Shown here: one piece after another, positions 1-64,000 of the stretch
Position numbering within the stretch: position 1 is the first letter of the stretch
Layout of the letters: every line of letters starts with the position of its first letter
Assembly (NCBI GenBank): GCA_947589735.1
Contig: CANQCR010000003.1
Coordinates: forward strand, 37,324 to 101,323
DNA length: 64,000 bases
Direction of reading: 5' to 3'
Source of the DNA: an uncultured Bacilli bacterium
GTDB taxonomy: Bacteria > Bacillota_I > Bacilli_A > RF39 > UBA660
The notes under the pieces: model-generated
What the model saw: the letters and a program-made list of their open reading frames with translations, nothing else
What the model was told of the DNA's origin: nothing
Database searches by the model: none
Translations under genes and position numbers: made by a program

Positions 1-805
1 CTTCTACACCTGTTGGAATTACCATAGTAAATGGAACTTTAATGCCTTTACTATTTAAAACTGATAATCCATACATTTTTCCACCAATATATTTTACTAC
101 GAATTTTTTAATATATAGTTCACTTAGAATACTACATGTATCTAAATCTAAAATTTTTCTTTCAGAAAGTGAATCAAATAGTCTTTTTCTAAGTGCAAAT
201 TGCTCTAATGAAAATGGATCCATTGAATTATCATCACAATAAACTTGTTGTAACTGTTCTAAGTATTGACCATAATTTTCATCAAAGAAATGATGCTGCA
301 TATCTTGCCATTTTTTTAATACGATATACTTTTTTAGCAAATCATCTGAAATGGTTAAGTTTTCACTATCTAACTTAATAGCTTCTTTTGTATCAACAGA
401 TAAATATGCTCTATCAATTTGGGCAATAATATTTAAATAATTATCAGGATATTTTCTTTGAATTTCTTCTACAATTCCATCACTTAATGTTGAATGTTCA
501 TCCATACTTTCTAAGAAATAGAAATATGCAAGAGATCTTAGGGCAAAGAAAATTTTATCATTTTCTGTTTCTGATTTTTGTGATTTTTCATAATAATCAA
601 TTGTATCTTGTCTAATATCATTGAATATACTATTTAATTCTTCAGAAGTAATTCTTCCACTAAGAATATTAATATAGTTTAAAATTTTCATTCCAAACAT
701 TTCATCATCTATAGCTTCAAACATCATTCTACTTCTAAAGGCTTTATTTGTAATTGTTTTTTCCAACACTTCTTTATATTTTTTAAATTCTTCTAACTTA
801 ATCAT
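1..805 (-). CDS. Hypothetical protein, partial. The N-terminal 268 aa lie in the window and the ORF runs off the window start. Last gene of the rSAM operon.
   Basis: Hand translation of the minus strand from the ATG at 805-803 shows no in-frame stop down to position 2 (MIKLEEFKKYKEVLEKT...). It overlaps the stop of the upstream rSAM gene by 8 nt. It is absent from the ORF track only because it is truncated by the window edge. Confidence 0.55.
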   Translation of the reverse strand, partial: MIKLEEFKKYKEVLEKTITNKAFRSRMMFEAIDDEMFGMKILNYINILSGRITSEELNSIFNDIRQDTIDYYEKSQKSETENDKIFFALRSLAYFYFLESMDEHSTLSDGIVEEIQRKYPDNYLNIIAQIDRAYLSVDTKEAIKLDSENLTISDDLLKKYIVLKKWQDMQHHFFDENYGQYLEQLQQVYCDDNSMDPFSLEQFALRKRLFDSLSERKILDLDTCSILSELYIKKFVVKYIGGKMYGLSVLNSKGIKVPFTMVIPTGVE

Positions 806-1982
806 TTTTTTCACCTTTTTTCCCTTGTTTTATTGCTAAACACACTCTATCAGTGTTCTGTTCAGATAATTTTTTTAAAAATTTAAATCTATTAACATTA
901 TCCCATATCTCTTTTAAAGTATTTTTATTTAAGTCTCCTAAATAGCTAGTTTTTATAAATGGGCAACAATATACTTTACCATTTGGATCTATCGTTACTC
1001 TAGCAACACCAGCCGTACACTTCCAATTATCATTGCCAATATAGTTTTTCTTTCCTTTACTAAAGGTATATACTTTCCTTATACCATCACTATCTGGCAC
1101 TTCCGAATAATAAATATATCCAAACTCAGGATGTTTTTTATACAAATCATTTATTTTTTCTTTCAAAGTGAGTTGTTCATTCATAGATATTTTTAAATCT
1201 TTACTAGCATTTCCTTGGACAATTAAATTTGATAATTGTACATCTTTAACACCAATTGTCTTTAATAAAGTAACCATATCTATTATATCACAATAATTTA
1301 TCTTATTGATAACTGTGTTAGTTACAACAGTATATCCTTTACTAATTGCATATTTGATATTCTCAATAGTTTTATCAAAAGTGTTTTTTCCTCTTATTTT
1401 TTCATGTGTTTCTTTTAAACCATCCACACTAACATAGAATAATAGTAATTCTTTATGCGAAATAGTTAAATCAATTTTATCTAATACTTTTTTTAAAAGG
1501 ATAGCATTGGTAAATACAGCTACTTTAATACCATTATCTATAAACTTTTTAATAATATCTTCGATACCATTATATGTTAGGCATTCTCCACCAGATATAG
1601 TTACTTCCATTACATTTGAATCAATTATCATATTAGCAATTTTCATTGCTGTTTCATATGGCAATTCAAAACCATCTAGTTTACCTAAATAGCAATGTTT
1701 ACATTTTAAATTACATTTATTAGTAATTTTCCATTGAATTTTAATAGGTGTTTCAAGTTTTAAGTTATCTTCATAATAATCTTTTGCCATTAATTTTTTT
1801 TCAATTTCATTATATAAAATTTTTAATTCTCTTTTATTATATCCCGTTTTTTCTTCAATTACTTTTAAATCATTTTGATGATCAAACATATCAAGCAACT
1901 TAAAAGTTAAATCATTTACTACGTAATACTTATCATTCCAAAAGACTAAATATCTATCATTTCCTATTTTTCTTTTCAGCAT
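798..1982 (-). CDS. Radical SAM/SPASM-domain protein with an N-terminal RRE (PqqD-like) peptide-binding domain. Likely a peptide-modifying maturase.
   Basis: CX3CX2C motif (CNLKCKHC); a C-terminal Cys-rich SPASM/twitch region (WKC..YCCPF..RVC); and about 85 aa of wHTH-like sequence before the rSAM core. Confidence 0.8.
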   Translation of the reverse strand: MLKRKIGNDRYLVFWNDKYYVVNDLTFKLLDMFDHQNDLKVIEEKTGYNKRELKILYNEIEKKLMAKDYYEDNLKLETPIKIQWKITNKCNLKCKHCYLGKLDGFELPYETAMKIANMIIDSNVMEVTISGGECLTYNGIEDIIKKFIDNGIKVAVFTNAILLKKVLDKIDLTISHKELLLFYVSVDGLKETHEKIRGKNTFDKTIENIKYAISKGYTVVTNTVINKINYCDIIDMVTLLKTIGVKDVQLSNLIVQGNASKDLKISMNEQLTLKEKINDLYKKHPEFGYIYYSEVPDSDGIRKVYTFSKGKKNYIGNDNWKCTAGVARVTIDPNGKVYCCPFIKTSYLGDLNKNTLKEIWDNVNRFKFLKKLSEQNTDRVCLAIKQGKKGEKND

Positions 1983-3207
1983 TCAAACTCACATCCTTTA
2001 ATACTCCATCCCTATATAACGCCACTAAGAAATTTTTATATTTTTCAAATTGTTCTAATCTTTCGCCATTGTTAATTTTTTCTAAAATCTTAACTGCTTC
2101 TAAATTATACTTTCTAGACGGATATGATAAACTAACATAATCTTTTTTTTCTTTTCTTAATACTGAAATGTTAACTTTCATATTCTTTTTCTTTATTTTA
2201 TTCCATACTTTTTCGATTTCCGTTTTAACAATATAGTCATTTATTTCATTTAGTTTTTCTCCTAATTCAATTTTACAACCACATCGACATCTAGCTAAAT
2301 TCTTACATACTTTACAATATTCAGGGATCCATGCCATTTTCCTATAATCTTTAAGGGAAGTTTGATTCCAAATTTTTTTTATACTATTCTCTTTAATATT
2401 GCCAATAATTCTTTTTGAACTAGGACATATTTTTACATTACCATTATAATCAATACTACCAAATAAATAACCTGCACCACATCCATGTGTTAAATATGTA
2501 TACTTATCTTCTACAGTACATGGTGCAATACAATCATTTATAGAAAAGTTATAACCCTCACTCTTTAATATATTTAAATTTTCCACAAATGAATTAATAT
2601 TTATATAACACTTATTCTTTTTGCCTTCGCCTATATTATTGTATTTAGCAAATGAAACAGGTATATTTTTTTTATTTCCAAATTCTAAAATAGACCGCAT
2701 TTCTTTAATATCCTGATTATCACTTGTAACGGTATAATTTATTTTAACATTTGTAATTTTTCTTGCTAATTCAATATTTAATAGCACTTTGTCATAGCAA
2801 TTAGAATCAGTTAGTTTATTGTGCATTTCTTTGGTACCATGAAGAGAAACACAAACACACATAATTTTATTTAAAACAGGTTGAATTTTATCAAGAAATA
2901 TACCATTTGTTAAAATTGTCTGCCTAATTCCTAATTGGGAAGCATATTCTACAATTTCCATAAAGTTTGGATGCATAAGTGGTTCTCCACCAGTATAATA
3001 CACATCATATATTCCATTATTCTTTAGTTCATCTAAAATACTTCTCGCCATATCCATACTCATATATTCATTATTTTTATTTGATACGGAGCAAAACTTA
3101 CACCGCAAATTACAACTATTATTCAATTCTAAATAAAAGTACAAAGGCATATCAACGGTATCTAATGAAATATTTTGATTATAGCCAACACTCTCATACT
3201 TAATCAT
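1957..3207 (-). CDS. Radical SAM/SPASM-domain protein
   Basis: CNLRCKFC rSAM motif; a full SPASM motif (CKVCKNLARCRCGC); and a 26-nt overlap with the downstream rSAM gene. Confidence 0.8.
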   Translation of the reverse strand: MIKYESVGYNQNISLDTVDMPLYFYLELNNSCNLRCKFCSVSNKNNEYMSMDMARSILDELKNNGIYDVYYTGGEPLMHPNFMEIVEYASQLGIRQTILTNGIFLDKIQPVLNKIMCVCVSLHGTKEMHNKLTDSNCYDKVLLNIELARKITNVKINYTVTSDNQDIKEMRSILEFGNKKNIPVSFAKYNNIGEGKKNKCYININSFVENLNILKSEGYNFSINDCIAPCTVEDKYTYLTHGCGAGYLFGSIDYNGNVKICPSSKRIIGNIKENSIKKIWNQTSLKDYRKMAWIPEYCKVCKNLARCRCGCKIELGEKLNEINDYIVKTEIEKVWNKIKKKNMKVNISVLRKEKKDYVSLSYPSRKYNLEAVKILEKINNGERLEQFEKYKNFLVALYRDGVLKDVSLNAEKKNRK

Positions 3208-3341
3208 TTTATCTTTTCCTTAATTTTATTATCAACTTGGACAATTCTACATTGCGTCATTTCTGGTTTTAACTCTTTTAAATATATTTTTGATTGCAAA
3301 TCTTTTTTATCAGTTTTTTTTAGTAACGATTTAATACCCAT
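3204..3341 (-). CDS. Unannotated 45-aa ORF (MGIKSLLKKTDKKDLQSKIYLKELKPEMTQCRIVQVDNKIKEKIK). Candidate precursor peptide or small partner of the rSAM enzymes.
   Basis: An AGGAG motif sits 9 nt upstream of the ATG. The start overlaps the end of the B12-rSAM gene by 11 nt. The stop TGA overlaps the ATG of the next rSAM gene (ATGA). Confidence 0.5.
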   Translation of the reverse strand: MGIKSLLKKTDKKDLQSKIYLKELKPEMTQCRIVQVDNKIKEKIK

Positions 3342-4971
3342 TTTTCGCATCTCCTTTATAATTTAAGCTATAATATTTTCTATCTAAATACATATATTCT
3401 GAACGATATAATATTTTCAAGCGAGTATTTGCAAATTGCTTTATTTTTTTAATATTATTAAATTTATTAATAATAGACATATATTTATAGTAATTATCAT
3501 TTTTAGTTCTATAAATCAAATTCAAGTCTTGTTCTTCATTTAAGCAACTTAAATCAACCAATTTTGAGTTTCGCATATAATTAAATATGCTTAAGCCAAA
3601 AGTATCTAAATACTTAAATTTTCTAATAAATCTTAATGTTTTTCTAATATTTAAAATATTTTCCGTTGGATATCCAATCATAAATGTTGCTGATACGGAG
3701 ATTCCTGAATTATAAAAAATTTTCATGGTTTTTTTAGCAATATTCAAATCGATTCCTTTATTCATATCTCGCAATATTTTTTTATTATAAGACTCTACCC
3801 CAAACGATATTTCTCTACACCCGCTATTATATAAAATATTCGCGAATTTTCTATCTATATACTTGCTATCAATTCTAGTCTCGACCATCCATTTTATGTT
3901 AATGTCATTATCTATTAAATATGTAGCTAATTGCATTAAAATATCTGCTGGGATACATTCATCAACAAAATATACCGCTTCAATATGTTCTCTATTATAT
4001 AATTTTTTTAAATATGCAAATATTTTATTGATATCATATGTATGATAGCCGTTATAGTAATAGTATCTAGAGCAAAACATACATTTTGAATGATAACACC
4101 CATAGTTTAAAGTAAGTGGAACTAACTTTAAGTTTGATAAATAATTTTCTAAATTCAAATCACTAAAATCAGGCACATATTTATCTTTATAAAAGCAATC
4201 TTGCTGTTTATTAATCTTATATATAATTTTATTCTCATTTCTATAAATAACATTGTCTATATTTGATACTTTCTTATTTTGAAAGATTTTAATCGTTTCT
4301 ACAACATTATTATAGTTTCCGAATAAAACTATCCCATCTATATAAGAACACTTTTCCATTAGTTCTTTTAAATTTTTATTTATGTGTGTAATATAGTCTC
4401 CACCTAAGATAATTTTAATACTACTATTTTTAGATTTTAAATACCTTGAAAATCTAATAGCGTAGCTTAATTGAAAAGGATATTGAACACTTAAATAAAC
4501 AATATCGTTGTCATTTAAATCATGAGTATTTTTTAGAACCTTATCAAATATGCTATTTTCTTCACTAAAAGCTAATTCTATAATGTCATCAACTGTAAGA
4601 ATCTTTTTAGAAAAATCTATTCCTCTTCTTTCCCATTTTATCCCATAATGTCGGCCCATTATTTCTAAATATTTATGTATTTGTTCATTAGCTTCGATAA
4701 TCTTTAGGGTATCAATTTCCCTATCTTGCATTTGCTTTACAGCTTTTTCAATATTATCTACGATATTTTTTTCTTTTTCATTTAATGAATTATAATATTG
4801 TAAACACATCTCTTTAATATAATTATTTTTAAAACAGGTTTTCAAAAATCTTGATGTTAAATCATATTGTTTAGATTTTATTTTACATTCTTTCAAATAG
4901 CCTTTCAATAAAGGAACACTTATTTGTGGCATATTAAAGGCTGTCCCAGGTAATGTATATAAATAAAGCAT
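3331..4971 (-). CDS. B12-binding-domain radical SAM protein (class B rSAM, probable methyltransferase)
   Basis: An N-terminal cobalamin-binding-like domain and a Cys motif CYHSKCMFC inside an rSAM core. Confidence 0.7.
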   Translation of the reverse strand: MLYLYTLPGTAFNMPQISVPLLKGYLKECKIKSKQYDLTSRFLKTCFKNNYIKEMCLQYYNSLNEKEKNIVDNIEKAVKQMQDREIDTLKIIEANEQIHKYLEIMGRHYGIKWERRGIDFSKKILTVDDIIELAFSEENSIFDKVLKNTHDLNDNDIVYLSVQYPFQLSYAIRFSRYLKSKNSSIKIILGGDYITHINKNLKELMEKCSYIDGIVLFGNYNNVVETIKIFQNKKVSNIDNVIYRNENKIIYKINKQQDCFYKDKYVPDFSDLNLENYLSNLKLVPLTLNYGCYHSKCMFCSRYYYYNGYHTYDINKIFAYLKKLYNREHIEAVYFVDECIPADILMQLATYLIDNDINIKWMVETRIDSKYIDRKFANILYNSGCREISFGVESYNKKILRDMNKGIDLNIAKKTMKIFYNSGISVSATFMIGYPTENILNIRKTLRFIRKFKYLDTFGLSIFNYMRNSKLVDLSCLNEEQDLNLIYRTKNDNYYKYMSIINKFNNIKKIKQFANTRLKILYRSEYMYLDRKYYSLNYKGDAKNGY

Positions 4972-5954
4972 TATAGAACTATTTCCCCGATACGTTTAAT
5001 AACTTCTTGAGAAAAAATTTCATTATTTACCCAAATTTTAATGAATGGGACAACTTCATCAAATTTTTGGATACCGGCTAAATCGCTTAAACTATCATAT
5101 ATTTTATTCATTAATTTATTATCATCAAAGATTATAGAAATAAAGTTGGCACCAGATTTAATAATTTTTATACCTTTTATGTCTTTAAAAGCATTATATA
5201 TTAAGTCTCTATTAGCTTTAATATATTCTCTAGTATCAACAAATGCTTTTAGTATTTTTTTATCATTTAATAAAGATACAAAGAAATTTTCAGAATAAGA
5301 AGTAACTGAATGTGGTGGGATAATGGTATTTCTTAGGCCTTCTATTTTTTTAGTTGTTACCATATAGCCTGTCCTATAACCGGAAGCTAAAAACTTTTTT
5401 GAAAATGATCTAAATATTATAACCCTATCATTTTCTAAGCAAATATCTATCATTCCTCTTTCATCATCTGAATAATCAATATATGCTTCATCAATAATCA
5501 AAGTTCCTTTATATATATTCAATATTTCATTTATTTGCTTTTTTGTAAATAACTCACCGCTAAACCACCTTGGTGAAGATATACATAATAAATCCTTATT
5601 ACTTGACTTAACTCTTTTTAAATTATTAATAAAATCTTCCGTATGAATTCCTTGTACAAATATTATTTTTTTATCATTTAATAATGCTGTCCTTTTATAT
5701 AGAGCAAATTCTATATCTGGTAATATAATATTTTTCCAATCCTTTAATCCAACTATTGCATTAATAAATTGACTAATACCAGCACCAACATATATATAGT
5801 CTTTTTTTACATTTATGTAATTTGAAATTGCCTTAACAAGAGGATCTTCTAGAGGATATGCTAAATTATAGTTAAAATCCCCGTTGGCGTTTTCTTTAAA
5901 GTGTTTTATTTCCCATTTCCTTAATAATTTATTATTTTGCCATACTGATGACAT
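4971..5954 (-). CDS. Class I/II PLP-dependent aminotransferase/decarboxylase family (HisC/CobD-like)
   Basis: IDEAY and RSFSKKFLASGYRTGY motifs with the PLP lysine. The 327-aa length is typical of CobD-like members. Confidence 0.75.
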   Translation of the reverse strand: MSSVWQNNKLLRKWEIKHFKENANGDFNYNLAYPLEDPLVKAISNYINVKKDYIYVGAGISQFINAIVGLKDWKNIILPDIEFALYKRTALLNDKKIIFVQGIHTEDFINNLKRVKSSNKDLLCISSPRWFSGELFTKKQINEILNIYKGTLIIDEAYIDYSDDERGMIDICLENDRVIIFRSFSKKFLASGYRTGYMVTTKKIEGLRNTIIPPHSVTSYSENFFVSLLNDKKILKAFVDTREYIKANRDLIYNAFKDIKGIKIIKSGANFISIIFDDNKLMNKIYDSLSDLAGIQKFDEVVPFIKIWVNNEIFSQEVIKRIGEIVL

Positions 5955-6021
5955 ATACTATCTTTCCTTTCTTTAAACAATAGTACACATTGCTTATTTA
6001 AACTCTAGTATGTTCTATTCA

Positions 6022-6060
6022 TTTATAAACAAAAAAGAGGGCCATAAAACAAGGCCCTCC
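6022..6060 (-). terminator. Rho-independent terminator of the gene ending at 6139
   Basis: GAGGGCC-N9-GGCCCTC hairpin followed on the minus strand by TTTTTTGTTTAT. Confidence 0.7.
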
Positions 6061-6138
6061 TCCTCCACAAGTACTACAAATTAATTTATCACTTATTTTA
6101 TTACTTTTTTTAATGAAAATCAATTGTTTTTATATATT

Positions 6139-6528
6139 TTATTTTTTTATATAAACAGATATAACGTATAAATCCATACCATCAGCATTTTTATCATAGA
6201 TAACATTATCAATAATAGGAAGCATATGATAATAATTGTTTTTATCCCAGCAAAATACAATATATGAATCATTATTCAAATTCAAATCTTTAATCATAAC
6301 ATCTTTATCAAAATCAACATTAAAAATATTATTATCTTCCATATATTTTTCAAATACCGGTATATCATTAAATGAAGAACAATTTAATTCTTTTGCAACT
6401 TCACATAAGTCATTATAAACATCTTCATATTCTTTATTTAAAATCTTACACAAACTTCTTATTACGCAATTACTTTTACCGTTTTTATCTGATATACAAA
6501 ATTCTTTAAATATCATCTTAATCTCCAA
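6139..6528 (-). CDS. Hypothetical protein
   Basis: A 129-aa ORF within the run of minus-strand genes. Confidence 0.5.
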   Translation of the reverse strand: MEIKMIFKEFCISDKNGKSNCVIRSLCKILNKEYEDVYNDLCEVAKELNCSSFNDIPVFEKYMEDNNIFNVDFDKDVMIKDLNLNNDSYIVFCWDKNNYYHMLPIIDNVIYDKNADGMDLYVISVYIKK

Positions 6529-7006
6529 TCTTTTTTATTTTTGTATACATTCTTGAATGATATCCATTTTTATCATAAAACTTAATCGCATTTTCATTAT
6601 AAGCAAATACATCTACTAAAATATATTCACAACCTAGTGATTTGAAATATTCTTCCATCTTATTCATAAGCATATTACCTATACCCTTACTTCTTACATT
6701 TTTAGAAACTATTAATTCCGTTATTTCTCCTCTTTTCGGACATTTATAATCGAGATAATCATATTCATCATATGGAAAAATACATCCCATAATTAATCCT
6801 ACTGCTCTATCATTTTCAATTGCTATATAACATTTACCATTATTATTTTTAACTTTCTCTAAATCTAAAATTGCCATTTTATCTCTATATTCTGGATGTA
6901 GTTGATCTAAATTATCTTTATCAATAGATAAAATATACTCTTCAAGTTCAACTAACAAGTCTTTAACATCTTCCAAATATTTATCTTCGTATTCTATTAT
7001 TTTCAT
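6518..7006 (-). CDS. GNAT family N-acetyltransferase
   Basis: Acetyl-CoA-binding motif RSKGIGNMLM. Confidence 0.75.
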   Translation of the reverse strand: MKIIEYEDKYLEDVKDLLVELEEYILSIDKDNLDQLHPEYRDKMAILDLEKVKNNNGKCYIAIENDRAVGLIMGCIFPYDEYDYLDYKCPKRGEITELIVSKNVRSKGIGNMLMNKMEEYFKSLGCEYILVDVFAYNENAIKFYDKNGYHSRMYTKIKKIGD

Positions 7007-7604
7007 TATTAAAATAATACTCCTTAGTTAAACCATATTTAGAAAAAGTTAATATTCCATCATAAAAAGTATAAGGTGATTCTTTTACTACTTCACCAGT
7101 TTTTTCAAATCCTAGTTTTTCAAATATTCTACAAGATCCTATATTATCTTTTACAGCGCCAGAAGAAATACCATTTATTTCTACATCTTTAAACATATAA
7201 TCAATCATTGCTTTAGTAGCTTCGGTTGCATATCCTTTCCCTTGGTAAATAGGATATATATACCAACCCACATCACGAATGGTAATATCCTCTCCATTTT
7301 CCTGAGCAGATATCTGACCAATTACTTCTTCATAACCACTATTCGTATATTCCGGCTTCAAAAATACGCTCCATACAAATACATCATTATTATCTGCTTT
7401 TTCTACTTTAGATTTATAAAACTTTTCTTGATTTTCCCAAGTCCAGTGACTTGGATTATTTGCATATTTTTTCGCACTTGTTAGATACCATTTATTTACT
7501 TCTGGTATCATTAATATCTCCCACAATCTTTTTTGTTCTTCCATTTTAGAACTTCTTAATATTAATCTTTCCGTTTCTATTGTTTTACTTCCCATTAAAT
7601 TCAT
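6981..7604 (-). CDS. GNAT family N-acetyltransferase (RimJ/RimL-like)
   Basis: QGKGYATEA motif and RimL-like architecture. Confidence 0.75.
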   Translation of the reverse strand: MNLMGSKTIETERLILRSSKMEEQKRLWEILMIPEVNKWYLTSAKKYANNPSHWTWENQEKFYKSKVEKADNNDVFVWSVFLKPEYTNSGYEEVIGQISAQENGEDITIRDVGWYIYPIYQGKGYATEATKAMIDYMFKDVEINGISSGAVKDNIGSCRIFEKLGFEKTGEVVKESPYTFYDGILTFSKYGLTKEYYFNNENNRIRR

Positions 7605-7622
7605 AATATCAAACCCTTTTAT

Positions 7623-8378
7623 CTATACTCTATCATAACCCCACCAATCAGGAATTAATTCTTCTAGTCTTACTATTTCTTTCGTATTAATGTTTTTACA
7701 TATTTCAATATCTTTACTCTTTTTAGATAGTTGCATCAGATATTCTCTACATGCTCCACAAGGTAAACAAACATTTCCTTTTGAATCAATACAAACTAGT
7801 TTTATAATCTCATTTTCACCATTTGTAATCATATTAGCAATAGCATTCCGCTCACCACACATACCAAGTGTTGATGCCGTATCAATGCATACACCTGTGT
7901 AAATATTATGATTTTTAGTAAGTATTGCTGATCCAACTTGCCCTGCACTAATCATCCCTGATACTTCTCTTGGATTTCTAATATTCTTTGCCTTTTCATA
8001 TAATTCATCCCAAACAGTGTTTTCACTATATAAATATTCTATATGAATTGCATATACACCATTTTTCTCAATAGCTTCTTGATATCCATCTGGCGCACTT
8101 ACATTTCTAATTGCTTCTTCTTTATCTTTGGTAGAGGAAGTTGTATATCGTATGCCTTCTAAAGTGAATAATTCTTCTAAAGAATTATAATGATTTACTT
8201 CTTTAACTTTAACATAAAATACACCTAAATTATTACTAGTAAATTCTATAATATCATTTTCTTTTAATTTACTATAATCATACTCGCTATTTTCTTTTTT
8301 TACTCTTATTTCTACTCTCTTTGTATTATTCTTTATAGCTAAAGCTTCACAATCACTAATATTTAATTTCATTATCAT
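7623..8378 (-). CDS. ASCH-domain / cytidine-deoxycytidylate deaminase-like fusion protein
   Basis: An N-terminal ASCH-like region; C-terminal zinc motifs (MCGERNAI ... PCGACRE) typical of CDA and blasticidin-S deaminase folds. Confidence 0.65.
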   Translation of the reverse strand: MIMKLNISDCEALAIKNNTKRVEIRVKKENSEYDYSKLKENDIIEFTSNNLGVFYVKVKEVNHYNSLEELFTLEGIRYTTSSTKDKEEAIRNVSAPDGYQEAIEKNGVYAIHIEYLYSENTVWDELYEKAKNIRNPREVSGMISAGQVGSAILTKNHNIYTGVCIDTASTLGMCGERNAIANMITNGENEIIKLVCIDSKGNVCLPCGACREYLMQLSKKSKDIEICKNINTKEIVRLEELIPDWWGYDRV

Positions 8379-8446
8379 TTTAATATCCTCCTAACAAAAA
8401 AATTCTGCATAATGCAAAATTAATTTTATAAGTTAAAAGAATATTC

Positions 8447-8512
8447 CTAAAAGTTTAATAAATTAGGAGTAGTGATTAATTTTGCATTATTAACAACTTG
8501 TAAATTTTTCAT
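8447..8512 (-). CDS. 21-aa leader uORF (MKNLQVVNNAKLITTPNLLNF)
   Basis: Strong SD GAAAGGAGGG 9 nt upstream of the ATG. The ORF overlaps one arm of a 16-bp inverted repeat upstream of the deaminase gene. Confidence 0.4.
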   Translation of the reverse strand: MKNLQVVNNAKLITTPNLLNF

Positions 8513-8678
8513 CTTAATCACCCTCCTTTCTTTGAATAATTTACACTAATAATATATCATAATTTTATAATTTTTTAAATTACCTTTGCTTTTTCTTTAA
8601 CGATTAAAATAAAACTTGTTATATAAACGTTACTTTTCTAATATCATTTTGATATTTTAATTTTAAAAGTATCATTTA

Positions 8679-9947
8679 TTAGATAGTAAGGTGAATAGCG
8701 GTAACAGACACGCCCTGGCCAAAAGCCGTCGTAACTGTTTCTAGATCCCCAATCTTATCAACATCAAAAAGGATTCCGTTTTCTTCCCCATTTAGTTCAA
8801 TACCTGTTTTAACCCCAAAACCAAAATCTTTAATATATTTAAATAATTTTTCTTTACCTAATTTATAACCGATACTGACAAATCCCGTATTACATGAGTT
8901 TTCGACAACTTCTAAATAGGTTTGATGGCCATGGCCACCATGTTTCCAACAATGAATTGTCGCTCCACTTACTTTCACACTACCCGTATCATAATAGTAG
9001 TCTTTATCTAAATCAATTAAGTTTTCTTCTAAAGCCGAAGCTAACGATATAATCTTAAATGTTGATCCCGGTTCATAAGTCATCCAAATGGGAAGATTAC
9101 GATTAATCTCTTCGGTCGCATAATCTTGATAATGCAATGGGGAAAAAGTCGGACGAGATGCGATAGCTAATACTTCGCCGGTGTTAGGATCCATTATTAT
9201 GCCCCAAGCCCCATCGGGATTATACATATTAATAGCGTTATCTAATTCTCTTTCTAAAGCTTCTTGCAACTTATAGTTAATGGTTAGGGTAATATTCATT
9301 CCCGCCTGGGGTTGTTCATATTTTTGACTTAACTTTAATTTTTCACCCTTCGCATCACTATAATATTTAATCGCACCATAGCTTCCCGTTAAATAATCAT
9401 CATAGATGAGTTCTAAACCGCTTAAACCTTGATTATCTATTCCAACAAAACCAAGTGTATTAGCTAAAAGCGTATCATAAGGATAATCCCTCTTCGCTTC
9501 TTTAACAAGATAGACGCCATCTAATTTTAAAGCATTTATCTTATCCGCTACTAAATTACTAAGTCGTCTTCCCTCCGGGTGAACCCGTTCGATAGATGTC
9601 TTTTTACTTGTGTGCGCTAACATATCATCATATGGAACTTCTAAAATGTTAGCTAAAGCTGAAGCCGTCTTTTCCTTATCTTTAATTTGATTAGGAATCA
9701 ATACTAAGGATGTCGTCGTTACATTACCTGCTAAAGTAACCCCTTCCCGGTCATAGATATTTCCTCGGTTAGCTTCTAAAGGTAGATTACGACTCCATAA
9801 GTCATTCGCATATTTATTTAATTTATCATAACTAAATACTTGGATATAAAAAACTTTGCCAATGATTATTATAAACATCATTATAATTATGACTAAAACA
9901 AAGCGCATTCTTTCGTTCATTTTTTTAATAAACATATCATCACCCAT
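8679..9947 (-). pseudogene. C-terminally truncated class B penicillin-binding protein (FtsI/PBP2B-like)
   Basis: N-terminal TM segment, dimerisation domain, and the STFK and SCN motifs are present. The ORF stops before the KTG motif. Only about 300 bp of non-coding sequence follows. Confidence 0.6.
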
Positions 9948-9959
9948 ATTATTTTATGA

Positions 9960-10003
9960 ATTAAAGATGTTTATTAATAAAGAAAAGAGAAATATTTCTC
10001 TTT
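9960..10003 (-). terminator. Putative terminator after the HAD/GT-C gene
   Basis: AAGAGAAAT/ATTTCTCTT palindrome followed by a T-rich run. Confidence 0.35.
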
Positions 10004-13000
10004 TTAGGCGGTTATAAGTAAGAATAATTCAGCTGCCGATAAGACATTGGTTGGTTCAATTTTATTTTTAATAAAATAAGTACCCAAGAATGTTAATTTA
10101 GCATAATCAGCCCTAGTATCAGCTTTCTTCCAAGATAATGGATATAACTGATTACTCAATGTCATACTAGCTTTATCACCTAATAAGTGACGCTGTTCGT
10201 AAGCTAAAGATGGGTCATTATCGTTAAATACGATGACACGTAATTTACTTACATTTTCATCAGTATACCAAAAAGCATTAGTATGATTATCTGTCTTTTT
10301 ATAGTCGTAGGCTAGATCAAGATTAAATTGTGATAGACCGAATTTTAACCATAATGTCTGATAATCTGGGTAATCAATAGCTTTAGAATTAGTAAGATAC
10401 TTACCTAGTTTATCTTCAACCTTAATAGTATCAGCTTCTTTGATAATCTTTTTAACCATATCATTATCTTTATCCGTAACTAATGATAATAGATATAATA
10501 ATTCACCTAGATTAGTTACATCTTTATCTTTCGTATCATATATATCATCAATAGATAAAATCCAATCTTTGATTATATCAATGTTATCTGTCTTCTTAAG
10601 AACCATTGCGGCCACGGCGGCATCTTTATACTGTGGTTTATCATAAGTAAACACATTAGGATAAATAATACCATCTTTAATATTAATTAATATCTCTTGA
10701 TATAATACATTTAATAATTCACTATACTTATAATCATCAAAACGTGGTAACGAAATATCCTCTTCGGTATTAGGAACTATATCATCATCATTATCACTAA
10801 TGATGTGAACAGCTTTTTCATCTTCCACAATTTTATAGAATTTATTATCCTTTGTCTTTATTAAAACAGTATATAGATTAGGAATAATAAGTTGTTCTAA
10901 AACATCAAAGCGCCTATAAACTTTTTCTGTGGCAATATCTCTTAAAACACCATTTTGGTAAATGTATTTATCACGGTTACCCATTCCATAAAGTAAAAAT
11001 TTCTCATTATTAAATCGCTTATTAATAACAATATTTTTTTCGCCGACAAAAGCCTTATACTGATCTTTATACTTTTGATAAGCTTCAACTTCATCTTCAT
11101 AGTAGGCACTTAAACTCTTAGATGGTGAGGGGATACTTAATTTACCATATATATTATTACTTGCGCGGTAATTATTAAAAGTCTCAAAACGAATAAATAG
11201 TATTGATGTAATAAAGATGCATAGGCACCCTACTATCAAAAGAATGGTTTTATGGTGACGAATATACTTTTTAATTAAAAGTCCAGCTGAAAAGATAAGA
11301 ACAATTATAGCAATAATAAAAGGTATAAAAATGATAAGTTCTTTAATAATCGCTAAATGGCTAGAAATAAACTCCATCTTAAAGTGTTTATTTAAAGCGA
11401 CAAGCAATTGTTTAAAGCCAATAACATTACTAAAAAGTTCAAACAAGAAGAAAAATATTAAAAAGATGCTCGTAATCTTATATTGACGACGATTATTAAG
11501 GGCAAAGAGTAAAATCACTAAGTATATGATATTTTCTGAATAAAGAAAAGCATTATCATTTCCATATAAAATGTGTAAAAAGCTCATACCCAGTAAACTT
11601 ACTAAAAGCCCGAGATTTAAAATCTTATTATGCTTAAAATTAATAATGATAAGACATATTAAAAGTCCATAAAAAAGAGTAATGATAATAGTTTTAATAT
11701 AATTTGGTTTAACAAATCCTAAAATAGTCTTAGAGTCAGGGTTATTTTCATCATAATACGTCTCTTTAATCTTACTAGCAGCAATACCGTTCATATAGAT
11801 ATCATTATAAACATTTTGTGCTTTCGCAAGTGTTATATCGTATGAAACATATTCCCCTTCAGCGGCTTGACTATTATCCATAACACCTCTAACAATATTT
11901 TTAGGCGTTATCCAGATTAGTTCTTGGACAATCGTCAATACAATAATAGCGAGAATAGTCAGTAAATGAATCGTAATAAACTTCTTAAAGTTAACTTTTT
12001 TACCAAGCCATAAAACTAATGTACCAACGCCAAAGACAGTATAATTAGTTAGTAATATACCCGCTGTTAAAATGCCAAGTGCGATATAGCGGTATAACTT
12101 AAAAGTCCGGTAATGGTTAAAATCTAAAAAGATGTTATACCAAAGAAGAATAAATGATAAAGCTGATAAAGAATATATTTCAAAAGTTGTATTAAAAACT
12201 AAAGAACTAAAAGAAAAACCATATATCAATGTCAGAACAAAATTAACAATTTTATTTTGACTAATAAGACATAAAGATTGGTATAAGTATTTAATACAAA
12301 GCCCACCGATCAAAGACATAAAAAGGCCAAGCGCAAAAACACCATTATGCGTAAATCCTTGAAGTAATAAAATAAGGGGTTGGAAGAGTATTATAAGTGG
12401 ATGAACACCAATTCGGGAATTATGGTCATAAATAATGGTTGAAAAGTCATTATAAACTCGACCTGTATCTGATTGAAAAAGAAAGTCCCAATTACTGGTT
12501 AGGTCATGATTATAATTAATTAACATATCTAAAACAAAATAGATAATGAAAAAAATTATTCCTAGACAGGTTCCCGTTTTCTTAACCCGGTCATGATAAA
12601 GTTTATTAACGTCATACGCTAATATTTCTCCATTAGAAACCATATAGGCATTATTAGATGCTGAAGCGATAAAGCGGTCGGTATAAGAATCAGAATAAGA
12701 ATTATTAATACTAAACTTTTTATAATTTTTCTTAAGATATTCTAATTTATTCTCACCTCGACAATTATCATCTAACCATTCTCCAGTTTTAATTGAAGCC
12801 GTGGATGCAATAACTGTTTTAACACCTAATTTATGTCCAATTGGTTCGATTAAAAAGTTTGGTGAAGCACTTAAAATTACTGCCTGTTGGTCATTTGCAA
12901 GCAATTTTTTTAATTCCGGATAAATCTTTTTTTCATGGGTCTGCCAAAACTCATCAACTAGAGCTTCGGGATCATCAAAATAACGTAAAAAAGAAAAGTA

Positions 13001-13216
13001 AACTGTTTTAAACTTTTCTTTTTTTATAAAATGGAAAAGATATAAAACCATATATAAGAATATCTTAGGAAACAGTAAGATATTCTTTTTTCTTTTTTGT
13101 AATGCAAAAAGGAAAAAATCAACGGCACTATCACCATTGTAAATCGTGCCATCAAAATCATATACATTAATTTTATTATTAGATTGCATATAAAACGACC
13201 CCCATATATAAGCCAT
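10004..13216 (-). CDS. Fusion of a HAD-family phosphatase (N-terminal) with a large polytopic GT-C-like membrane glycosyltransferase carrying a C-terminal extracytoplasmic domain
   Basis: DFDGT HAD motif; more than 12 predicted TM helices; a roughly 370-aa soluble C-terminus; a 38-nt overlap with the upstream UbiA-family gene. Confidence 0.6.
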   Translation of the reverse strand: MAYIWGSFYMQSNNKINVYDFDGTIYNGDSAVDFFLFALQKRKKNILLFPKIFLYMVLYLFHFIKKEKFKTVYFSFLRYFDDPEALVDEFWQTHEKKIYPELKKLLANDQQAVILSASPNFLIEPIGHKLGVKTVIASTASIKTGEWLDDNCRGENKLEYLKKNYKKFSINNSYSDSYTDRFIASASNNAYMVSNGEILAYDVNKLYHDRVKKTGTCLGIIFFIIYFVLDMLINYNHDLTSNWDFLFQSDTGRVYNDFSTIIYDHNSRIGVHPLIILFQPLILLLQGFTHNGVFALGLFMSLIGGLCIKYLYQSLCLISQNKIVNFVLTLIYGFSFSSLVFNTTFEIYSLSALSFILLWYNIFLDFNHYRTFKLYRYIALGILTAGILLTNYTVFGVGTLVLWLGKKVNFKKFITIHLLTILAIIVLTIVQELIWITPKNIVRGVMDNSQAAEGEYVSYDITLAKAQNVYNDIYMNGIAASKIKETYYDENNPDSKTILGFVKPNYIKTIIITLFYGLLICLIIINFKHNKILNLGLLVSLLGMSFLHILYGNDNAFLYSENIIYLVILLFALNNRRQYKITSIFLIFFFLFELFSNVIGFKQLLVALNKHFKMEFISSHLAIIKELIIFIPFIIAIIVLIFSAGLLIKKYIRHHKTILLIVGCLCIFITSILFIRFETFNNYRASNNIYGKLSIPSPSKSLSAYYEDEVEAYQKYKDQYKAFVGEKNIVINKRFNNEKFLLYGMGNRDKYIYQNGVLRDIATEKVYRRFDVLEQLIIPNLYTVLIKTKDNKFYKIVEDEKAVHIISDNDDDIVPNTEEDISLPRFDDYKYSELLNVLYQEILINIKDGIIYPNVFTYDKPQYKDAAVAAMVLKKTDNIDIIKDWILSIDDIYDTKDKDVTNLGELLYLLSLVTDKDNDMVKKIIKEADTIKVEDKLGKYLTNSKAIDYPDYQTLWLKFGLSQFNLDLAYDYKKTDNHTNAFWYTDENVSKLRVIVFNDNDPSLAYEQRHLLGDKASMTLSNQLYPLSWKKADTRADYAKLTFLGTYFIKNKIEPTNVLSAAELFLLITA

Positions 13217-14042
13217 AAACGAGAATACTAAAAATTAAAACTTTATCATTAATAACAACATCCACAGGATCTCCAAAAGAATCACCATCAATAACTAATG
13301 AATAACGCATTAAAACGAAAACGACAATTAAAATACTAGCTAAAAGATAAGGTGAATTAACCGCATTAGCCCATAAAGAATAAAAAACGATGGTTAAGGT
13401 TAAAAAGATATTAAGAAAATTATTTAAATAATCTTTATTATAATATTTTAAAACTTCCCGGGATTCACTACCATTTTTAAGATACTCATTTCTTCTTTTA
13501 CCTAAAGCAGCATAGAAGGAAAAAGATAGAACTGTTAAATATAACCAATTAGATATTTCAACACCAATAGCTACCCCACCATAAATGACACGAATAATAA
13601 AACCAATCGCTAAAATAAAGATATCAACAATAGGAATATGCTTTAATTTTAAAGAATATAAGATGTTTATTAAAAGATAGCCATATAATAAAATAAAAGT
13701 ATAGACTAAAGAATAGTTATCATAAAAAAGATATGGAATAAAGTTAATAACAGAAGCAGTTATAAAGAGTATTATTATAAAGGTAAAAGCACTTTTTACC
13801 TTTATAATACCACTAGCTAGTGGTCGATCTTTTTTTATGGGATGCTTCTTATCTTTTTCTATATCACATATATCGTTAATAATATAGACAATGGAACACA
13901 TCAAAGAAAAAGAAATCAAGTTTAATATATTGGTTCCTAACATTTCAAAGTTTAAAATATTGCCACTAAAAATAATAGCCGCAAATATTAAAAAATTTTT
14001 CATATAGTGTTTAACACGCATTAATTTAAGATAATTTTTCAT
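13179..14042 (-). CDS. UbiA prenyltransferase family, decaprenyl-phosphate phosphoribosyltransferase (DPPR synthase)-like
   Basis: NDICDIEKDKK and RPLASG motifs, with 8-9 TM helices. Confidence 0.7.
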   Translation of the reverse strand: MKNYLKLMRVKHYMKNFLIFAAIIFSGNILNFEMLGTNILNLISFSLMCSIVYIINDICDIEKDKKHPIKKDRPLASGIIKVKSAFTFIIILFITASVINFIPYLFYDNYSLVYTFILLYGYLLINILYSLKLKHIPIVDIFILAIGFIIRVIYGGVAIGVEISNWLYLTVLSFSFYAALGKRRNEYLKNGSESREVLKYYNKDYLNNFLNIFLTLTIVFYSLWANAVNSPYLLASILIVVFVLMRYSLVIDGDSFGDPVDVVINDKVLIFSILVYGLYMGVVLYAI

Positions 14043-14149
14043 GATTCACCTACAATCGCCATAAACATCAATATTATAACATTATTTACTGTATTAAGCA
14101 ATTAAAACCATCATCAAGGAAATCCTAATTATCGCTATTATTTTATTAA

Positions 14150-14185
14150 TTAAAAGTGACGACAATAAAAAGAAGACTTATTTGT
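14150..14185 (-). terminator. Terminator of the histidine kinase gene
   Basis: AGAAGAC-N6-GTCTTCT hairpin followed by TTTTTATT. The hairpin includes the stop codon. Confidence 0.5.
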
Positions 14186-16106
14186 CTTCTTTCTCTTTTA
14201 ATGGTGTATCTAAATCATATATTTCACTTGGAAGTGGTTCAAATGATACTTCTCTAGTAACATCAATATCAACAAGAGTTTTAGATAAAACTCGTTCAAG
14301 TTCTTTCTTATCAATCGGTTTAGATAGATAATCAACAAAACCCGCTTCAAGATATTTTTCTTTCATACCCTCTAGCGCATTAGCCGTAAGAACAACGACT
14401 GGAGTATTAAAATGATCTAATTTTTTTAATTCTTGTAAAGTCTCTGTTCCAGATATTTTAGGCATCATATCATCCATTAAAATTAAATCATAATTATCCT
14501 CTTTAACTTTTAAAAGACAATCGGTGCCACTTTCACATTCAGTAACATCAACATGATATTGTTCTAAAAGACGAACTGCTACCTTTAGGTTAATACGATT
14601 ATCATCAACGACCAATACCTTTTTATCACTAACATCAAGAATCTTAACGGGTTCAATTACCCTTTTCATTTTCTTTTCAGTATTAGTGTGAATTTCTTGT
14701 TTCAAATAAACGGTAAACTTAGATCCTTCACCATATTTACTTTGAACGATGACTTTACCTCCCATCATTTCAGCAAGTCTTTTGGTAATAGCAAGACCTA
14801 ATCCCGTTCCTTCTAAAGTCGTATTACGATCTTCTTCTAAACGTTCAAACTTATCGAAGATTTTATCAATCTTATCCGGTTTAATACCCCGCCCTGTATC
14901 TTCAACAGAAATAACAATGGTACTTTCATTATTACGATTAATACAGCTAACTTCAATAGCGATATATCCTTGCTCCGTATATTTAATAGCGTTAGTTAAA
15001 ATATTAGAAACAATTTGTCTAATTTTACCGATATCGCCATATAAGTTATATGGTAAGTCTTCAGCAAAATTAACTTTTAACTGAATTGGTTTTTCGCCAA
15101 TCCGAGGTTGGATTAATTTAATTAACTCATTTAATTCATTTTTTAGGTTATATTCAATATTAACAAACTCAACCTTATCGGCTTCAATTTTGGAAATATC
15201 CAAAATACCATTAACGATTTCTAAAAGATTTTGGGATGCGATAACAATATCTTGAGCATCCTTTTTCGCACTTTCTAGTGTTTCATCAGTTAGGATACAT
15301 TCACTAAAGCCCACAATCGCATTTAAAGGTGTCCTTATTTCATGTGACATATTAGATAAGAAATCCGTTTTAGCTTTATTAGCTTTCTCAGCTTTATCAC
15401 GAGCTAAAGATACTTGTTCTAACATTTTAACATCAGGGTTTTCAATGGTAAAATACATAAGATAACATAGAATAGCTAAGATAAAATCATAGATAATTAA
15501 TTCTGGAAAGTAGATAAGAACAAAATAGAAAAATACTAATAAAGCTAAAATCAAAAAGATAGGAAGATACCGTTTATCTAAATGTTTAATATTTAAAAGA
15601 GCAATAAACATCGACATAACTAATAAAATTAACATGACCAACAATCCAAAATCAATAAGTGGTCCTTTAACATTTGTCACACTACCTACTTCATATATTT
15701 CAACGGATAAAAAGCAAGTAATAATAAATATTAAAGTATTAAAGATAATAAGACATATATTAATCACATTAAACTTATTTTTAAGTTTAGGAAAAGTAAT
15801 TATTAAGGTATAGGCAAACAAAGAACTCAAAACAATGGAAAAACCAAGTAGCATAAAACGGTTCATCCAAGTAAATAACGATACGTAAAAGCCCGTCGTA
15901 ATCGTCGCAAAAGGATTTATCGCACATATTGAATGCGCAACAAAATCAATAAATATTTCAAAAATAGACGCTATTAAAATAACACTATAAAATCTATTTT
16001 CAATAAGATCCGCTTTTTCTTTATGAAAATAAACAAATGTTAAAAGAGCCATAAATACAAATGACACTAATGGTATTTCAAACTCAACAGATAGATTATT
16101 TACCAT
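14178..16106 (-). CDS. Hybrid sensor histidine kinase with a multi-TM sensor, HisKA, HATPase and a C-terminal receiver domain
   Basis: H-box SHEIRTPLNAI; G-boxes; a receiver with DDNRINL...ILMDDMMP. Confidence 0.85.
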   Translation of the reverse strand: MVNNLSVEFEIPLVSFVFMALLTFVYFHKEKADLIENRFYSVILIASIFEIFIDFVAHSICAINPFATITTGFYVSLFTWMNRFMLLGFSIVLSSLFAYTLIITFPKLKNKFNVINICLIIFNTLIFIITCFLSVEIYEVGSVTNVKGPLIDFGLLVMLILLVMSMFIALLNIKHLDKRYLPIFLILALLVFFYFVLIYFPELIIYDFILAILCYLMYFTIENPDVKMLEQVSLARDKAEKANKAKTDFLSNMSHEIRTPLNAIVGFSECILTDETLESAKKDAQDIVIASQNLLEIVNGILDISKIEADKVEFVNIEYNLKNELNELIKLIQPRIGEKPIQLKVNFAEDLPYNLYGDIGKIRQIVSNILTNAIKYTEQGYIAIEVSCINRNNESTIVISVEDTGRGIKPDKIDKIFDKFERLEEDRNTTLEGTGLGLAITKRLAEMMGGKVIVQSKYGEGSKFTVYLKQEIHTNTEKKMKRVIEPVKILDVSDKKVLVVDDNRINLKVAVRLLEQYHVDVTECESGTDCLLKVKEDNYDLILMDDMMPKISGTETLQELKKLDHFNTPVVVLTANALEGMKEKYLEAGFVDYLSKPIDKKELERVLSKTLVDIDVTREVSFEPLPSEIYDLDTPLKEKEDK

Positions 16107-16149
16107 ACCTACACACCCTCTATCATATAGATTATATCAAAAAACTAAA

Positions 16150-16185
16150 AAATAATAAAGGTTATTTGCCTTTATTATTTTGCCA
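16150..16185 (-). terminator. Terminator overlapping the stop codon of the acyltransferase gene
   Basis: AATAAAGG-N7-CCTTTATT hairpin followed on the minus strand by ATTTTTTAGTTTTTT. Confidence 0.5.
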
Positions 16186-17163
16186 ATGGGTTTTAATATA
16201 TTTTTTAAAATTATATTTTTCATCTTCAATTCGTCGCCGAACAATAGGATACATAATACCGATATTATCTTTAGTTAAAACGACCTTATCAAAACTCTTT
16301 CTAACATCATCAGCATATGTAATTCTCTTGTCGCGATAAGTCGATAATTCCTCATCCCAAACATCACGGGTCCATTTAACTTGTAAATATTCATCAACCC
16401 TATCTTGCATAAACTGGGTATGATAATCACTAGCTAAGCTATCGCGCATCAAAGGAGTACTATATTTTTCAATCATTGTATACTGCATTGTAGCCATTTG
16501 ATCTCTTAGTAACGATAATGCTTCATCCTTTTCTAAAGAGCCAATATCTAGTGGTTCACCTACCATAATATGAACTTCTTTAAGTTCTGGTGCATAAAAA
16601 GTAGCCATAGGAACAACTTTCTTACCCGTTTCCTTAGCCAAGATATATGGGCCTGCAAAAAGCGGTTGCACTAGTAAGTTTTCCGTATTATTTAAGCCTC
16701 CTTCGGGAAACATTAAAACACTTGTTCCACTTTCAAGAACGCGGATTTGCTTTAAAATAGAATCTTTGCGACTTTGTGGGTCTAATCTATTAACATAAAT
16801 CATTCCGTTTATCCAAGCAAAATAACTTTGTGGGTTATGTTCAATTTGATCAGTTGTACCTAATAAAATATAGGCATTGCGATCAATCGATGCCAAACTC
16901 GAAATAATATCCTCATCAAAATAATGCGTTGTTGCAAAAATATATGGTTCATCAGGATTCAAATTAGGGTATGAATCGATAACTAGTTTATTTTTTGCTG
17001 CCATTTTTAAAACAAGACGAACACCAGGATTAATATAGCGACGTAATTTTAGTCCTGTTTTAGTCGTAAAAGTATCAACATTTGAAAATTTTACTCTTCC
17101 TAATAAGATATTTTTAACTATCATACTCATTCCCCCCAATTTCATTATATCATAAATGAGCAA
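16162..17163 (-). CDS. Lysophospholipid/glycerol-phosphate acyltransferase family protein (LPLAT)
   Basis: HX4D motif (THYFDED) and FPEGG motif. Confidence 0.7.
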   Translation of the reverse strand: MLIYDIMKLGGMSMIVKNILLGRVKFSNVDTFTTKTGLKLRRYINPGVRLVLKMAAKNKLVIDSYPNLNPDEPYIFATTHYFDEDIISSLASIDRNAYILLGTTDQIEHNPQSYFAWINGMIYVNRLDPQSRKDSILKQIRVLESGTSVLMFPEGGLNNTENLLVQPLFAGPYILAKETGKKVVPMATFYAPELKEVHIMVGEPLDIGSLEKDEALSLLRDQMATMQYTMIEKYSTPLMRDSLASDYHTQFMQDRVDEYLQVKWTRDVWDEELSTYRDKRITYADDVRKSFDKVVLTKDNIGIMYPIVRRRIEDEKYNFKKYIKTHWQNNKGK

Positions 17164-17174
17164 GAAAAAAGATA

Positions 17175-17348
17175 CTAAATAGTATCTTCAGATTCGTCTT
17201 TAGCGAATAATCTAGATATTCCAAAGACAATTACAAGTGTCATCATTACGAGTAGAATCTTAATAAACATATCAGATGGTAAGAAAGAAATTATTTTATC
17301 TGTTATGTCGATTAGTGCTGTCTCAATTTGTAATGTTATCGCACCCAT
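17175..17348 (-). CDS. 57-aa small membrane protein (MGAITLQIETALIDITDKIISFLPSDMFIKILLVMMTLVIVFGISRLFAKDESEDTI)
   Basis: Strong SD AAGGAGG 6 nt before the ATG; one C-terminal TM helix; its own hairpin/T-tract terminator at 17160-17190. It is below the ORF-track length cutoff. Confidence 0.5.
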   Translation of the reverse strand: MGAITLQIETALIDITDKIISFLPSDMFIKILLVMMTLVIVFGISRLFAKDESEDTI

Positions 17349-17406
17349 ATAAGTCCTCCTTCATTTACCCTATCTATTCACATATTCATTATACCGCGGA
17401 TGAAAA

Positions 17407-18045
17407 TTAATTGTCAAATTTTGGTTGATTATCACTTTCCCCTTTATTTTCAAGGATTAAATCTAAAACAGCCTGATATAATTTTTCATTTGCTTTATCA
17501 AGTTGCATATTATCAACTTTAAAGGGCTTACCATAACGAATAGTAAGATTCTTACTTCGAAACTTATAATCACCGGTTATCCCAAAAGGAACGAGATAAG
17601 CGTTAGTCTTTTTAGCCATCGCCACCGCTCCATATTTAAAAGGTAATAGTATTTCATCCGTTTTATTTCTTGTTCCTTCCGGGAATAAACCGATAGCACC
17701 GTTATCTTTTAAGACGGATATGGCAAGCGCTTGCGCTACTTTATCGCCATGAGCCCGGTCGACACTAATACAACCGGTACCTTTAAAAAACCACGCTACC
17801 TTAGCATCATCAAAGTATTCTTTTTTAGCCATATAGTGAATACCACGCTTGGTAGCAACAATCGTAAGACACTGATCATACAAGTGTTTATGATTACCAA
17901 CGATAATAATAGGTCCATCTTTAGGAATATTTTCCTTACCAATTATTTTAGGACGATAATAAAGTTTAAAGATAGGTCCTAAAATAAAGCGACCAAAGCG
18001 ATATAAGAATGGAACTTTACTCGTCATCGCTAGCTCCGATATCAC
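17407..18045 (-). CDS. plsC: 1-acyl-sn-glycerol-3-phosphate acyltransferase
   Basis: NHKHLYD (HX4D) and FPEGTRN motifs. Confidence 0.75.
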   Translation of the reverse strand: MISELAMTSKVPFLYRFGRFILGPIFKLYYRPKIIGKENIPKDGPIIIVGNHKHLYDQCLTIVATKRGIHYMAKKEYFDDAKVAWFFKGTGCISVDRAHGDKVAQALAISVLKDNGAIGLFPEGTRNKTDEILLPFKYGAVAMAKKTNAYLVPFGITGDYKFRSKNLTIRYGKPFKVDNMQLDKANEKLYQAVLDLILENKGESDNQPKFDN

Positions 18046-19750
18046 TTTTTAACTTTTGAAAATCAACTTTACCAAGTTTTGTTTTCGGTAATTGTTTACG
18101 GAAGACAAACTCAGCCGGAATCATATACTTAGCTAGATTTTTCTGGCAATAACTTTTGATTTCTGAACGGACAAATAAGCCATGATAACCATCTTTTAAA
18201 ACGATAAAGGCTTTGGCAACCTCTTGCTTATAAGGATGGGGAATACCGATAACACTACACTGTAAAACAGCGGGATGAGATTCAATAACCTCTTCAATAT
18301 GGTTAGGATATACGTTATACCCACTCGTAATAATCATCCGTTTTTCTCTTCCCTTATAAAAGATAAAACCATCACTATCCATATAACCTAAATCACCGGT
18401 ATGAAGCCAAACATGGCCATCTTTATGAATTCTTAAAGCTGCATTTGTTTCTGCTTCATCATTTAAGTAGCCCATCATCAAGGCTTTACTATTAATAACA
18501 ATCTCCCCTACTTCACCATAAGGAACTGTCTTTAAAGTAGCAGGATTAATAATTTTAATATTGTTACTAGCAAGAGGAATCCCTACCGATCCTTTTTTAT
18601 TGATATCATCACAGGCAAGGGTTACCGCGGCTAAGGCTTCTGATAAGCCATAACCTTGCGTAATGCGAGCTTTAGAATTATGTTCTTCAAAGTATTTATT
18701 GATACTATCTTCCAAGCCTTCCGTGAGGATATCCCCACCACTAACAACATATTTTAAGAAAGATAAATCCAAATGTTTTTCGTTATTACATTTAATTAAA
18801 GCTTCATATAAAGTAGGAACCCCTAATACACAAGTTGGTCTTGTCTTTTTAAATAACGTATCAAACTTTTTCGAATCAAATTGGGGAATTAAGATTGAAT
18901 AACAACCTAAAGCAAATGGTGTATGCATTAAAACACTTAAACCAAAACCATGGAAATTAGGCATAATAGCCAGACAGCAATCTCCCGCTTGTAAGCGTTT
19001 CATTTGAATTTGTTCTTGACGGGCCGCTAAAATGAAAGCTCGGTTTTGAATAACGACATTTTTAGGTTTGCCACTTGTCCCACCACTATGCAAAATAACA
19101 GCTGGAGTATTTTTCCCGTAGCGTACCCTTTTAGGTGGTTTGGTATTACGTCCTAATTTCATAAAATGTTTAAAACTAATAAATAAATCATCTTTAGGAT
19201 ATTTTTTATACTTACCTAATTGTTTTACTTTATAACCTATTTTCATAAAAATATTTAAGGAGTCAGCGGGCGATGCGAAAATAACTTTCTTTACCCTAGT
19301 CTCTTTGATGGTATGTTCAATTTTGTTATAAAACATATCGGCCATTACTAAATATTTACTATGGGTAGAGTTCAAGCTTTCTTTAATTTCTTCTTCAGCT
19401 GATAATGGGTGAAGCATATTACCGATTGCTCCTAATTTATTTAAAGCGTATAAAGCAATTAAGGCTTCTGGAATATTAGGTAAACATATCGTTACAATAT
19501 CCCCTTTTTTAATACCTAATGTGTAAAAAGATAGGCTAGCCTTATCAATTAATTTGATAAACTCTTTATAAGTCGTCTTTTTACCAAAGTATTCAATAGC
19601 TGGATACGAAGGATATTTTAAATAGCTATTATGAACATCATCATACATACTGATATTAGGTATTTTAAGATGTAGCTCTTCTTCCGTATAATACTTAGCC
19701 CAAGGAGCTGGAATGGGCTTCTTCGTTCTTAAAAGATTAAAGATTGACAT
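18017..19750 (-). CDS. AMP-dependent long-chain fatty acid--CoA/ACP ligase
   Basis: AMP-binding motif TSGTSGKPK and GYGLSE. Confidence 0.8.
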   Translation of the reverse strand: MSIFNLLRTKKPIPAPWAKYYTEEELHLKIPNISMYDDVHNSYLKYPSYPAIEYFGKKTTYKEFIKLIDKASLSFYTLGIKKGDIVTICLPNIPEALIALYALNKLGAIGNMLHPLSAEEEIKESLNSTHSKYLVMADMFYNKIEHTIKETRVKKVIFASPADSLNIFMKIGYKVKQLGKYKKYPKDDLFISFKHFMKLGRNTKPPKRVRYGKNTPAVILHSGGTSGKPKNVVIQNRAFILAARQEQIQMKRLQAGDCCLAIMPNFHGFGLSVLMHTPFALGCYSILIPQFDSKKFDTLFKKTRPTCVLGVPTLYEALIKCNNEKHLDLSFLKYVVSGGDILTEGLEDSINKYFEEHNSKARITQGYGLSEALAAVTLACDDINKKGSVGIPLASNNIKIINPATLKTVPYGEVGEIVINSKALMMGYLNDEAETNAALRIHKDGHVWLHTGDLGYMDSDGFIFYKGREKRMIITSGYNVYPNHIEEVIESHPAVLQCSVIGIPHPYKQEVAKAFIVLKDGYHGLFVRSEIKSYCQKNLAKYMIPAEFVFRKQLPKTKLGKVDFQKLKSDIGASDDE

Positions 19751-20339
19751 TATATCCCTCCAATTTATTTTTTATAATGTTACGTAAGCGTTCATTTTCT
19801 TTTTCTAGATAATCATTAACGTAAATAGGGTCTAGAAACTCTATTTGAAGTCCTTTTTTAAAAAGACGATACTCTCCTGTTATGACAAAAGGAACAATCG
19901 GAGCCTTAGTTTCATAGGCCATCTTGACCGCGCCGATTTTAAATGGCATAACAATGTCGTTGGTCCGGTTAAAAGTCCCTTCAGGGAAAATACCAATTAC
20001 TTTTTCTGATGAAAGATAAGCAATCGCCTTATTTAAAGCTTCTGGATTTTTCACACTACGATCAACGGGTATTAAGCCTAGATGTTTAAAGATAAGGCCT
20101 TTGAGTCCTTTAAAAAGTTCTACTTTAGCTAAAAAATGAATCGGTCTTTTTGTCGATGATAATAAGATTAAAGAATCAAAATTATGCTTATGATTGCCCG
20201 CTAAAATAACCCGGCCATTTTTAGGAATTTTATCTATTCCAATAAGTTTAGGTCGATACAATAATTTAAAAAGGAATTTAACAATCGGTCTAACTATTAT
20301 ATATAGTTTTGCATTTTTCATATTCATCACTATTATCAT
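19737..20339 (-). CDS. 1-acylglycerol-3-phosphate acyltransferase family (second PlsC-like paralog)
   Basis: AGNHKHNFD and FPEGTFNR motifs. Confidence 0.7.
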   Translation of the reverse strand: MIIVMNMKNAKLYIIVRPIVKFLFKLLYRPKLIGIDKIPKNGRVILAGNHKHNFDSLILLSSTKRPIHFLAKVELFKGLKGLIFKHLGLIPVDRSVKNPEALNKAIAYLSSEKVIGIFPEGTFNRTNDIVMPFKIGAVKMAYETKAPIVPFVITGEYRLFKKGLQIEFLDPIYVNDYLEKENERLRNIIKNKLEGYNVNL

Positions 20340-20392
20340 ACCATTTTTTTATTTCTTTGACAAAAAGATAGCTATTTAATTATATGTGATAA

Positions 20393-20426
20393 CTTTAAAA
20401 AAAGAAAAAAGCGATTAATATCGCTT
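20393..20426 (-). terminator. Rho-independent terminator
   Basis: AAGCGAT-taat-ATCGCTT hairpin followed by TTTTCTTTTTTT. Confidence 0.65.
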
Positions 20427-21276
20427 ATTTTATCTTTTTAACCTTATCGGTAGTAGGTTCATTATCATCAGTATTAATTTCAACTTCATGAAGTAATATA
20501 TCTCTTAACTCTCTATAGGTATCTAAATCTCCACTAGATTCAAGATCTTTAGCTTTATCTAAGGAACTAGATAATTCTTTTTCTTTAACTTTTTCTTTAT
20601 CCTTATCTTTATCCTCATCATCTTCTTCTAAAGATGCTTTAAAATGTTGTTCTAAAGAAGAATCTTCCTTTTGATGATGTCCTTCTTCATACTTTAACAA
20701 ATAACCTGTAATCGTTAACATCTGCATTGATGTTGTCATAATAAATAAAGTATTAAATAATGTATCGACATCTAAAAACTTTGATAAAAAGCCAACACCT
20801 AATAAAGGATATAGGGCACAAGTTTTAATTTTACCAATATATAGGGAGCTCACACTACTTCTTGTTTGATTATTTATTTTAGCACGGACATTAATCCCCG
20901 CAATAATAGCTTCTAAAATAAGATTATAAATTAAAGTTGGGTTAAAAAAGCTTGAGGCAATTAGTAAAGATCCCGCAAATACTTTATCACATATCGCATC
21001 AAGATCTTTACCTAGTTCACTAGTTAGATGATAGTGTCTAGCAATAAAGCCATCTAAGGCATCCGTTAAAGAGAAGATAGTTGTAAAGATAACAATTAAG
21101 GGAATATTAGCTGTAAGCGCCGCGGGAATGATAAATAGCGGTGCTGCAATAAGTCTTGTTGACGTCAAAATATTAGGTATTTGGCGATATCTTCGACCTT
21201 TAGTTTTTAAATCTGTTATAGCATCTTTAATAAGTGCTTTATAACGTTTCCAATTTTCTTTAATTCCCTGTTTCAT
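20425..21276 (-). CDS. CDP-alcohol phosphatidyltransferase (PgsA-like) with an acidic Lys/Asp/Glu-rich C-terminal tail
   Basis: TDALDGFIARH...GKDLDAICD motif. Confidence 0.75.
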   Translation of the reverse strand: MKQGIKENWKRYKALIKDAITDLKTKGRRYRQIPNILTSTRLIAAPLFIIPAALTANIPLIVIFTTIFSLTDALDGFIARHYHLTSELGKDLDAICDKVFAGSLLIASSFFNPTLIYNLILEAIIAGINVRAKINNQTRSSVSSLYIGKIKTCALYPLLGVGFLSKFLDVDTLFNTLFIMTTSMQMLTITGYLLKYEEGHHQKEDSSLEQHFKASLEEDDEDKDKDKEKVKEKELSSSLDKAKDLESSGDLDTYRELRDILLHEVEINTDDNEPTTDKVKKIK

Positions 21277-21332
21277 ACAACATTCCCCTTTAATTGATAA
21301 CTTATTTTATACCTCCCCTATCTTTTTGTCAA

Positions 21333-22712
21333 CTAATAGTCACAATTGTTTGGTGTCCGGTAATATGGAATAACATCACGGATATTTTCAACACCTGTTA
21401 AATAAATTAACAAACGTTCAAAGCCCATACCAAAGCCAGAGTGAACACACCCACCATAACGGCGTAAGTTCAAGTACCAATCAAGCTCATCAGTATTCAT
21501 ACCTAACTCATGCATTCTGCTAACAAGTTTATCATAGTCTTCCTCACGTTGTGAGCCACCCATCAATTCCCCAGCACCTGGTACCTCAAGATCAACGGCC
21601 GCAACTGTCTTGCCATCAGCATTTTGTTTCATATAGAAAGCTTTAATATCTTTAGGCCAGTTTTTGATGAAAACAGGGCCATTAAAGTATTCGGTAATAT
21701 ATTTTTCGTGTTCCTTGGCAATATCCTCACCATATTCAGGGGGAAACTCCCACTTAACATCGGCTTCTTTTAAAATCTTAATAACTTCTTCGTGATCGAT
21801 ACGGGTAAACTTACTACTAATTAACTTGGTTAATTTTTCTTTTAATCCTTTTTCGACAAAGGCATCAAAGAAGTCAATTTCTAAAGGACAATTGTCTAAG
21901 ACATACTTAACAACATATTTAAGCATATCTTCCATAATATCCATATCTTGATCTAAATCACAGAAAGCAATTTCTGGTTCAATCATCCAAAACTCATTAG
22001 CGTGCGTTTTCGTATTAGAGTTTTCCGCTCTAAAGGTTGGACCAAAAGTATACGTTTTCTTATAAGCTAGAGCCCAAGTTTCAGCTTCTAATTGACCTGA
22101 TACCGTAAGAGATGTTTGTTTACCAAAAAAGTCTTTACTATAGTCAACCTCACCACTTTTCGCAATCCGGTCTAAATCAAGAGTCGTTACTTGAAACATC
22201 TCACCAGCTCCCTCACAATCACTAGCTGTAATTAAAGGAGCATGAAAATAAACATATCCACGTTCTTGAAAGTATTTATGAATCGCATAAGCGGCGACGC
22301 TACGAACTCTAAAAGTTGCATTAAACAAGTTCGTCCGAGGACGAAGATAAGCATTATCTCTTAAGAACTCTCTTGTATGTCTTTTAGGTTGAATTGGATA
22401 GTCTTCATCACAATCACCTTCTAGAGTAAGTTCTTTGCATTGCATTTCTAACTCTTGTCCTTCTTTAGGTGATGGAATTAATATGCCAGTTACACTAATC
22501 GCACTACCAATATGTAACTTGGTAATCTCATCGAAATTAGCTAATTTGTTATCATAGACAATTTGTAAATGGGTAAATGTTGTCCCATCACTAAAATCGA
22601 TAAAACCAAATTCTTTTTGCTTACGATGATTACGAATCCAGCCTTGAACAGTTACTTCTTTATTTAAATAAGCTTTCGTATCAGCATATATTTCTTTTAA
22701 ATCTAAAATCAT
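21333..22712 (-). CDS. asnS: Asparagine--tRNA ligase
   Basis: Close match to E. coli AsnRS (EGAGEMFQV, FGPTFRAENSNT, GGSQREE, HSGFGMGFERL). Confidence 0.9.
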   Translation of the reverse strand: MILDLKEIYADTKAYLNKEVTVQGWIRNHRKQKEFGFIDFSDGTTFTHLQIVYDNKLANFDEITKLHIGSAISVTGILIPSPKEGQELEMQCKELTLEGDCDEDYPIQPKRHTREFLRDNAYLRPRTNLFNATFRVRSVAAYAIHKYFQERGYVYFHAPLITASDCEGAGEMFQVTTLDLDRIAKSGEVDYSKDFFGKQTSLTVSGQLEAETWALAYKKTYTFGPTFRAENSNTKTHANEFWMIEPEIAFCDLDQDMDIMEDMLKYVVKYVLDNCPLEIDFFDAFVEKGLKEKLTKLISSKFTRIDHEEVIKILKEADVKWEFPPEYGEDIAKEHEKYITEYFNGPVFIKNWPKDIKAFYMKQNADGKTVAAVDLEVPGAGELMGGSQREEDYDKLVSRMHELGMNTDELDWYLNLRRYGGCVHSGFGMGFERLLIYLTGVENIRDVIPYYRTPNNCDY

Positions 22713-22714
22713 AG

Positions 22715-24172
22715 TTACCTCCTATCAATTTCTTCTTTGATAATTTGGGCCGTTAATGATGGATTAGCTTGACCTCTTGTCTCTTTCATTACTTGACCGA
22801 CGAAGAAATCAAAAGTATTACGACCTTTACGATGTTCAATAATTAAATCAGGATGAGCATCTAAAACTCTAACGACAATATCCCGAATAGTTTTATCATC
22901 AGATATTTGACTAACACCTAATTCTTTGACAATGACTTTTGGTTCTTTCTTTTCTTCTAAGACTTTATTTAAAACTTCTTTACTCTGTTTAGAAGATATT
23001 TTACCATCTTTCGTCATCTGCATTAAATCAACTAACATTTTGGGTGTTAAATAAAGATCTTTAATTTCTAATTCATTTTTATTTAAATAACCTAATATGA
23101 CACTTGTAAGCCAGTTAGCCGCTCCTTTAGGATCAGCTCCTAAACTGATAACCTCTTCATAATAATCCGAAATAGCTTTATCTTTAACTAGTATTTTAGC
23201 GTCATAAGCTGATAGGTTATATGTTTTCATATATTTTTCTTTACGTTCAGGCGCTAAAGCAGGAATACTCTTACGAATATTATCGAGCCAACTTGAGCTT
23301 ATTTTAAACTTTGGAATATTAGGTTCAACAAAATATTTATAGTCGATAGCATCTACTTTACTTCGCATAAACTTCGTTGTAAAAGTATCTTCATCCCATC
23401 TTCTGGTTTGTTGTTCCATCTTATCATATTCACCCTTTTGTTTTAACTCTACTTGTCTTTCAATTTCATAGTTAATAGCGTCTCTAACGCCGGCAAAAGA
23501 GTTAACATTTTTAATTTCTACTTTAGTTCCCCAATTTTTAGGATCTGTTTCATCTAGGTTTTCATCCATAATCGAAACGTTAACGTCACATCTAATTTGT
23601 CCCTTGCGGTTATCCGCATCACTTATTTCAGCATACTGATAAATAGAGCGCATCGTCTCAAGAAAAGCAACGGCTTCATCAGCGCTATGTAAATCCGGTT
23701 CCGTTACTAATTCTAGAAGAGGAACACCAGCCCGGTTATAATCAATGGTTGAAAAAGTAGGATAGTGATCAGATGAAGCAGCATCTTCTTCTAGATGGAT
23801 ATTGTTAATGCGAACAGTTCTCTCTTCATCTTTATAATCAAAAGTAAGGGAGCCATAGATACCGACAGGAGCAGGTTTAGTCTCTTGTGTAATCTGATAA
23901 CCCTTAGGTAAATCAGGATAATAATAATTCTTTCTTTCAAAGTACATATACTCTGGTTGTTTACAATTTAAAATCATACTTGCTTTTAAAGCTAGCTCAA
24001 CCGCTTTTTTATTGACAACTGGTAAGGTTCCTGGAAAAGCCATATCAAGAGGTCTAATATTGGCATTAGGAGTATCATTATAATCGTTTAGAGCACTACT
24101 AAAAACTTTCGTCTTTGTCTTACTTATTTCACAGTGCATCTCAAGTCCGATTAAAGCTTTATATCCGTCCAT
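22715..24172 (-). CDS. gatB: Asp/Glu-tRNA amidotransferase subunit B
   Basis: GatB N- and C-terminal signatures; gatC-gatA-gatB gene order. Confidence 0.9.
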   Translation of the reverse strand: MDGYKALIGLEMHCEISKTKTKVFSSALNDYNDTPNANIRPLDMAFPGTLPVVNKKAVELALKASMILNCKQPEYMYFERKNYYYPDLPKGYQITQETKPAPVGIYGSLTFDYKDEERTVRINNIHLEEDAASSDHYPTFSTIDYNRAGVPLLELVTEPDLHSADEAVAFLETMRSIYQYAEISDADNRKGQIRCDVNVSIMDENLDETDPKNWGTKVEIKNVNSFAGVRDAINYEIERQVELKQKGEYDKMEQQTRRWDEDTFTTKFMRSKVDAIDYKYFVEPNIPKFKISSSWLDNIRKSIPALAPERKEKYMKTYNLSAYDAKILVKDKAISDYYEEVISLGADPKGAANWLTSVILGYLNKNELEIKDLYLTPKMLVDLMQMTKDGKISSKQSKEVLNKVLEEKKEPKVIVKELGVSQISDDKTIRDIVVRVLDAHPDLIIEHRKGRNTFDFFVGQVMKETRGQANPSLTAQIIKEEIDRR

Positions 24173-25626
24173 TATTTTACCTCCTTTGCAATTTGATCTT
24201 TATAATTCATTTGTCCTTCCAAAGCATAGGCAATATTTAAGACACATGCGTCATCATAACAATTACCTGTTATATTAACACCGACAGGTAGATTATTTAT
24301 AAAGCCATTAGGAATGGTAATTGAAGGGAATCCTCCAAAGTTACCAATCTGTAAATGTTCTTCTAAAATATGACTATTTTTATAATCTTTATTTTTAGCA
24401 TCATCTAAATATTTAGCTGGTCCACTACCAACGGGTAAGATAACAGCATCATATTTTTTAAATAATTCTTTCCACGTATCAACAAGTAATCTTCTAACTC
24501 TTTGGGCATTATTAAAGTAACGGTCTTTGTTTTCAGCTTGTAAAACGTATGAACCGATAATAAAACGCCTTTTAATTAATGATGAAAATCCTTCGGTCCG
24601 ATAGTTCTTCATCATTTCAACATAAGTATCCCCTTTGCTTCGAGGTCCAAAGATAATACCGGTTAAATTAGACATATTAGAAGTTGCTTCAGCACAAGAG
24701 ATAACAACATAAACAGAGTTTAGGGCATCTAATAATTTCATATCAACCGATACTTCATCAACACTCATACCGATCTTTTTACATAATTCTAATGTCTTAT
24801 TAAAATTAGCTAAATGTTCTTTTAATTCATCTGAAGCATCAGGATAATTATTTATATCACATATCTCTTTAACATAACAAAGTTTTTTACCTTTAACATC
24901 ATCACTTAAAGATTCATATAAATGTATATCACTAGAATCCCAACTAGTCATATCATTTTTATCAATGCCTTTCATCGCATCTGTTACAATAGCGGCATCT
25001 CTAACACTACGGGTAAGACATCCTAAGTGATCAAGACTTGAGGCAAATGGGAATAAGCCATACCGAGAAATCATTCCGTAAGTTGGCTTAAAACCGACAA
25101 TCCCACAGTAAGCAGCCGGTTTACGAATAGAGTCCCCTGTATCAGAACCCGTCGCAAAAGGATAAACACCAGCGGCGACAGATGCGGCACTTCCAGATGA
25201 ACTTCCGGCACACATTCTTTCTTTATCCCAAGGATTTTTAATAAATCCCGTATGCGCTGTTTTACCAAGGCCACCCATACCAAACTCATCCATCGTTGTC
25301 TTACCGATTAAAACAGCCCCACTACTTTTTAATTTCGTAACAGCCGTGGCATCAAAAAATGGTACATAATCTTTTAAGGTATTACTAGATCCCGTACTTA
25401 AAATATCTTTCGTACTATAGTTATCTTTTAAGCCATATGGAATACCTGATAATAAATTATCAGATACACTCGCCCCTTTAGCGTCATCAATAATTGTTAC
25501 AAAGGCATTACATTCTTTAGCGCAATCATGCGCTTTAGCTAAAGATTCTTTAACTAACTCTTCACTAGTTACCTCACCCTTCTTCAAGGCTTCGTGAAGT
25601 TCTACAATTCCTTTATCCATGTACAT
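24172..25626 (-). CDS. gatA: Glutamyl-tRNA(Gln) amidotransferase subunit A
   Basis: Amidase signature GGSSGGSAA. Confidence 0.9.
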   Translation of the reverse strand: MYMDKGIVELHEALKKGEVTSEELVKESLAKAHDCAKECNAFVTIIDDAKGASVSDNLLSGIPYGLKDNYSTKDILSTGSSNTLKDYVPFFDATAVTKLKSSGAVLIGKTTMDEFGMGGLGKTAHTGFIKNPWDKERMCAGSSSGSAASVAAGVYPFATGSDTGDSIRKPAAYCGIVGFKPTYGMISRYGLFPFASSLDHLGCLTRSVRDAAIVTDAMKGIDKNDMTSWDSSDIHLYESLSDDVKGKKLCYVKEICDINNYPDASDELKEHLANFNKTLELCKKIGMSVDEVSVDMKLLDALNSVYVVISCAEATSNMSNLTGIIFGPRSKGDTYVEMMKNYRTEGFSSLIKRRFIIGSYVLQAENKDRYFNNAQRVRRLLVDTWKELFKKYDAVILPVGSGPAKYLDDAKNKDYKNSHILEEHLQIGNFGGFPSITIPNGFINNLPVGVNITGNCYDDACVLNIAYALEGQMNYKDQIAKEVK

Positions 25627-25925
25627 TATCCCACCACCTTTGGAACTTTTATTTCGGTATCGACGTAGTTATCACAATTTTGAAGTAATTCATCAATGGG
25701 AACACTTTCTTCTTCGACATCTTCTCTTAGTTCATAAACAAAATCATCTAAGCAATGCGTCATCGGTTCAACCTCACCTAACCCATCAATCGCATTCAAA
25801 CGATCAATATCCGCATCAATCTTATCAAACTCATCTAAAACCATCTTGTTTTCTTCTGGTGTTAGACCAATCAATAACTTATCAGCTAAATCATCAACAA
25901 CTTCTTTGGTAAATACTTTTGTCAT
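25626..25925 (-). CDS. gatC: Amidotransferase subunit C
   Basis: 99 aa. The true ATG at 25925 is preceded by AAAGGAGG. The ORF-track start at 25952 is a TTG over-extension. Confidence 0.8.
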   Translation of the reverse strand: MTKVFTKEVVDDLADKLLIGLTPEENKMVLDEFDKIDADIDRLNAIDGLGEVEPMTHCLDDFVYELREDVEEESVPIDELLQNCDNYVDTEIKVPKVVG

Positions 25926-25940
25926 AATATCCTCCTTTAT

Positions 25941-25967
25941 ATGAAAAAACAAGTCCTAGGACTTGTT
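25941..25967 (-). terminator. Intrinsic terminator/attenuator between tRNA-Asn and gatC
   Basis: AACAAGTCC-TA-GGACTTGTT hairpin followed by a T6 run, immediately upstream of the gatC SD. Confidence 0.55.
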
Positions 25968-25977
25968 ATTTACTAAG

Positions 25978-26053
25978 TGGCGCCTGATGTAGGACTCGGA
26001 CCTACGACCTGCCGGTTAACAGCCGGATGCTCTACCGACTGAGCTAATCAGGC
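25978..26053 (-). tRNA. tRNA-Asn (GTT)
   Basis: Hand-folded cloverleaf; anticodon loop CTGTTAA; encoded CCA. Confidence 0.85.
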
Positions 26054-26056
26054 GCA

Positions 26057-26132
26057 TGGCGCTCAATGTAGGACTCGGACCTACGACCTGCCGGTTAACA
26101 GCCGGATGCTCTACCAACTGAGCTAATTGAGC
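26057..26132 (-). tRNA. tRNA-Asn (GTT), second tandem copy with a different acceptor stem
   Basis: Same body as the first copy; acceptor GCTCAAT/ATTGAGC; encoded CCA. Confidence 0.85.
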
Positions 26133-26385
26133 AATTAATAAATTATAGTCCCGATTGGGACGAAATATTCCGCGGTGCCACCCAATTTATCAATATTATT
26201 GATCACTTTATCGATTCTATTAAATCGTGTAATATGATAACGGATTACTTCCGATTAAGCCTACTTCGTTCAGCCTAACAACTAGTGGATGTTATTCATA
26301 ATAAACTTAATCGTTAGCTCACACCATACCTAACTCGCTTTTATCAGTTTTTATTATTACTTCTTCCACGTCAAAACGCTTATGT
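26133..26385 (-). promoter_or_regulatory. T-box riboswitch-like leader, probably Asn-specific
   Basis: Conserved T-box sequence AAATTGGGTGGCACCGCGG at 26170-26188, followed by a GTCCC-AATC-GGGAC hairpin and an A/T-rich tract. Stem I is closed by GATTAAG/CTTAATC and contains candidate AAC specifier codons. Confidence 0.6.
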
Positions 26386-26389
26386 ACTA

Positions 26390-26418
26390 ATTATATTTCA
26401 AAGATAAGTTTTTGTCAA
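26390..26418 (-). promoter_or_regulatory. Consensus sigma-A promoter (TTGACA-17-TATAAT) driving the T-box leader
   Basis: Exact -35 and -10 hexamers with 17-nt spacing. Confidence 0.6.
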
Positions 26419-26466
26419 TACACTTTTAGTGTTTAGGTAAGACATTTTTAAATAAAAAAGAAGACG

Positions 26467-28632
26467 TTAATCTTCTTTCTTGGGCATTAATTGATATTGC
26501 TTTCCTCCTTCAGATAAAGTATCTTCATATTCTATAAGATATGGAAGTAAAGCCTTCATATAACCATTTAACTCATCTGATATATGAGGAAAAGGATGAC
26601 TTAAATAATAATCATAAGCCTCTTTGAATTTCCTTTTCTTAAGAAAATGGCGCATCGTCTTTAAATCATCTACGCCTGAAACCTCGATATGCGTAATTTC
26701 TTCAGGTTCTGAGTGATGATGAACATTTTGGGTTTTTAATTGCCATAATAATTTTTTATAAGCTCTTGGATATGGCTTTTTAAAATTATTTTTGGCTTCC
26801 ATCATCCACTCATCACTTTGACAAAGCACAAAAGCCGTCTGATAATCACCATAATATAAAGCGTGAAGAAAGCGTTCGATAAGACTCGCATTTTCTAATT
26901 CATAAGGATTAAAATAAGTTGGCGTAGCGCCATAATTAGATTTCGTCTTTAAAATTAATCTAATAATTCGAAGAAGATTAACGTCATCCGCATCATCATA
27001 ATTTTGGCCATATACTTCTTTAGTTAAACGATCTTTTTCTTGAATTAAAGATGCCACTTCTTCTAACTCTTCTGGTGTAAAAAAGCCTTGCTGATAAAAC
27101 ATATCTTTAATTTTTTGTCTTAACACTTTAAGGCTATCTAGCCGTGGTTTGATATGCTCGTATTCGGTAATCGCTTTAACTAAATCATCTAAAATAAGAG
27201 CATAGATATGAAACTCTTCCGCCTTTTGATGAATAAGAAGATCATATTTCTCACACGCTAAAGCTAATTCATAAGCTTTTTTAAAATCAAGATTTTCAAG
27301 AGCGGTATAGAAGTTTGAAAAAATAGTCCCAGCATTATATTGCATATCAGGGTCAATAACACTAAAATTAGCATTATACTTTTGAACATCCAATAGACGA
27401 ACGATAAGTTTTCTTGCATTATTAAAGACTCTCGTTTGCTTCCTACTAGCATCTTTATACTTATAACATAATTCTAAAGCCTTTTCATAGTCTTTATCAT
27501 AAACAAGTTGTTCTAATGTTTTAATGTCAGAGTCTATATCATCAGCTTTTTTAGATATTACATTATTAGTAACTTCTACTTTAGGTGTTACATCAACAAT
27601 AGGAGCTTTAACCTGGCTTTTTGTTTTTGCATCAAGCCGGACTAGCGTTCCTATTAAAGACGTTACAGCATTAAAATAGTGCCAATCATTTCTTGGAATT
27701 TCAACTAAATCTTTAACTTCAAAGGCCGTAAGATAATCGCCATTTGCTAAGGCCGTATCAAAAAGCTTTTTAGGTTCTAATGGTGGATATGATGCTTTTT
27801 TTAAAGATAGTAATCCTTTTTTAATGGCTTCAGCATCATCAAGTAATTTATACATTACTTGCCACTTAGCTTGATATTTAGGAAAGACATAAACAATTAG
27901 TTTATCCATATTTCTTTTAATAGCGGCGCGGTCATTAAGCGAAATAGAAGCCATTAAGCGCTCATATATCCTACCAAAATTACGTTTACGCCAAACATCA
28001 GCTTGTAAATACTTTTTTTCTTCTTCAAAAGTTAATTGATCTCTTTTATCAGCATACTCTTGATAATAGAAAAGCATTTTCTTATCATAAACCTGTAACG
28101 ATAAATTATGAATATTATGGGTTGTACCCCGAATATGGCCAAATAAAGATAATTCTTCGGTTTTAACATCATGATAATCTCTTATAGCATCTTCAATTGC
28201 ACCCACGATAATCTTTCTTTTATAATTCGTAAATATTGGTAAATAATCACTACTATCCTGATATGATAATTGGTGAAGGAGTTCATCACATTCTATATCC
28301 ATATTAGATAGTGTTTTTACTAAACTAATAATACAAGCCATGGTAAGATCTTCGTTGGTATCTTCCCTTAAAGCAATGGCATCTTTAAAACAAGCAATAG
28401 CTTCAACATACCTTTTACTACTAGCGATTCGAACACCTTTTTCTAGAGTTCGCATCGCTTGATAACCATTTTTAGAAAATTGATAGTGACCCCTTTTAAC
28501 TCTTACAAGAACACCCGTTTCAACTAATTTATGAACTTGGTATTTACTTAAACCACCTTCATATAACACTTTCGTCTCGTAATCTATTTGCGGTAGACGT
28601 TTTAAAGTATTTAAAGATTCTTTTATATCCAT
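26467..28632 (-). CDS. Hypothetical 721-aa protein with an N-terminal wHTH (AbiEi-like RGxY motif) and a helical-repeat body
   Basis: N-terminus GVLVRVKRGHYQF; the rest is predicted all-helical and TPR-like. Confidence 0.55.
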   Translation of the reverse strand: MDIKESLNTLKRLPQIDYETKVLYEGGLSKYQVHKLVETGVLVRVKRGHYQFSKNGYQAMRTLEKGVRIASSKRYVEAIACFKDAIALREDTNEDLTMACIISLVKTLSNMDIECDELLHQLSYQDSSDYLPIFTNYKRKIIVGAIEDAIRDYHDVKTEELSLFGHIRGTTHNIHNLSLQVYDKKMLFYYQEYADKRDQLTFEEEKKYLQADVWRKRNFGRIYERLMASISLNDRAAIKRNMDKLIVYVFPKYQAKWQVMYKLLDDAEAIKKGLLSLKKASYPPLEPKKLFDTALANGDYLTAFEVKDLVEIPRNDWHYFNAVTSLIGTLVRLDAKTKSQVKAPIVDVTPKVEVTNNVISKKADDIDSDIKTLEQLVYDKDYEKALELCYKYKDASRKQTRVFNNARKLIVRLLDVQKYNANFSVIDPDMQYNAGTIFSNFYTALENLDFKKAYELALACEKYDLLIHQKAEEFHIYALILDDLVKAITEYEHIKPRLDSLKVLRQKIKDMFYQQGFFTPEELEEVASLIQEKDRLTKEVYGQNYDDADDVNLLRIIRLILKTKSNYGATPTYFNPYELENASLIERFLHALYYGDYQTAFVLCQSDEWMMEAKNNFKKPYPRAYKKLLWQLKTQNVHHHSEPEEITHIEVSGVDDLKTMRHFLKKRKFKEAYDYYLSHPFPHISDELNGYMKALLPYLIEYEDTLSEGGKQYQLMPKKED

Positions 28633-28642
28633 TGTAGCACTC

Positions 28643-29836
28643 CTAACTTTCGGTATTAAATAATGAACTATCTTCTAATGATGCTAAAGACTCAAGCAAG
28701 GAATTAACGATATTTTTGTCATGATCATCCATAGCGCTTCTACTCGTCATAGCCATAGCTTCTTTATAACGATGTTCTTTAACCAAACCATTTAAAGATA
28801 TCTGGCGGTAAGGGTTATTCATTTTAATTACTTTTCGAATATTTAAAAAATTATAGATGCGACTTAATAAATTGTCATAGATGGCAAAATCGCGGTCTTG
28901 AGTATGTTCAAAAATAGCGTTGGCAAAACGTTTGGCATTAAGATAATCATTACGATTAATAGCCTCATAAAAACTCATCTTCAAAGGTCCATGATACTTA
29001 TAATTAGTCTTATAAGTATCAAGATCAATTCCTTGATGTTCAACAATAAAGTTAAAACAGTTAAACAAGTCAATAATAATACTTAATCTTGCATCATCAA
29101 TTTTTAATTCTTTTTTCAAATGATACAACTTAGATAGATAGTAATAAGCTGCATCATAATCGTTATTCATAACCGCATTATATAAAGCCTCATAAACACG
29201 GCCATATTCACTATTTTCCACATTTTTTTGAGGTTTAACTTTAGCGACACCAAGACTTAAATCTCTTAAGACCTTAACATCTAATTTTGGTAGACTCATC
29301 CGATATGTCCGAAGTGTTTGAAAAGCACGATCGTAATCTTTTTGAATGACACAATCTAAAAATAGCTTTAAGCCATCTTTTTCATCTTTAAAAATTTTAC
29401 TGCGCAAATCTTCTAACTTTTTATTAGATGAACCCATCATCGCTGTTAGAAGTAAGGCGTAAGTATAAAGGGTTTCTTTATTATTTTTATCTTTATTTAA
29501 CTCACAACATTTGCTTAATGCTTGATAAGCCGCATCATAGTTGTGTTTCATTATATCATAGATAAGCAAATAGTAATAAGCTTCATAATCTTTAATGGAT
29601 AATGAAGTAAAATAGGTATAAAACTCATCTAACTTATCATTCATTAGATAATAAGCCATTAAGTCAGTATCAATTTCATATTTAATGGTAACTTTATAAT
29701 AGCCGCGACGTGTTCGCTCAAGGATATTATCAAGTATCAACTTATTTATCATCCGTGCATTGAAGCCAAGACTTCTTAACTTTTCGGTCCGGATAACCTC
29801 ACCATTAAATGGTAGTAAAGCATCTAACTCCATCAT
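28643..29836 (-). CDS. Hypothetical 397-aa paralog of the preceding gene (wHTH plus helical repeats)
   Basis: N-terminus ILERTRRGYYKV; similar repeat composition. Confidence 0.55.
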   Translation of the reverse strand: MMELDALLPFNGEVIRTEKLRSLGFNARMINKLILDNILERTRRGYYKVTIKYEIDTDLMAYYLMNDKLDEFYTYFTSLSIKDYEAYYYLLIYDIMKHNYDAAYQALSKCCELNKDKNNKETLYTYALLLTAMMGSSNKKLEDLRSKIFKDEKDGLKLFLDCVIQKDYDRAFQTLRTYRMSLPKLDVKVLRDLSLGVAKVKPQKNVENSEYGRVYEALYNAVMNNDYDAAYYYLSKLYHLKKELKIDDARLSIIIDLFNCFNFIVEHQGIDLDTYKTNYKYHGPLKMSFYEAINRNDYLNAKRFANAIFEHTQDRDFAIYDNLLSRIYNFLNIRKVIKMNNPYRQISLNGLVKEHRYKEAMAMTSRSAMDDHDKNIVNSLLESLASLEDSSLFNTES

Positions 29837-29896
29837 CCCACTCCTTTCCAGTTATTTTAACACTAAACCATATTGTAGTCAACAAAAAAGAAGTCC

Positions 29897-31543
29897 TTAG
29901 ACTTCTTGTACAACAATGATAATCATTGGTTTTGAACCGGTTTGTTGATAGAAAAATTTTCCTAATTTTTCTCTTATACCAAGTTTGATTTTATTAAAAT
30001 CAACATAGTTTGGATTTAAGAAACTATTGATAACTTCCAAGGATATTTTAGCTGATTCTTCAATTAGATCAGTATTATCTTTGACATAGATAAATCCTCT
30101 AGTTAATATTTCTGGTCCAGCTAAAACTTTCTTAGTAGTTTTATCCAAAGTAGCAGTTACAATAACGATACCATTTTCACCTAATAGTTCACGGTCTTTT
30201 AAAACGACATCGCCGACATCACCGGCTTGTTTACCATCGATTAAAATCTCATCTGTTTTAATTTTCTCATCGGTATCAACTAAATTGCCCCCTTCGAAGC
30301 ATACAACATCGCCATTTAGTTTTAATAAAACGTGATCCTCATCCATACCTAATTTATAGGCTAAATTAGCATTTTCAACTTGATAACGATATTCACCAAC
30401 AATTGGAAAATAATATTTAGGATGAAGCATATTAATCATCATCATAATATCTTCACTAGAAGCATGTGGTGAGCGATATTCTTTCTTTGATAAGATAACT
30501 AAGTTACAGCCCTTTTTAGCGACGGCATCAAAAACTTTTGTCGAAATAACCTCGATATTATCATATACTGGTGAGGCAAAGACAACCGTATCTTGAGGAG
30601 TTAAAGTAATAAACTTATCTGTTCCTCTTAAAATACGCCGAATATTAGAATATGGCATTTCCCTTTCATTAGATACTAAAACAATAATCCCCTTTTCATT
30701 GACACATTTAATATTTTTAATCCGATTCTTATCAAACTTAAGATATCCCATCGCAATAGAACTTAAAATAATATCTTCAAGCTTTTTACCCATAACAACA
30801 ACATTACGATCGGTCTTTGATACTTCATCAAATAACTCTTGAATACGAAAGATTTGGGCTTGCATAATATTAAATAAGATACGACCATCGTTTTTATTGA
30901 TTGTCTCTCTAATGATTTCCCGAGCTCGATGATTAGGAGAGGTAAAGCCTTTTTTATCCGCATAAATAGATTCGTTTAAGAAACATAAAACACCTTGTTT
31001 TCCCACATAAGCAATTTTACCAACATCACAGTTAAAGCATCCGAGCATTGATGGGTCAATAACGTAGTTACCGGAAAAGACAATCGCACCATCTTCGGTG
31101 TATAAAACATACATAACGGCATCCGGTGTTGAATGGGATACCCTAATTGGAAAAATACTATTTTTACCAAAGGCTACATTACGATGTGGTTGTAACTCAA
31201 TTAAATTATCCGACTGAATATTTTCCTCTTCAAGATTTTTCTTAATAATTTCTAAAGTAAATTTTGTCGCATATACTTTTAAATCTGGTATATCTCTTAA
31301 AATATCTTCAATAGCGCCCATCTGTTCATCATGACCATGGGTAATGAATAAACCAACAATCCGCTCTTTATTTTCTTTTAAATAATCATAATTAGGAATA
31401 ATATAATCTATTCCTAGTGAATTATCTTCACTATATTTTAAACCCGCTTCAAATACAAAAATATCTTCGTCGACTTCAACGACATACATATTTTTACCAA
31501 TTTCATTTAGTCCGCCTAAAGCGAACATTTTTATTTTACTCAT
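29897..31543 (-). CDS. Ribonuclease J family (metallo-beta-lactamase/beta-CASP) with the degenerate motif HGHDEQ
   Basis: MBL, beta-CASP and C-terminal domain architecture. The canonical HGHEDH is replaced by HGHDEQ. Confidence 0.8.
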   Translation of the reverse strand: MSKIKMFALGGLNEIGKNMYVVEVDEDIFVFEAGLKYSEDNSLGIDYIIPNYDYLKENKERIVGLFITHGHDEQMGAIEDILRDIPDLKVYATKFTLEIIKKNLEEENIQSDNLIELQPHRNVAFGKNSIFPIRVSHSTPDAVMYVLYTEDGAIVFSGNYVIDPSMLGCFNCDVGKIAYVGKQGVLCFLNESIYADKKGFTSPNHRAREIIRETINKNDGRILFNIMQAQIFRIQELFDEVSKTDRNVVVMGKKLEDIILSSIAMGYLKFDKNRIKNIKCVNEKGIIVLVSNEREMPYSNIRRILRGTDKFITLTPQDTVVFASPVYDNIEVISTKVFDAVAKKGCNLVILSKKEYRSPHASSEDIMMMINMLHPKYYFPIVGEYRYQVENANLAYKLGMDEDHVLLKLNGDVVCFEGGNLVDTDEKIKTDEILIDGKQAGDVGDVVLKDRELLGENGIVIVTATLDKTTKKVLAGPEILTRGFIYVKDNTDLIEESAKISLEVINSFLNPNYVDFNKIKLGIREKLGKFFYQQTGSKPMIIIVVQEV

Positions 31544-31636
31544 AAATCTCCTTTCTGTTCATAAATCCCAAATCATTATAGCAAAAATTACTTTAATAGT
31601 CTAGTTTAGAAAATAAAAAAGAGAAAGATAAACTTT

Positions 31637-32194
31637 CTACAATTTTATTAATTCCCGTCCTCCAAATGGATCGACGTTATATAACTGAACTCGAGGATAT
31701 AGTTTGAAACTACTAAAAGTATATTCCAAGGCAACTAATTTATTAATACGCGTTTTGGTTTTAATTTTGCGAAACATTATGTCTTCTTCATTACTACGAT
31801 AAATATTGGCATATAACTCACCACTATCTGTAATGATTAGAGCATAAGCTGTATCATAATAATATAAGTTTACTTCAGTTAAGTATTTAGCATTACCTTT
31901 TGAATAAACAACTTTTTTACTACCATTACTAGTATTGATAAGATAAACATTACCATTTTGAACTTTTAACTGGTAGCTTTTAACTCGATTATTATTTGTT
32001 ACCTCTTTTTTAATGGTTGATTTAAATACTAAATCTTTACTGCTATAACGATCATCAGCTACTTTCCCCAAATAGTAGTTAGGATGAATCGCCTCTTTAT
32101 TTTTAGAAGATGCCATAACAAATGTTACTGTTAGCATACAAGTACAAATAGCAATAATTCCTAAAAAGATTTTTATTTTGTTACTCCGTGCCAC
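31637..32194 (-). CDS. Hypothetical secreted/membrane-anchored protein
   Basis: N-terminal signal/TM segment. Confidence 0.5.
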   Translation of the reverse strand: MARSNKIKIFLGIIAICTCMLTVTFVMASSKNKEAIHPNYYLGKVADDRYSSKDLVFKSTIKKEVTNNNRVKSYQLKVQNGNVYLINTSNGSKKVVYSKGNAKYLTEVNLYYYDTAYALIITDSGELYANIYRSNEEDIMFRKIKTKTRINKLVALEYTFSSFKLYPRVQLYNVDPFGGRELIKL

Positions 32195-32317
32195 AAAAAC
32201 CCCCTACTTTCCAACCAAACCTCGAATTTGTATCATTTATTATAGGCATTTTTTAATAAATGTCAATAAAAAAAATAACTTTTTTTAATTTTAAATAACA
32301 AAAAAAGACTTAAATAT

Positions 32318-32899
32318 TTATTTAAGCCTTTTACTTACGGATATGCCATCCCCAATATCATAAAAAGTTGTTTCAAAATCGGGATTATTTTTTAAAAATT
32401 CAATATATTGTTTTATCTTATTAACAAGTTGGCGTGTATTACGATTCTTAGTTAAACTAATATCAGCGACCATGCCATGAAAAGCAAGATTATCAGATAT
32501 AATTACCCCACCCTCATTTAATAAGGGTGAATATTTTAAGAAAAACTTCGTATATTGACTTTTAGCGGCATCGATAAAAATGAGATCAAATGTACCTGTA
32601 ACTTCAATATCCAAAGCATCACCATGAATGATTTGAATACGATCATCTAATTTCATATTAGAAACATTTTTAAGAGCTTCCGAGTACATCGTATCGTCTC
32701 TTTCGATGGTAACGACATGAACATCATCACTTACACTAGCAAATTGGATTGCCGAATAACCAATGGCGCTACCGATTTCCAAAACGTTTTTTACGTGATT
32801 AGATTTAATATAATCCAAGATAAAGTCAATGCCCGCATCCTGCATAATCGGAACGTGTGCTTCTTTAGCGTACGCTTTTATTTCGTGTATTGATACCAT
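32318..32899 (-). CDS. Class I SAM-dependent O-methyltransferase (YrrM/TrmR-like)
   Basis: SAM-binding motif VLEIGSAIGYSA. Position follows mltG as in B. subtilis yrrL-yrrM. Confidence 0.75.
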   Translation of the reverse strand: MVSIHEIKAYAKEAHVPIMQDAGIDFILDYIKSNHVKNVLEIGSAIGYSAIQFASVSDDVHVVTIERDDTMYSEALKNVSNMKLDDRIQIIHGDALDIEVTGTFDLIFIDAAKSQYTKFFLKYSPLLNEGGVIISDNLAFHGMVADISLTKNRNTRQLVNKIKQYIEFLKNNPDFETTFYDIGDGISVSKRLK

Positions 32900-33969
32900 A
32901 AGCCTTTATCTTTCAACTCTTTAACTGTTTGATTGTGTTCATTTGCATCCTTACTATAATACATCTTACCATTTTTATCAGAGACAAAGTAATAGTAATT
33001 ACTCGTAATTGGTCTTAAAACAGCCGCAATAGAGATAATAGATGGATTACAGATTGGCCCAACGGGTAATTTTCCGGCCATCGCACTAGGACGTGTATTA
33101 TAAGCATTAACCGTATTAATTTCGGAATTATATAAATCTCTTTCAGCCATATCAACACCAATACCATAATAGGTTGTTACATCACTACCTAAAGGCATAT
33201 TAGCTTTAAGACGATTAAGGAAGACACCACTAACGCGATTACGATCAATCTCGGTATTAGCTTCTAATTCAACGATACTAGCAAGAGTAAGAATCTCATG
33301 CACACTATATTTACTCTTCTTAAAATCATTTTCGTATGGTTGTAATTCTTGTTCCATCTCATCTAACATTTTTTTAAATATTTCTTTAACCGTTACATCT
33401 TTGTTAAGAAAATTATAAGTGTTAGGATATAGATAACCTTCTAATGAATAATAGATATCTTTATTTAAAATACTATCATCAATAAACCAGTACGTATCAA
33501 TTAATTCTTTTAGATAATCTTCATCCTTTAATAAAGCATAAACATCATCAGTACTATTATTGGTATTTTGGGCTATTGTTCCGGCAATACTTCGCATATT
33601 TTTACCTTCGACGAAAGTTATAACCGTATCTGTTGTTTCCTTTTCATTGCCGGATAAAGTCTCAACTATTCCCTTAACACCCATATTTGGTTTCAATGTG
33701 TAAACGCCAATACCAAGTTCCGCGGGACGATTAAGACGTAGATATATTTTATAAGTAAAGGATGATTTTATTAATCCTTCTTCTTTTAATTTATCAGCAA
33801 TTGTATAATAATTATCCCCTTGATTAATGGTAAAAGAGATAGCTTCATCACTATCACTAACGGGTCCAATACTATTTTTATAATAAAAGACGCATCCAAC
33901 CCCACCAAGTACAAGTAATAAAATTAAAGATAAAATAACACAACCAACTATTAAAACGAACTTCTTCAT
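32878..33969 (-). CDS. mltG: Endolytic murein transglycosylase MltG (YceG family)
   Basis: N-terminal TM segment; YceG domain with LPVGPICNPS. Confidence 0.8.
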   Translation of the reverse strand: MKKFVLIVGCVILSLILLLVLGGVGCVFYYKNSIGPVSDSDEAISFTINQGDNYYTIADKLKEEGLIKSSFTYKIYLRLNRPAELGIGVYTLKPNMGVKGIVETLSGNEKETTDTVITFVEGKNMRSIAGTIAQNTNNSTDDVYALLKDEDYLKELIDTYWFIDDSILNKDIYYSLEGYLYPNTYNFLNKDVTVKEIFKKMLDEMEQELQPYENDFKKSKYSVHEILTLASIVELEANTEIDRNRVSGVFLNRLKANMPLGSDVTTYYGIGVDMAERDLYNSEINTVNAYNTRPSAMAGKLPVGPICNPSIISIAAVLRPITSNYYYFVSDKNGKMYYSKDANEHNQTVKELKDKGLWYQYTK

Positions 33970-33991
33970 TGCTAGTAAAAAAAGAGTATTA

Positions 33992-34276
33992 CTACTCTTC
34001 TTCTCCTTTACCTTGAATTTCGTTTTGTAATTCGTCTAAGATGGTTTCAATAATTTTCCATTCTTTGTCTGTTTCAATTGGTAGTAATTTTGTTTCATCT
34101 TCATCAGGATTAAAAACAGAAGCATAAACTTTAGTATTTCCATCCTCATCTAAAGTGTTATCTGTATAAACTATATAGTTCTTCTTTGTCTCATCAGATT
34201 CAAATGTAAATAATACTTCACACTCTACTTCTTGTCCTTCATCATTCAAAACTTTAAACGTCATTTTTTCTTCCAT
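33992..34276 (-). CDS. DUF1292 (YrzB-like) protein
   Basis: 94 aa, acidic, conserved position between ruvX and mltG. Confidence 0.6.
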   Translation of the reverse strand: MEEKMTFKVLNDEGQEVECEVLFTFESDETKKNYIVYTDNTLDEDGNTKVYASVFNPDEDETKLLPIETDKEWKIIETILDELQNEIQGKGEEE

Positions 34277-34279
34277 ATT

Positions 34280-34702
34280 TTATCTCCCTTTCTCTTTATC
34301 TAAATATGTCTGAAGTATAATATTAGCCGCCAAAGCATCAACTTTAGCTTTTCTTTTTTGCCTAGATATATCAGCTTCTAGCATATAATTAGTAGCTTCA
34401 ACCGTTGACAAGCGTTCATCTTGTAAAACGACGGGTATCTTAAATGCTTGCCAAAGTTCTTCTTTAAAAATCGTTGTTTCATAAGCTCGATTACCAAGAC
34501 TGTTATTCATATTCTTAGGTAGTCCTAAAACTATTTTTTCAATTTCATTTTCCTCTATAATGGGTTTTAACATATTAATAGCGGCATCATAGTCGCCCTC
34601 AGCAAAGTGAAGCGTCTTTAGGGGTGTCGCTATTGTATGGGTTAAATCACTAAGAGATATTCCTAGGGTTCTGGTTCCTAAATCAAGACCAATATAACGC
34701 AT
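34280..34702 (-). CDS. ruvX: Putative pre-16S rRNA nuclease / Holliday junction resolvase-like YqgF
   Basis: N-terminus MRYIGLDLGTRTLGISLSD. Confidence 0.85.
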   Translation of the reverse strand: MRYIGLDLGTRTLGISLSDLTHTIATPLKTLHFAEGDYDAAINMLKPIIEENEIEKIVLGLPKNMNNSLGNRAYETTIFKEELWQAFKIPVVLQDERLSTVEATNYMLEADISRQKRKAKVDALAANIILQTYLDKEKGR

Positions 34703-34938
34703 TATTCTAAGAACTTCTTAACTAAGACTTCCATAACCTTAATTCGTTCATAACGGGTTATTTTTAATCTGGCATCTTTATGACTAGATATGTATCCCGG
34801 ATCTCCACTTATTAAATAGCCAACGATTTGACTGATGGGATCATAGCCTTTTTCTTGTAAAGCCTCAGCTACTTCTTTAATAGTTTCTTCAACCATACCT
34901 TCTTGAAAATCTGATACTTGATATACTTCAGTCATCAT
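34702..34938 (-). CDS. UPF0297 family protein (IreB-like)
   Basis: 78 aa, at the conserved position upstream of ruvX. Confidence 0.6.
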   Translation of the reverse strand: MMTEVYQVSDFQEGMVEETIKEVAEALQEKGYDPISQIVGYLISGDPGYISSHKDARLKITRYERIKVMEVLVKKFLE

Positions 34939-35006
34939 TATCAGTCCTCACTCTCATCTATGAATACACCTATATTGTAACATAAGATTAAATAATTGTA
35001 AACCAA

Positions 35007-36350
35007 TTAGTCATTTCTTACGAGTTCTTTAAAAGCATTACCCTTTTCTTCAAAATTTTTAAAATACTCATAACTAGAAGCTGCCGGGCTTAAAAGACAT
35101 ATTTTCTTTTTAGCTGTTACTTCTTTAGCTTTCTTAACGGCATCAGTTAGTAGTTCACATTCATAAATATGAGTATCAGGGTTACTGATAAGTTTACCTA
35201 TCTTATACCCCGTTGTTGGCATACAAATTAAATTGCGAACCACACCTGTATTTAAGTAATCGATAAGTTCATCATAATTAATTCCCCTATCCATTCCTCC
35301 AAAGATTAGTGTATCAACACTACCCAATGTTTTAATCGCATTAACTGTCGCATCCGGAATAGTCGCAATCGCATCATTATAATAAATGATATCATCATAC
35401 TCACCAACATATTCAAGGCGATGTGGTAATCCCTTAAAATTATTAATTGTTTTACTAACTATTTTTAAATCTAAATTAAGATAACGACTAATAGCTAGAA
35501 CAAACATAATATTTCTTAGATTATGCTCACCTAACAATTTTCTTGGTGATGCGGCATCATATAAGACTTCACCATTTAAATAAACTTGATTATCCTTAAG
35601 ATAAATAGCGTCTTTTAAATTACTATCACTCATAAAAATGGGATACTTATGCGCTAGATAATTATCATTTATATAACTACATAATGGTTCGATATCACCA
35701 CTATAAATACATACGTCGTCCTTCATTTGGTATTTAAAAATATTTAACTTATTAGCGTGATAATGCTCAATTGTCCCACTATGATCAAGGTGATCTTCAT
35801 AAAGATTGATAATAGCCGCTATTTTAGGTGAGTAGTGAACGAACTCTAATTGTAAGGCTGACATTTCACAAACAACCCAAGTATCTTCGCTAATCTCTTC
35901 TAAATAATCAAAAATAGCTTTACCAATATTACCTAAAAGAAGGGTTTTAAGGCCACAGGATTTTAAGACTTCATAAGTTAAGGTACAAGTCGTACTCTTA
36001 CCCTTAGTAGCCGTTATACCAATAGTGTGATCACGATGATACTTAAGTAACATCTCTAACTCGGATGTAAAATTAATATGACTAGTATCGATATCTTTCG
36101 TAATAACACCAGGACTTTTAAAAACTAAATCATATTCTTCTAAGTTATCTAAATAATTCTCTCCATAAATAATTTCAATATGATCATCTTTTAACTCGGG
36201 ATGACGAATAGTTGGATCGTTTTTATCAATAATGGTAAGGGGCATATCCGTGTAACGACGAATGAAGTTATAGGTCGCCATACCTTCCATCCCCATACCT
36301 AAAAGGGCAATTTTCTTACCCTTTAACTCTTCAATTATTTTATACACCAT
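35007..36350 (-). CDS. Mur ligase, MurD-like (UDP-MurNAc-L-Ala--D-Glu ligase family)
   Basis: GMGMEG Rossmann motif; P-loop GITATKGKSTT; NDAIATIPDAT matching the MurD DSKATN-like motif. It lies outside the dcw cluster context. Confidence 0.6.
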   Translation of the reverse strand: MVYKIIEELKGKKIALLGMGMEGMATYNFIRRYTDMPLTIIDKNDPTIRHPELKDDHIEIIYGENYLDNLEEYDLVFKSPGVITKDIDTSHINFTSELEMLLKYHRDHTIGITATKGKSTTCTLTYEVLKSCGLKTLLLGNIGKAIFDYLEEISEDTWVVCEMSALQLEFVHYSPKIAAIINLYEDHLDHSGTIEHYHANKLNIFKYQMKDDVCIYSGDIEPLCSYINDNYLAHKYPIFMSDSNLKDAIYLKDNQVYLNGEVLYDAASPRKLLGEHNLRNIMFVLAISRYLNLDLKIVSKTINNFKGLPHRLEYVGEYDDIIYYNDAIATIPDATVNAIKTLGSVDTLIFGGMDRGINYDELIDYLNTGVVRNLICMPTTGYKIGKLISNPDTHIYECELLTDAVKKAKEVTAKKKICLLSPAASSYEYFKNFEEKGNAFKELVRND

Positions 36351-37695
36351 GATTCAACAACTCGTTTACACGCTCTAATTCTTGACGAACTAAACCTTCA
36401 AAAGCTTCAGGAACATTGTGTTCCGTGTTAAAGTCATATCGGAAATGGTCATCTAAATCCAAATCATAATGATCTTTATAATATTGTAATAAATATGGTA
36501 AGTTATCTACCCCATCGATAACCGCACTAATAGCGTATCTTACCTCACTAAAAGTTCCCACACATTCAAAAGGTTTAGCTTCATCATATCCTGCTAGTTT
36601 TAACATCGTTGGCAATAAATCTTCTCTTTTATATAAATCTTCACCAAAAATATTAATTATCTCTTGATCAGTTAAGAAAGGATATAACATAATGTAGACA
36701 AACAAACATTTTGGACAGTTACAACACCATTTACAAGGTGTTTCTTTACTACCGACATTACAACTTTTGAAAACTTTATGATACTTATAGTATCTTGAGA
36801 ATAGCATCGTTATCTGTAATTCCGTTAATGGTCGAAGTAAACTAAAGTATTTAATATCTAATTTAAAATATTTAGTGACATAATCATTAAAATCACATTC
36901 AAACTCATAAGTCTTTGAATATTGATGATTGATATTCGTACCAATTATAGTTGGTTCATTCGCACTAGCTTCATTAGATAAAACGATATACTTTTTGCCA
37001 GTTAAATAAGCACATAAATATGAGACAAAAGCAACTAACGCACTAAAAGGTGTATGTCCATTTAAGTATCCTTCTTTATTTAATTCGATAAGACGTCTAT
37101 CAACTGTTCTTTTAATAGCCATAAAATCATCATGACCAGCGACTTTAGCGCATTCAATGCTTGGCTCTTTAGGATTAATCATAAAGCATTTATTATCAAA
37201 TCCATCAAGAATAGTCAAAGTTACAGCGGAATCTTTACCGCCCCCAACCGCGATAAGATTTCCTTTACCTTGATAATCAATTTCATCCACTTTCTCTTTA
37301 TCATGCGAACAAGTGAACTTGACAAAATCTTCTTCAGATACGTCGATATCATTGACATAACGAAACTCTCCTAAGCCATTATAGTATAGTTTTTTAAACC
37401 AAGCTAATTGATTTTTATTTAAATAGCCAGCTTTAATTTCCACATTAGGACTACAAGTACATTTAAAATAACTGATTAATTCAACCATACCGATATTAAA
37501 GATAAGATAATTCAAAAAAGTTTCATCATATTTCGTTACAATATCTTTCTTTTGAATATGAAGGGTTGGTGTGAAAGTAGCTAAATCGGGTATTTCAAAA
37601 TGAAAGGTAGCAATTAAACTTTCCTCCGTATCTTCTATTTCATATTTTTCATATATAATTTTGGGATATTTTTCTCTTAATTCTTCAAATTCCAT
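36340..37695 (-). CDS. PP-loop ATP pyrophosphatase superfamily protein with a Cys cluster (function unknown)
   Basis: GGGKDS PP-loop in mid-protein; CKWCCNCPKC motif; an 11-nt overlap with the Mur ligase gene. Confidence 0.5.
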   Translation of the reverse strand: MEFEELREKYPKIIYEKYEIEDTEESLIATFHFEIPDLATFTPTLHIQKKDIVTKYDETFLNYLIFNIGMVELISYFKCTCSPNVEIKAGYLNKNQLAWFKKLYYNGLGEFRYVNDIDVSEEDFVKFTCSHDKEKVDEIDYQGKGNLIAVGGGKDSAVTLTILDGFDNKCFMINPKEPSIECAKVAGHDDFMAIKRTVDRRLIELNKEGYLNGHTPFSALVAFVSYLCAYLTGKKYIVLSNEASANEPTIIGTNINHQYSKTYEFECDFNDYVTKYFKLDIKYFSLLRPLTELQITMLFSRYYKYHKVFKSCNVGSKETPCKWCCNCPKCLFVYIMLYPFLTDQEIINIFGEDLYKREDLLPTMLKLAGYDEAKPFECVGTFSEVRYAISAVIDGVDNLPYLLQYYKDHYDLDLDDHFRYDFNTEHNVPEAFEGLVRQELERVNELLNHGV

Positions 37696-37759
37696 ACTAT
37701 CACCTAATAAAATTATATCAAAAAAATTAGCACTTAGTCTAATTTCTTTAATATTTATG

Positions 37760-38389
37760 TTAATTATTACTTTTAGTTAACACTATAACCTTTTCTAAGA
37801 TAAAGCCATATTTCGTTAAGGGACTCTCCCCTTCGAAGAATAGAAAATCATCATAATTGATATCTTGTTCTTCTGAAATATTTTTGCCATCAACATTTTT
37901 AATCACTATGCCTTTAACTGAGCCACTACCGTTTTTTAATACATCTAGAGTGTCTTTAGCATTAACTTTAACAACGCCTAAAACTTCATTAAGATCAAAA
38001 GTAAAGTCACTAATATCGCCTTTAAAATTGGCAACATAGACATTAGCTTTAGCGCGGTCACGAAACATCGTTCCATCCGCTTTTTTAAGATCCTTAATAA
38101 AAGGAACAATACCTACTAGAGTAATCTTATTAGGATCAACATCTAAACCGATCTCTTCTTTAATCTCCCTAGCAAAGCCATCATTAAGCGATTCTTCTGC
38201 CTTAACATGTCCTGATGCGGTCGTGTATAACTTTCCTTCATCTTTACGAATTTGAAAATAGATATTGCCTTCTTCATCATATAGCCAACAATGCACTGTA
38301 TTATGCCACAAAGCATCGCGATGAACAACATCCCTAGGAGCTTGTCCTAAATGATTTCCTTCTTCATCATATATATCTAGATATTCCAT
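37760..38389 (-). CDS. NUDIX hydrolase
   Basis: Nudix box GHVKAEESLNDGFAREIKEEIGL. Confidence 0.8.
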   Translation of the reverse strand: MEYLDIYDEEGNHLGQAPRDVVHRDALWHNTVHCWLYDEEGNIYFQIRKDEGKLYTTASGHVKAEESLNDGFAREIKEEIGLDVDPNKITLVGIVPFIKDLKKADGTMFRDRAKANVYVANFKGDISDFTFDLNEVLGVVKVNAKDTLDVLKNGSGSVKGIVIKNVDGKNISEEQDINYDDFLFFEGESPLTKYGFILEKVIVLTKSNN

Positions 38390-38447
38390 TTTATCACCTA
38401 CAATGTCAATATTCTTTATTATCTATAGACATTGTAGCATACTTTTG

Positions 38448-39017
38448 CTATTTTTTTAATAATAAAATCTTCGCTGCCTCATAATTTGGTAAAATTATCT
38501 CTTTACCTTTATCAGATAATTTATTATAACTTCTTTGAAGTTTGTTATAAACGAAATCCGCACCATCATCAATCGACATCTGTTTCTCTACATAGACCAT
38601 TCGAAGTAAAGAAGGAACACTATAAAAATGAGCCATAGCATCAGCATCCGCAACACACACCTCTTCTGGGGTTGTCTTAATTGCTAGAACGCTACCACGA
38701 TGATTTAAAATACATTTTTTTATTAATGCGATATCTTCTTTTGATATTTCATAGGGCTTTAATAATTTTTCCGCCATTTCAGCACCAATGATATGATGAT
38801 CTTTGGTGTATTCCTTATCGGTAACAGAGGCGATATCATGTAGTAAAGCCGCTAAAGCGACAATATCGTGTTGCGCGCCATATTGGTTGCAAATTTCCGT
38901 CGCCACTTTATAGACTAACTCAATGTGATGATCCCAAGCGCCTACGCCATAAGCATTACTCGGTTCCATACATCTTCTTTTAACTTCTAAATATATTTCT
39001 TCAATAATCTTATCCAT
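38448..39017 (-). CDS. HD-domain phosphohydrolase
   Basis: H...HD motifs (LLHDIA). Confidence 0.7.
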   Translation of the reverse strand: MDKIIEEIYLEVKRRCMEPSNAYGVGAWDHHIELVYKVATEICNQYGAQHDIVALAALLHDIASVTDKEYTKDHHIIGAEMAEKLLKPYEISKEDIALIKKCILNHRGSVLAIKTTPEEVCVADADAMAHFYSVPSLLRMVYVEKQMSIDDGADFVYNKLQRSYNKLSDKGKEIILPNYEAAKILLLKK

Positions 39018-39074
39018 TTTTATCCCCCCAAGAAAACCAATATAACTATTCTAACATAATTTTAAGCATAATAA

Positions 39075-39100
39075 AACATGAACTTTAAAGTTCATGTTTC
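39075..39100 (-). terminator. Terminator after tRNA-Glu
   Basis: A 12/13-bp perfect palindrome AAACATGAACTTT/AAAGTTCATGTTT followed by a T-rich run. Confidence 0.55.
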
Positions 39101-39108
39101 TTTTTCAA

Positions 39109-39185
39109 TGGTAGCCTGTACGGGATTCGGACCCGTGTATGTCACCTTGAGAGGGTGATGTGTTAAACCACTTCACCAACAGGCC
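39109..39185 (-). tRNA. tRNA-Glu with anticodon CTC (CUC)
   Basis: 77-nt cloverleaf closely resembling B. subtilis tRNA-Glu, but the anticodon loop is CTCTCAA. CCA is encoded. Confidence 0.7.
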
Positions 39186-39209
39186 AAGTAATGCCTTTAA
39201 GACATTACC

Positions 39210-39238
39210 ATTTTATCATTAATATCATCTTTTGACAA
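39210..39238 (-). promoter_or_regulatory. Putative promoter for tRNA-Glu (TTGTCA-17-TAAAAT)
   Basis: Hexamer spacing is correct; the element lies about 18 nt upstream of the mature tRNA 5' end. Confidence 0.35.
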
Positions 39239-39265
39239 TATTAAATATTATTTTTACACAAAATA

Positions 39266-42200
39266 TTATGATTTCATTGTAAGACATTTAGCTTTTTCTT
39301 TTAAGTCTAACAAACTAGGAGATGTCGTCTGTCTTAATATATCTAGTCCTTTATGAAAAGCTTCTCTATAGATATCAGGTTTCATTTGAAGAGTTGATGC
39401 GACGATATCATCATCATAATCTGCTGGTAAAATTATCTTTAAAGTTACAACTAAAGCTTCTTTTGATGGCATTATTGTACATAGTAAATTATAAATTGTC
39501 GCATTTGCACTACTTTCACGATTATCATTTGCCATCTTCTTTAGTTCTTCATCGCTTTCTTTAAGGCGACGTTTTACTTTTTGTGTTAAGACACGCCACT
39601 TAGCGCGATCAGTCGTTGAAGTTATTGGATGTGGCAATACATCTTTATCATAATCAGTTCCAAATTGGTGATGGAATAGTTCCCTCTCATCAAAAGTTAG
39701 AGTGTCTAAAACTAAAGCTAAACGTTCTTTCGTTGTAGCATATGTTCTAGTAGCTGATGAAGGTGTATGATACTTTAGATATTTTCTAATCTTGGTACTT
39801 ATTTTAGAATATTCTTTACTTTCTTCCCCACTTAAATAACTAATTGCTACAGGATGCGTATAATCAGTTCCATTATGCTTTTGGAAGAAGGCTAATTCAT
39901 CTTTCGATAAAATAGTTAAAGCTTGTTCTAATTCCTCTAAAGTTGTGTGAAAAAGATCAACAATAACAATATCCTTCCTATGTCTAACAATTGGTTTCTT
40001 ATGAAGTTCGCTTTGAAGGTTATTACAAATCAAGCGATATCTTCTTGCTTCTTCGCCAAACAATGGATGTGGAATAATAGGAGCATCAAAATCAGTGCCA
40101 TTACGTTTAATAAACAATTCTTTTTTATCTTCTGGAAGTTTAAGTACTGCATCTTTTAATGATGTTGCATCCGTATCAAAAGTTACTAATAAGTCTTCTT
40201 CTTCGACATTCATACCTTTAATACGACGACCAATCTTTCTTTTTAATTGATTATATTCTTCGCTAGACGCACTATCAACTAATTGTGGTCTTACTGTTGT
40301 AAGGTCATCACCATTATATTTTCTAAATAAAGCTTGTTCTTCTAAAGTTAAAGAAGCTATAACATAACGTAATTTTTCTTCCGTTGTGTCAAATAGTTGA
40401 ACCGGTGAAGTTTCTTTAGGTTTACTACCTTTTTCGATATGATACTTCAACCGATAATGGATTCTGGTATAGACCTTTTTTTCTTCAGCATTAAGAGGAG
40501 CTGGTGTATAAGGCTTATCATAAACAGTTCCATTACGCTTAATAAATAGCTCTTTTTCTTCAGGGGTTAAAACAGTATCTAGTAAATATTGCAATTTATC
40601 AGGCGTTGTTTTATATATATCTAAAACCATCAGTTTAGAAGTCCGTTGATGGGCTTGTTTTTCTTCTTTCTTCATCTTAGAAATAATTGCCCGTAGATGT
40701 TTACTAACTACTTTATAGTCTTCCCTATTTTGACCTAAAAGAGGTCGTGGGGTGATTAAAGAAGAATAACTAAGGCCATTACGTTTGATAAATAAAATAC
40801 GTTCTTCACTTGGTAGCTGATCAATAGCAGCATGAAGTTTTTCATCAGTCGTTTTAAATTTGGCTAAAAGATCTTCTGTTGGTTTCTTTTCTAAACTTTT
40901 TAAACGTTTAGATATTTTAATGCAAATTTTATTATATGTTTCTGATTCCTCAGCCGTAAGTGGTGAGAAAGTAGTTACATTAAAGAAATCATTACCATTA
41001 CGTTTAACAAACAAAGTTCGTTCTTCTGGAGTAAGAGAATCAAAAACGATTTCAAAGTTATCTCTTGTAGTTTTAAAGTGAACTAAGATAGGCTCTGGGA
41101 TATTTCTTCTTATTTTAGCTGCTACTCGATGGTATTGTTTAATATCTTCCCCTTTTGCTCGTTTGCGTGGCACTAAAGTAGTGTAGTCAGTACCATTATA
41201 CTTAATAAACAAATCTCGTTCTTCAGCTGTCAATACCGTTTCAACTAAAATCTTTAAGGTTTCCGGTGAGATATGGAAACGTTCCGCTACACTTAAAAGT
41301 TTAACTTCTTTAGGTGTCTTCGTCGTCCGCTTTTTACCTTTATTTAAATCATTAACAATTCCTTGAACTTTTTTATGAACGACCATATAAGTTTGGGCCT
41401 GACTAAGTGTTAACTTCCGTAACCGGACTGGTTTATCATATTCATAACCATTACGATATGTAAAGATAGTTTGCTCATCATCAGATAAAGTTTCAACGAT
41501 ATCCTTTAGAGTTACAGCATCTGTTTTAAACAAATCGGTTAAACGGTAAAGATCTGTTTGGTTATAACACATTAATCTAATTCGAATTTTTTCCTCTAGC
41601 GCATCATACATAGCTTGTGTTTCTTTATCAAGTTTACACAATTTAGCGGGAGCATCATACGTAAAGGCATTTCGTTTTTGGAATAATGCTAATTCTTCTG
41701 GCGTTAACGTCTCTAAAACACTCTTTAAAGAATAAATGTTAGTTTGAAGCATACTGGTTACTAAATAAATTTCTTGGGTGCGAAAACGTTTGGTCATAAC
41801 GAGACCTGGACGATAATTTTTTATGAGACTAAAGACTTTTGTTTTAACACGGTTCCATTCCTCATCATGAACTTGAGATAAAAGTTGATAATTGACAGGA
41901 GCTTCAAAGTCATTACCGACACGATCATAGAAGACCTCTTGTTCCCAAGGCTCTAAAACGCCAACAACTGTTCTTAAAATATCCGGTGTTGTATCAAAAG
42001 CTACTGATACTGTTGGATGTTTTGTTTTTAAGTGTGCAAAACACGTTTTTAAATACTTAACTTGGGTTGGTGTTAAAAGACTATTTTCGGTATAAATCTT
42101 AACATATCGTTTAACAATCGGAATAATGCTATATAAAACTAAACGACGATCTTGAATTGACAACAATGATTGATCTTCAAAGAAACGCGTAAACTTCGTT

Positions 42201-44674
42201 CTAATACTTTCATCAAGATAAGATAAAACTTTAAAAATAGCCTCACGATCGGCAGTATCACATAGTACTTCCATTGATTCATATAATTTATCTAGTTCTT
42301 CTTGTAATTTTGGGACAATAATTTGATATAACTTTGTCATGCGATAAGGTGATAGCATATTAAACTCAGGACTTTGCAAATAATTGCTACCATATCTTGA
42401 AATTAATAGGTTAAACTCCACCGTACCTAAAGCCTCAACAGCAACATCAACATCATTGATATTTTTATATTTTAATAAAGTCGTCAAAGATAACTGATCA
42501 TTTATTGATACGTTATAAGTACCAGTACTAGCTAAGTTTTCAGCATAAGTTAATATTTTTTCTAAGATTTGGCGATATTGTTTTTCAGGATTTTTACTTA
42601 AAATAGAAAGTATCCTACTATAGTTAAACACATCATCACCATAGGCATCGACAATGCTCTTAACCTCTTCTTCAGATAAATATTTTAATGCTTGATATAT
42701 TTTTTCAGCAAATGATTCATTTTTCTTTTGAGCAACTTTCTTTTTCCGCATTTCTGAACGTAATCCTTTAGGAATAAAACTCCGTAATTTAGGAATAATA
42801 GATTGCGCTATATAATATTCATATGATGGATGAAGAACAACATCAGTTGGTTTTAAAAGACCATTTTTATATTTCTTTCTTAAAATAGTTAAATCATTAT
42901 CGTCTAATTTAAGGAGAATGCTTTTTAGTACCTCTTCATCATCAATACCTAATAAAGCTTTAAGGCCAACATTATTAGCATTGGAAAAATTACGCACTAT
43001 TTGGCGTGACATAGCCCCCGTTGCAAAAATTCTTAATTTAGCTAAAATGGCATCACCATAAGCATCATCAATAATATGGGCACGAGGTTTATCAAAGTTT
43101 TCACCAAACATTCTTTTAAGGGTCTCTCGTTCCTTTACATCTAATAAAGGAATAACATTAAGATATGTATTTCTTTGACAATGAAGATATTTATTTAAGG
43201 TATTATTAAACCTTGGACTATTATCCAATGCGCCTTCTTCATCGCGAGCACTTGGTTTATCAGAGTAGACACCTAATCCACTTTGTCTAGAATAACGTTT
43301 TAACTTCCGCAAAGCTTTAGCTTCAATTTGACGAATACGCTCTCTCGTAACCCCAAATTGTTTACCTACTTCTTCCAAAGTTCTACCTCTACCATCGTCG
43401 ATGCCAAAGCGCAATCTTAAAACCTTGTTCTCCCGTGGCGTCAAGCGATCTAAAAGAGGTTCTAAGGCATCTTTTAAAGATGAACTTATAAAGTCTTCTT
43501 CTAAATTTTCATCATTAGGAATAAAACTTCCAAGTTCACTATCTTCTTCATCACCAATAGGATTTGATAAACTAAGTGGTGAGCCAAGATTAAGAACATT
43601 AACCCAATCCTCAATCTTCTCTTTAGAAACACCCATATATTCAGCTTGCTCTTCAATGGTTGGTTCACGGCCAATTTGTTCTTTTAGAGCATCATAACGC
43701 CGACGATACTTATTTAAAGCTTCGACCATATGAACAGGAATTCTAATCGTATGTGATTGATCAGCAATAGCTCTTGTAATTGACTGTCTTATCCACCAAG
43801 TTGCATAAGTAGAAAATTGATATCCTTTATCCGGATCAAACTTATCAACAGCCTTCAAAAGGCCTAAATTACCTTCCTGAATCAAGTCTAGGAAAAGCAT
43901 TCCTCGGCCGACATATCTTTTAGCAATACTAGGAACAAGTCGTAAATTATGAAGAATAATTTGATCACGCGCGCTGGCATCGCCATCTTTATATTTGTGC
44001 GCTAAAGACGCAACTTCTTCGGGCGATAATAACGTGTGCCTTATGGATTGTAAATAATCTCTAACCGGATCACCTGTAATGCTATATTCTTTTTCTATTT
44101 CTTCAAATGTTTGATATTTCTCATCGGCATCGCTTACATCAATTCCTTTAACTAAGCAATAACTCTCAATTAAAGGATATATATCGCTATCAAATAAAGC
44201 ACTTATTTTTTCCCTTGATGGCTTACCTTTAACACTTATAACACTGGAAATAGCATCATCTAATAAACTAATATTGTTAATTAAATAACTATAATCATCA
44301 GGTGATAAATCATAGCCAACAGCCTGAAAAGCAGACATCATAATATTTAGTGATGCTAAAGCCTGTTTACTATTTGAAAATGACGGTAAATAGTTTTTAG
44401 CAAAAGCAACTAAAAAAGATGTATTATCACTACTAGATAAACGTTCTAAAGCGACCTCTTCATATTTAGAAGAATACACTTGTCTTAACGTTTCTTCAAA
44501 ATTATTTATAGTTAAATTAGGCTTATCCGCCATAACACCTAAAGTCATTTCAAATAATTCTTCAACATTTTCAACATGCATCCAAGCGTAGTCTTCTTCG
44601 ACTTCTTTTCTTACTTTAGCAATATAGCTAAAGACCTTGCTACGATCATGAGCTGATAATTCTTCTATTTGCAT
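39266..44674 (-). CDS. rpoD: Giant (1802-aa) RNA polymerase sigma-70 family factor: a primary-type sigma domain (regions 1.2 to 4) followed by a ~1300-aa C-terminal extension of tandem region-4.1-like repeats
   Basis: Region 2 ([54 protein letters not shown]) and region 4 ([14 protein letters not shown]...[28 protein letters not shown]) are near-consensus. They are followed by at least 11 repeats of F-x-TT..L(T/S)xEE+xLFxKRNGTDY. Confidence 0.85.
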
Positions 44675-44735
44675 AATCTCACCATCTTTTTAATCAATAT
44701 AATAACATATTTTAAGTAAGAAATACCAGCCTTTT

Positions 44736-46073
44736 TTAATTATTTTTTAACTTTGCTAAATTACTTAAAACTTCTTTTGCCTTTTTCTCATTACCCATAT
44801 TCGTAGGATAATAATAGTGATGATTTTTTAACTCTTCTGGCATACACGTCATCTTCGTAACTTTATTTTCAAAATTATGGGCATACTCGTATCCTTCACC
44901 ATAGCCTAAATCACTATCTAATTTTGTTACCGCATTACGTAAATGAAGTGGTACTTTTAAGTGAGCCGTCTTGATTGCATCAGCTTTAGCTTTACCATAA
45001 GCCGTATATAAAGCATTAGACTTGGGTGATAAACTAAGGTAAACAACAGCTTGCGCTAAATTGACATTACATTCTGGCATACCATTAAAGTGAACCGCCT
45101 GATAAGCATTAACTGCCTGGGTTAGGGCATTGATATTAGCAATTCCGATATCCTCTGATGCAAAACGAATAAGACGCCTTGCTACATAAAGGGGGTCTTC
45201 CCCGGCCTCTAACATACGAGCAAGATAATATAAAGCAGCATCGGGATCACTATTACGCATCGATTTATGTAAAGCTGAAATTAAATTATAATGTTCTTCC
45301 CCTTTTTTATCATAAAGAAACGTTTTACTTTGAAGCGTGTGTTTTAAGGTATCAACATCAATTTTCACCTTTCCCCGTTTAGATGGAGTTAAATTGATAA
45401 CATTTTCTAAAGTATTTAAAGCCGTTCTAGCATCACCATTACTAAGATTAACAATCATATTAATGCTTTCATCATCAATGGTAACATTACGATATTCATA
45501 ATTAATTTTTAAGGCTCTCGTCAATATTCCTTTAACTTCTTCTTCGGTTAAACTTTTTAAGACGTAGACTTTTGTTCTAGATAATAAAGCGGAGTTTACT
45601 TCAAAAGAAGGATTTTCCGTTGTCGCCCCAATTAAGATAATATCGCCTTTTTCAACATGTGGTAAAAAAGCGTCTTGTTGGGCTTTATTAAAGCGATGAA
45701 TCTCATCAACAAAAACGATGGTCTTTTGGTTATTACTTTTATTATAGCGAGCTATTTCAATTAATTCTTTAATATCTTTAACGCCACTCGTTACAGCACT
45801 TAATTCATAAAAAGCCGAATGGGTCTGATGCGCAATTATTTTAGCAAGGGTCGTTTTACCAACACCTGGTGGGCCCCATAAAATCATTGATGAAATGTTA
45901 TCCGTTTCAATCATCTTTCTTAAAGGTGATCCTTCACCAACAATTTCTTCCTGACCAAAAAAATCATCCAATGTCATAGGTCTAATTTTATCAGCAAGCG
46001 GTTTATATATTTCTTTTTCGTCATCAAATAAACTTTCCATAATATCACTTTCCCTAAGCATATTATAACACAC
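44736..46073 (-). CDS. rarA: Replication-associated recombination protein A (AAA+ ATPase)
   Basis: Walker [10 protein letters not shown] and the MgsA C-terminal domain. The true start is probably the internal M (MESLFDD). Confidence 0.85.
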
Positions 46074-46158
46074 TATCTCTTAAAATTCTATCAATATTAA
46101 AACAAATGTTCGTTTGTATGAATATCTTTTTTTAATCCACACTATTAAGGGTGAGATA

Positions 46159-47427
46159 ATGCGCTATTTCCTTATTGTATACATCTTTCTTATTTTAATC
46201 ACATATAATATGACGATGAAGACACTAAATAAAGATAATGATGATAAAAAATATACGGCTATTCCCTATGCGAGGAATGAACAAAGTAATAATGATATCA
46301 TTATTACTGATAAAACCTTTGTTCATAGTGCGGAAGATAAAAAGGTGCTTATGAATTATCAAGCTATTTTAAAATATAATGCCAAAACACTTAAAAATGA
46401 TGCAACACTATATAATTTAGATACTATCACTTCCCTTAATAAAAAAGAAATTGAAAAACTTATTTTAAAATATGAATTACCAAAACTTCCTAAATATAAT
46501 GGTAACCAAAAAATAACTAATGATGATTTAAATAAAATTTTAGATAATCGTAATTTAAATAATATTGTTGATATCAACAATGTTGTAAAAGGTATTGTTA
46601 TTAAAAGAACTAATCTGAAATCTTTTCCAACCAAAATACATTTTTTTGATAAACCAGGAATGGATAATTTTGATAATCTTCAAGAATCAGAGTTACACGT
46701 TAACACACCTTTAATTATTACTCATACAAGTAAAGATAACCTATGGTCATATGTTATCACACCAACCTATATAGGCTGGGTTTTAAAAGAAGACATTGCC
46801 TTTGCCACTAGTGATGACTTTAATTATTTTACTGCTCCTGAAATGTTTGCTATTATCATAAAACCAAGTATAGCTATAAATAATACTACTCTTGATATGA
46901 GTGTTAAATTACCACTATTAAAAATTGATAAAAACTACGAACTCGCTCTTCCCATTAAAGGTGATGACGGCTATGTAAAAAAGAAAAAAATTGTTTTAAC
47001 AAAAGACGATGCCCATATTGGCTATTTGGACTATACGAAAGAAAATGTATACACTTTGGCCTTTAAATATTTAAATACACCCTATCGTTGGGGTGGGATG
47101 GATTATGGTGTGGATTGTTCTAGCTATGTTGCTAATATCTACCGAAGTTTTGGCTTTATTTTTCCTAGAAATACGTCAAACCAAAGGCAAAGTCTTCAAA
47201 AAACTATCGATTTAACTAATCTAAGTTCTAAAGAAAAACTAAAGTTGATTGAAGGTAAAGAACCTATCCTTCTTTATCAACCTGGACATGTAATGTTATA
47301 TCTTGGTAAATATAATAAAAAAGATTATATTATTCATGCATCCGGAAGTCACAAAAAAGTTACTTTAAGTATTCTTGATGATTCTGATTACTTAAAAAAG
47401 ATAACTACGGCTATTAACATAAAATAA
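46159..47427 (+). CDS. Secreted NlpC/P60-family peptidoglycan endopeptidase
   Basis: Start re-set to the ATG following AAGGGTGAG (signal peptide MRYFLIVYIF...). C-terminal NlpC/P60 with catalytic Cys (DCSSYV) and His (IIHASG). Confidence 0.75.
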   Translation: MRYFLIVYIFLILITYNMTMKTLNKDNDDKKYTAIPYARNEQSNNDIIITDKTFVHSAEDKKVLMNYQAILKYNAKTLKNDATLYNLDTITSLNKKEIEKLILKYELPKLPKYNGNQKITNDDLNKILDNRNLNNIVDINNVVKGIVIKRTNLKSFPTKIHFFDKPGMDNFDNLQESELHVNTPLIITHTSKDNLWSYVITPTYIGWVLKEDIAFATSDDFNYFTAPEMFAIIIKPSIAINNTTLDMSVKLPLLKIDKNYELALPIKGDDGYVKKKKIVLTKDDAHIGYLDYTKENVYTLAFKYLNTPYRWGGMDYGVDCSSYVANIYRSFGFIFPRNTSNQRQSLQKTIDLTNLSSKEKLKLIEGKEPILLYQPGHVMLYLGKYNKKDYIIHASGSHKKVTLSILDDSDYLKKITTAINIK

Positions 47428-47429
47428 AA

Positions 47430-47465
47430 ACCAATCATTATGATTGATCTTTATTTTTATTTTGA
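47430..47465 (+). terminator. Putative terminator between convergent genes
   Basis: CAATC...GATTG hairpin followed by CTTTATTTTTATTTT. Confidence 0.35.
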
Positions 47466-47575
47466 CCTAAAGTCTCCGTTACGACAACTTCTTCCGGAGT
47501 ATTTTTAACCTTAAGTTTATTTTTTTTACTTTTCTTTTTCATAATATCACCCATTAATATTATGAACTATAAAAC

Positions 47576-48925
47576 TTATTTTATTTCTAAAATTTTAGTA
47601 TCCAAATGATAAGCATATTCTTTAGAAGTATATCCTTCATCGGTTGATACATTGATAGTTATCATAATATCGTTGCCATCTAAATAAGCATAATATCCAA
47701 ATACATCACCAATTGGTTCTTCCTTATAAAGTATTGTTGTTTCTATTTCTTGATTAATAACTTTATTATTATCGTAATCAATAAGTTTTAATTTATTATC
47801 TTCATTAACTACTAATAATTTATCAAAAGCAAAAATCATATCATAACCTTTATCGATAATTTTTTCACCATTACTATTAATTAAGTAATACTTTTTACCA
47901 TCTTTAATAACATAGGAATTATCTGGTCCTAAATAGACATTATCATACTTAATTGGTAGTATTTCTTTACCCGTTTTAAAATCGATAACACCATATTTAT
48001 CATCAAGGCTAGCTACTATTTTTTCATCTTTAACATTATAAGTTCGATAATCCAAATGATCATCTAAAATAAGTCCTAACTGATTATATTTAAACTTTAA
48101 TTTTTCTGTTCCTCTTAAATCAACATAACCATATTTTTTGGTTTTAGCATCCTTTGCAATGAAGCCAAGATAAGTATCTTCATCTTTAACAGGCATTATT
48201 TCAGATAATGGATCAATAACATTTTGTAAAGCCTGATAATTATATAGATATTTTTCATCACCATCATAAATAACAGCTATATTATCTAGGCAAGAATTAT
48301 AATTAGCAATCTTATCTAGACCACATTTATTATGTTCACACTCATAGACACTGATTAACTCTTCCCCATCATAAAAAGATAGTTCTTTTTCTGTGCTGTT
48401 ATACAAAGCTTTACAAGCTAGAGCTTCTTCACTTAATTTACGTCCATAAGTTTCTTCTACTTTATCACCATCGATTGTACAATCAGATAAATAAGCAGAA
48501 CCATCAATGTTGATATAGATATTGTTACAATTAACCTCATGTTTACCATATTGAACAAGATCTCTAATCTCAGCAAAATCATTAACTAAATCATGTGTCT
48601 CTAAATACTTTTCACTAGCATCTTCAACAGCAGCACCATAATCATTAATTATCTCTTGATTATTACGTGTAGGTTTGGTTTCTTCTTTTACATCTTCTTT
48701 CGTTAAATCAAAATAAAGGAAAGCGCCAATGCCACAAGCAATAACTAAAACGATAAAGCATATTAATAAAGTATGGTGTTTTTTAGGCATCAAATCATCT
48801 AATGATGTTGGTCCTAAATCAGATACATCTATTTCTTTAGGTAATTCTTCACCGACTTTAGCGCCACAATTTTCACAAAAAACAGAATCTGGTGGAAGTT
48901 CCTCACCGCATTTTAAACACTTCAT
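47576..48925 (-). CDS. Zinc-ribbon / TM / WG-repeat-like extracellular protein
   Basis: N-terminal CxxC...CxxC ribbon; one TM; repeated ...YG(V/Y)(I/V)D... beta-repeat motifs. Confidence 0.55.
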   Translation of the reverse strand: MKCLKCGEELPPDSVFCENCGAKVGEELPKEIDVSDLGPTSLDDLMPKKHHTLLICFIVLVIACGIGAFLYFDLTKEDVKEETKPTRNNQEIINDYGAAVEDASEKYLETHDLVNDFAEIRDLVQYGKHEVNCNNIYINIDGSAYLSDCTIDGDKVEETYGRKLSEEALACKALYNSTEKELSFYDGEELISVYECEHNKCGLDKIANYNSCLDNIAVIYDGDEKYLYNYQALQNVIDPLSEIMPVKDEDTYLGFIAKDAKTKKYGYVDLRGTEKLKFKYNQLGLILDDHLDYRTYNVKDEKIVASLDDKYGVIDFKTGKEILPIKYDNVYLGPDNSYVIKDGKKYYLINSNGEKIIDKGYDMIFAFDKLLVVNEDNKLKLIDYDNNKVINQEIETTILYKEEPIGDVFGYYAYLDGNDIMITINVSTDEGYTSKEYAYHLDTKILEIK

Positions 48926-48986
48926 AAGCCACCTCTATTATTAATTATAATACATTTATTGCCATTTGAAAAGATGATTTAAAACC

Positions 48987-49688
48987 TTATTCAAATGTTC
49001 TTGGCGTATTATCAAAATCTTTATCCATCAAAAATTCATGGATGATTTCTTCTTCATTTTCAACCGCTATTTCTTCAATCCGATCCACTCTTAATTTTTC
49101 ACTTACTAAAATTGCTTCTACTTTCTTAACCGCCTCATCAAGGTCATCATTAACAACGACATAATTATAGTTATTAACTTGATTTATTTCTTGATAAGCT
49201 CGTTTAAATCTTTTAATAATTTGCTCATTATTCTCATCGCCACGCATCTTAATGCGTCTTTTAACTTCTTCCATACTAGGCGCCATAATAAAAATTAAGA
49301 TTGTCTCAGGAAACTTTTCTTTTATCTGTTTTGCGCCTTCCACATCAATCTCTAAGATGACATCTTTGCCACTTTCAAGTTTTTTAATAACTTCCTTTTT
49401 AGGAGTTCCATAATAATCTCCATAATGAACTTTAGCGTATTCTAAGAAGTCTCCCTTAGCTATTTTTTCTTCAAACTCTTTTTTAGTTACAAAATAATAG
49501 TCAACGCCATCAATTTCTGATTCTCTTTTGGGCCTTGATGTATAAGAAATTGATAAGACGATATCATTATGTAAAGAAAGTAGTTTCTTAATAACGGTTC
49601 CCTTTCCCGCACAGGTTGTTCCTGATATGATAATAAGTGATCCTTGACTTTTCGTTTTAATCATTTTGTTCCTCCATTTCTCTTTCAA
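48987..49688 (-). CDS. gmk: Guanylate kinase with a C-terminal extension
   Basis: P-loop GTTCAGKGT and SYTSRPKRESEIDGVDYYFV. Confidence 0.8.
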   Translation of the reverse strand: MKEKWRNKMIKTKSQGSLIIISGTTCAGKGTVIKKLLSLHNDIVLSISYTSRPKRESEIDGVDYYFVTKKEFEEKIAKGDFLEYAKVHYGDYYGTPKKEVIKKLESGKDVILEIDVEGAKQIKEKFPETILIFIMAPSMEEVKRRIKMRGDENNEQIIKRFKRAYQEINQVNNYNYVVVNDDLDEAVKKVEAILVSEKLRVDRIEEIAVENEEEIIHEFLMDKDFDNTPRTFE

Positions 49689-50064
49689 TCCATGTCATAA
49701 TAATGGTTACAATATAGTCAATATCCTTTGGGCTTAATTCTTTTTCCTTACTTATATGGTGCCACTTCTCTAAACAGCCCCGGCAACACGTCGCTGTCGC
49801 ATGTTGAGCCACGAATACAGGGTGCCCCCGCATTGGTGTTTGATGACCATCTTTAGGATTATTTAAAGGAGCTAGTCGCATTTTAATAAAATCATAGGCA
49901 TGCTCTTTTATTTTATCTAAACCTTTCTCACCAATATAATCCAAATCTTTCTTGGTCAAATGAAAGTGGCTTCGAAAAGATGATGTGGATAATTGCTTTA
50001 ATTTTTGATTAATTACCAAACTCATAAAATACCTACTTAAAATAAAAGGCAAAGATAAGGCCAC
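49657..50064 (-). CDS. DUF4186-like conserved hypothetical protein
   Basis: HPVFVAQHATATCCRGCLEKWH motif. Confidence 0.55.
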   Translation of the reverse strand: MALSLPFILSRYFMSLVINQKLKQLSTSSFRSHFHLTKKDLDYIGEKGLDKIKEHAYDFIKMRLAPLNNPKDGHQTPMRGHPVFVAQHATATCCRGCLEKWHHISKEKELSPKDIDYIVTIIMTWIEREMEEQND

Positions 50065-50590
50065 ATAAAGCCCCTAACAGATGTGATGAATGTGATACAT
50101 TATCATTCTTGGTGAGACCATTTAAGATTTCATTGACAATATAAAATAAGAAAATCAAAATAAGAGTTATCGGTATTTTTCCCGCTTGTAAATTAACGGC
50201 CGAACTTAAAACGATTAACATATAAACAATATCGCTTGCTCCTAAAATACGGTTACGTGTAAAAATAATATTGATAAGACCGACGACAACAGCTGTTATT
50301 AAGATCATAATCAAAAGATTAAGGCTTCCATACTTTTCTTCAATCATCGGTCCAATTAAAAGAATATAAAGAAAATTATTCATAAAATGTTGATAATTAG
50401 AATGCCCCAAAATATGGGTAACTAAACGCAAATAAGTCAAGGGATTTAAAAGTTTAGAACGTTGACAACTAAAAAGAAGACGATTCGCCTTGCCTTTGGT
50501 GATAAAGTTTAAAAGAAAAGCGAAAAGTGAGATAAAGAAAAAAGATAAGATAACAACAGAATTATAGCTTAAACTATTAATAATATCCAT
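50033..50590 (-). CDS. Rhomboid family intramembrane serine protease
   Basis: 6 TM helices; GASD serine motif; TM His (HLLGALCG). Confidence 0.7.
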   Translation of the reverse strand: MDIINSLSYNSVVILSFFFISLFAFLLNFITKGKANRLLFSCQRSKLLNPLTYLRLVTHILGHSNYQHFMNNFLYILLIGPMIEEKYGSLNLLIMILITAVVVGLINIIFTRNRILGASDIVYMLIVLSSAVNLQAGKIPITLILIFLFYIVNEILNGLTKNDNVSHSSHLLGALCGLIFAFYFK

Positions 50591-50943
50591 TAAGATGTTT
50601 CCTCATTAATCCAATTAAGATATTCCCTACTTGTGGATGAAATATCCCAAGTAGCAAACTCAAAGCACTCATAACTGTGCATTTCTTTTATAACATTATA
50701 AATATCATTAACTAAATCTTTCCTCGTTTTAAAAAAGACTAAATACTCTAAACTTTCTTCTAAATTATGATGCCAATGCCAACTACTTTGACTGACAACC
50801 TTTTGAGCAGAACTGACTAATTTTAAATCAAGAAGTTTTAAAATAGTCTCTTTAGCTTCTTCCTCGCTATTAAATGCTACTTCAATCATAGAGTTCATAC
50901 TATCACCTAATTTAATGATAGACCACTTTTCTAATTTCGTCAA
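50590..50943 (-). CDS. CutA1 divalent-cation tolerance family protein
   Basis: CutA-like core (WHWH..E...FKT....YECFE). The start may be the internal Met. Confidence 0.55.
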   Translation of the reverse strand: MTKLEKWSIIKLGDSMNSMIEVAFNSEEEAKETILKLLDLKLVSSAQKVVSQSSWHWHHNLEESLEYLVFFKTRKDLVNDIYNVIKEMHSYECFEFATWDISSTSREYLNWINEETS

Positions 50944-50958
50944 TGTAAAAAAGAAGTA

Positions 50959-51429
50959 TCATTTTACATATTGATACTTCTTTTGATCTCGAAGATAATT
51001 AAGGCAATTAAAATAAAGTTCTACAAAAGCTGTAACGATATCATCATTACTACTATCGTTAATACGAAAGCGCACCCTACTTTCCGTAACATTTAAAGTG
51101 TCATCCATATTTGACGTAAGTTTAACTATAAAACTATCGTCACTTTTATCGATATCAAGATAGTTAACATCCTCGGTTAATCCTTCATCACTAATCCATC
51201 TAAAATGCTGGCCGTCAAAATTGGCACTACCAACACTACTTGTTGCATTAATCATCATAAATAAATGCATCATTTTATCAAAGAGAAAAGAATCGTCTTT
51301 CGTAACTATAAATATTGCATCACTACTACTTACGCGCCAGAAAAAATCTTTAGCTCCATATTCCATTGTTAATTCTATTCCATCATCATTTACTAAGACA
51401 ACAGCTAGATCACGTTTTAATAGTTGCAT
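50959..51429 (-). CDS. Hypothetical protein
   Basis: 156-aa ORF. Confidence 0.45.
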   Translation of the reverse strand: MQLLKRDLAVVLVNDDGIELTMEYGAKDFFWRVSSSDAIFIVTKDDSFLFDKMMHLFMMINATSSVGSANFDGQHFRWISDEGLTEDVNYLDIDKSDDSFIVKLTSNMDDTLNVTESRVRFRINDSSNDDIVTAFVELYFNCLNYLRDQKKYQYVK

Positions 51430-51648
51430 AAGTCACCTCTAAATATTTAACAAGTATTTTACGATATAATTATCTTTTTGTCTATATCATTATAAGCATT
51501 AATAAGATAAATATGCATATATAAGTAGTTTAAAAAGTCTAATATGTTTTATAAGAATATATTTATGATATAATTATATTGATGGACTTAATAAATATGA
51601 AAAAAATGACAATTCATAAGACTAGACCGTTACTAAGAAGGTGAAAAC

Positions 51649-54285
51649 ATGAATAAATACTTATTTTCAGTAGTAATTCCAATATATAATTGTGAGAAAT
51701 ATTTAGATGAAACAATTAATAGTATTGTAAAACAAACTATAGGATTTAAAAATATTGAGTTAATATTAGTTAATGATGGATCAACGGATAATAGTGAACA
51801 AATATGTTTAAAATATAAAAATAAATACAAGAACATAATTTATATAAAGCAAGAAAACGCTGGTGTAGCAGAAGCCCGCAACAAAGGATTAGAAATCGCC
51901 TCTGGAGAATTAATTAATTTCTTAGATAGCGATGATAAATGGTCTTTAAATACATTAAAAATAGTTTATGACAATTATTTAAAACATAAAGATGTACATA
52001 TATTTAGTACTAAGATGTTCTTTTTTGATTATCAAAAAGGAAACCATATATTAAATTACAAATATAAAGAAGATAAAATAGTTGATATTAGAAAAGACTA
52101 TAAATACATTCAATTAAGTACATGCTCATGTTTTATAACTAAAGATGTTATAAAACAATATCAATATGATTCAAAAATAAAATATGAAGAAGATACCAGA
52201 TTGATAAATGAAATATTAATTAAAGAACATCAAATGATGGTTTTATCAAAACCTGTCTATTACTATCGTTGCAGGAAAAATCAAAGTTCTGCTAGTCAAA
52301 ATCCTTTGGCGAATAAATCTTGGTATACCATAACACCATACAAAGTATTTAATTATTTATTTGAAAAATCGAAAAAAGAATTTGGATATGTTTTAGATTA
52401 TTTTAAATATCTAATCGCTTATGATATTGAGCGGAGAATAGCATCGACATCTAATAATGAATTATTAACAAAAAAAGAACAAGAAAATTATATAAAATGT
52501 ATTAGTAATTTTATAGAAGAAATAGATTTTAAATTTTTTAAGGAGCAAAAGAAAATTTCTCCATTACATTTAATGTATATTTATAAAATTAAGTATAATG
52601 AAGATTATTCATCATTACTTTCAATTGAAAATAATAAAATTATCTGTAATTTAATAAAAAATCATGATAATACAATAGATTTAATTCACATAGATGATAT
52701 ATATATAGAAGAAAGTATCTTACAAATAATAGGACGTATAAATCAAAATTTATGTAAAAAAGAAAAAATTGGATTCATTGCAGATGGTAAAAACCAAAAA
52801 ATAGAATATTATAAATTACATAGTAACTATGATGAAGTATCATATCGTAATGAAAAAATTACTGACTATATAGGTATAAATATTAAAGTTGATATTAATA
52901 AAATACACGAATTTGGTTTTATCTATAGTAAAGATAATAATTTCTTAAGTTTAGTATTTTCAAATCGGTGCAACCTAACCAATCTACTAAAGGGAAGCTA
53001 TTATTTATATAAAGATAAAATGGTAACTTTAGATAAAGGAAGATTTATCATAAGAAAAAGAAGTATTTTTAAATGTATTCAACGAGAATTTAAAAATATT
53101 GCTGGTTTAATTAAAAATAGAAAAATTAGACAATTAGCTATTAGAATGTTAATATTATCTAGTAAGCCATTTGCTCCTAAAAATATTTGGTTATTATCAG
53201 ATAGAGTTAATGTAGCAGATGATAATGCTGAACATTTATTTAAATATATAAATGAATATCATAAAAAAGAAATTAATGCTTATTATGTAATTTCTAAAGA
53301 TTGTAAAGATTTTGAACGAATGAAACAATATGGTAAAGTAATTGATAACAGCTCTCTCAAATATAAATTTTTATTTTTTAATTCTAAATTTATAATTTCA
53401 TCACATGCTGAAACATATATTACTAATCTATTTGGTAAAAAAAACCAATATTACAAAGATTTATTCAAATTTAAATATGTCTTTTTACAACATGGAATAA
53501 CAAAAGATGATATATCTTCATGGTTAAATCCAAATACTAAACATATTGATATGTTTGTTTCAGCTACTCAGAAAGAATATGAATCATTATGTACTTATGG
53601 CTATAATAAAAATGTTATTAAATTAACAGGATTTCCTAGATATGATAGTTTGATTAATAAACAAATGCAGTATGATTTACATAATACTATTATGATATCA
53701 TTTACTTGGAGAAATACCTTTGCTAGTAAAATAGATAAAATAACGGGTAAGAGAGTATATAATAATCAATTTAAAAATACAGATTATTATAAATGGATTA
53801 ATGGTTTATTAAATGACAAAAAACTTCATGAAGTATTAAAAAAATATAATTATAAATTAAGATTTATACCTCATCCAAATGTATTACCACAAATTAAAGA
53901 TTTTGATTTGAATGAATTTGTTGAAATTGCCGATGGCGGAATAAATTATCAAAAAGAGTTTTGTGAAAATAAGCTACTTATAACTGATTACTCAAGTGTA
54001 TTCTTTGACTTTGCTTATTTAAAGAAACCAATTATATATTTTCAACCAGATAGAAAAGCATTTTATGAGGGTCAAATATATAATAAAGGATATTTTGATT
54101 ATGAAACAATGGGGTTTGGACCTTGCTGTACAGATTATGATACATTCATAAAAAAATTAATCAATTTAATAGAAAATGATTGTAAAAATCCCCCAAAATA
54201 TATTGAAAGAATAGAAAAAACATTTAAGTATACAGATCATAATAATTGTAAAAGAGTATATGAAGAAATATTGAAATTGGAATAG
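51649..54285 (+). CDS. Bifunctional GT2 glycosyltransferase / CDP-glycerol glycerophosphotransferase (TagB/TagF-like) teichoic-acid biosynthesis protein
   Basis: N-terminal GT-A (VVIPIYNCEKYL...VNDGSTDNS...DSDD); C-terminal TagF-like domain. Confidence 0.75.
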   Translation: MNKYLFSVVIPIYNCEKYLDETINSIVKQTIGFKNIELILVNDGSTDNSEQICLKYKNKYKNIIYIKQENAGVAEARNKGLEIASGELINFLDSDDKWSLNTLKIVYDNYLKHKDVHIFSTKMFFFDYQKGNHILNYKYKEDKIVDIRKDYKYIQLSTCSCFITKDVIKQYQYDSKIKYEEDTRLINEILIKEHQMMVLSKPVYYYRCRKNQSSASQNPLANKSWYTITPYKVFNYLFEKSKKEFGYVLDYFKYLIAYDIERRIASTSNNELLTKKEQENYIKCISNFIEEIDFKFFKEQKKISPLHLMYIYKIKYNEDYSSLLSIENNKIICNLIKNHDNTIDLIHIDDIYIEESILQIIGRINQNLCKKEKIGFIADGKNQKIEYYKLHSNYDEVSYRNEKITDYIGINIKVDINKIHEFGFIYSKDNNFLSLVFSNRCNLTNLLKGSYYLYKDKMVTLDKGRFIIRKRSIFKCIQREFKNIAGLIKNRKIRQLAIRMLILSSKPFAPKNIWLLSDRVNVADDNAEHLFKYINEYHKKEINAYYVISKDCKDFERMKQYGKVIDNSSLKYKFLFFNSKFIISSHAETYITNLFGKKNQYYKDLFKFKYVFLQHGITKDDISSWLNPNTKHIDMFVSATQKEYESLCTYGYNKNVIKLTGFPRYDSLINKQMQYDLHNTIMISFTWRNTFASKIDKITGKRVYNNQFKNTDYYKWINGLLNDKKLHEVLKKYNYKLRFIPHPNVLPQIKDFDLNEFVEIADGGINYQKEFCENKLLITDYSSVFFDFAYLKKPIIYFQPDRKAFYEGQIYNKGYFDYETMGFGPCCTDYDTFIKKLINLIENDCKNPPKYIERIEKTFKYTDHNNCKRVYEEILKLE

Positions 54286-54298
54286 TGAGGTAAAGAAT

Positions 54299-55252
54299 AT
54301 GAAAATCAGTATAATAGTACCTGTTTATAATACATCAGAATATTTAAAAGAATGTTTAAACTCACTAGTAGATCAAACCATCCAAGATTACGAAGTTATT
54401 GTTATTGATGATGGTTCTACAGATGATAGTCTTAAAATAATAAAAGAATATTATGAACATTATCCTAAAATTATAAAATATAAATCTATTAAAAATAGTG
54501 GCGTTTCACATGCTAGAAATGTAGGACTTAGTATGGCAAAAGGCGAATATGTAGGTTTTGTTGATAGCGATGATTATATTGATAAAGATATGTATTTAAA
54601 ATTATATAATAAAGCTAAAGAAGAAAAGGCCGAAATAGCACTTTGTGGATATTATAAATTAAAAAATAAAAAACTAGAGCCTGCTAAAATAAAAGAAAAC
54701 AAAGAATTTGAAAATAGTGTTAAAAACAATCCCAAAATACTAAAATATTCATCACCATTTGCTGCAGTTCATTTGTTTAAAAAGAAATTAATAGATAATA
54801 ATAAAATAATTTTTGAAGACTATAAAATATTTGAAGATTTATTATTTACATATAAAGCATATAAACATGCAAATAAAATAGTTAAAGTATTTGAACCTTT
54901 ATATTATTATAGAATAAGAGACAATGGGTCATCAGCTACCCAAGGCTTTTCTAAAAACTATACTCAACTATTTACCATTATGAATGAATTAAAAGAATAT
55001 TATGGTGATTATATCCCTCAAGAATATTTAACATATATTGCTTTAAAACATATATTTATAAGATTTCGAACGAAAACAACTTTAAAACAATTTGTGACTA
55101 AATATAAATTTGTAAATAAAGCATTTAAATTCTTAAATAGTTTTGATAGTAACTGGAAAAATAATTCTTATTTTGATAGGCATCGTAAAAGTAAACATTT
55201 TTATACTTTGTACTGGGTTATTATTCCAATGAAAGTTGGAACCACTAAATAA
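54299..55252 (+). CDS. GT2 family glycosyltransferase
   Basis: IIVPVYNTSEYL...IDDGSTDDS...DSDD. Confidence 0.8.
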   Translation: MKISIIVPVYNTSEYLKECLNSLVDQTIQDYEVIVIDDGSTDDSLKIIKEYYEHYPKIIKYKSIKNSGVSHARNVGLSMAKGEYVGFVDSDDYIDKDMYLKLYNKAKEEKAEIALCGYYKLKNKKLEPAKIKENKEFENSVKNNPKILKYSSPFAAVHLFKKKLIDNNKIIFEDYKIFEDLLFTYKAYKHANKIVKVFEPLYYYRIRDNGSSATQGFSKNYTQLFTIMNELKEYYGDYIPQEYLTYIALKHIFIRFRTKTTLKQFVTKYKFVNKAFKFLNSFDSNWKNNSYFDRHRKSKHFYTLYWVIIPMKVGTTK

Positions 55253-55278
55253 ATATTATTTTATGGCATCAAAAAAAT

Positions 55279-55304
55279 CTAACTAGAAATAGTTAGTTTT
55301 TTTT
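55279..55304 (+). terminator. Rho-independent terminator (bidirectional) after the GT2 operon
   Basis: CTAACTA-GAAA-TAGTTAG hairpin followed by T8, with A7 upstream. Confidence 0.7.
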
Positions 55305-55397
55305 ATTACAAATAGAAGTTGAACTACTTATCAAAATAATAGTGATTAAGAAACTAAATCTATAGATATTTTATAAAAAATAAGAGGTAAATAAGAG

Positions 55398-55431
55398 GTT
55401 AAAAATAAAAGTCCTTATAAAATAAGGACTT
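55398..55431 (-). terminator. Terminator after tRNA-Met
   Basis: 10-bp stem AAGTCCTTAT/ATAAGGACTT followed on the minus strand by TTTATTTTT. Confidence 0.6.
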
Positions 55432-55440
55432 AATATACAT

Positions 55441-55517
55441 TGGTAGCGACGGGGAGATTCGAACTCTCGACACTATGGGTATGAACCATATGCTCTAGCC
55501 AACTGAGCTACATCGCC
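55441..55517 (-). tRNA. tRNA-Met (CAT), elongator-type
   Basis: Cloverleaf with anticodon loop TTCATAC; resembles B. subtilis elongator tRNA-Met; CCA encoded. tRNA-Ile2 (lysidine) cannot be excluded. Confidence 0.7.
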
Positions 55518-55560
55518 ATAAAAAGTAAGCAATATAAATATATCATATTTACTTACTTTT
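55518..55560 (-). terminator. Terminator of the thioredoxin-like lipoprotein gene
   Basis: AAAAGTAAG...CTTACTTTT stem followed by TTTTTAT. Confidence 0.45.
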
Positions 55561-55572
55561 AGCAAGTACTTT

Positions 55573-56118
55573 TTACTTTTTTTGGTTTTTTGCTCGGCAA
55601 GCTGAAACATCGCCACTTATCTTAACAGTATTAACAACATCACAACTATCAAATGTTGAATAATATTCAAATAGATTAATCAATTCCTCGCTATCTGCTG
55701 CTGCATAGCCAATCCGATAATCATTACCAATAATTGTTAGAGGAACAAATTCTGAATCAATTTCCATCTTATTTTTAACTAACTCATAAAAGGTTATATT
55801 AGCTGATGCTTCATACTTCTCAATTTTAAGATAAGGATAAGTTGTTCCTAGGGTATCTAACCATTCAATTTCTTCATGACAATGTGAACAGGTTGCACTA
55901 TAAAATAAATATAGAGTGACCGGGTTTTTACCAACATCAGATTCAGCATATTCGTAAGTATCGCTACTCATGTTGCTATTTTCTTCAGTCATTTGCTCAT
56001 TACTATTAGTTTCACTATTAAGATTACTATCACGATTATTTTCGTTATTAGCATCTTTGCCACAACCCACTAATAGAGTTAAAGTAAGAAGAATAAGTAA
56101 TTTTTTCATAATAATCAC
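55573..56118 (-). CDS. Thioredoxin-fold lipoprotein (CxxC thiol-disulfide oxidoreductase-like)
   Basis: Lipobox LLVGC; CSHC motif. Confidence 0.65.
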   Translation of the reverse strand: MIIMKKLLILLTLTLLVGCGKDANNENNRDSNLNSETNSNEQMTEENSNMSSDTYEYAESDVGKNPVTLYLFYSATCSHCHEEIEWLDTLGTTYPYLKIEKYEASANITFYELVKNKMEIDSEFVPLTIIGNDYRIGYAAADSEELINLFEYYSTFDSCDVVNTVKISGDVSACRAKNQKK

Positions 56119-56124
56119 ACTCCA

Positions 56125-56505
56125 TTAAAATATTTTGGGAATAAAAATAATAAACCCGCCGATAAGAGATACTAGACATAGGATTAAACTGGCGGTGGAT
56201 GCCGTATCCTTTGCTATTTTAGCTAAAGGATGGGTTTCTAATGTTATAAGATCAATAGTAGCTTCAAGCGCTGTATTAATCATTTCCATACTAGTAACAC
56301 TTCCAATAGCAAATAAAATGAATAACCATTCATAAGCACATATATTATAATAAAATCCCGCTGAAATGACAAGAATAGTTGCGATAAGCATAATAATCAT
56401 ATTATGCTCATATCTTAAACTATATAAAAATCCAGAACAGGCGTGACCAAAACTCTTAACATAACGGACAATAAAATTGCCTTGATCTTTGCGTCGATTT
56501 TCCAT
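56125..56505 (-). CDS. dgkA: Diacylglycerol/undecaprenol kinase (DgkA family)
   Basis: 3 TM helices; EMINTALEATIDL motif. Confidence 0.65.
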   Translation of the reverse strand: MENRRKDQGNFIVRYVKSFGHACSGFLYSLRYEHNMIIMLIATILVISAGFYYNICAYEWLFILFAIGSVTSMEMINTALEATIDLITLETHPLAKIAKDTASTASLILCLVSLIGGFIIFIPKIF

Positions 56506-56542
56506 ATATCTTTCTCCTTTAAATTAAAATGTAAGATAATTC

Positions 56543-58471
56543 TTACATTTTTAATCTATTAATCACACCATTAGATGGTCCACTTACAAAATCTTCACCC
56601 TCAAGATGTGAAATTGTACCATTATATTTAATATCTTCTAAAGAGGGCTCATCATTAAGATTATCGTCCATCTTATCAGACATTTCATTTTCTTTTTCAG
56701 CTACAATTTCTTTGATAAAGTCTACCCTTGCCTTTTGTGTTTTTATTTCATCAGCTATCCGAAGCGTAGAATTAAGCATATTCTTTAGTTTCTGTAAAAT
56801 AAAAGGCCGGTCGGTTTGTGAGACTTGTTCTATCGTAACTAAAAAACTATTATGATAACTTCTAAACCGTTCTGCAATTTGACTGATATCCGTTAAAGTA
56901 TCTTGAACTGTACTTATAAACTCCGCCGGATATCCAGCATCAATATTAAGGATACTTTCATAAAGTTGGGGTGTAAAATCAGTACGTAAAACTGATAAAT
57001 CATTCATAATTTGACTAAAGTTATCTTGAATCTCTTGAATTAAATCTTGGATATCATCCTTTACTTTTGATGCTTTAGGTAAGATCTCACCTACATCAGG
57101 TTCTAAATCACCTAGATTAGGTGCGGTGGTATCATCCTCTTTAGCGATATCAGGTTTTTCTTGACTATTTAAAACCTTATCTAAAGGCATATGATACTTT
57201 GCTTCGATCGTATCTAAAGTAGCGATAATTTTTCTTCTACAAATACTTTTGAAAGAATTATCTGTAACAAAAGAATTAATATTTTTAGGAACGTTATCAT
57301 TATCCCAAGTTGGATCATCATCTGGTTGATTAGTCGTTATAAAACGTGCGGATAATCTTTCTTTTCTTTGAACATCAGGGATTGCCATTAATGGTCTTGC
57401 TTTTGCTATATTATTTTGAAGGGAACTAGCATCCCGTTGATAACTTTCAATCGTTATCGGAATGATATAACCATTATGAATTGTTCTAGCATCAATTGTT
57501 GTCTGATCAAAAGGTGCCCAAGAATCGTCTAGTTCTACAGTTGGATAACCAAACTTAGCCAAAAAGGCTGCTTTATAAGCGTTCCATGTCCATGTTGTAT
57601 CACTAACAATGGTTCTTGCCTTAGAACTAACTCCTTCTAATTCTCCGATTAGTTTCTTTCGATATTCTCTAACAGCTCGATCTAAATATAAGAAACGTTC
57701 TTCCTCGGTTAAAACATCAACTTTAACTTTATCCTCTTTTAAGTATTTACGAAATAAACTATTAATCTCTGGAACATCTTGTTTCGTAATGCGATATTCT
57801 TCAACAAAATATTTTGTCTCACCAGCATCATTAATACCCGCTTTAGCAACTGTTAAAAAGACATTACCATCTAATCCAGCAGCGGTAAGTTTTTTATTAT
57901 TTTTACGAATAATTAATTTAGAAACTGATGCTACCTCATAAAAAGAGTTTATAACATATGGACTATCACAGTGACTAAACTCCGCTTTTCTAGCTTGAAT
58001 AAAAGCTTCTCCATCATATAAACGTTTAAACTCACTAATAAGTGATGGTGGGAGTAAGTTTTGAATATGAGAGTAACGATTTAAACGATTATCCAAACTT
58101 GTAAGCTCAATTTGTTTTAAACTGATCTTAACCCCGTTATGCATAGCTTGTTCATATTCTTGGCTAGCCCACAAACCACCATTTTCATCTTCATAATATG
58201 TTATTTCATCAATGGAAGCAGCATCTTTTTTACAGATAAAAGAGCCATTATCATAATAATAAGCATTAACACCGACAAGCATATCACCAAGCTGTTGTTG
58301 AAGCTTAGATGGTGTATATCCAGCTTTTAAGATTTCATAAACTTTGTGCTTATCCAAGTGTAGGTTATCTTTTGTTATAAAACCTTGGCTTAATAACCCG
58401 TCAAACTCTTGTTCACTAATGTCATAGACAGATACACTATCATTGGTCATTAATACTACCACTTTAATCAC
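56543..58471 (-). CDS. Hypothetical 642-aa protein
   Basis: ORF only. Confidence 0.5.
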   Translation of the reverse strand: MIKVVVLMTNDSVSVYDISEQEFDGLLSQGFITKDNLHLDKHKVYEILKAGYTPSKLQQQLGDMLVGVNAYYYDNGSFICKKDAASIDEITYYEDENGGLWASQEYEQAMHNGVKISLKQIELTSLDNRLNRYSHIQNLLPPSLISEFKRLYDGEAFIQARKAEFSHCDSPYVINSFYEVASVSKLIIRKNNKKLTAAGLDGNVFLTVAKAGINDAGETKYFVEEYRITKQDVPEINSLFRKYLKEDKVKVDVLTEEERFLYLDRAVREYRKKLIGELEGVSSKARTIVSDTTWTWNAYKAAFLAKFGYPTVELDDSWAPFDQTTIDARTIHNGYIIPITIESYQRDASSLQNNIAKARPLMAIPDVQRKERLSARFITTNQPDDDPTWDNDNVPKNINSFVTDNSFKSICRRKIIATLDTIEAKYHMPLDKVLNSQEKPDIAKEDDTTAPNLGDLEPDVGEILPKASKVKDDIQDLIQEIQDNFSQIMNDLSVLRTDFTPQLYESILNIDAGYPAEFISTVQDTLTDISQIAERFRSYHNSFLVTIEQVSQTDRPFILQKLKNMLNSTLRIADEIKTQKARVDFIKEIVAEKENEMSDKMDDNLNDEPSLEDIKYNGTISHLEGEDFVSGPSNGVINRLKM

Positions 58472-58539
58472 TCCTAGTATTCTATATATAGGATACCATA
58501 TTTAACAACTTTTTTCAATTAAACCAAAAAAAAGATGAC

Positions 58540-59238
58540 TTAAATGTCATCATTTTTACGAATTACAAACACTTTAGCCTTTTCTTTCTTAAAACTATCT
58601 AGCTTACTAGCAAACTCTTCACTAGTAATTGGTTTGATATCATCAGGTGTTCCACCAATAAATACTCTACTCGTTTGAATTAAAGCAGCTGGCTCACCAA
58701 CACTCATAACTTCAGTAACATAAGAATTATCTAAAGATGAATAACAAGTCGTCCTAGATTCTGAATAACTATCATCCATATTGCCAATTCTATGTATATA
58801 TTGTTGTTCATAACGTTTTTGACCATTTATATAAGTCGTTTCTTTTCTTTTAGATATAGTAACAGTTCCCCTACTTACTTTACGAGAAACAATACTAATA
58901 GTATCCGTATTATCAGGAACAAATGTTACATCATATACATCTTTCCACTGACCATCTAAAGCCGTATGTTTAATACTAATAAACTCAGGATTAATAAGAC
59001 TTGGTTCAAACTCGATAGCAAATCTATCACCATTCTTTTCAGCGATAAATCCAACCTCACCTATCAATTTTAATGTTGATGGCATATTGGTATCAGTTAT
59101 AAAATGACTGATATTACCATTGATGATATGTTGTAAGTTTTCATCAATATCACCTAAGTTTAAAAAGTTTAAATGATTAATAATATTTTGTATTTTTAAA
59201 GATATATCATTTTTTGGTTTCGTCAATTTTGTTTTCAT
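58540..59238 (-). CDS. Hypothetical protein
   Basis: ORF only. Confidence 0.45.
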   Translation of the reverse strand: MKTKLTKPKNDISLKIQNIINHLNFLNLGDIDENLQHIINGNISHFITDTNMPSTLKLIGEVGFIAEKNGDRFAIEFEPSLINPEFISIKHTALDGQWKDVYDVTFVPDNTDTISIVSRKVSRGTVTISKRKETTYINGQKRYEQQYIHRIGNMDDSYSESRTTCYSSLDNSYVTEVMSVGEPAALIQTSRVFIGGTPDDIKPITSEEFASKLDSFKKEKAKVFVIRKNDDI

Positions 59239-59334
59239 TTTTCTACCCCCTTTTGAGTATATTTCTCTCTTCGGAGGTATTATAATATCATCTTTTCTAC
59301 TTTATTGCAAGTTTTTTCGTTATTTTTTTTAATT

Positions 59335-59919
59335 TTAGTTTGTCTGCCAAATAGCGATAACTTCTTTTAAAAAGCCAACACTAGTTTCGTAAAGCGTTCC
59401 TTCAAAATAAGAATATGGCTTATCCATAACATAATCTAAAACATAAGAAATATCATCTAAGGTATACGTATTATCTTCACGATTGATATAGGTATATTTT
59501 CTAGTCAAAAGGTTTCCTTTAATAACTGTTGTTTTATGTTGATACATTTCTCTTAAAGGAACCTTAAGCGAACATATTTCCATCATAAAATCATAATTAT
59601 CTTGACGTTCGATAACAAAATTAAACTTTAATGCTTGATCATATTTATAACCATCAGAACATAGTAAAGTACAATGATACTCTAAAGCTTCCTTCATAAT
59701 TTGTTCTAGATAATTATCATTAGGATCTGGGTGTTCTAAATTGTTATAGGTATAAAAGGGTAAGTCTTTTATTTTCTCATCACTATCAAAACGCATCGTA
59801 AAAAGCGGATGATTATCACGATACTCTTTTAGCTCATCAAGATTACTAATCGTTTGAAAATGATGAACATTTATTTTACTATCTAATAAACGTTTTAAAT
59901 TACGTGCCTTATATCCCAT
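59335..59919 (-). CDS. Hypothetical protein
   Basis: ORF only. Confidence 0.45.
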   Translation of the reverse strand: MGYKARNLKRLLDSKINVHHFQTISNLDELKEYRDNHPLFTMRFDSDEKIKDLPFYTYNNLEHPDPNDNYLEQIMKEALEYHCTLLCSDGYKYDQALKFNFVIERQDNYDFMMEICSLKVPLREMYQHKTTVIKGNLLTRKYTYINREDNTYTLDDISYVLDYVMDKPYSYFEGTLYETSVGFLKEVIAIWQTN

Positions 59920-60017
59920 ATCATCACCATTTATATTATAACACGTTTATTTTATTAATTATACTTTATTTACTTTAAATAAAATATGTGTTATAGTCAT
60001 ATTATGGAGGATGATTT

Positions 60018-60437
60018 ATGAAGAAATTAATTTTAAGTAGCGTTATTTTAGGCAGTATGGTTTTATTACTAACTGGATGTGGCGTTAAGAAAGTAACATG
60101 TACTAATGAAGCAAGTAGTACCGGTATAACGCAAAAAATGACATCAGTAGGATACTTTAGAAATAACAAATTAACAAAAGTCGAAAATGAAATTAGTATG
60201 ATTTTTGATGAAGAATATGCTTCTAATATTACTGATGATGCGGTTGATGAATTAAAAGAAGCTATGGAATCTTCAGCTAAAGAAGAAGGCTATGAAGTTA
60301 CAGTTAAAAGAGTATCCGATACCGAAGTTAGAGTTAAAATGAATGCTAAAGCCAGTGATTTAAGTGAAAGCGAAAATTATGGTACACCAAGTGATATGAA
60401 GAAGTCTATGGAAGAAGAAGGATTCACTTGTAAATAA
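60018..60437 (+). CDS. Lipoprotein
   Basis: Signal peptide plus lipobox LLTGCG. Confidence 0.6.
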   Translation: MKKLILSSVILGSMVLLLTGCGVKKVTCTNEASSTGITQKMTSVGYFRNNKLTKVENEISMIFDEEYASNITDDAVDELKEAMESSAKEEGYEVTVKRVSDTEVRVKMNAKASDLSESENYGTPSDMKKSMEEEGFTCK

Positions 60438-60464
60438 AACACTATGAAATATCATAGTGTTTTT

Positions 60465-60896
60465 TTATAGATAAGCTTTTAATTTCGTTATTTCATCTTG
60501 TTGAAACTTAGCATAATCCCTAGCTAGTTTTAAAATCTTTTTATCAGCTTTCGTTTTATAATTATTTATTTTAGTATCCGTATCAATACTTCCCATTGTA
60601 AGACCTTCAATAAGAAGATGAGCAATAGCTGCATCACTATTATCTTCCCTAACCTCTTTTTGAATACCCATTTTAGAGGCCATCTTTGTCATTAATTTAT
60701 TTTCTTTAAAATCAGTTCCTTTAGCTAATCTTTTACTCGTTTGATAAAACTTTTCATAGAGTTTTACCTCATCACTAATAATACTTTTAATTTTATTTTC
60801 TTTATCTTTTAATTCTTTTAATAAATCTTCTAAAGCCGTTTTACCCATTTCACTAGAATTATAAATATATTCTAGTAATTCTAAGTTTTCATTCAT
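60465..60896 (-). CDS. Hypothetical protein
   Basis: Probable start is the ATG after GGTGAT (MNENLELLEY...). The ORF-track start at 60923 is a TTG over-extension. Confidence 0.5.
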   Translation of the reverse strand: MNENLELLEYIYNSSEMGKTALEDLLKELKDKENKIKSIISDEVKLYEKFYQTSKRLAKGTDFKENKLMTKMASKMGIQKEVREDNSDAAIAHLLIEGLTMGSIDTDTKINNYKTKADKKILKLARDYAKFQQDEITKLKAYL

Positions 60897-60925
60897 ATTA
60901 TCACCATTATTAGTATTAATCAAAA

Positions 60926-60953
60926 AAAGAAATTAATACTAATTAATTTCTTT
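60926..60953. repeat. 28-bp palindromic element, copy 1 (AAAGAAATTAATACTAATTAATTTCTTT)
   Basis: Perfect match to 61144-61171. Internally it is an 11-bp inverted repeat with a 4-nt centre. Confidence 0.8.
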
Positions 60954-60960
60954 CTGGCCG

Positions 60961-60995
60961 TTGACAAAGTCGGTTTTTCAAACCGGCTTTGTCAA
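60961..60995. repeat. 13-bp imperfect inverted repeat TTGACAAAGTCGG-N9-CCGGCTTTGTCAA. Operator-like, or a + strand terminator since it is followed by T6.
   Basis: Read directly from the sequence; one mismatch between the arms. Confidence 0.6.
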
Positions 60996-61143
60996 TCGGC
61001 TTTTTTGGTTCCCCACTTTAGTATTAAAAAAAGAGTTAATTTGGGTTTTTAATATCAAATAACACTCATTTTTAAACTTTTGTCTCCACTTTTAAATTTT
61101 AAATTTTTGTTTTTTTCCAAGAATGTAGTTTGTCAACAGTCTG

Positions 61144-61171
61144 AAAGAAATTAATACTAATTAATTTCTTT
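61144..61171. repeat. 28-bp palindromic element, copy 2. It overlaps the stop codon of the AddA-like gene.
   Basis: Identical to 60926-60953. Confidence 0.8.
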
Positions 61172-64000
61172 TATCTCTCCTGTTAAAATAGAGTATAAAT
61201 AAACTTTAACATCTTTCGTCGTCTTTGTTTTAATATAATCACGATAACCCATTAATTGCTTTAAATAATCATCATTTGAAATATCACTTAATTTATAATC
61301 AATAATGATAAGACTATCTTCATCTTCTAACATTAAGTCAATAATACCATGATATTTAGTATTATCCTTGGTATAAATAAACTCAAACTCTTTATATATT
61401 TTAGCGTCTTTTAAGTTTTGCATTAAAGAACTTTTTAAAAGTCCATTAATAGCGTCATCAATAACTTTATCTTGACAAGGCTGATAATTTTTGAAATCAA
61501 TGTGTTCTAAGATACTATGAATCTTAGTACCATATTTCATATTTTGATAAGATTCCTTACTAATTAAACTATTTGTCTTATGAGAATAAGATGTCTCAGA
61601 AATTGGTGTTGCGGTATTTAGAAGTGGCTTAACATCTAAAGGATGATGTTTAATTTCTAAATCTAACTGGTTCTTTTTAGGGAATAAGTAATCCCTTGTC
61701 AAATTAAGACTATTAATATCTAATGAATAGTAATAAGAAGGTAAATACTCTTTCACAGAATACATAATATCAGCAAAAGAACTATATTTTAATCTAGATG
61801 TAACTTTTAAAGCGCCATTTTTTTCTTTACTAATAGATACATCATCTTTATGGGGTAAAATGATAATCATTTTTTCTTTAGCCCTTGTTAAAGCCACATA
61901 AAATAAGCGAATCTTTTCAGATATTTCTTCCATCATATAATCATAATTCAATAATGGTTTTAAAATGGTTTGATTAATTCCTTCCTCAAAATAAGGGATA
62001 ATGAAACCATATTTTTGATTATAGATAAAGCTATCATGAAGTTCTTGAATGTTAAACTCTTTATATAATCCACTATAGTAACAAATAGGATATTCTAATC
62101 CTTTTGAATGATGAATATTCATAATTCGAACACTATTGGTATCAGTGAATGATAATTCATATGGTATTTCATATTTATCATTAATTAGTGTTGTTAAATA
62201 ATCATTAAAAGATGGAATATCATACCCAGCATTAGTAAGTTCTAAAGCGAGTTCTTGCATTTTTTGTAAACGGATTAGACTATTATCGACATCACCAACT
62301 AAAATAATTTTCTGATAAATATCTGTTTTTTCAAGAATAATGTTTAAAAGTTCATAAGGGGTCATACAATTGATGTTGATATTATCAAACATTTTAACAA
62401 TAGAAGATGCTTGATAATCATTGTTCATAAACCATTTAAATATATCTTCATCAGGATAAGCAAATAAAAAGCTCCGAGCAACACTCATAAGTGCATACTT
62501 AAACTCTGTATCAAAGGTATGCGTATTGATTTTAATAACCAAAGTTAAAAGATTTTTAACAATATATAAATCATTACTATTATTTAAGTTTTCCTTTTTA
62601 TAAACAGTAAGTGGAATACCTAAGTATTCAAAGATCTTTTTATAAAGATAAAAAGCATTGGAGCGATCCATTAGAATAACAAAATCAGAGTAGCAAGCAT
62701 CCCGCAATTTTTTCGTATCCTTATCAAAGACCTGATACTTATTTTGAACTTTTTGTTTAATATCTTTAGCAATAGCAAAAGCTTCGACTTCTTCTTTATT
62801 AAAGATAACATCTTTAGGTAAATCATATTCTAAAACTTCAAGATTATAATTAGATTTATATTTACTATCTTGGATATACGCTTTATTACCAAAAACCATT
62901 TGATGAGACTCGTAATATTCAGCTCCCCCAACGACATCATCCATAACTAAGGTGAAAATATCATTAATAGCATCTAAAACTGTATTTCGTGAGCGGAAGT
63001 TCTTAACAAGATCAATCTTCATACCTCCATCACCTTTAGCATAGCTATCATATTTAGACTTAAATATATATGGATTAGCATTTCTAAAGCGATAAATTGA
63101 TTGTTTAATATCACCAACCATATAGACATTATCATTGGCAATTAAACTGATAAAAGCTTCTTGAATATCATTAGTATCCTGATATTCATCGATAAGAATT
63201 TCTTTTAAAGAGGATTTTACCTCATCACATACACGAGGATTATCCTTTAAGATTTTAATCGCTAAAAGCGCAATATCACTAAACTCATAAAGTTCATTAT
63301 CTAATTTATATTGTTCAACTAACTTAAAATAATCCTTTAGAAGTGAGATTAATACAGCTACACCGGATTTAGTTTTTAAAAGATTAGCTTTTAACTCACT
63401 ACTTTTTCCATATTGGAATAACGCGTCTAATTTAAGAAGATACTTCTTTAGCTGTTCTTTGACTAATTTTACTTCATCTAAACTACCTCGTGGTAAATTA
63501 GGTAAGCGAACGAGGCGATTACTTTCAATTTCAGCAAGGGTAGATGAACCTAACAAACCATTTAAAGAAGCATACACTTTATCCATATAAGCAGCGTCAA
63601 CCAAAGGTGATAATTCTTTTACTTTTTCCTTAATATCACCAATGATTTCTTGCGCTAAATGTTCATACTCCCCCACTAGGTTATCCAAATAATCATCACG
63701 ATAATACGTGTCTAAATAAGTATCTAAATAACCATTAACATCGGGTAACATTTGGATCTTATTTGTCATTTGTTCAACGCTTCTTCTTAAATTATCATCA
63801 TCGCGCACACAAAATTGGGCAATAAAGTTTAAAAAGCTAGGATCTTCTTTTTCATAATAAGCATCAAAAACTTGATTAAGGATTTCTCTTTTTTTTATTT
63901 TTAGGACCGTTTCCGGCGCAATACTGATATCACTTGCGATATTAACAAGATAGTGATATTTTTTAACAATGGATAAAGCATAACTATCGAATGTCGTTAT
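61157..64000 (-). CDS. addA: AddA-like (UvrD/PcrA-family) helicase with a C-terminal PD-(D/E)xK nuclease. 5'-partial: it continues beyond the window end.
   Basis: Helicase motifs TFDSYA, DEYQDTN, VGDIKQSIYRFRNA, VALTRAK; nuclease IIDYK. The frame is open upstream of the GTG at 63808 all the way to position 64000. Confidence 0.75.
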   Translation of the reverse strand: MTTFDSYALSIVKKYHYLVNIASDISIAPETVLKIKKREILNQVFDAYYEKEDPSFLNFIAQFCVRDDDNLRRSVEQMTNKIQMLPDVNGYLDTYLDTYYRDDYLDNLVGEYEHLAQEIIGDIKEKVKELSPLVDAAYMDKVYASLNGLLGSSTLAEIESNRLVRLPNLPRGSLDEVKLVKEQLKKYLLKLDALFQYGKSSELKANLLKTKSGVAVLISLLKDYFKLVEQYKLDNELYEFSDIALLAIKILKDNPRVCDEVKSSLKEILIDEYQDTNDIQEAFISLIANDNVYMVGDIKQSIYRFRNANPYIFKSKYDSYAKGDGGMKIDLVKNFRSRNTVLDAINDIFTLVMDDVVGGAEYYESHQMVFGNKAYIQDSKYKSNYNLEVLEYDLPKDVIFNKEEVEAFAIAKDIKQKVQNKYQVFDKDTKKLRDACYSDFVILMDRSNAFYLYKKIFEYLGIPLTVYKKENLNNSNDLYIVKNLLTLVIKINTHTFDTEFKYALMSVARSFLFAYPDEDIFKWFMNNDYQASSIVKMFDNININCMTPYELLNIILEKTDIYQKIILVGDVDNSLIRLQKMQELALELTNAGYDIPSFNDYLTTLINDKYEIPYELSFTDTNSVRIMNIHHSKGLEYPICYYSGLYKEFNIQELHDSFIYNQKYGFIIPYFEEGINQTILKPLLNYDYMMEEISEKIRLFYVALTRAKEKMIIILPHKDDVSISKEKNGALKVTSRLKYSSFADIMYSVKEYLPSYYYSLDINSLNLTRDYLFPKKNQLDLEIKHHPLDVKPLLNTATPISETSYSHKTNSLISKESYQNMKYGTKIHSILEHIDFKNYQPCQDKVIDDAINGLLKSSLMQNLKDAKIYKEFEFIYTKDNTKYHGIIDLMLEDEDSLIIIDYKLSDISNDDYLKQLMGYRDYIKTKTTKDVKVYLYSILTGEIKEIN

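Follow-up and report, generated by a model that had tools for sequence, protein, structure and literature searches.

On the minus strand of the window, that is, of the whole 64,000-nucleotide stretch of contig CANQCR010000003.1 from an uncultured Bacilli bacterium that was analysed here, a promoter, a T-box leader, two tRNA-Asn genes, a hairpin with a run of six T residues and the genes gatC-gatA-gatB-asnS follow one another in this order (Table 1), just as the initial annotation had placed them. For gatC and gatA, the NCBIfam models named in the table are the best matches, yet the scores stay under the respective cut-offs (47.1 and 481.1); Pfam PF02686 was found in gatC homologs.

Table 1. 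Features of the T-box/tRNA-Asn/gatCAB-asnS locus (positions of the window)
Feature	Position	Strand	Basis or remark
-35 hexamer TTGACA, operon promoter	26413..26418	-	12/12 together with the -10 hexamer, 17-nt spacer
-10 hexamer TATAAT	26390..26395	-	predicted start at ~26383, where the T-box match begins
T-box leader (Stem I, Stem II/IIA-B, Stem III, antiterminator)	26153..26383	-	RF00230
Specifier codon AAC (Asn) in the specifier loop of Stem I, with A as the next base	26291..26293	-	Rfam alignment and sequence
T-box core GGGUGGCACCGCGG	26170..26183	-	bulge UGGC at 26180-26177
Competitor ("terminator") hairpin GUCCC-AAUC-GGGAC (26161-26148) with tail UAUAAUUUAU	26138..26161	-	terminator-like, 5 pairs
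tRNA-Asn(GUU), copy 1	26057..26132	-	ARAGORN; Rfam tRNA, 69.0 bits
tRNA-Asn(GUU), copy 2	25978..26053	-	ARAGORN; Rfam tRNA, 68.4 bits
Post-array terminator-like hairpin AACAAGUC-CUAG-GACUUGUU with U6 run	25944..25967	-	conserved in relatives
Shine-Dalgarno sequence GGAGG of gatC	25931..25935	-	5 nt before the start codon (ATG at 25925)
gatC, 99 aa	25626..25925	-	TIGR00135, 46.3 bits (cut-off 47.1; just under)
gatA, 484 aa; start overlaps the gatC stop	24172..25626	-	TIGR00132, 444.4 bits, E=4.6e-133
gatB, 485 aa	22715..24172	-	NF004012, 563.8 bits, above cut-off
asnS, asparagine--tRNA ligase, 459 aa	21333..22712	-	NF003037, 624.2 bits (cut-off 414)

The promoter, initially described as a consensus TTGACA-17-TATAAT element, is indeed one: it is the top site of a 7-kb scan, and its -35 hexamer is invariant in an alignment of 7 related loci. 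The T-box match begins 7 nt 3' of the -10 hexamer and covers model positions 1-219 of 219, i.e. the full length of RF00230, with 121.8 bits (E=1.8e-26), 29 bits above the gathering score of 93. The specifier, which the initial annotation had left for inspection, reads AAC within AUGAAU-AAC-A (26297-26290), that is, Asn, with a purine (A) directly 3' of it; it matches the GUU anticodon of the tRNAs encoded immediately downstream, and the UGGC bulge is complementary to the G73-CCA end of both of them. Judged by its sequence, the T-box of the window is real and Asn-specific. The initial figure of less than 15 nt between the leader and the first tRNA gene needs a small correction: the last hairpin (26161-26148) ends 15 nt before that gene, and the 14-nt T-box core 37 nt before it.

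Both tRNA-Asn genes encode CCA and the discriminator G73 and are separated by a 3-nt spacer; the acceptor stems read GCUCAAU in copy 1 and GCCUGAU in copy 2, with G1-C72 in each. A candidate pairing, seen in the MFE fold, of the freed 5' strand of the T-box with the 5' acceptor strand of copy 1 gained no support: tested against the 5' ends of 33 unrelated tRNAs, it did not stand out as better. Behind the array, the hairpin stem (25967-25948) and the T6 run (25949-25944) overlap by two bases, and GGAGG follows. This hairpin is also conserved as a terminator in relatives: in 55 of 77 related loci (among the matches listed), a hairpin with a T-run of at least 4 separates the array from gatC, and 5 of its 9 consensus pairs show compensatory changes. 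Hence, transcription of gatCAB-asnS appears to depend on read-through of a second terminator, which could keep the output of tRNA and that of gatCAB-asnS largely separate. Since only ~10-15 nt lie between this terminator and the ribosome-binding site of gatC, the latter probably has no promoter of its own, in accordance with the earlier statement that there is no promoter space before gatC. Similarly, the T-box abuts the tRNA-Asn genes, where the initial annotation had seen no room for a separate tRNA promoter; a search across the related loci for a conserved promoter, both between the leader and the tRNAs and between the array and gatC, found none.

The arrangement is not peculiar to the window. 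A pattern scan with one genome per species yielded at least 120 loci, and in at least 88 of them (88 of the 120 listed) the same T-box is followed by one to four tRNA-Asn genes, which are complete in 82 of the listed loci and truncated or poorly scoring in six more; this layout was seen in at least 86 genomes of uncultured gut Bacilli. Nearly all listed loci with enough downstream DNA run into gatCAB and asnS, aspS or both, and in three listed loci the array is followed directly by asnS. The embedding of cognate tRNA genes between a T-box leader and gatCAB-asnS, the central point of the initial annotation, is thus shared by these loci and, as the order is kept over GatA identities down to ~53%, argues for a functional unit made of T-box, tRNA-Asn, gatCAB and asnS/aspS. 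The leaders themselves are conserved as well: the RF00230 gathering score was reached in 18 of 18 diverse sample loci (121-144 bits) and in 8 further loci, the scores of related leaders spanning 113-144 bits overall, and the specifier is AAC in all 83 complete related leaders among the matches listed. In the listed relatives, the UGGN bulge ends in C (40) or U (46), and G is the discriminator of the first tRNA in 85 of 86 listed loci (the one non-CCA call reads C), so that the bulge-discriminator pair is either Watson-Crick or wobble. The gap between the hairpin and the tRNA has a median of 10-14 nt in the listed loci. Many relatives carry a gene for a GAD-domain AspRS after gatB, where the window operon has AsnRS instead; one relative with 74% GatC identity shows the order hisS-asnS-aspS-gatCAB with neither T-box nor tRNA.

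The competitor hairpin of the window, GUCCC/GGGAC, overlaps helix A1 of the antiterminator and is mutually exclusive with it; having only 5 bp and a poor U-tract, it is isoenergetic with the antiterminator (-8.5 vs -8.4 kcal/mol). Switching by this T-box is probably weak and, with a decayed terminator, high basal expression and only modest regulation are to be expected. The same weak hairpin is found in L039, the closest relative (GatC 90%); in other relatives, the hairpin is a 7-bp UUCGUCC/GGACGAG stem with U5 or a 12-14-bp stem with U5-U7, and A-runs follow it in L017, L045 and L081. The 3' arm shifts its register from locus to locus (GGGAC, GGACGAA, GGGAUG) and is still complementary to the fixed 5' arm, which implies selection on the alternative fold. 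Among the 58 listed loci with no tRNA-Glu seen upstream, a T-run of at least 4 follows the hairpin in only 13, and in 22 there are at most 3 T in the next 8 nt; a loose promoter-like match was found in 41 of the 54 testable loci of this kind. Where both the upstream tRNA-Glu and the U-tract are absent, classical intrinsic termination appears doubtful. In at least 28 loci, the T-box sits inside a tRNA operon, ~20 nt after tRNA-Ile and tRNA-Glu; the listed loci of this class have strong canonical terminators (medians of 13 pairs and -15.8 kcal/mol), with a T-run of at least 5 after the stem in 27 of 28. All arrays of 3-4 copies stand behind strong terminators (15/24 vs 0/52 among the matches listed).

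The T-box is the textbook case of tRNA serving as a regulatory ligand, and bacterial tRNA genes are generally viewed as growth-rate-controlled at the promoter rather than individually. The T-box targets known to us all encode proteins: synthetases, enzymes of biosynthesis and transporters. We consider it probable, with a likelihood of about 0.6, that the locus is governed by an Asn-specific T-box leader of the transcription-attenuation type in which the first regulated genes are those of its own ligand. RNA polymerase would initiate at the consensus promoter and transcribe the T-box, on which uncharged tRNA-Asn would read the AAC specifier with its GUU anticodon and bind the UGGC bulge with its free G73-CCA end, stabilising the antiterminator and favouring read-through. 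The read-through transcript would first yield a precursor containing both tRNA-Asn genes, for which RNase P cleavage and 3' trimming are the presumed maturation steps, and those polymerases that also pass the hairpin-U6 terminator would transcribe gatC-gatA-gatB-asnS. Whenever the charged fraction of tRNA-Asn drops, the levels of tRNA-Asn, amidotransferase and AsnRS would thus increase jointly, the second terminator setting a high tRNA-to-mRNA ratio. Co-transcription, tRNA-dependent read-through and processing are inferred.

Like the canonical T-boxes of Bacillus subtilis tyrS and glyQS, the window leader is promoter-proximal, with a Stem I specifier codon followed by a purine, a T-box sequence with a discriminator-matched UGGN, a predicted exclusive choice between antiterminator and hairpin and an aminoacyl-tRNA synthetase gene (asnS) in the unit; unlike them, it is followed first by cognate tRNA genes and not by a protein gene, its terminator is degenerate, and in at least 28 relatives the leader lies inside a tRNA operon. 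Mixed tRNA-protein operons are exemplified by thrU-tyrU-glyT-thrT-tufB of Escherichia coli, where, as proposed here, a single promoter drives tRNA genes along with a protein gene related to translation and the tRNAs are cut out of the common transcript. A riboswitch, however, is lacking in such operons, and none of their tRNAs acts as the regulatory ligand of the operon that encodes it. To our knowledge, no tRNA genes lie inside the Asn T-box unit of Clostridium acetobutylicum. There, an Asn-specific T-box acts on the genes of tRNA-dependent amidation (Saad et al. 2012, J Biol Chem 287:20382, as cited in PMC4206432). As far as that citing account describes it, the clostridial unit resembles ours in having an Asn-responsive T-box over gatCAB and an Asx-tRNA synthetase gene, and differs in that here AsnRS (in the window) or a GAD-domain AspRS (in many relatives) follows gatCAB and the hosts are uncultured gut Bacilli. 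In the Asn-transamidosome of Thermus thermophilus, ND-AspRS, GatCAB and tRNA-Asn form a ribonucleoprotein (Blaise et al. 2010, in PMC4206432). Components of the same three kinds (tRNA-Asn, GatCAB, AspRS) are encoded in one operon in many relatives, and such an operon would suit stoichiometric assembly, whereas the window encodes AsnRS instead of AspRS and the array tRNA-Asn has G1-C72 instead of U1-A72. The translational T-boxes of Actinobacteria, which sequester the Shine-Dalgarno sequence (PMC7778990), likewise have a competitor hairpin without a U-tract; at our loci, where a tRNA comes next, no Shine-Dalgarno sequence is available for sequestration. A full-text literature search for T-box-gated cognate tRNA genes retrieved no published precedent, in agreement with the initial annotation, which knew of none.

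The weak hairpin of the window would also be accounted for if the leader were a relic, that is, if there were no switching in this lineage and transcription ran constitutively through the decayed hairpin into the tRNAs, the T-box sequence persisting via recent ancestry or owing to a secondary role, e.g. as a processed 5' leader. The short hairpin with its poor U-tract and no energetic advantage over the antiterminator, its sharing by L039, the many own-promoter loci without any U-tract and the A-runs of the three loci named above all fit this explanation; it is nevertheless unlikely, given that leaders of 113-144 bits, with AAC and a discriminator-matched UGGN, have been kept across GatA identities to ~53%, and that the 3' arm of the competitor hairpin, despite its shifting register, goes on complementing the fixed 5' arm. 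Conservation of the hairpin without a U-tract in most of the own-promoter loci listed could, alternatively, mean that at U-less hairpins the choice between antiterminator and hairpin controls something different from intrinsic termination, such as factor-assisted (NusA/NusG/Rho) termination or pausing, or the processing or stability of the precursor, which would set the amounts of mature tRNA-Asn and gatCAB mRNA. Since the host's other terminators, e.g. the one behind the array, have the canonical form, lack of a U-tract is not a general trait of this genome; still, no specific mechanism gained support, and weak terminators that work with the help of host factors would simply amount to the attenuation mechanism proposed above, so that we regard a separate output as improbable.

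Least of all would we expect the adjacency to be coincidental, with the tRNAs having their own promoter between the T-box and its gatCAB-asnS, or with the T-box regulating nothing. It is true that the 15-nt spacer holds a lone perfect TATAAT (26147-26142), 9 nt before tRNA copy 1, that the leader contains weak promoter-like matches (9/12) and that the tRNAs are followed by a terminator. However, this TATAAT lacks a -35 hexamer and is missing from the aligned relatives, the 9/12 matches are not conserved in relatives, and promoter-like matches in the region are not enriched over shuffles (34 vs 28.2 ± 4.9). Moreover, the adjacency is kept in at least 88 loci, with the tRNA 10-14 nt after the hairpin, even where the T-box is inside a tRNA operon or asnS follows directly, and the short distance from the post-array terminator to the gatC ribosome-binding site probably leaves gatC without a promoter of its own.

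If the attenuation mechanism holds, a T-box that gates the genes of its own ligand would provide gene-specific, charging-dependent control of tRNA supply and close a feedback loop between the charging state of a tRNA and its abundance. The comparative series makes the idea testable, as it contains strong terminators in tRNA operons with 3-4 copies, a contrasting set in which 1-2 copies follow a dedicated promoter and a weak or U-less hairpin, and parallel cases: analogous layouts of a T-box and cognate tRNA were found for Phe (followed by pheST) and Gly, and in Ruminococcus a tRNA-Ala-like element lies upstream of alaS. We tentatively suggest, as a possibility short of even odds, that T-box-gated arrays are the main or only tRNA-Asn genes in small-genome gut Bacilli, where tRNA-Asn would autoregulate via its charging ratio, and that the succession of T-box, cognate tRNA and cognate synthetase is a general operon design (Asn, Phe, Gly and the tRNA-Ala mimic before alaS), including internal gates in tRNA operons and U-less hairpins that act by other means than intrinsic termination. 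Where a T-box catalogue lists just the first coding sequence after the leader, tRNA genes lying in between are missed.

The G1-C72 pair makes the link from the tRNAs to gatCAB not straightforward. It is present in 175 of 175 array tRNA-Asn genes (among the matches listed) and prevents amidation by those bacterial GatCABs that have been tested (PMC1635274); U1-A72, the pair that bacterial GatCAB recognises and requires (PMC1635274, PMC4206432) and that marks the indirect Asn-tRNA-Asn pathway, is missing from the array genes. That pathway also calls for a non-discriminating AspRS alongside GatCAB; the window operon encodes AsnRS. The presence of such tRNA-Asn genes beside gatCAB raises a separate question on tRNA recognition by GatCAB in this lineage. 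A tRNA-Gln of L069 carries U1-A72.

The arrangement read in the window by the initial annotation, namely an Asn-specific T-box leader transcribed into two tRNA-Asn(GUU) genes that are followed by a hairpin with a T6 run and by gatC-gatA-gatB-asnS, could be traced on the minus strand, with all of these genes and the hairpin found. The T-box identity of the leader was borne out by the Rfam search of the window (121.8 bits, E=1.8e-26; gathering score, 93), the match starting 7 nt 3' of the -10 hexamer, and the claimed TTGACA-17-TATAAT promoter ranks first among the promoter-like sites of the scanned 7 kb. Inspection of the specifier shows an Asn codon with a purine (A) after it, as is usual. Since this specifier fits tRNA-Asn(GUU) and the UGGC bulge fits the G73-CCA end, the leader is cognate to the very tRNAs located 3' of it.

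Features of the T-box-tRNA units in the window and in related loci (L followed by a number: locus from another genome or metagenome)
Feature	Locus	Position	Strand	Remarks
Promoter -35, TTGACA	window	26418-26413	minus	17-nt spacer to -10
Promoter -10, TATAAT	window	26395-26390	minus	whole promoter 12/12 to consensus
T-box leader	window	26383-26153	minus	Rfam model positions 1-219, full length
Specifier AAC	window	26293-26291	minus	loop AUGAAU-AAC-A in model alignment
T-box core AAAUUGGGUGGCACCGCGG, bulge UGGC	window	bulge 26180-26177	minus	complementary to G73-C-C-A
tRNA-Asn(GUU) copy 1	window	26132-26057	minus	ARAGORN + Rfam
tRNA-Asn(GUU) copy 2	window	26053-25978	minus	ARAGORN + Rfam
8-bp hairpin + U6 run	window	25967-25948	minus	10 nt 3' of second tRNA; terminator scan
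gatC start ATG	window	25925	minus	GGAGG upstream, between hairpin-U6 and ATG
T-box inside tRNA operon	L034	2960-3800		promoter, tRNA-Ile, tRNA-Glu, T-box, tRNA-Asn x2-4, gatCAB, aspS/asnS
alaS T-box + tRNA-like element	L058	7010-7339		
alaS T-box + tRNA-like element	L090	7718-7373	minus	
alaS T-box + tRNA-like element	L110	763-1107		
alaS T-box + tRNA-like element	L015			
alaS T-box + tRNA-like element	L067			

Both tRNA-Asn genes, which are separated by 3 nt, have the discriminator G73 and encode CCA; as isodecoders they are not identical, the differences falling mainly in the acceptor stem (GCUCAAU versus GCCUGAU). The four protein genes follow in series, with junctions that either overlap or amount to 2 nt. 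In the NCBIfam searches, GatA (E=4.6e-133) and GatB (563.8 bits) were recognized, GatC remained slightly below the cut-off, and the asnS product proved to be a true AsnRS (624.2 bits versus a cut-off of 414). The promoter of a pgsA-like gene (TTGACA-17-TAAAAT, 11/12; 21304-21335) directly adjoins the asnS stop codon. The terminator scan showed no terminator between the two, and it is possible that transcription of the T-box operon runs on into the lipid genes (pgsA-like, plsC-like and fadD-like; 18017-21276). At the other end, a hairpin noticed by eye (AGAAGA-UUAACG-UCUUCU + U5, 26454-26476) lies over the stop codon of the upstream gene of 721 aa, which has no NCBIfam match and, in one homolog, weak TPR matches; this hairpin, with only 2 G-C pairs and absent from the scan output, would shield the T-box promoter from transcription arriving from upstream.

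How widespread is this arrangement? Starting from GatC homologs of 73-100% identity and the contigs that carry them, Rfam searches revealed nine distinct loci with the order T-box (113-122 bits), 1-2 tRNA-Asn genes, hairpin-U run and gatCAB, gatB being followed by asnS or by a GAD-domain aspS; the alignment showed no variation in the promoter hexamers, in the AAC specifier or in the T-box core. The pattern "T-box core, 36-66 nt, tRNA D-arm" was scanned over one genome per species (GTDB representatives). Among the 120 matches listed, at least 82 loci have complete tRNA-Asn(GTT) genes 3' of the motif, and at least 6 more combine a T-box reaching the gathering score with a tRNA that is either low-scoring or truncated at the end of the locus; in a diverse sample, the T-box scored 121-144 bits in 18 of 18 loci. 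Together with the window and three of the GatC-derived loci, the 82 scan loci make a set of 86, where the array, that is, the cognate tRNA-Asn genes between the leader and gatC or asnS, comprises one gene in 16 loci, two in 52, three in 10 and four in 8. As judged by tblastn of the matches listed, gatC-gatA-gatB is found downstream at almost every locus with enough DNA, and asnS stands straight after the tRNAs in three; in the loci examined, GatA is 53-92% identical to that of the window, and gatB is followed by asnS, aspS or asnS-aspS. The records are MAGs of uncultured "Bacilli", "Tenericutes", "Mollicutes" or "Erysipelotrichaceae" from the guts of rabbit, human and chicken and from rumen; the few labeled differently are probably binning errors. 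As two locus pairs share a MAG, the number of genomes is at least 86. Exceptions exist: one relative (L135, GatC 74% identical) carries hisS-asnS-aspS-gatCAB at 1546-9219, with neither an Rfam T-box nor a tRNA in 12.3 kb. Thus, part of the clade either has lost the gated-tRNA layout or never had it. Scan matches in Sphingobacterium and Alloprevotella (12 loci), where the motif falls within tandem tRNA-Phe genes, and actinobacterial, Chloroflexi and Chromatiaceae matches for Lys, Thr or Gly, which have no Rfam T-box, were discarded as false positives.

Two architectures can be distinguished among the 86 loci. In 28 of them, tRNA-Ile(GAU) and tRNA-Glu(UUC) end ~20 nt 5' of the T-box start, and the promoter is located upstream of tRNA-Ile (TTGTCA...TATACT in L034, for example); besides L034, this group comprises L025, L028, L042, L084, L121 and 22 more loci. 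Judging from this gene order, the T-box would gate the operon from within, separating constitutive from conditional tRNA genes. The terminator stem is directly followed by a T-run of at least 5 in 27 of the 28 loci, with MFE-based medians of 13 pairs and -15.8 kcal/mol (a scan for perfect stems alone misjudged bulged stems). The other 58 loci, including the window, show no tRNA-Glu upstream, and a loose promoter-like match precedes the leader in 41 of the 54 that could be tested.

Only strong terminators are followed by arrays of 3-4 tRNA-Asn genes (15/24 versus 0/52; Mann-Whitney p=5e-7, uncorrected for phylogeny), which fits gene dosage offsetting attenuation or, alternatively, a larger induced output. 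At the lower end of the range, 6 of 12 single-copy "arrays" (among them L004, 2868-2943, L045, L074, L117 and L086) have 1-2 acceptor-stem mismatches each; since these mismatches are such as would arise from a chimera of the 5' half of copy 1 and the 3' half of copy 2, these genes are probably not real but short-read assembly collapses of a tandem repeat. An extra tRNA-Asn 5' of the T-box was seen in only one of the loci compared (L130, 4428-4503), where it replaces most of tRNA-Ile, a fragment of which is left; by its position, it is a putative constitutive copy ahead of the gated ones.

The best-supported reading of these sequences appears to be classical T-box attenuation acting on an unusual target. 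Uncharged tRNA-Asn would stabilize the antiterminator, and read-through would yield additional tRNA-Asn first and, beyond a second, leaky terminator, GatCAB and AsnRS or AspRS, so that capacity would rise as the charged fraction of tRNA-Asn falls. What T-boxes sense is uncharged relative to charged tRNA, with Stem I binding both forms. Because it is the charging ratio that is read, the production of more tRNA along with the charging enzymes need not run away.

This reading has to be weighed against three others, two of which concern the leader itself: it could be a relic, or its hairpins, where they lack the U-run, could have an output other than termination. In the group with its own promoter, a T-run of at least 4 follows the competitor hairpin in 13 of 58 loci, and 22 of 58 have at most 3 T in the next 8 nt, with A-runs in some. 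In the same group, a hairpin competing with the antiterminator is present in every locus, and its 3' arm shifts register (GGGAC, GGACGAA/G, GGGAUG, GACGRAUU) without losing complementarity to the 5' arm, which is fixed (UUCGUCCC). The hairpin of the window, GUCCC-AAUC-GGGAC with the tail UAUAAUUUAU, has a computed energy of -8.5 versus -8.4 kcal/mol for the antiterminator, and expression in the window is expected to be leaky and weakly regulated. According to the third alternative, the tRNA genes are transcribed independently. The initial annotation saw no room for a separate tRNA promoter, placing the leader with the T-box sequence less than 15 nt from the first tRNA; in fact, 37 nt lie between the T-box core and copy 1, and it is the last leader hairpin that ends 15 nt before it. 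This 15-nt spacer does contain a perfect TATAAT (26147-26142), but it is a lone one, with neither a -35 hexamer nor a TG extension, and is absent from the relatives compared. Two promoter-like matches inside the leader (9/12 each, 26223-26195 and 26193-26164), overlapping Stem III and the T-box core and unconserved in relatives, were rejected as conserved elements. A pairing of the 5' strand of the T-box with the 5' side of the acceptor stem of tRNA copy 1, suggested by the MFE fold, was rejected as well: with 36 distinct leader/tRNA pairs tested against 33 unrelated tRNA 5' ends, the duplex energies were no better than those of the controls (as a fraction, 0.09-0.73 of the controls did equally well or better).

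A second terminator, defined as a hairpin with a T-run of at least 4 situated 3' of the last tRNA and 5' of the ribosome-binding site that serves gatC or asnS, is present in 55 of 77 loci. In the group with its own promoter it is conserved (ACAAGUCC...GGACUUGU, then U5-U8), with 9 consensus pairs, 5 of them showing compensatory changes; many loci embedded in tRNA operons have, instead, UCUUUUUUUU directly 3' of CCA. In agreement with the initial annotation, gatC appears to have no space for a promoter of its own, as only ~10-15 nt separate the hairpin-U run from GGAGG; hence, gatCAB-asnS would have to be expressed via read-through of the second terminator. Once the tRNAs are excised, the hairpin would be located at the 5' end of the mRNA, where it may play a stabilizing role.

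The tRNA-Asn genes themselves are unusual: U1-A72 is typical of bacterial tRNA-Asn, and G1-C72 is found in all 175 complete array genes, including the two of the window. The tRNA-Gln of L069 (6074-6148) has U1-A72. According to two reports, the bacterial GatCABs tested need U1-A72 and are blocked by G1-C72 (PMC1635274, PMC4206432). Either the GatCAB of this lineage has a different mode of tRNA-Asn recognition, or its role is confined to Gln-tRNA-Gln and it belongs to the operon for another reason.

Control of gatCAB by an Asn T-box was reportedly described in C. acetobutylicum by Saad in 2012; this system is the closest precedent to the arrangement in the window. Wels et al. (2008) detected no T-box in front of amidotransferase genes (PMC2494555), and the TBDB paper considered downstream gene ontology in specifier assignment (PMC7778990). 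The initial annotation knew of no precedent for tRNA genes inside the regulated unit, and the full texts searched yielded no report of T-box-controlled tRNA genes either; a prior mention may exist in subscription literature. T-box attenuation is thus known, and tRNA genes as its target, for which we found no precedent, appear to be new.

The Phe and Gly loci and a putative Ala mimic indicate that the placement of a cognate tRNA, or of its mimic, between a T-box and a synthetase gene is a recurrent design; both scans list at least 120 matches each, and the taxonomic and amino-acid spread is a lower bound. The sole Phe locus reaching the gathering score, L075 (3471-3808), has a T-box of 105 bits followed by tRNA-Phe and an ORF that differs from those of the other Phe loci. 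A promoter, a T-box with a UUC specifier and a canonical terminator, followed by tRNA-Phe(GAA), are found in L089, L044, L054 and L134 (the T-box of L089, 3507-3805, being below the gathering score with 63.5 bits, E=1.4e-13); the ORFs that come next, of 345 and 807 aa, are assigned to pheS-pheT by size only. The Phe design was also seen in the metagenome loci L136, L139, L141, L148 and others. In the metagenome locus L218, a T-box of 96.8 bits directly precedes tRNA-Gly(GCC) (9397-9045, minus strand); a "drum" RNA (RF02958, 97.6 bits) lies ~240 nt off, at 9638-9751. In Ruminococcus MAGs, a T-box (93-95 bits) with a terminator leads into a tRNA-like element of 90-130 nt and then into alaS. In this element, the acceptor, D and T arms are normal and A73-CCA is present, and a long insertion takes the place of the anticodon arm; it carries G3·U70 in L058 and L110 and may be a mimic of tRNA-Ala. 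Two such elements stand in tandem in L067. High-GC metagenome matches for Ser, Cys, Val and the like show no terminator, three sampled among these (L142, L146, L158) have no Rfam T-box, and candidates for Trp, Arg, Tyr and several for Phe, being below the gathering score, were left uncounted. Behind Phe T-box-like leaders in L207 (2151-2226), L234, L254 and L249, tRNA-Phe has an altered anticodon loop, which in three of the four reads GAAAAAA without U33 (anticodon AAA according to ARAGORN); the acceptor stem is imperfect in three of them, and these may be decaying genes or decoys.

What the first reader, a model, noticed from the sequence alone, without database searches (positions are those of the whole stretch)
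39266..44674. 1802-aa primary-type sigma factor with a ~1300-aa C-terminal extension
Regions 1.2 to 4.2 are near-identical to the SigA/RpoD consensus, including the [32 protein letters not shown] segment. Instead of terminating after region 4.2, the ORF continues uninterrupted for about 1340 more residues. Bacterial housekeeping sigmas are normally about 370-620 aa. A C-terminal extension of this size on an otherwise canonical sigma-70 is, to my knowledge, undescribed. It could act as a tethered anti-sigma or decoy, or as a scaffold for other factors.
Basis: partly seen in the sequence, partly recalled or inferred. Interest (0 to 1): 0.8.

Follow-up and report, generated by a model that had tools for sequence, protein, structure and literature searches.

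The report
Giant sigma factor with sigma-domain-4 repeats
This gene really does encode an 1802-residue RNA-polymerase sigma factor: its long tail is about 15 degenerate copies of the sigma factor's own last domain plus one intact copy, and the protein belongs to a large family in uncultured gut bacteria that I found in no domain library or paper I could search.

Summary
Window 39266-44674 (minus strand) is an intact 1802-aa ORF with a sigma-70 core (regions 1.2-4.2, aa 194-468) followed by 1334 more residues. It is not a frameshift or chimera. The identical protein occurs on six independent contigs. Relatives at 99, 50, 26 and 22% identity keep the architecture. Synteny is conserved, and dN/dS in the tail is about 0.1.

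A profile search found 804 related protein clusters: sigma+array proteins, short-sigma+array proteins and stand-alone arrays, often encoded side by side.

The 'housekeeping sigma' reading is doubtful. The core evolves much faster than neighbouring genes, is never next to dnaG, and its relatives form paralogue clusters.

The mechanism is inferred only. I favour a flexible tether or docking platform at the upstream edge of the promoter complex. No Pfam, NCBIfam, PADLOC or PHROGs model and no paper I found describes it.

The parts
39266..44674 (-). Whole gene: 1802-aa sigma-70-family protein (ATG at 44674-44672, TAA at 39268-39266)
   Evidence: ORF list. The identical protein is on 6 contigs. Orthologues are 1802, 1813 and 1394 aa. 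dN/dS is 0.088 against the 99% strain.
44678..44683 (-). Shine-Dalgarno-like GGTGAG, 3 nt before the ATG; the upstream rarA-like gene ends 61 nt before the start codon
   Evidence: Sequence read directly; ORF list.
44096..44674 (-). Family-specific acidic all-alpha N-terminal domain (aa 1-193; pI 4.4, net charge -16), sitting where region 1.1 would be
43271..44095 (-). RpoD-like sigma core, regions 1.2-4.2 (aa 194-468). Window coordinates: r1.2 43979-44071, r2 43754-43957, r3 43505-43723, r4 43298-43456
   Evidence: Pfam. NCBIfam RpoD models give 372.6 and 355.8 bits, below their cut-offs. The core is 60-65% identical to canonical RpoD. It has 0 non-synonymous and 6 synonymous differences from the 99% strain.
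43199..43270 (-). Linker between the true sigma4 and the array (aa 469-492, [24 protein letters not shown]...)
   Evidence: No HMM covers it. Canonical RpoDs end at this point.
42293..43198 (-). Sigma4-derived units 1-4 (aa 493-549, 572-634, 655-710, 730-794), the more diverged copies
   Evidence: Repeat HMM independent E-values of 1e-11 to 1e-15.
42011..42292 (-). Spacer of 94 aa (aa 795-888); possibly a 16th, very degenerate unit
   Evidence: Only a non-significant repeat-HMM hit at aa 806-874, iE 0.35.
39563..42010 (-). Sigma4-derived units 5-15 (aa 889-1704): eleven well-conserved 63-aa units joined by 3-21-aa, mostly K/R-rich linkers
39296..39529 (-). Terminal complete sigma4-like helix-turn-helix domain (aa 1716-1793)
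   Evidence: Conserved in 85 of 99 family C-termini. hhalign against true sigma4: 96.3% probability, E 1.7e-9, 56 columns including the whole HTH. The PDB profile search hits sigma-A region 4 (1rio, 1tty, 1ku3) at E about 2e-6. Coordinates.
39073..39185 (-). 3' boundary context: tRNA-Glu(CTC) at 39109-39185, then a terminator-like hairpin at 39073-39100. No terminator lies between the sigma stop codon and the tRNA
   Evidence: Rfam and ARAGORN; terminator scan; sequence.

Best explanation
WHAT IT IS (shown). The gene encodes a genuine member of an uncatalogued protein family of uncultured gut Firmicutes (here an 'uncultured Bacilli' lineage from rabbit gut). The protein is built almost entirely of sigma-derived modules:
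- an acidic all-alpha N-domain in place of region 1.1;
- an RpoD-like core (1.2-4.2) that keeps the -10 and -35 reading motifs ([18 protein letters not shown]);
- 15 (possibly 16) old, individually conserved copies of a 63-aa unit with the sigma domain 4 fold. In these units the first HTH helix is replaced by an extended loop and the base-reading positions are no longer conserved;
- a final, complete sigma4-like HTH.

HOW IT WORKS (inferred). The core binds RNA polymerase and reads ordinary -35/-10 promoters. In the holoenzyme the C-terminus of sigma4 sits at the upstream edge of the promoter complex (established structural knowledge). The array should therefore project upstream as flexible beads on a string. 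I think it most likely acts as a multivalent tether and landing platform. The lysine-rich linkers and the conserved basic patch (R30, P-K-I-K-R-x-L) would hold upstream DNA without sequence reading. The terminal HTH would give a second anchor. The individually conserved unit surfaces would dock partners, including the stand-alone arrays that are co-encoded with such sigmas in other genomes.

I also infer that it is an accessory, group-2-like RpoD paralogue and not the housekeeping sigma.

My confidence by layer: architecture and sigma4 origin about 0.9; accessory and not housekeeping about 0.65; DNA-tether/platform mechanism about 0.3.
For: Real and selected:
- Identical protein on 6 contigs; relatives at 99, 50, 26 and 22% identity keep the architecture.
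- Conserved rarA-sigma-...murL/murD-ruvX-yceG-rnj synteny in three species.
- dN/dS of 0.098 in the tail.
- Orthologous units are 53% identical against 27% for paralogous ones, and 14 of 15 best matches lie on the diagonal.

Sigma4 origin of the units:
- hhalign 92.5%, E 4.7e-7 against region 4.1.
- In relatives the repeats exceed Pfam Sigma70_r4/r4_2 cut-offs: P0231 114.8 and 77.3 bits, P0241 86.4, P0143 59.7.
- The PDB profile search hits sigma-A domain 4.

Terminal HTH: hhalign 96.3%, E 1.7e-9 over the full sigma4; PDB hits 1rio, 1tty and 1ku3.

Beads on a string: per-unit pLDDT 85.6 but pTM 0.37.

Charge:
- The tail has pI about 9 and net charge +23 to +28 in four orthologues.
- Across 142 arrays the median pI is 9.04. 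Units average +0.08 net charge, and the 16-aa linkers average +2.4 with 19.5% Lys.
- The basic positions R30, K58, K60 and R61 are conserved, while the base-reading positions are not.

Accessory status:
- The core is 49% identical between WIN and P0003, while RNase J is 88%, RarA 76% and MurD 71%.
- Canonical cores are 85.7% identical to each other; family cores are 42.5%.
- No dnaG lies beside any family locus, but one lies beside control RpoD P0093.
- Tandem clusters of 3-5 family genes exist. A stand-alone array overlaps the start of a 1090-aa sigma gene.
Against: - There is no direct evidence of DNA binding or of any partner.
- The units have a conserved acidic face (E3, E10, E11, D13, E23) and a net charge near zero.
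- The first HTH helix is missing.
- High lysine content and a basic pI are common in proteins of AT-rich genomes, so the charge argument is weak.
- The low pTM could simply reflect a shallow 8-sequence alignment.
- The window lineage has no co-encoded stand-alone array within 64 kb.
- Accessory status is not proven. I could not scan the source genome for a canonical rpoD. The -10 and -35 reading residues are fully retained. The gene is single-copy, syntenic and under strong purifying selection within the species (0 non-synonymous changes in the core).
- The fast WIN-P0003 divergence could reflect paralogue replacement at one locus and not relaxed constraint.
Confidence: 0.45

Rival explanations
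1. It is the sole primary (housekeeping) sigma of this lineage and has simply acquired an appended array.
For: The full 1.2-4.2 core keeps the RpoD-box and region-4.2 reading residues. The closest database relatives of the core are primary RpoD/SigA proteins at 60-64% identity. The gene is single-copy in 64 kb, syntenic in three species, and has no non-synonymous change in the core against the 99% strain. From general knowledge, Firmicutes normally lack group-2 sigmas.
Against: Region 1.1 is absent. The score is below the NCBIfam RpoD cut-offs. The core is 49% identical between equidistant species whose neighbouring genes are 60-88% identical. The gene is never dnaG-linked, whereas control RpoD P0093 is. 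Family members occur as 3-5 tandem paralogues and in spore-formers, which must also have SigA.
Confidence: 0.3
2. The array is a protein-protein regulatory module and not a DNA tether. The sigma4-like units would act as decoys or docking sites. They might bind the RNA polymerase beta-flap tip or anti-sigma-type partners, fold back on the core, or pair with the arrays of co-encoded stand-alone proteins in a sigma/anti-sigma-like relationship.
For: The units keep the sigma4 scaffold but not the DNA-reading residues or the first HTH helix. The units are neutral on average. Each unit keeps its own identity between species, as expected for specific partners. Stand-alone arrays are encoded next to array-bearing sigmas, once with a stop/start overlap typical of sigma/anti-sigma pairs. 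From general knowledge, sigma4 is the classic target of anti-sigmas and activators.
Against: No partner has been identified. There is no stand-alone array in this window. The position equivalent to sigma70 F563 (the RFG motif), which I recall as a beta-flap contact, is Asn in most units of this protein (KRNG). AF2 shows no defined packing between units.
Confidence: 0.3
3. It is a pro-sigma: the array keeps the factor inactive or localised until proteolysis releases a normal-sized sigma.
For: A 24-residue, disordered-looking linker separates the true sigma4 from the array, exactly where canonical RpoDs end. From general knowledge, pro-sigma E and pro-sigma K set a precedent in Firmicutes.
Against: Known pro-sequences are short and N-terminal. 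A 15-unit array maintained with one-to-one orthology and dN/dS of 0.1 is costly for a mere pro-peptide. Arrays also exist as stand-alone proteins and N-terminal to cores.
Confidence: 0.1
4. It is an artefact: a frameshifted or chimeric assembly joining rpoD to a downstream repeat gene, or a decaying pseudogene.
For: None found.
Against: Six contigs carry the identical protein, including two independent runs. A separate MAG carries a 99% version. Relatives down to 22% identity keep the fusion. At least 52 of 153 family representatives have a core plus array in one ORF. Selection is purifying.
Confidence: 0.01

Closest known systems
Group 1 primary sigma factors (RpoD/SigA)
   Same: Regions 1.2, 2, 3 and 4 are in the same order. 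The RpoD box and region 4.2 reading residues are retained. The core is 60-65% identical.
   Different: There is no region 1.1; a family-specific N-domain takes its place. A 1334-aa sigma4-derived array is added. The gene is not dnaG-linked. It evolves far faster than canonical RpoD. It scores below the NCBIfam equivalog cut-offs.
Group 2 sigma factors (non-essential RpoD paralogues such as RpoS, Streptomyces HrdA-D and cyanobacterial SigB-E; from general knowledge)
   Same: These are RpoD-like cores that keep near-canonical promoter reading, exist as extra paralogues, lack or alter region 1.1, and diverge faster than the primary sigma. This is the behaviour seen here.
   Different: None of them carries repeated sigma4 domains or a comparable extension. 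They are not known as a feature of Firmicutes. Non-essentiality was not tested here.
ECF sigma factors with fused C-terminal regulatory extensions (ECF41, ECF42, ECF56, OrbS; PMC3426412, PMC7730460, PMC9023288)
   Same: The concept is shared: a sigma factor carries a C-terminal extension that modulates its own activity in cis.
   Different: Those are sigma2-sigma4-only factors with a single SnoaL-like, TPR or Cys-rich domain. Here the core is RpoD-type and has region 3, and the extension is a 15-16-fold duplication of sigma4 itself.
Sigma domain 4 (Pfam Sigma70_r4/r4_2) and small sigma4-like proteins (YlxM/UPF0122, PDB 1xsv)
   Different: The units lack the first HTH helix and the base-reading residues, and they carry an extra conserved N-terminal mini-helix (IYEYF). 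Tandem arrays of up to about 19 copies are, as far as I could find, unreported.
MzaA (sigma of the MZA anti-phage system)
   Same: It is a long sigma-70-family protein whose RpoD-like core matches at 308 bits.
   Different: MzaA's extra sequence is N-terminal. The score is far below the 800-bit cut-off. PADLOC finds nothing in the extension. No MZA genes are nearby.
Tandem helical DNA- or protein-binding repeat arrays (Myb, TALE, mTERF; analogy from general knowledge only)
   Same: Small helical units are strung in tandem, and each repeat is individually conserved.
   Different: There is no homology. Those repeats pack into a continuous superhelix, whereas here AF2 gives independent beads (pTM 0.37).

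Membership tests
Sigma-70 family | Regions 2 and 4 present, with region 3 in groups 1-3 | tested here: met
   Pfam r2 77.3 bits, r3 48.1 bits and r4 69.8 bits, all above their cut-offs.
Group 1 primary sigma (RpoD/SigA) | Region 1.2 plus the conserved RpoD box and region 4.2 reading residues | tested here: met
   [20 protein letters not shown] and [17 protein letters not shown] are present. Region 1.2 is weak at 17.9 bits against a 22-bit cut-off, but it aligns to canonical region 1.2 by hhalign.
Group 1 primary sigma (RpoD/SigA) | Region 1.1 at the N-terminus | tested here: not met
   No PF03979 hit, whereas nearly all of the 120 closest RpoDs listed carry it. The N-domain profile does not align with canonical region 1.1.
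Group 1 primary sigma (RpoD/SigA) | Passes the curated RpoD equivalog score | tested here: not met
   NF006666 372.6 against 572; NF004208 355.8 against 555; TIGR02393 320.2 against 354.
Group 1 primary sigma (RpoD/SigA) | Housekeeping behaviour: very slow evolution, and the dnaG-rpoD operon in Firmicutes | tested here: not met
   The core is 49% identical between WIN and P0003, against 60-88% for neighbouring genes. Canonical cores are 85.7% identical to each other. No dnaG lies beside any family locus; control P0093 has one.
Group 1 primary sigma (RpoD/SigA) | The only, or the essential, principal sigma of the genome | not testable with these tools
   The source genome could not be scanned. 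The 64-kb window holds no other sigma.
Sigma domain 4 (Sigma70_r4) - the repeat units | Sequence match to region 4 | tested here: inconclusive
   In this protein the match falls below the Pfam cut-off (r4_2 22.3 against 25.7). hhalign gives 92.5% over region 4.1 only. Repeats of relatives pass Pfam. PDB profile hits to sigma-A domain 4 reach E 1.5e-4.
Sigma domain 4 (Sigma70_r4) - the repeat units | Sigma4 three-dimensional fold | tested here: met
Sigma domain 4 (Sigma70_r4) - the repeat units | Intact HTH with -35-reading residues | tested here: not met
   A 14-residue extended loop replaces the first HTH helix. The positions equivalent to R584-Q589 are not conserved across 443 units.
Sigma domain 4 - the terminal domain (aa 1716-1793) | Full-length match to region 4.1-4.2 including the HTH | tested here: met
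   hhalign 96.3%, E 1.7e-9 over 56 columns. PDB profile hits to sigma-A region 4 cover profile positions 7-63 of 70 at E about 2e-6. DNA binding was not tested.
ECF sigma factors with C-terminal extensions | A sigma2-sigma4-only core without regions 1.2 and 3 | tested here: not met
   Regions 1.2 and 3 are present.
MzaA / MZA defence system | Passes the MzaA model, and system genes are adjacent | tested here: not met
   308 bits against 800. PADLOC finds nothing in the extension. The neighbours are housekeeping genes.

The most novel reading that the evidence does not exclude
Sigma4-derived arrays could be a new class of component of the bacterial transcription machinery. On this reading they are multivalent 'pseudo-sigma4' chains, fused to RpoD-like or short sigma cores or encoded as separate partner proteins. 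They would bind RNA polymerase (for example beta-flap tips), one another, or regulators. That would assemble multi-polymerase hubs, or create an array-to-array sigma/anti-sigma control logic unlike any described system. It would loosely parallel the repetitive C-terminal domain of eukaryotic RNA polymerase II as a landing platform.
Probability: 0.25. Interest if true: 0.85.

Novelty: new variant of a known kind. Interest (0 to 1): 0.7.

Why it matters
Sigma factors are among the best-studied bacterial proteins, and their domain plan (1.1-4.2, or sigma2-sigma4) is usually regarded as settled (general knowledge). This work finds a large family with a different plan: 804 clusters at 50% identity, 261 of them at E <= 1e-10. 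In this family the promoter -35 domain has been duplicated up to about 19 times, has lost its DNA-reading residues, and is kept under selection. It is fused to sigma cores in several arrangements or encoded as a partner protein. This points to an unexplored layer of transcription control in abundant, uncultured gut Firmicutes. It gives structural and biochemical groups a concrete, testable object. It also shows that routine annotation as 'RpoD' can hide non-housekeeping paralogues.

Tried and rejected
- DNA-level tandem repeats: none found, so the repeats exist only at protein level and are old.
- Word-indexed protein search with the tail: only 4 clusters, a gross under-count compared with the exhaustive profile search.
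- Word-indexed search with the sigma core: saturated by ordinary RpoDs and did not even list the query's own cluster.
- Word-indexed search with the terminal-domain profile: 9 small fragments and no names.
- Cluster look-ups: no source names for any member.
A trimmed N-domain alignment gave 5 short JGI loci.
- tblastn against phages and plasmids: no match.
- An MSA of overlapping 4-repeat windows aligned out of register and was discarded.
- Five rows of the first repeat alignment were rejected because the translator turned a first-codon TTG, GTG or CTG into M. This was fixed.
- Literature: five searches found nothing relevant. The Iyer & Aravind 2012 survey is not held.
- Search for a second rpoD: unnamed NCBI RpoDs P0093 and P0050 turned out to belong to other MAGs. 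They served only as a dnaG-linkage control, and only P0093 shows a recognisable dnaG.
- Promoter scan: not above chance, 39 sites against 37 expected.
- Considered and rejected: frameshift, chimera or pseudogene; MzaA; an ECF-type extension; a coiled coil (a weak CCDC-167 hit only); phage or defence origin.

Full report
OBSERVATION. The window is AT-rich chromosomal DNA (21-39% GC), with most genes on the minus strand. At 39266-44674 (minus strand) there is one uninterrupted ORF of 1802 codons. Pfam places Sigma70 r1.2 (weak), r2, r3 and r4 at aa 202-459. NCBIfam RpoD models align to aa 194-468 only, at 372.6 bits against a 572-bit cut-off, because the N-terminal third of the model is unmatched. 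The quoted RpoD-box segment is present. After the point where canonical RpoDs stop (...RKLRHPSRSKKL), the ORF runs on for 1334 residues. By my arithmetic, a random open frame of this length at this base composition has a probability of about 1e-62.

NOT AN ARTEFACT. The exact protein is encoded on six contigs, including two independent sequencing runs. A 99% variant lies in a separately binned MAG. More distant relatives keep the same sigma-plus-tail layout at 1813 aa (50% identity over the tail), 1394 aa (26%) and 1645 aa (22%). The first three lie in the same chromosomal neighbourhood: cutA, rhomboid, DUF4186, a zinc-ribbon protein, rarA, SIGMA, murL, murD, ireB, ruvX, DUF1292, yceG, a methyltransferase and RNase J. 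The hosts are three species of 'uncultured Bacilli bacterium' MAGs from rabbit ('Lapin') gut. Between the window and the 99% strain, the tail has 27 synonymous and 10 non-synonymous differences (dN/dS 0.098), and the core has 6 and 0. The tail is therefore translated and under purifying selection.

ANATOMY OF THE TAIL. There is no DNA-level tandem repeat. At protein level, an iteratively refined HMM finds 15 copies of a 63-aa unit at aa 493-1704. The consensus is [64 protein letters not shown] 94-aa spacer at aa 795-888 may be a 16th, degenerate copy, but the hit is not significant. The copies are old. Paralogous units are about 27% identical, whereas each unit is 53% identical to its positional counterpart in the 50% orthologue, and 14 of 15 best matches fall on the diagonal. 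The units are joined by 3-21-aa, mostly K/R-rich linkers.

THE UNITS ARE SIGMA DOMAIN 4 DERIVATIVES. Four independent lines agree.
- Profile-profile comparison of 43 units with true region 4 of this family and canonical RpoDs gives 92.5% probability (E 4.7e-7). The match covers 31 columns: the region 4.1 helices and the RFG turn.
- In more distant family members the repeats pass Pfam's own thresholds for Sigma70_r4/r4_2. P0231 scores 114.8 and 77.3 bits, including a full-length r4_2 match. P0241 scores 86.4, P0143 59.7 and P0138 48.1.
- The unit profile searched against all PDB sequences hits sigma-A/RpoD domain 4 first (E 1.5e-4).

HOW THE UNITS DIFFER FROM SIGMA4. The unit is not a working -35 reader. 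A roughly 14-residue extended loop replaces the first HTH helix. Across 443 units, the positions equivalent to sigma70 R584-Q589 are not conserved. What is conserved is the hydrophobic core, an extra N-terminal mini-helix (I-Y-E-Y-F), an acidic face (E3, E10, E11, D13, E23) and a basic patch (R30 and P-K-I-K-R-x-L). That patch aligns with sigma70's AKALRKL segment.

THE C-TERMINAL CAP. The last ~95 residues are a separate conserved domain, present at the C-terminus of 85 of 99 family members examined. Its profile matches true sigma4 over 56 columns, including the entire HTH (96.3%, E 1.7e-9), but it barely matches the repeat unit (10.9%). Against PDB sequences it hits sigma-A region 4 (1rio, 1tty, 1ku3, 3dxj) at E about 2e-6 over almost its full length. 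In the window protein it is aa 1716-1793.

A LARGE FAMILY. An exhaustive HMMER search of 1.84 billion cluster representatives with the unit profile finds 804 proteins at E <= 1e-3, 261 at <= 1e-10 and 52 at <= 1e-30. Many are 1000-2000 aa with 10-19 units. I scanned the best 150, plus the four proteins of this lineage, with local HMMs. The architectures were:
- N-domain, core, repeats, terminal HTH (the type in this window): 31
- N-domain, core, repeats: 10
- core, repeats, with or without the terminal HTH: 11
- repeats followed by a core: 5
- short sigma2-type core plus repeats: about 14
- repeats plus terminal HTH with no core: 51
- repeats alone: 26

Some core-less hits may be fragments. 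P0137, for example, clusters with a 1645-aa protein. P0138 (1607 aa, 11 members of identical length) is a robust core-less case.

Family genes cluster together:
- One JGI contig carries four extended sigmas (746, 808, 651 and 712 aa) plus an N-domain-plus-repeats protein lacking the core.
- P0138 overlaps the start codon of a 1090-aa array-bearing sigma.
- P0184 sits in a trio of 700, 870 and 357 aa.

No phage or plasmid record contains the module. PADLOC, PHROGs and NCBIfam have no model for it. Five literature searches found no description.

IS IT THE HOUSEKEEPING SIGMA? I could not scan the source genome, so this is not settled. The 64-kb window holds no other sigma, array or dnaG. Indirect evidence argues against a housekeeping role.
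- Region 1.1 is missing.
- Canonical Firmicute RpoD cores are 85.7% identical to one another. Family cores average 42.5% among themselves and 48.1% to canonical ones, and in a neighbour-joining tree the canonical cores form one pure clade that excludes all 48 family cores.
- The three Lapin species are about equidistant from one another. Identity of the window species to the P0002 and P0003 species is RNase J 89/88%, MurD 71/71%, RuvX 75/74% and MurL 63/64%. Yet the sigma core is 86% identical to one and only 49% identical to the other at the same locus. An essential primary sigma should be among the most conserved genes.
- None of about 14 independent family loci has dnaG beside it. The control RpoD P0093 lies directly downstream of dnaG. 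The second control, P0050, follows a 623-aa gene that my DnaG probe did not recognise.
- Some hosts are spore-formers (YunB, SpoIIP), which from general knowledge also have SigA.

In favour of a primary role: the -10 and -35 reading residues are intact, the gene is single-copy and syntenic, and the core carries no amino-acid change between strains.

I put 'accessory, group-2-like paralogue' at about 0.65.

MECHANISM (INFERENCE). From established holoenzyme structures, sigma4 sits on the -35 element and the beta-flap at the upstream edge of the promoter complex. Anything attached to its C-terminus therefore points upstream. The array has these properties:
- The units are independently folded.
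- The units are neutral on average (+0.08), and the ~16-aa linkers carry +2.4 each with 19.5% Lys.
- The array is basic overall throughout the family (median pI 9.04; 85% above pI 8).
- It ends in an intact HTH.

My best guess, at about 0.3, is a multivalent tether and landing platform. The linkers and basic patches would make non-specific contacts with upstream DNA, the terminal HTH would provide a second anchor, and the individually conserved unit surfaces would dock partners.

An almost equally likely rival, also about 0.3, is a purely protein-protein role: decoy or docking sigma4 modules, or array-to-array pairing with co-encoded stand-alone arrays. This rival is supported by the loss of DNA-reading features, the neutral units, and the sigma/anti-sigma-like gene pairs.

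A pro-sigma model is possible (about 0.1). An artefact is excluded.

The weaknesses are plain. There are no binding data. Lysine richness is partly a compositional effect of AT-rich genomes. The structural alignment behind the 4-unit model was shallow.

VERDICT. It is a sigma factor whose -35 domain has been duplicated about 16 times, and it belongs to a large family that appears in none of the domain libraries or papers I could search. I rate it a new variant of a known kind, with interest 0.7.

Noticed in passing
window 21333-26383 (minus strand): A T-box leader (26153-26383, 121.8 bits) is followed by two tRNA-Asn(GTT) genes (25978-26132), then amidase/GatA (24172-25626), GatB (22715-24172) and a class II Asp/Asn/Lys-type tRNA synthetase (21333-22712). 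A T-box placed ahead of tRNA genes and the transamidation operon is an unusual arrangement.
   Followed up: partly
window 798-5954 (minus strand): Three consecutive radical-SAM genes, two of them with SPASM domains, plus a class I/II aminotransferase lie in the lowest-GC part of the window (24-25% GC). This could be a peptide-modification (RiPP) or cofactor-maturation cluster. No precursor peptide was looked for.
   Followed up: no
window 26467-29836 and 56543-58471 (minus strand): Large ORFs of 721, 397 and 642 aa have no Pfam match at E <= 1e-5. A 1070-aa ORF (10004-13216) has only an N-terminal HAD domain.
   Followed up: no
window 44096-44674 compared with L007: Synonymous divergence between the window and the 99% strain is about 6-fold higher in the N-domain codons (dS 0.21; 20 synonymous and 8 non-synonymous changes) than in the rest of the gene (dS about 0.03). 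This suggests a recombination tract or a locally variable region.
   Followed up: no
L013 1-10224 (identical in L014): Five family genes lie in tandem: four extended RpoD-like sigmas with different module sets, and one N-domain-plus-5-repeats protein that lacks the sigma core. DivIVA and cell-envelope genes follow.
   Followed up: yes
L015 2447-15096: The stand-alone 18-unit array P0138 and a 1090-aa array-bearing sigma (stop/start overlap at 11821-11824) lie directly downstream of a Tad/Flp-type pilus gene set (TadE, a CpaE-like ATPase, T2SSE and two T2SSF genes) and upstream of ftsW/spoVE and spoIIP.
   Followed up: partly
window 39073-39238 (minus strand): A tRNA-Glu with the rare CTC anticodon lies 80 nt after the sigma stop codon. 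It is preceded by a promoter-like TTGTCA-17-TAAAAT site with a TG extension and followed by a 12-bp terminator hairpin.
   Followed up: partly
window 51649-55252 (plus strand): This is the only sizeable plus-strand block. It has very low GC (21-24%) and reversed GC skew. It encodes an 878-aa glycosyltransferase/glycerophosphotransferase (teichoic-acid type) and a 317-aa glycosyltransferase, and may be a horizontally acquired cell-wall glycopolymer island.
   Followed up: no
L021 80-1558; L022 1761-4003: Variant family members turned up in JGI contigs. One is a 493-aa ORF with N-domain plus core and no repeats. In another locus the N-domain (193 aa) and the core-repeat-HTH part (555 aa) sit in adjacent ORFs, which indicates either a split gene or a frameshift.
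   Followed up: no
window 14178-16106 (minus strand): A hybrid histidine kinase with a fused receiver domain (HisKA, HATPase_c, Response_reg) lies next to a block of lipid-metabolism genes: three acyltransferases, an AMP-binding enzyme and a CDP-alcohol phosphatidyltransferase.
   Followed up: no

What the first reader, a model, noticed from the sequence alone, without database searches (positions are those of the whole stretch)
39870..42100. Array of at least 11 tandem ~65-70-aa repeats resembling sigma region 4.1 (L-T-P-E-E-R-x-L-F-x-K-R-N-G-T-D-Y), with ~200-bp DNA periodicity
Repeat cores include [177 protein letters not shown] and [18 protein letters not shown]. Each is preceded by an F-x-TT-x-E-x-L segment. 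The motif mirrors the true region-4.1 start of this same protein ([18 protein letters not shown]). This suggests repeated internal duplication of the -35-recognition and anti-sigma-binding helix. The repeats are divergent at the DNA level, so they are not CRISPR-like and not recent.
Basis: seen in the sequence. Interest (0 to 1): 0.7.

Follow-up and report, generated by a model that had tools for sequence, protein, structure and literature searches.

The report
Giant sigma factor with sigma-4 repeats
A primary-type RNA polymerase sigma factor from an uncultured rabbit-gut bacterium carries a 1,330-residue tail made of at least 15 diverged copies of its own promoter-binding domain 4; the architecture is real, under selection, shared by a family of gut Bacilli, and I found no description of it.

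Summary
One ORF (39266-44674, minus strand, 1802 aa) encodes a SigA/RpoD-type core (aa 194-468, 61.5% identical to B. subtilis SigA) followed by a long C-terminal extension.

The extension holds 11 clear tandem units of 66-85 aa (mean 76 aa, about 227 bp; aa 882-1714, nt 39533-42031). Four weaker copies lie upstream (aa 505-795). A terminal helix-turn-helix domain follows (aa 1715-1802). No tandem repeat is detectable at DNA level.

- Profile-profile comparison with genuine region 4 gives 88-94% probability; reversed controls give under 1%.
- The first HTH helix is replaced by a loop, and the -35-contacting residues are not kept.

A 50%-identical orthologue keeps all 11 units in the same order (10 of 11 are each other's best match). 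Strain variants differ at 24 synonymous and 9 non-synonymous codons.

About 140 related sigma factors (599-1822 aa, 1-14 repeats, mostly with the terminal domain) occur in uncultured Bacilli and Erysipelotrichaceae assemblies.

Function is untested. My best guess is a tethered upstream-DNA-contacting arm. I found no literature on it.

The parts
39266..44674 (-). Whole gene: 1802-aa sigma-70-family protein (stop codon 39266-39268)
   Evidence: ORF list. An identical or 99%-identical protein occurs in independent NCBI, ENA and Logan assemblies. A 50%-identical orthologue has the same architecture.
44096..44674 (-). N-terminal acidic region, aa 1-193 (pI 4.4), upstream of region 1.2
   Evidence: No Pfam hit. 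67% identical to the orthologue. Charge.
43271..44095 (-). Genuine sigma core, aa 194-468: regions 1.2, 2, 3 and 4 of a group-1 (SigA/RpoD) type
   Evidence: Pfam Sigma70_r2, r3 and r4 above cut-off. NCBIfam RpoD models are the best hits. 61.5% identity to B. subtilis SigA 7ckq_F, with the 4.2 recognition helix identical.
43283..43489 (-). True region 4 (aa 396-464), including [14 protein letters not shown], the presumed parent of the repeats
   Evidence: Region-4 HMM i-E 9e-28. The repeat HMMs also touch aa 402-426 weakly, i-E 0.04 and 0.001.
43085..43162 (-). Weak sigma-4-like copy A (aa 505-530, [18 protein letters not shown])
   Evidence: HMM from other family proteins, i-E 8e-6.
42782..42937 (-). 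Weak sigma-4-like copy B (aa 580-631)
   Evidence: i-E 2e-7.
42551..42706 (-). Weak sigma-4-like copy C (aa 657-708)
   Evidence: i-E 5e-8; i-E 0.0065 with the window-only HMM.
42290..42454 (-). Weak sigma-4-like copy D (aa 741-795)
   Evidence: i-E 3e-8.
41783..42031 (-). Repeat unit 1 (aa 882-964; core [17 protein letters not shown])
41564..41782 (-). Repeat unit 2 (aa 965-1037; [17 protein letters not shown])
41309..41563 (-). Repeat unit 3 (aa 1038-1122; [17 protein letters not shown])
41111..41308 (-). Repeat unit 4 (aa 1123-1188; [17 protein letters not shown])
40892..41110 (-). Repeat unit 5 (aa 1189-1261; [17 protein letters not shown]); this is the unit modelled
40646..40891 (-). Repeat unit 6 (aa 1262-1343; [17 protein letters not shown])
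   Evidence: Weak Pfam Sigma70_r4_2 stretch at aa 1278-1303.
40427..40645 (-). Repeat unit 7 (aa 1344-1416; [17 protein letters not shown])
40214..40426 (-). Repeat unit 8 (aa 1417-1487; [17 protein letters not shown])
39986..40213 (-). Repeat unit 9 (aa 1488-1563; [17 protein letters not shown])
   Evidence: modelled
39776..39985 (-). Repeat unit 10 (aa 1564-1633; [17 protein letters not shown])
   Evidence: modelled
39533..39775 (-). Repeat unit 11 (aa 1634-1714; [17 protein letters not shown])
   Evidence: modelled
39269..39532 (-). Terminal domain (aa 1715-1802): sigma-4-like four-helix module that keeps a helix-turn-helix
   Evidence: AF2 helices at model residues 250-261, 268-274, 279-295 and 299-313, block pLDDT mostly 78-91 (56 for the last residues). 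hhalign against the terminal region-4 copies of 28 relatives: 59%, P 9e-5, 61 columns in register. A terminal domain is detected in 124 of 142 family members.

Best explanation
What it is (shown). The gene encodes a SigA/RpoD-type sigma factor of an uncultured rabbit-gut Bacilli bacterium. Its C-terminus is extended by about 1,330 residues. The extension is an ancient tandem array of at least 15 diverged copies of sigma domain 4, ending in one further sigma-4-like domain that still has a helix-turn-helix. Each copy has a short helix carrying the 'F-x-T-T' cap, helix 1, helix 2 (L-T-x-E-E-x-x-L-F-x-K-R-N-G, equivalent to region 4.1), a 14-residue Pro-containing loop where the first HTH helix should be, and a long basic helix 3 equivalent to the recognition helix. 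Basic linkers join the copies like beads on a string.

How it most likely works (inferred, not shown). Sigma-4 sits on the beta-flap at the -35 element, so the extension leaves the holoenzyme at its upstream face. I propose that it acts as a tethered arm for upstream DNA. The terminal HTH domain would be the main DNA anchor. The degenerate, net-basic units would serve as spacer and low-specificity contacts. This would add a built-in alpha-CTD/UP-element-like or activator-like contact to the housekeeping holoenzyme. The variable copy number in relatives (1-14) would set the reach of the arm.
For: Identity:
- Sigma core.
- Repeats.
- Homology to region 4.
- Fold.
- Beads on a string: pTM 0.42 with per-domain pLDDT of 85-93 and dips in the linkers.
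- Terminal HTH domain.

Selection:
- The same 11 units occur in the same order in a 50%-identical orthologue; 10 of 11 are each other's best match.
- Two strains differ at 24 synonymous and 9 non-synonymous codons in the extension, a rough dN/dS of about 0.1 by my own back-of-envelope estimate.
- Helix 2 and the preceding turn are the most conserved parts.

Family: 142 SigA-like proteins of 599-1822 aa carry 1-14 repeats. 124 of them have the terminal domain.

For the DNA-arm idea only:
- The extension has pI 9.0 and net charge +23. Positive charge is concentrated in helix 3 and the linkers in 10 of 11 units.
- The terminal domain keeps the HTH.
- The position of sigma-4 in the holoenzyme comes from established structures, for example those listed.
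Against: - No experiment and no DNA-binding prediction supports the arm model.
- The units lack the first HTH helix and the -35-contact residues.
- Several units are neutral or acidic: units 1, 2, 9 and 10.
- The most conserved surface is the region-4.1 equivalent, which in real sigma-4 contacts protein (beta-flap, anti-sigmas) rather than DNA (established knowledge).
- I could not check whether the genome has a second, ordinary sigA. 'Housekeeping' therefore rests on sequence similarity alone.
- The terminal-domain homology is only moderately supported (59%). It was not detected in the window protein by the terminal-domain HMM at 1e-3.
Confidence: 0.4

Rival explanations
1. Protein-interaction scaffold or decoy. 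The sigma-4-like units keep the region-4.1 surface. They would bind proteins that normally dock on sigma-4: the beta-flap tip of further RNA polymerase cores, anti-sigma-like or activator-like factors, or each other. The effect would be to cluster polymerases or buffer regulators rather than to touch DNA.
For: - The best-conserved segment of the unit is the turn plus helix 2 (L-T-x-E-E-x-x-L-F-x-K-R-N-G). Paralogue identity there is 44-50%, against 20% for helix 3.
- The HTH is degenerate.
- Multivalency: 15 or more units.
Against: - The conserved residues may be purely structural, since the same positions are conserved in all sigma-4 domains.
- No candidate partner gene is conserved next to the sigma gene in the three different genomic contexts examined.
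- The net basic charge has no obvious protein target.
Confidence: 0.25
2. The protein is not the housekeeping sigma. It would be a specialised SigA paralogue, comparable to group-2 sigmas, and the extension would regulate its own activity (autoinhibition or sensing), as the C-terminal extensions of some ECF sigma factors do.
For: - The gene is not in a dnaG-sigA operon. It sits between rarA and tRNA-Glu, HD and NUDIX genes.
- ECF-type short sigmas with the same repeats exist: 18 proteins.
- ECF41 sigmas carry a fused regulatory C-terminal domain (PMC3426412, listed).
Against: - The core is 61.5% identical to B. subtilis SigA, with an identical 4.2 recognition helix and region 1.2 present.
- The core is 86% conserved between orthologues.
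- Firmicutes generally lack group-2 sigmas (my own knowledge).
- The gene lies among housekeeping genes in four contexts.
Confidence: 0.2
3. Neutral baggage. The array would be a tolerated run-away domain amplification at the C-terminus with no function of its own.
For: - Copy number varies from 1 to 14 across relatives.
- Units are only about 27% identical to each other.
Against: - The 11 units are kept in the same order in an orthologue at 50% identity; 10 of 11 are each other's best match.
- There is a synonymous excess between strains: 24 against 9.
- Models are confident and well folded.
- There are no frameshifts or stops over 4 kb in a genome with 30% G+C.
Confidence: 0.1
4. The resemblance to region 4 is convergent. 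The unit would be a generic three-helix bundle unrelated to sigma factors.
For: - Individual window units do not reach the Pfam gathering score: Sigma70_r4_2 gives 22.3 bits summed against a 25.7 cut-off.
Against: - hhalign gives 88-94% against under 1% for reversed controls.
- Repeats in relatives are hit directly by the window's own region 4 with phmmer, some over the full length of region 4.
- The repeats sit in the same polypeptide as a genuine region 4.
Confidence: 0.05

Closest known systems
Sigma-70 family domain 4 (sigma-4; Pfam Sigma70_r4 PF04545 and Sigma70_r4_2 PF08281)
   Different: The first helix of the HTH is replaced by a G-x-D-Y-x-x-P loop. The -35-contact residues are not kept. 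An extra N-terminal 'F-x-T-T' cap is present. There are 15 or more tandem copies instead of one.
Group-1 sigma factors (B. subtilis SigA, E. coli RpoD)
   Same: Regions 1.2, 2, 3 and 4 are all present. Identity to SigA is 61.5%, and the 4.2 helix is identical.
   Different: SigA is 371 aa and ends right after region 4. This protein continues for another 1,334 aa and has a roughly 100-aa longer N-terminus. NCBIfam RpoD equivalog scores fall below cut-off: 373 against 572.
ECF sigma factors with fused C-terminal regulatory extensions (for example ECF41; PMC3426412, listed)
   Same: A sigma factor with an extra domain fused after sigma-4. Some family members found here are ECF-like short sigmas with the same repeats.
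   Different: As far as I recall, those extensions are single non-sigma domains (from memory, not tested here). Here the extension is made of sigma-4 copies, and the window protein is a group-1 type with region 3.
MzaA, sigma factor of the MZA anti-phage system (NCBIfam NF041931)
   Same: An unusually long sigma-70-family protein. The sigma core aligns, at 308 bits.
   Different: The score is far below the 800-bit cut-off. In the MzaA model the sigma core is at the C-terminus (profile positions 469-723 of 726), so the extra length is N-terminal. No defence genes are nearby.
Stand-alone sigma-4-like proteins and LuxR/GerE-type HTH domains (UPF0122/YlxM 1xsv; FixJ, DevR and DesR C-terminal domains)
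   Different: They rank below nearly all the sigma-4 hits. They are single-copy domains with an intact HTH.
Alpha-subunit C-terminal domain with the UP element (functional analogy only, from established knowledge)
   Same: A flexibly tethered module at the upstream face of RNA polymerase that contacts DNA upstream of -35.
   Different: The fold and the subunit are unrelated. The analogy is a hypothesis and was not tested.

Membership tests
Sigma-70 family, group 1 (SigA/RpoD): whole protein | Regions 2, 3 and 4 above Pfam gathering scores | tested here: met
   Sigma70_r2 77.3 bits (cut-off 24), r3 48.1 (25.3), r4 69.8 (24.1).
Sigma-70 family, group 1 (SigA/RpoD): whole protein | Region 1.2 present, and close similarity to primary sigmas including the 2.4 and 4.2 recognition segments | tested here: met
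   Sigma70_r1_2 matches at aa 202-232, but at 17.9 bits against a 22 cut-off, so slightly below. Identity to B. subtilis SigA is 61.5%, and the segment [26 protein letters not shown] is identical.
Sigma-70 family, group 1 (SigA/RpoD): whole protein | NCBIfam RpoD equivalog cut-off | tested here: not met
   The best model, NF006666, scores 372.6 bits against a 572 cut-off. Only the core aligns, aa 194-467.
Sigma-70 family, group 1 (SigA/RpoD): whole protein | It is the essential, only primary sigma of the genome | not testable with these tools
   Only a 64-kb window and flanks of 10 kb or less were available. There is no second sigma in the window.
Sigma domain 4: each repeat unit | Significant sequence-profile similarity to region 4 | tested here: met
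   hhalign gives 88% (P 3e-6, 57 columns) and 94% (P 2e-7); reversed controls give 0.1-0.4%. The top PDB profile hits are SigA region 4, E 0.04-0.4.
Sigma domain 4: each repeat unit | Pfam Sigma70_r4 or Sigma70_r4_2 gathering score | tested here: not met
   For the window protein, r4_2 gives 22.3 bits summed against 25.7, and only 1 of 11 single units hits, at E 0.0056. In relatives the summed repeats do pass, for example P0012 with r4_2 at 77 bits.
Sigma domain 4: each repeat unit | The sigma-4 fold | tested here: met
Sigma domain 4: each repeat unit | An intact helix-turn-helix with -35-contacting residues (R-E-R-I-R-Q type in group 1) | tested here: not met
   DSSP shows a 14-residue coil between helix 2 and the last helix in all 4 modelled units. 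The aligned positions read E-S-E-T-Y-N in unit 5 and are variable across units.
ECF sigma factors with C-terminal extension | A two-domain sigma (sigma-2 plus sigma-4 only, without regions 1.2 and 3) | tested here: not met
   Regions 3 and 1.2 are present.
MzaA (MZA defence-associated sigma) | NCBIfam NF041931 cut-off of 800 bits | tested here: not met
   308 bits, over the core only.
DNA-level tandem repeat or CRISPR-like array | Repeated DNA units detectable at nucleotide level | tested here: not met
   Tandem Repeats Finder reports only four trivial repeats of 19-24 bp in 38000-44000.

The most novel reading that the evidence does not exclude
The housekeeping sigma factor of a whole clade of uncultured gut Bacilli has turned copies of its own domain 4 into a multivalent, RNAP-tethered module with up to 15 or more units and a second HTH head. 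This module would change how the holoenzyme finds or holds promoters. It could contact extended upstream DNA, provide a second -35-like specificity, or bridge several polymerases. Any of these would be a mode of promoter recognition not described for any sigma factor.
Probability: 0.25. Interest if true: 0.85.

Novelty: new variant of a known kind. Interest (0 to 1): 0.65.

Why it matters
Textbook primary sigma factors end a few residues after region 4, and their architecture is among the most conserved in bacteria. A primary-type sigma that is five times longer than SigA because domain 4 has been copied 15 or more times, and kept under purifying selection, would surprise transcription specialists.

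It raises several testable questions:
- What does a sigma-4 fold do once freed from -35 recognition?
- Can one sigma carry two DNA-reading heads?
- How does promoter escape, which requires sigma-4 to leave the beta-flap, cope with a 150-kDa appendage?

The graded series of relatives, with 1 to 14 repeats, offers a natural experiment. It also shows that 'sigma-70 family RNA polymerase sigma factor' annotations in gut MAGs hide an uncharacterised domain family.

Tried and rejected
- Self-BLASTP of the extension returned only the identity hit and was uninformative.
- The MAFFT alignment of overlapping three-unit windows (A3) aligned identical overlaps out of register. I discarded it.
- The search for homologous proteins with a 68-repeat profile (A5) returned nothing, probably because of the word index. 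That search was wasted.
- jackhmmer with the terminal 88 aa against the roughly 150 proteins collected by then found only the protein itself and its orthologue.
- hhalign of the tail against genuine RpoD region 4 gave only 3%. The tail is linked to sigma-4 only through the relatives' terminal copies and the model.
- The genuine region-4 HMM does not hit the window's repeats at i-E 0.01 or better. Only profile-profile and structural comparison do.
- Foldseek with the 315-residue multi-domain model found no significant match: best E 0.26, although sigma factors dominate the list.
- tblastn of seven units against 50,697 phage genomes found no match, so nothing points to a phage origin.
- Pfam scans of repeat-rich relatives without a detectable sigma core found no informative fused domain.
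- The afdb50 library was unavailable.
- Five literature searches found nothing on sigma factors with region-4 repeat extensions, nor on PF28538.
- The promoter and terminator scan around the gene did not exceed the shuffled expectation.
- CRISPR-like or recent DNA repeat: rejected.
Full report
**1. The observation**

The region lies inside a single uninterrupted ORF on the minus strand, 39266-44674, encoding 1802 aa. The window has 29.8% G+C.

They start at aa 907, 990, 1063, 1148, 1214, 1287, 1369, 1442, 1513, 1589 and 1659.

I cut the sequence 25 residues before each core. This gives units of 83, 73, 85, 66, 73, 82, 73, 71, 76, 70 and 81 aa, a mean of 75.7 aa or about 227 bp. They align without difficulty. 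The consensus is '...F.TT.e.L..v...Lt.eE..[11 protein letters not shown].pv.p..L..e....Y..v..ki...l'.

Tandem Repeats Finder sees nothing at DNA level.

The eleven units occupy nt 39533-42031, so the stated start of 39870 omits unit 11 and part of unit 10.

**2. Significance of the repeat**

An HMM built from the window's 11 units finds 11 units in a different protein, P0002. P0002 is 50% identical in the extension. The domain E-values are 4e-17 to 1e-25.

An HMM built only from repeats of other family members finds the 11 units again, with i-E 1e-8 to 5e-17. It also finds four weaker copies at aa 505-530, 580-631, 657-708 and 741-795. It touches the protein's genuine region 4 as well, at aa 403-426 with i-E 0.001.

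One caveat applies. Those other proteins were themselves retrieved with a profile that included the window's units.

**3. The host protein**

Residues 194-468 are a complete SigA/RpoD-type core.
- Pfam Sigma70_r2, r3 and r4 are all well above cut-off, and r1_2 falls just below.
- NCBIfam RpoD models are the best hits, although below the equivalog cut-offs because only the core aligns.
- Against PDB sequences the best match is B. subtilis SigA (7ckq_F, E 5e-92). Identity is 61.5% over 265 aligned positions, and the 4.2 recognition helix is identical.

The N-terminal 193 residues are acidic (pI 4.4). The extension is basic, with pI 9.0 and net charge +23.

**4. Is the unit sigma region 4?**

Four independent lines say yes.

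(a) A profile of the 11 units searched against all PDB sequences puts S. aureus and B. subtilis SigA region 4 in the first four places, at E 0.04-0.4. The alignment pairs '..L..vl.tLt.eE..lf.krnG.d' with '[26 protein letters not shown]'.

(b) hhalign was run against a profile of 53 genuine region-4 segments taken from family members.
- The 22-unit profile gives 88% probability, P 3e-6, over 57 columns. That covers the whole domain, including the equivalent of the recognition helix.
- A 344-instance profile gives 94%, P 2e-7.
- Reversed-template controls give 0.1-0.4%.

(d) In relatives the repeats are closer to region 4. phmmer with the window's own sigma core hits its region-4 part many times in their extensions. 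Pfam Sigma70_r4 and r4_2 accumulate whole-protein scores above their cut-offs there, for example P0012 with r4 at 145 bits and r4_2 at 77 bits.

**5. How the unit differs from real sigma-4**

In all four modelled units the segment between helix 2 and the last helix is a coil of about 14 residues, G-x-D-Y-x-x-P-...-L. This is where the first HTH helix should be.

In the hhalign alignment, the positions facing the -35 element in group-1 sigmas (T-R-E-R-I-R-Q) read E-S-E-T-Y-N in unit 5. They vary among units.

Conservation is highest in the turn plus helix 2, the equivalent of region 4.1. Paralogue identity there is 44-50%. It is lowest in the last helix, at 20%.

The copies are therefore sigma-4-derived, but there is no evidence that they recognise a -35-like sequence.

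**6. Array architecture and the tail**

I modelled units 9-11 plus the tail, 315 aa in total. Mean pLDDT is 81.6, with dips in the linkers, and pTM is only 0.42. The domains are confident and their mutual arrangement is not, which suggests beads on a string.

The last 88 residues form four helices with a proper helix-turn-helix. The predicted helices roughly match the segments [19 protein letters not shown] and [17 protein letters not shown]; I placed them by eye.

By sequence, the tail aligns in register with the terminal region-4 copies of 28 relatives. hhalign gives 59%, P 9e-5. It does not align significantly with RpoD region 4 itself, at 3%. This part is moderately supported.

**7. Age and selection**

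The orthologue P0002 (1813 aa) comes from MAG GCA_947632495.1 and has the same gene neighbours. It has the same 11 units in the same order. Ten of the eleven are each other's best match.

Orthologous units are 29-69% identical, with a mean of 48%. Paralogous units are 17-36% identical, with a mean of 27%.

Between the window and a 99%-identical strain (L004), the extension differs at 33 codons. Of these, 24 are synonymous and 9 non-synonymous, a rough dN/dS of about 0.1 by my own back-of-envelope estimate.

The array is therefore old, stable and under purifying selection.

**8. The family**

An exhaustive HMMER search of 1.84 billion representatives with the 22-unit profile found 154 proteins at E 1e-3 or better. 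Many of them have 2-15 matched stretches.

Of the 154 proteins collected at that point (150 from this search, plus the protein, its strain variants and its orthologue), about a third carry a SigA-like core at about aa 200-465. Eighteen have an ECF-like short sigma. The rest show no detectable sigma core and may be fragments.

A word-indexed search with the extension of relative P0012 added about 100 more.

In total, 142 SigA-like proteins of 599-1822 aa carry 1-14 detectable repeats. Repeat number scales with length. 124 of them end in the terminal sigma-4-like domain. The window protein is at the extreme end of this series.

The only names given by the sources are 'sigma-70 family RNA polymerase sigma factor' and 'hypothetical protein'. 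The organisms are Bacilli, Erysipelotrichaceae or Firmicutes MAGs.

The window's own organism is 'uncultured Bacilli bacterium isolate Lapin-002__bin68', apparently a rabbit-gut MAG.

Gene neighbourhoods are ordinary housekeeping ones and differ between clades. None of them is a dnaG-sigA operon.

**9. Mechanism**

Nothing here tests function. What follows is inference.

In every holoenzyme structure, sigma-4 sits on the beta-flap tip at the -35 element. A C-terminal extension must therefore emerge at the upstream face, next to upstream DNA and the RNA exit channel.

The extension is net basic. Positive charge is concentrated in the last helix and the linkers in 10 of 11 units. It ends in a domain that keeps an HTH. 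On this basis I favour a tethered arm that contacts upstream DNA, at about 0.35-0.4.

The main rival, at about 0.25, is a protein scaffold or decoy that uses the conserved region-4.1-like face.

Whether the protein is the only primary sigma of the genome could not be checked. Neutral expansion and convergent resemblance are unlikely, for the reasons given in sections 4 and 7.

**10. Comparison with what is known**

The protein passes the domain tests for a sigma-70-family, group-1-like factor. It fails the RpoD equivalog cut-offs because of its architecture.

The units pass the profile and fold tests for sigma-4. They fail the Pfam per-domain threshold and the HTH and -35-residue test.

The protein is not an ECF sigma, because it has regions 1.2 and 3. 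It is not MzaA, scoring 308 against 800 bits.

Five full-text searches found no description of sigma factors with tandem region-4 extensions.

The idea that sigma factors themselves arose by HTH-domain duplication has been proposed. I am recalling Burton & Burton 2014 from memory and did not check it.

I rate this a new variant of a known kind: a known domain and a known protein family, in an undescribed and extreme architecture.

**11. Verdict**

Interest is 0.65.

Noticed in passing
window 21333-26383 (-): A T-box leader (26153-26383, 121.8 bits) is followed directly by two tRNA-Asn(GTT) genes (26057-26132 and 25978-26053), then gatA (24172-25626), gatB (22715-24172) and asnS (21333-22712). 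This looks like a T-box-controlled operon that combines tRNA-Asn genes, the tRNA-dependent amidotransferase and AsnRS. tRNA genes placed between a T-box and its regulated ORFs are unusual.
   Followed up: partly
window 39073-39185 (-): A tRNA-Glu(CTC) gene (39109-39185) lies 80 bp downstream of the sigma gene's stop codon. A terminator-like hairpin follows at 39073-39100. The sigma gene may be co-transcribed with rarA (44736-46073, a 61-bp gap) and with the tRNA.
   Followed up: partly
window 44096-44674 (-), aa 1-193: The N-terminus before region 1.2 is about 100 aa longer than in B. subtilis SigA. It is acidic (pI 4.4), has no Pfam hit and is 67% conserved in the orthologue. Most SigA-like family members also start their sigma core near residue 200.
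   Followed up: no
relatives P0031, P0045, P0069, P0078, P0080, P0087 and others: Eighteen ECF-like short sigma factors (sigma-2 at about aa 15-100, sigma-4 at about aa 115-210) carry the same sigma-4-like repeats after their sigma-4. The repeat module is therefore not restricted to SigA-type cores.
   Followed up: partly
relatives P0012 and P0017: The precomputed Pfam list includes PF28538.1, an accession absent from the local Pfam copy and from the literature library. It might be a recent Pfam entry that covers this repeat.
   Followed up: partly
window 36340-37695 and 35007-36350 (-); L001 12805-15496: A MurL-type epimerase (MurL_N and MurL_epimerase_C in the orthologous locus) sits next to a MurD-like ligase, two genes downstream of the sigma gene. 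The pairing is conserved in both MAGs.
   Followed up: no
window 26467-28632, 46114-47427, 47576-48925, 56543-58471: Four ORFs of 437-721 aa have no NCBIfam match at 1e-10. In the orthologous loci the 449-aa one corresponds to a Zn-ribbon/WG-repeat protein. The 46114-47427 (+) ORF looks like the SH3_6/NlpC-P60 protein of locus L002, judged from its position only.
   Followed up: no
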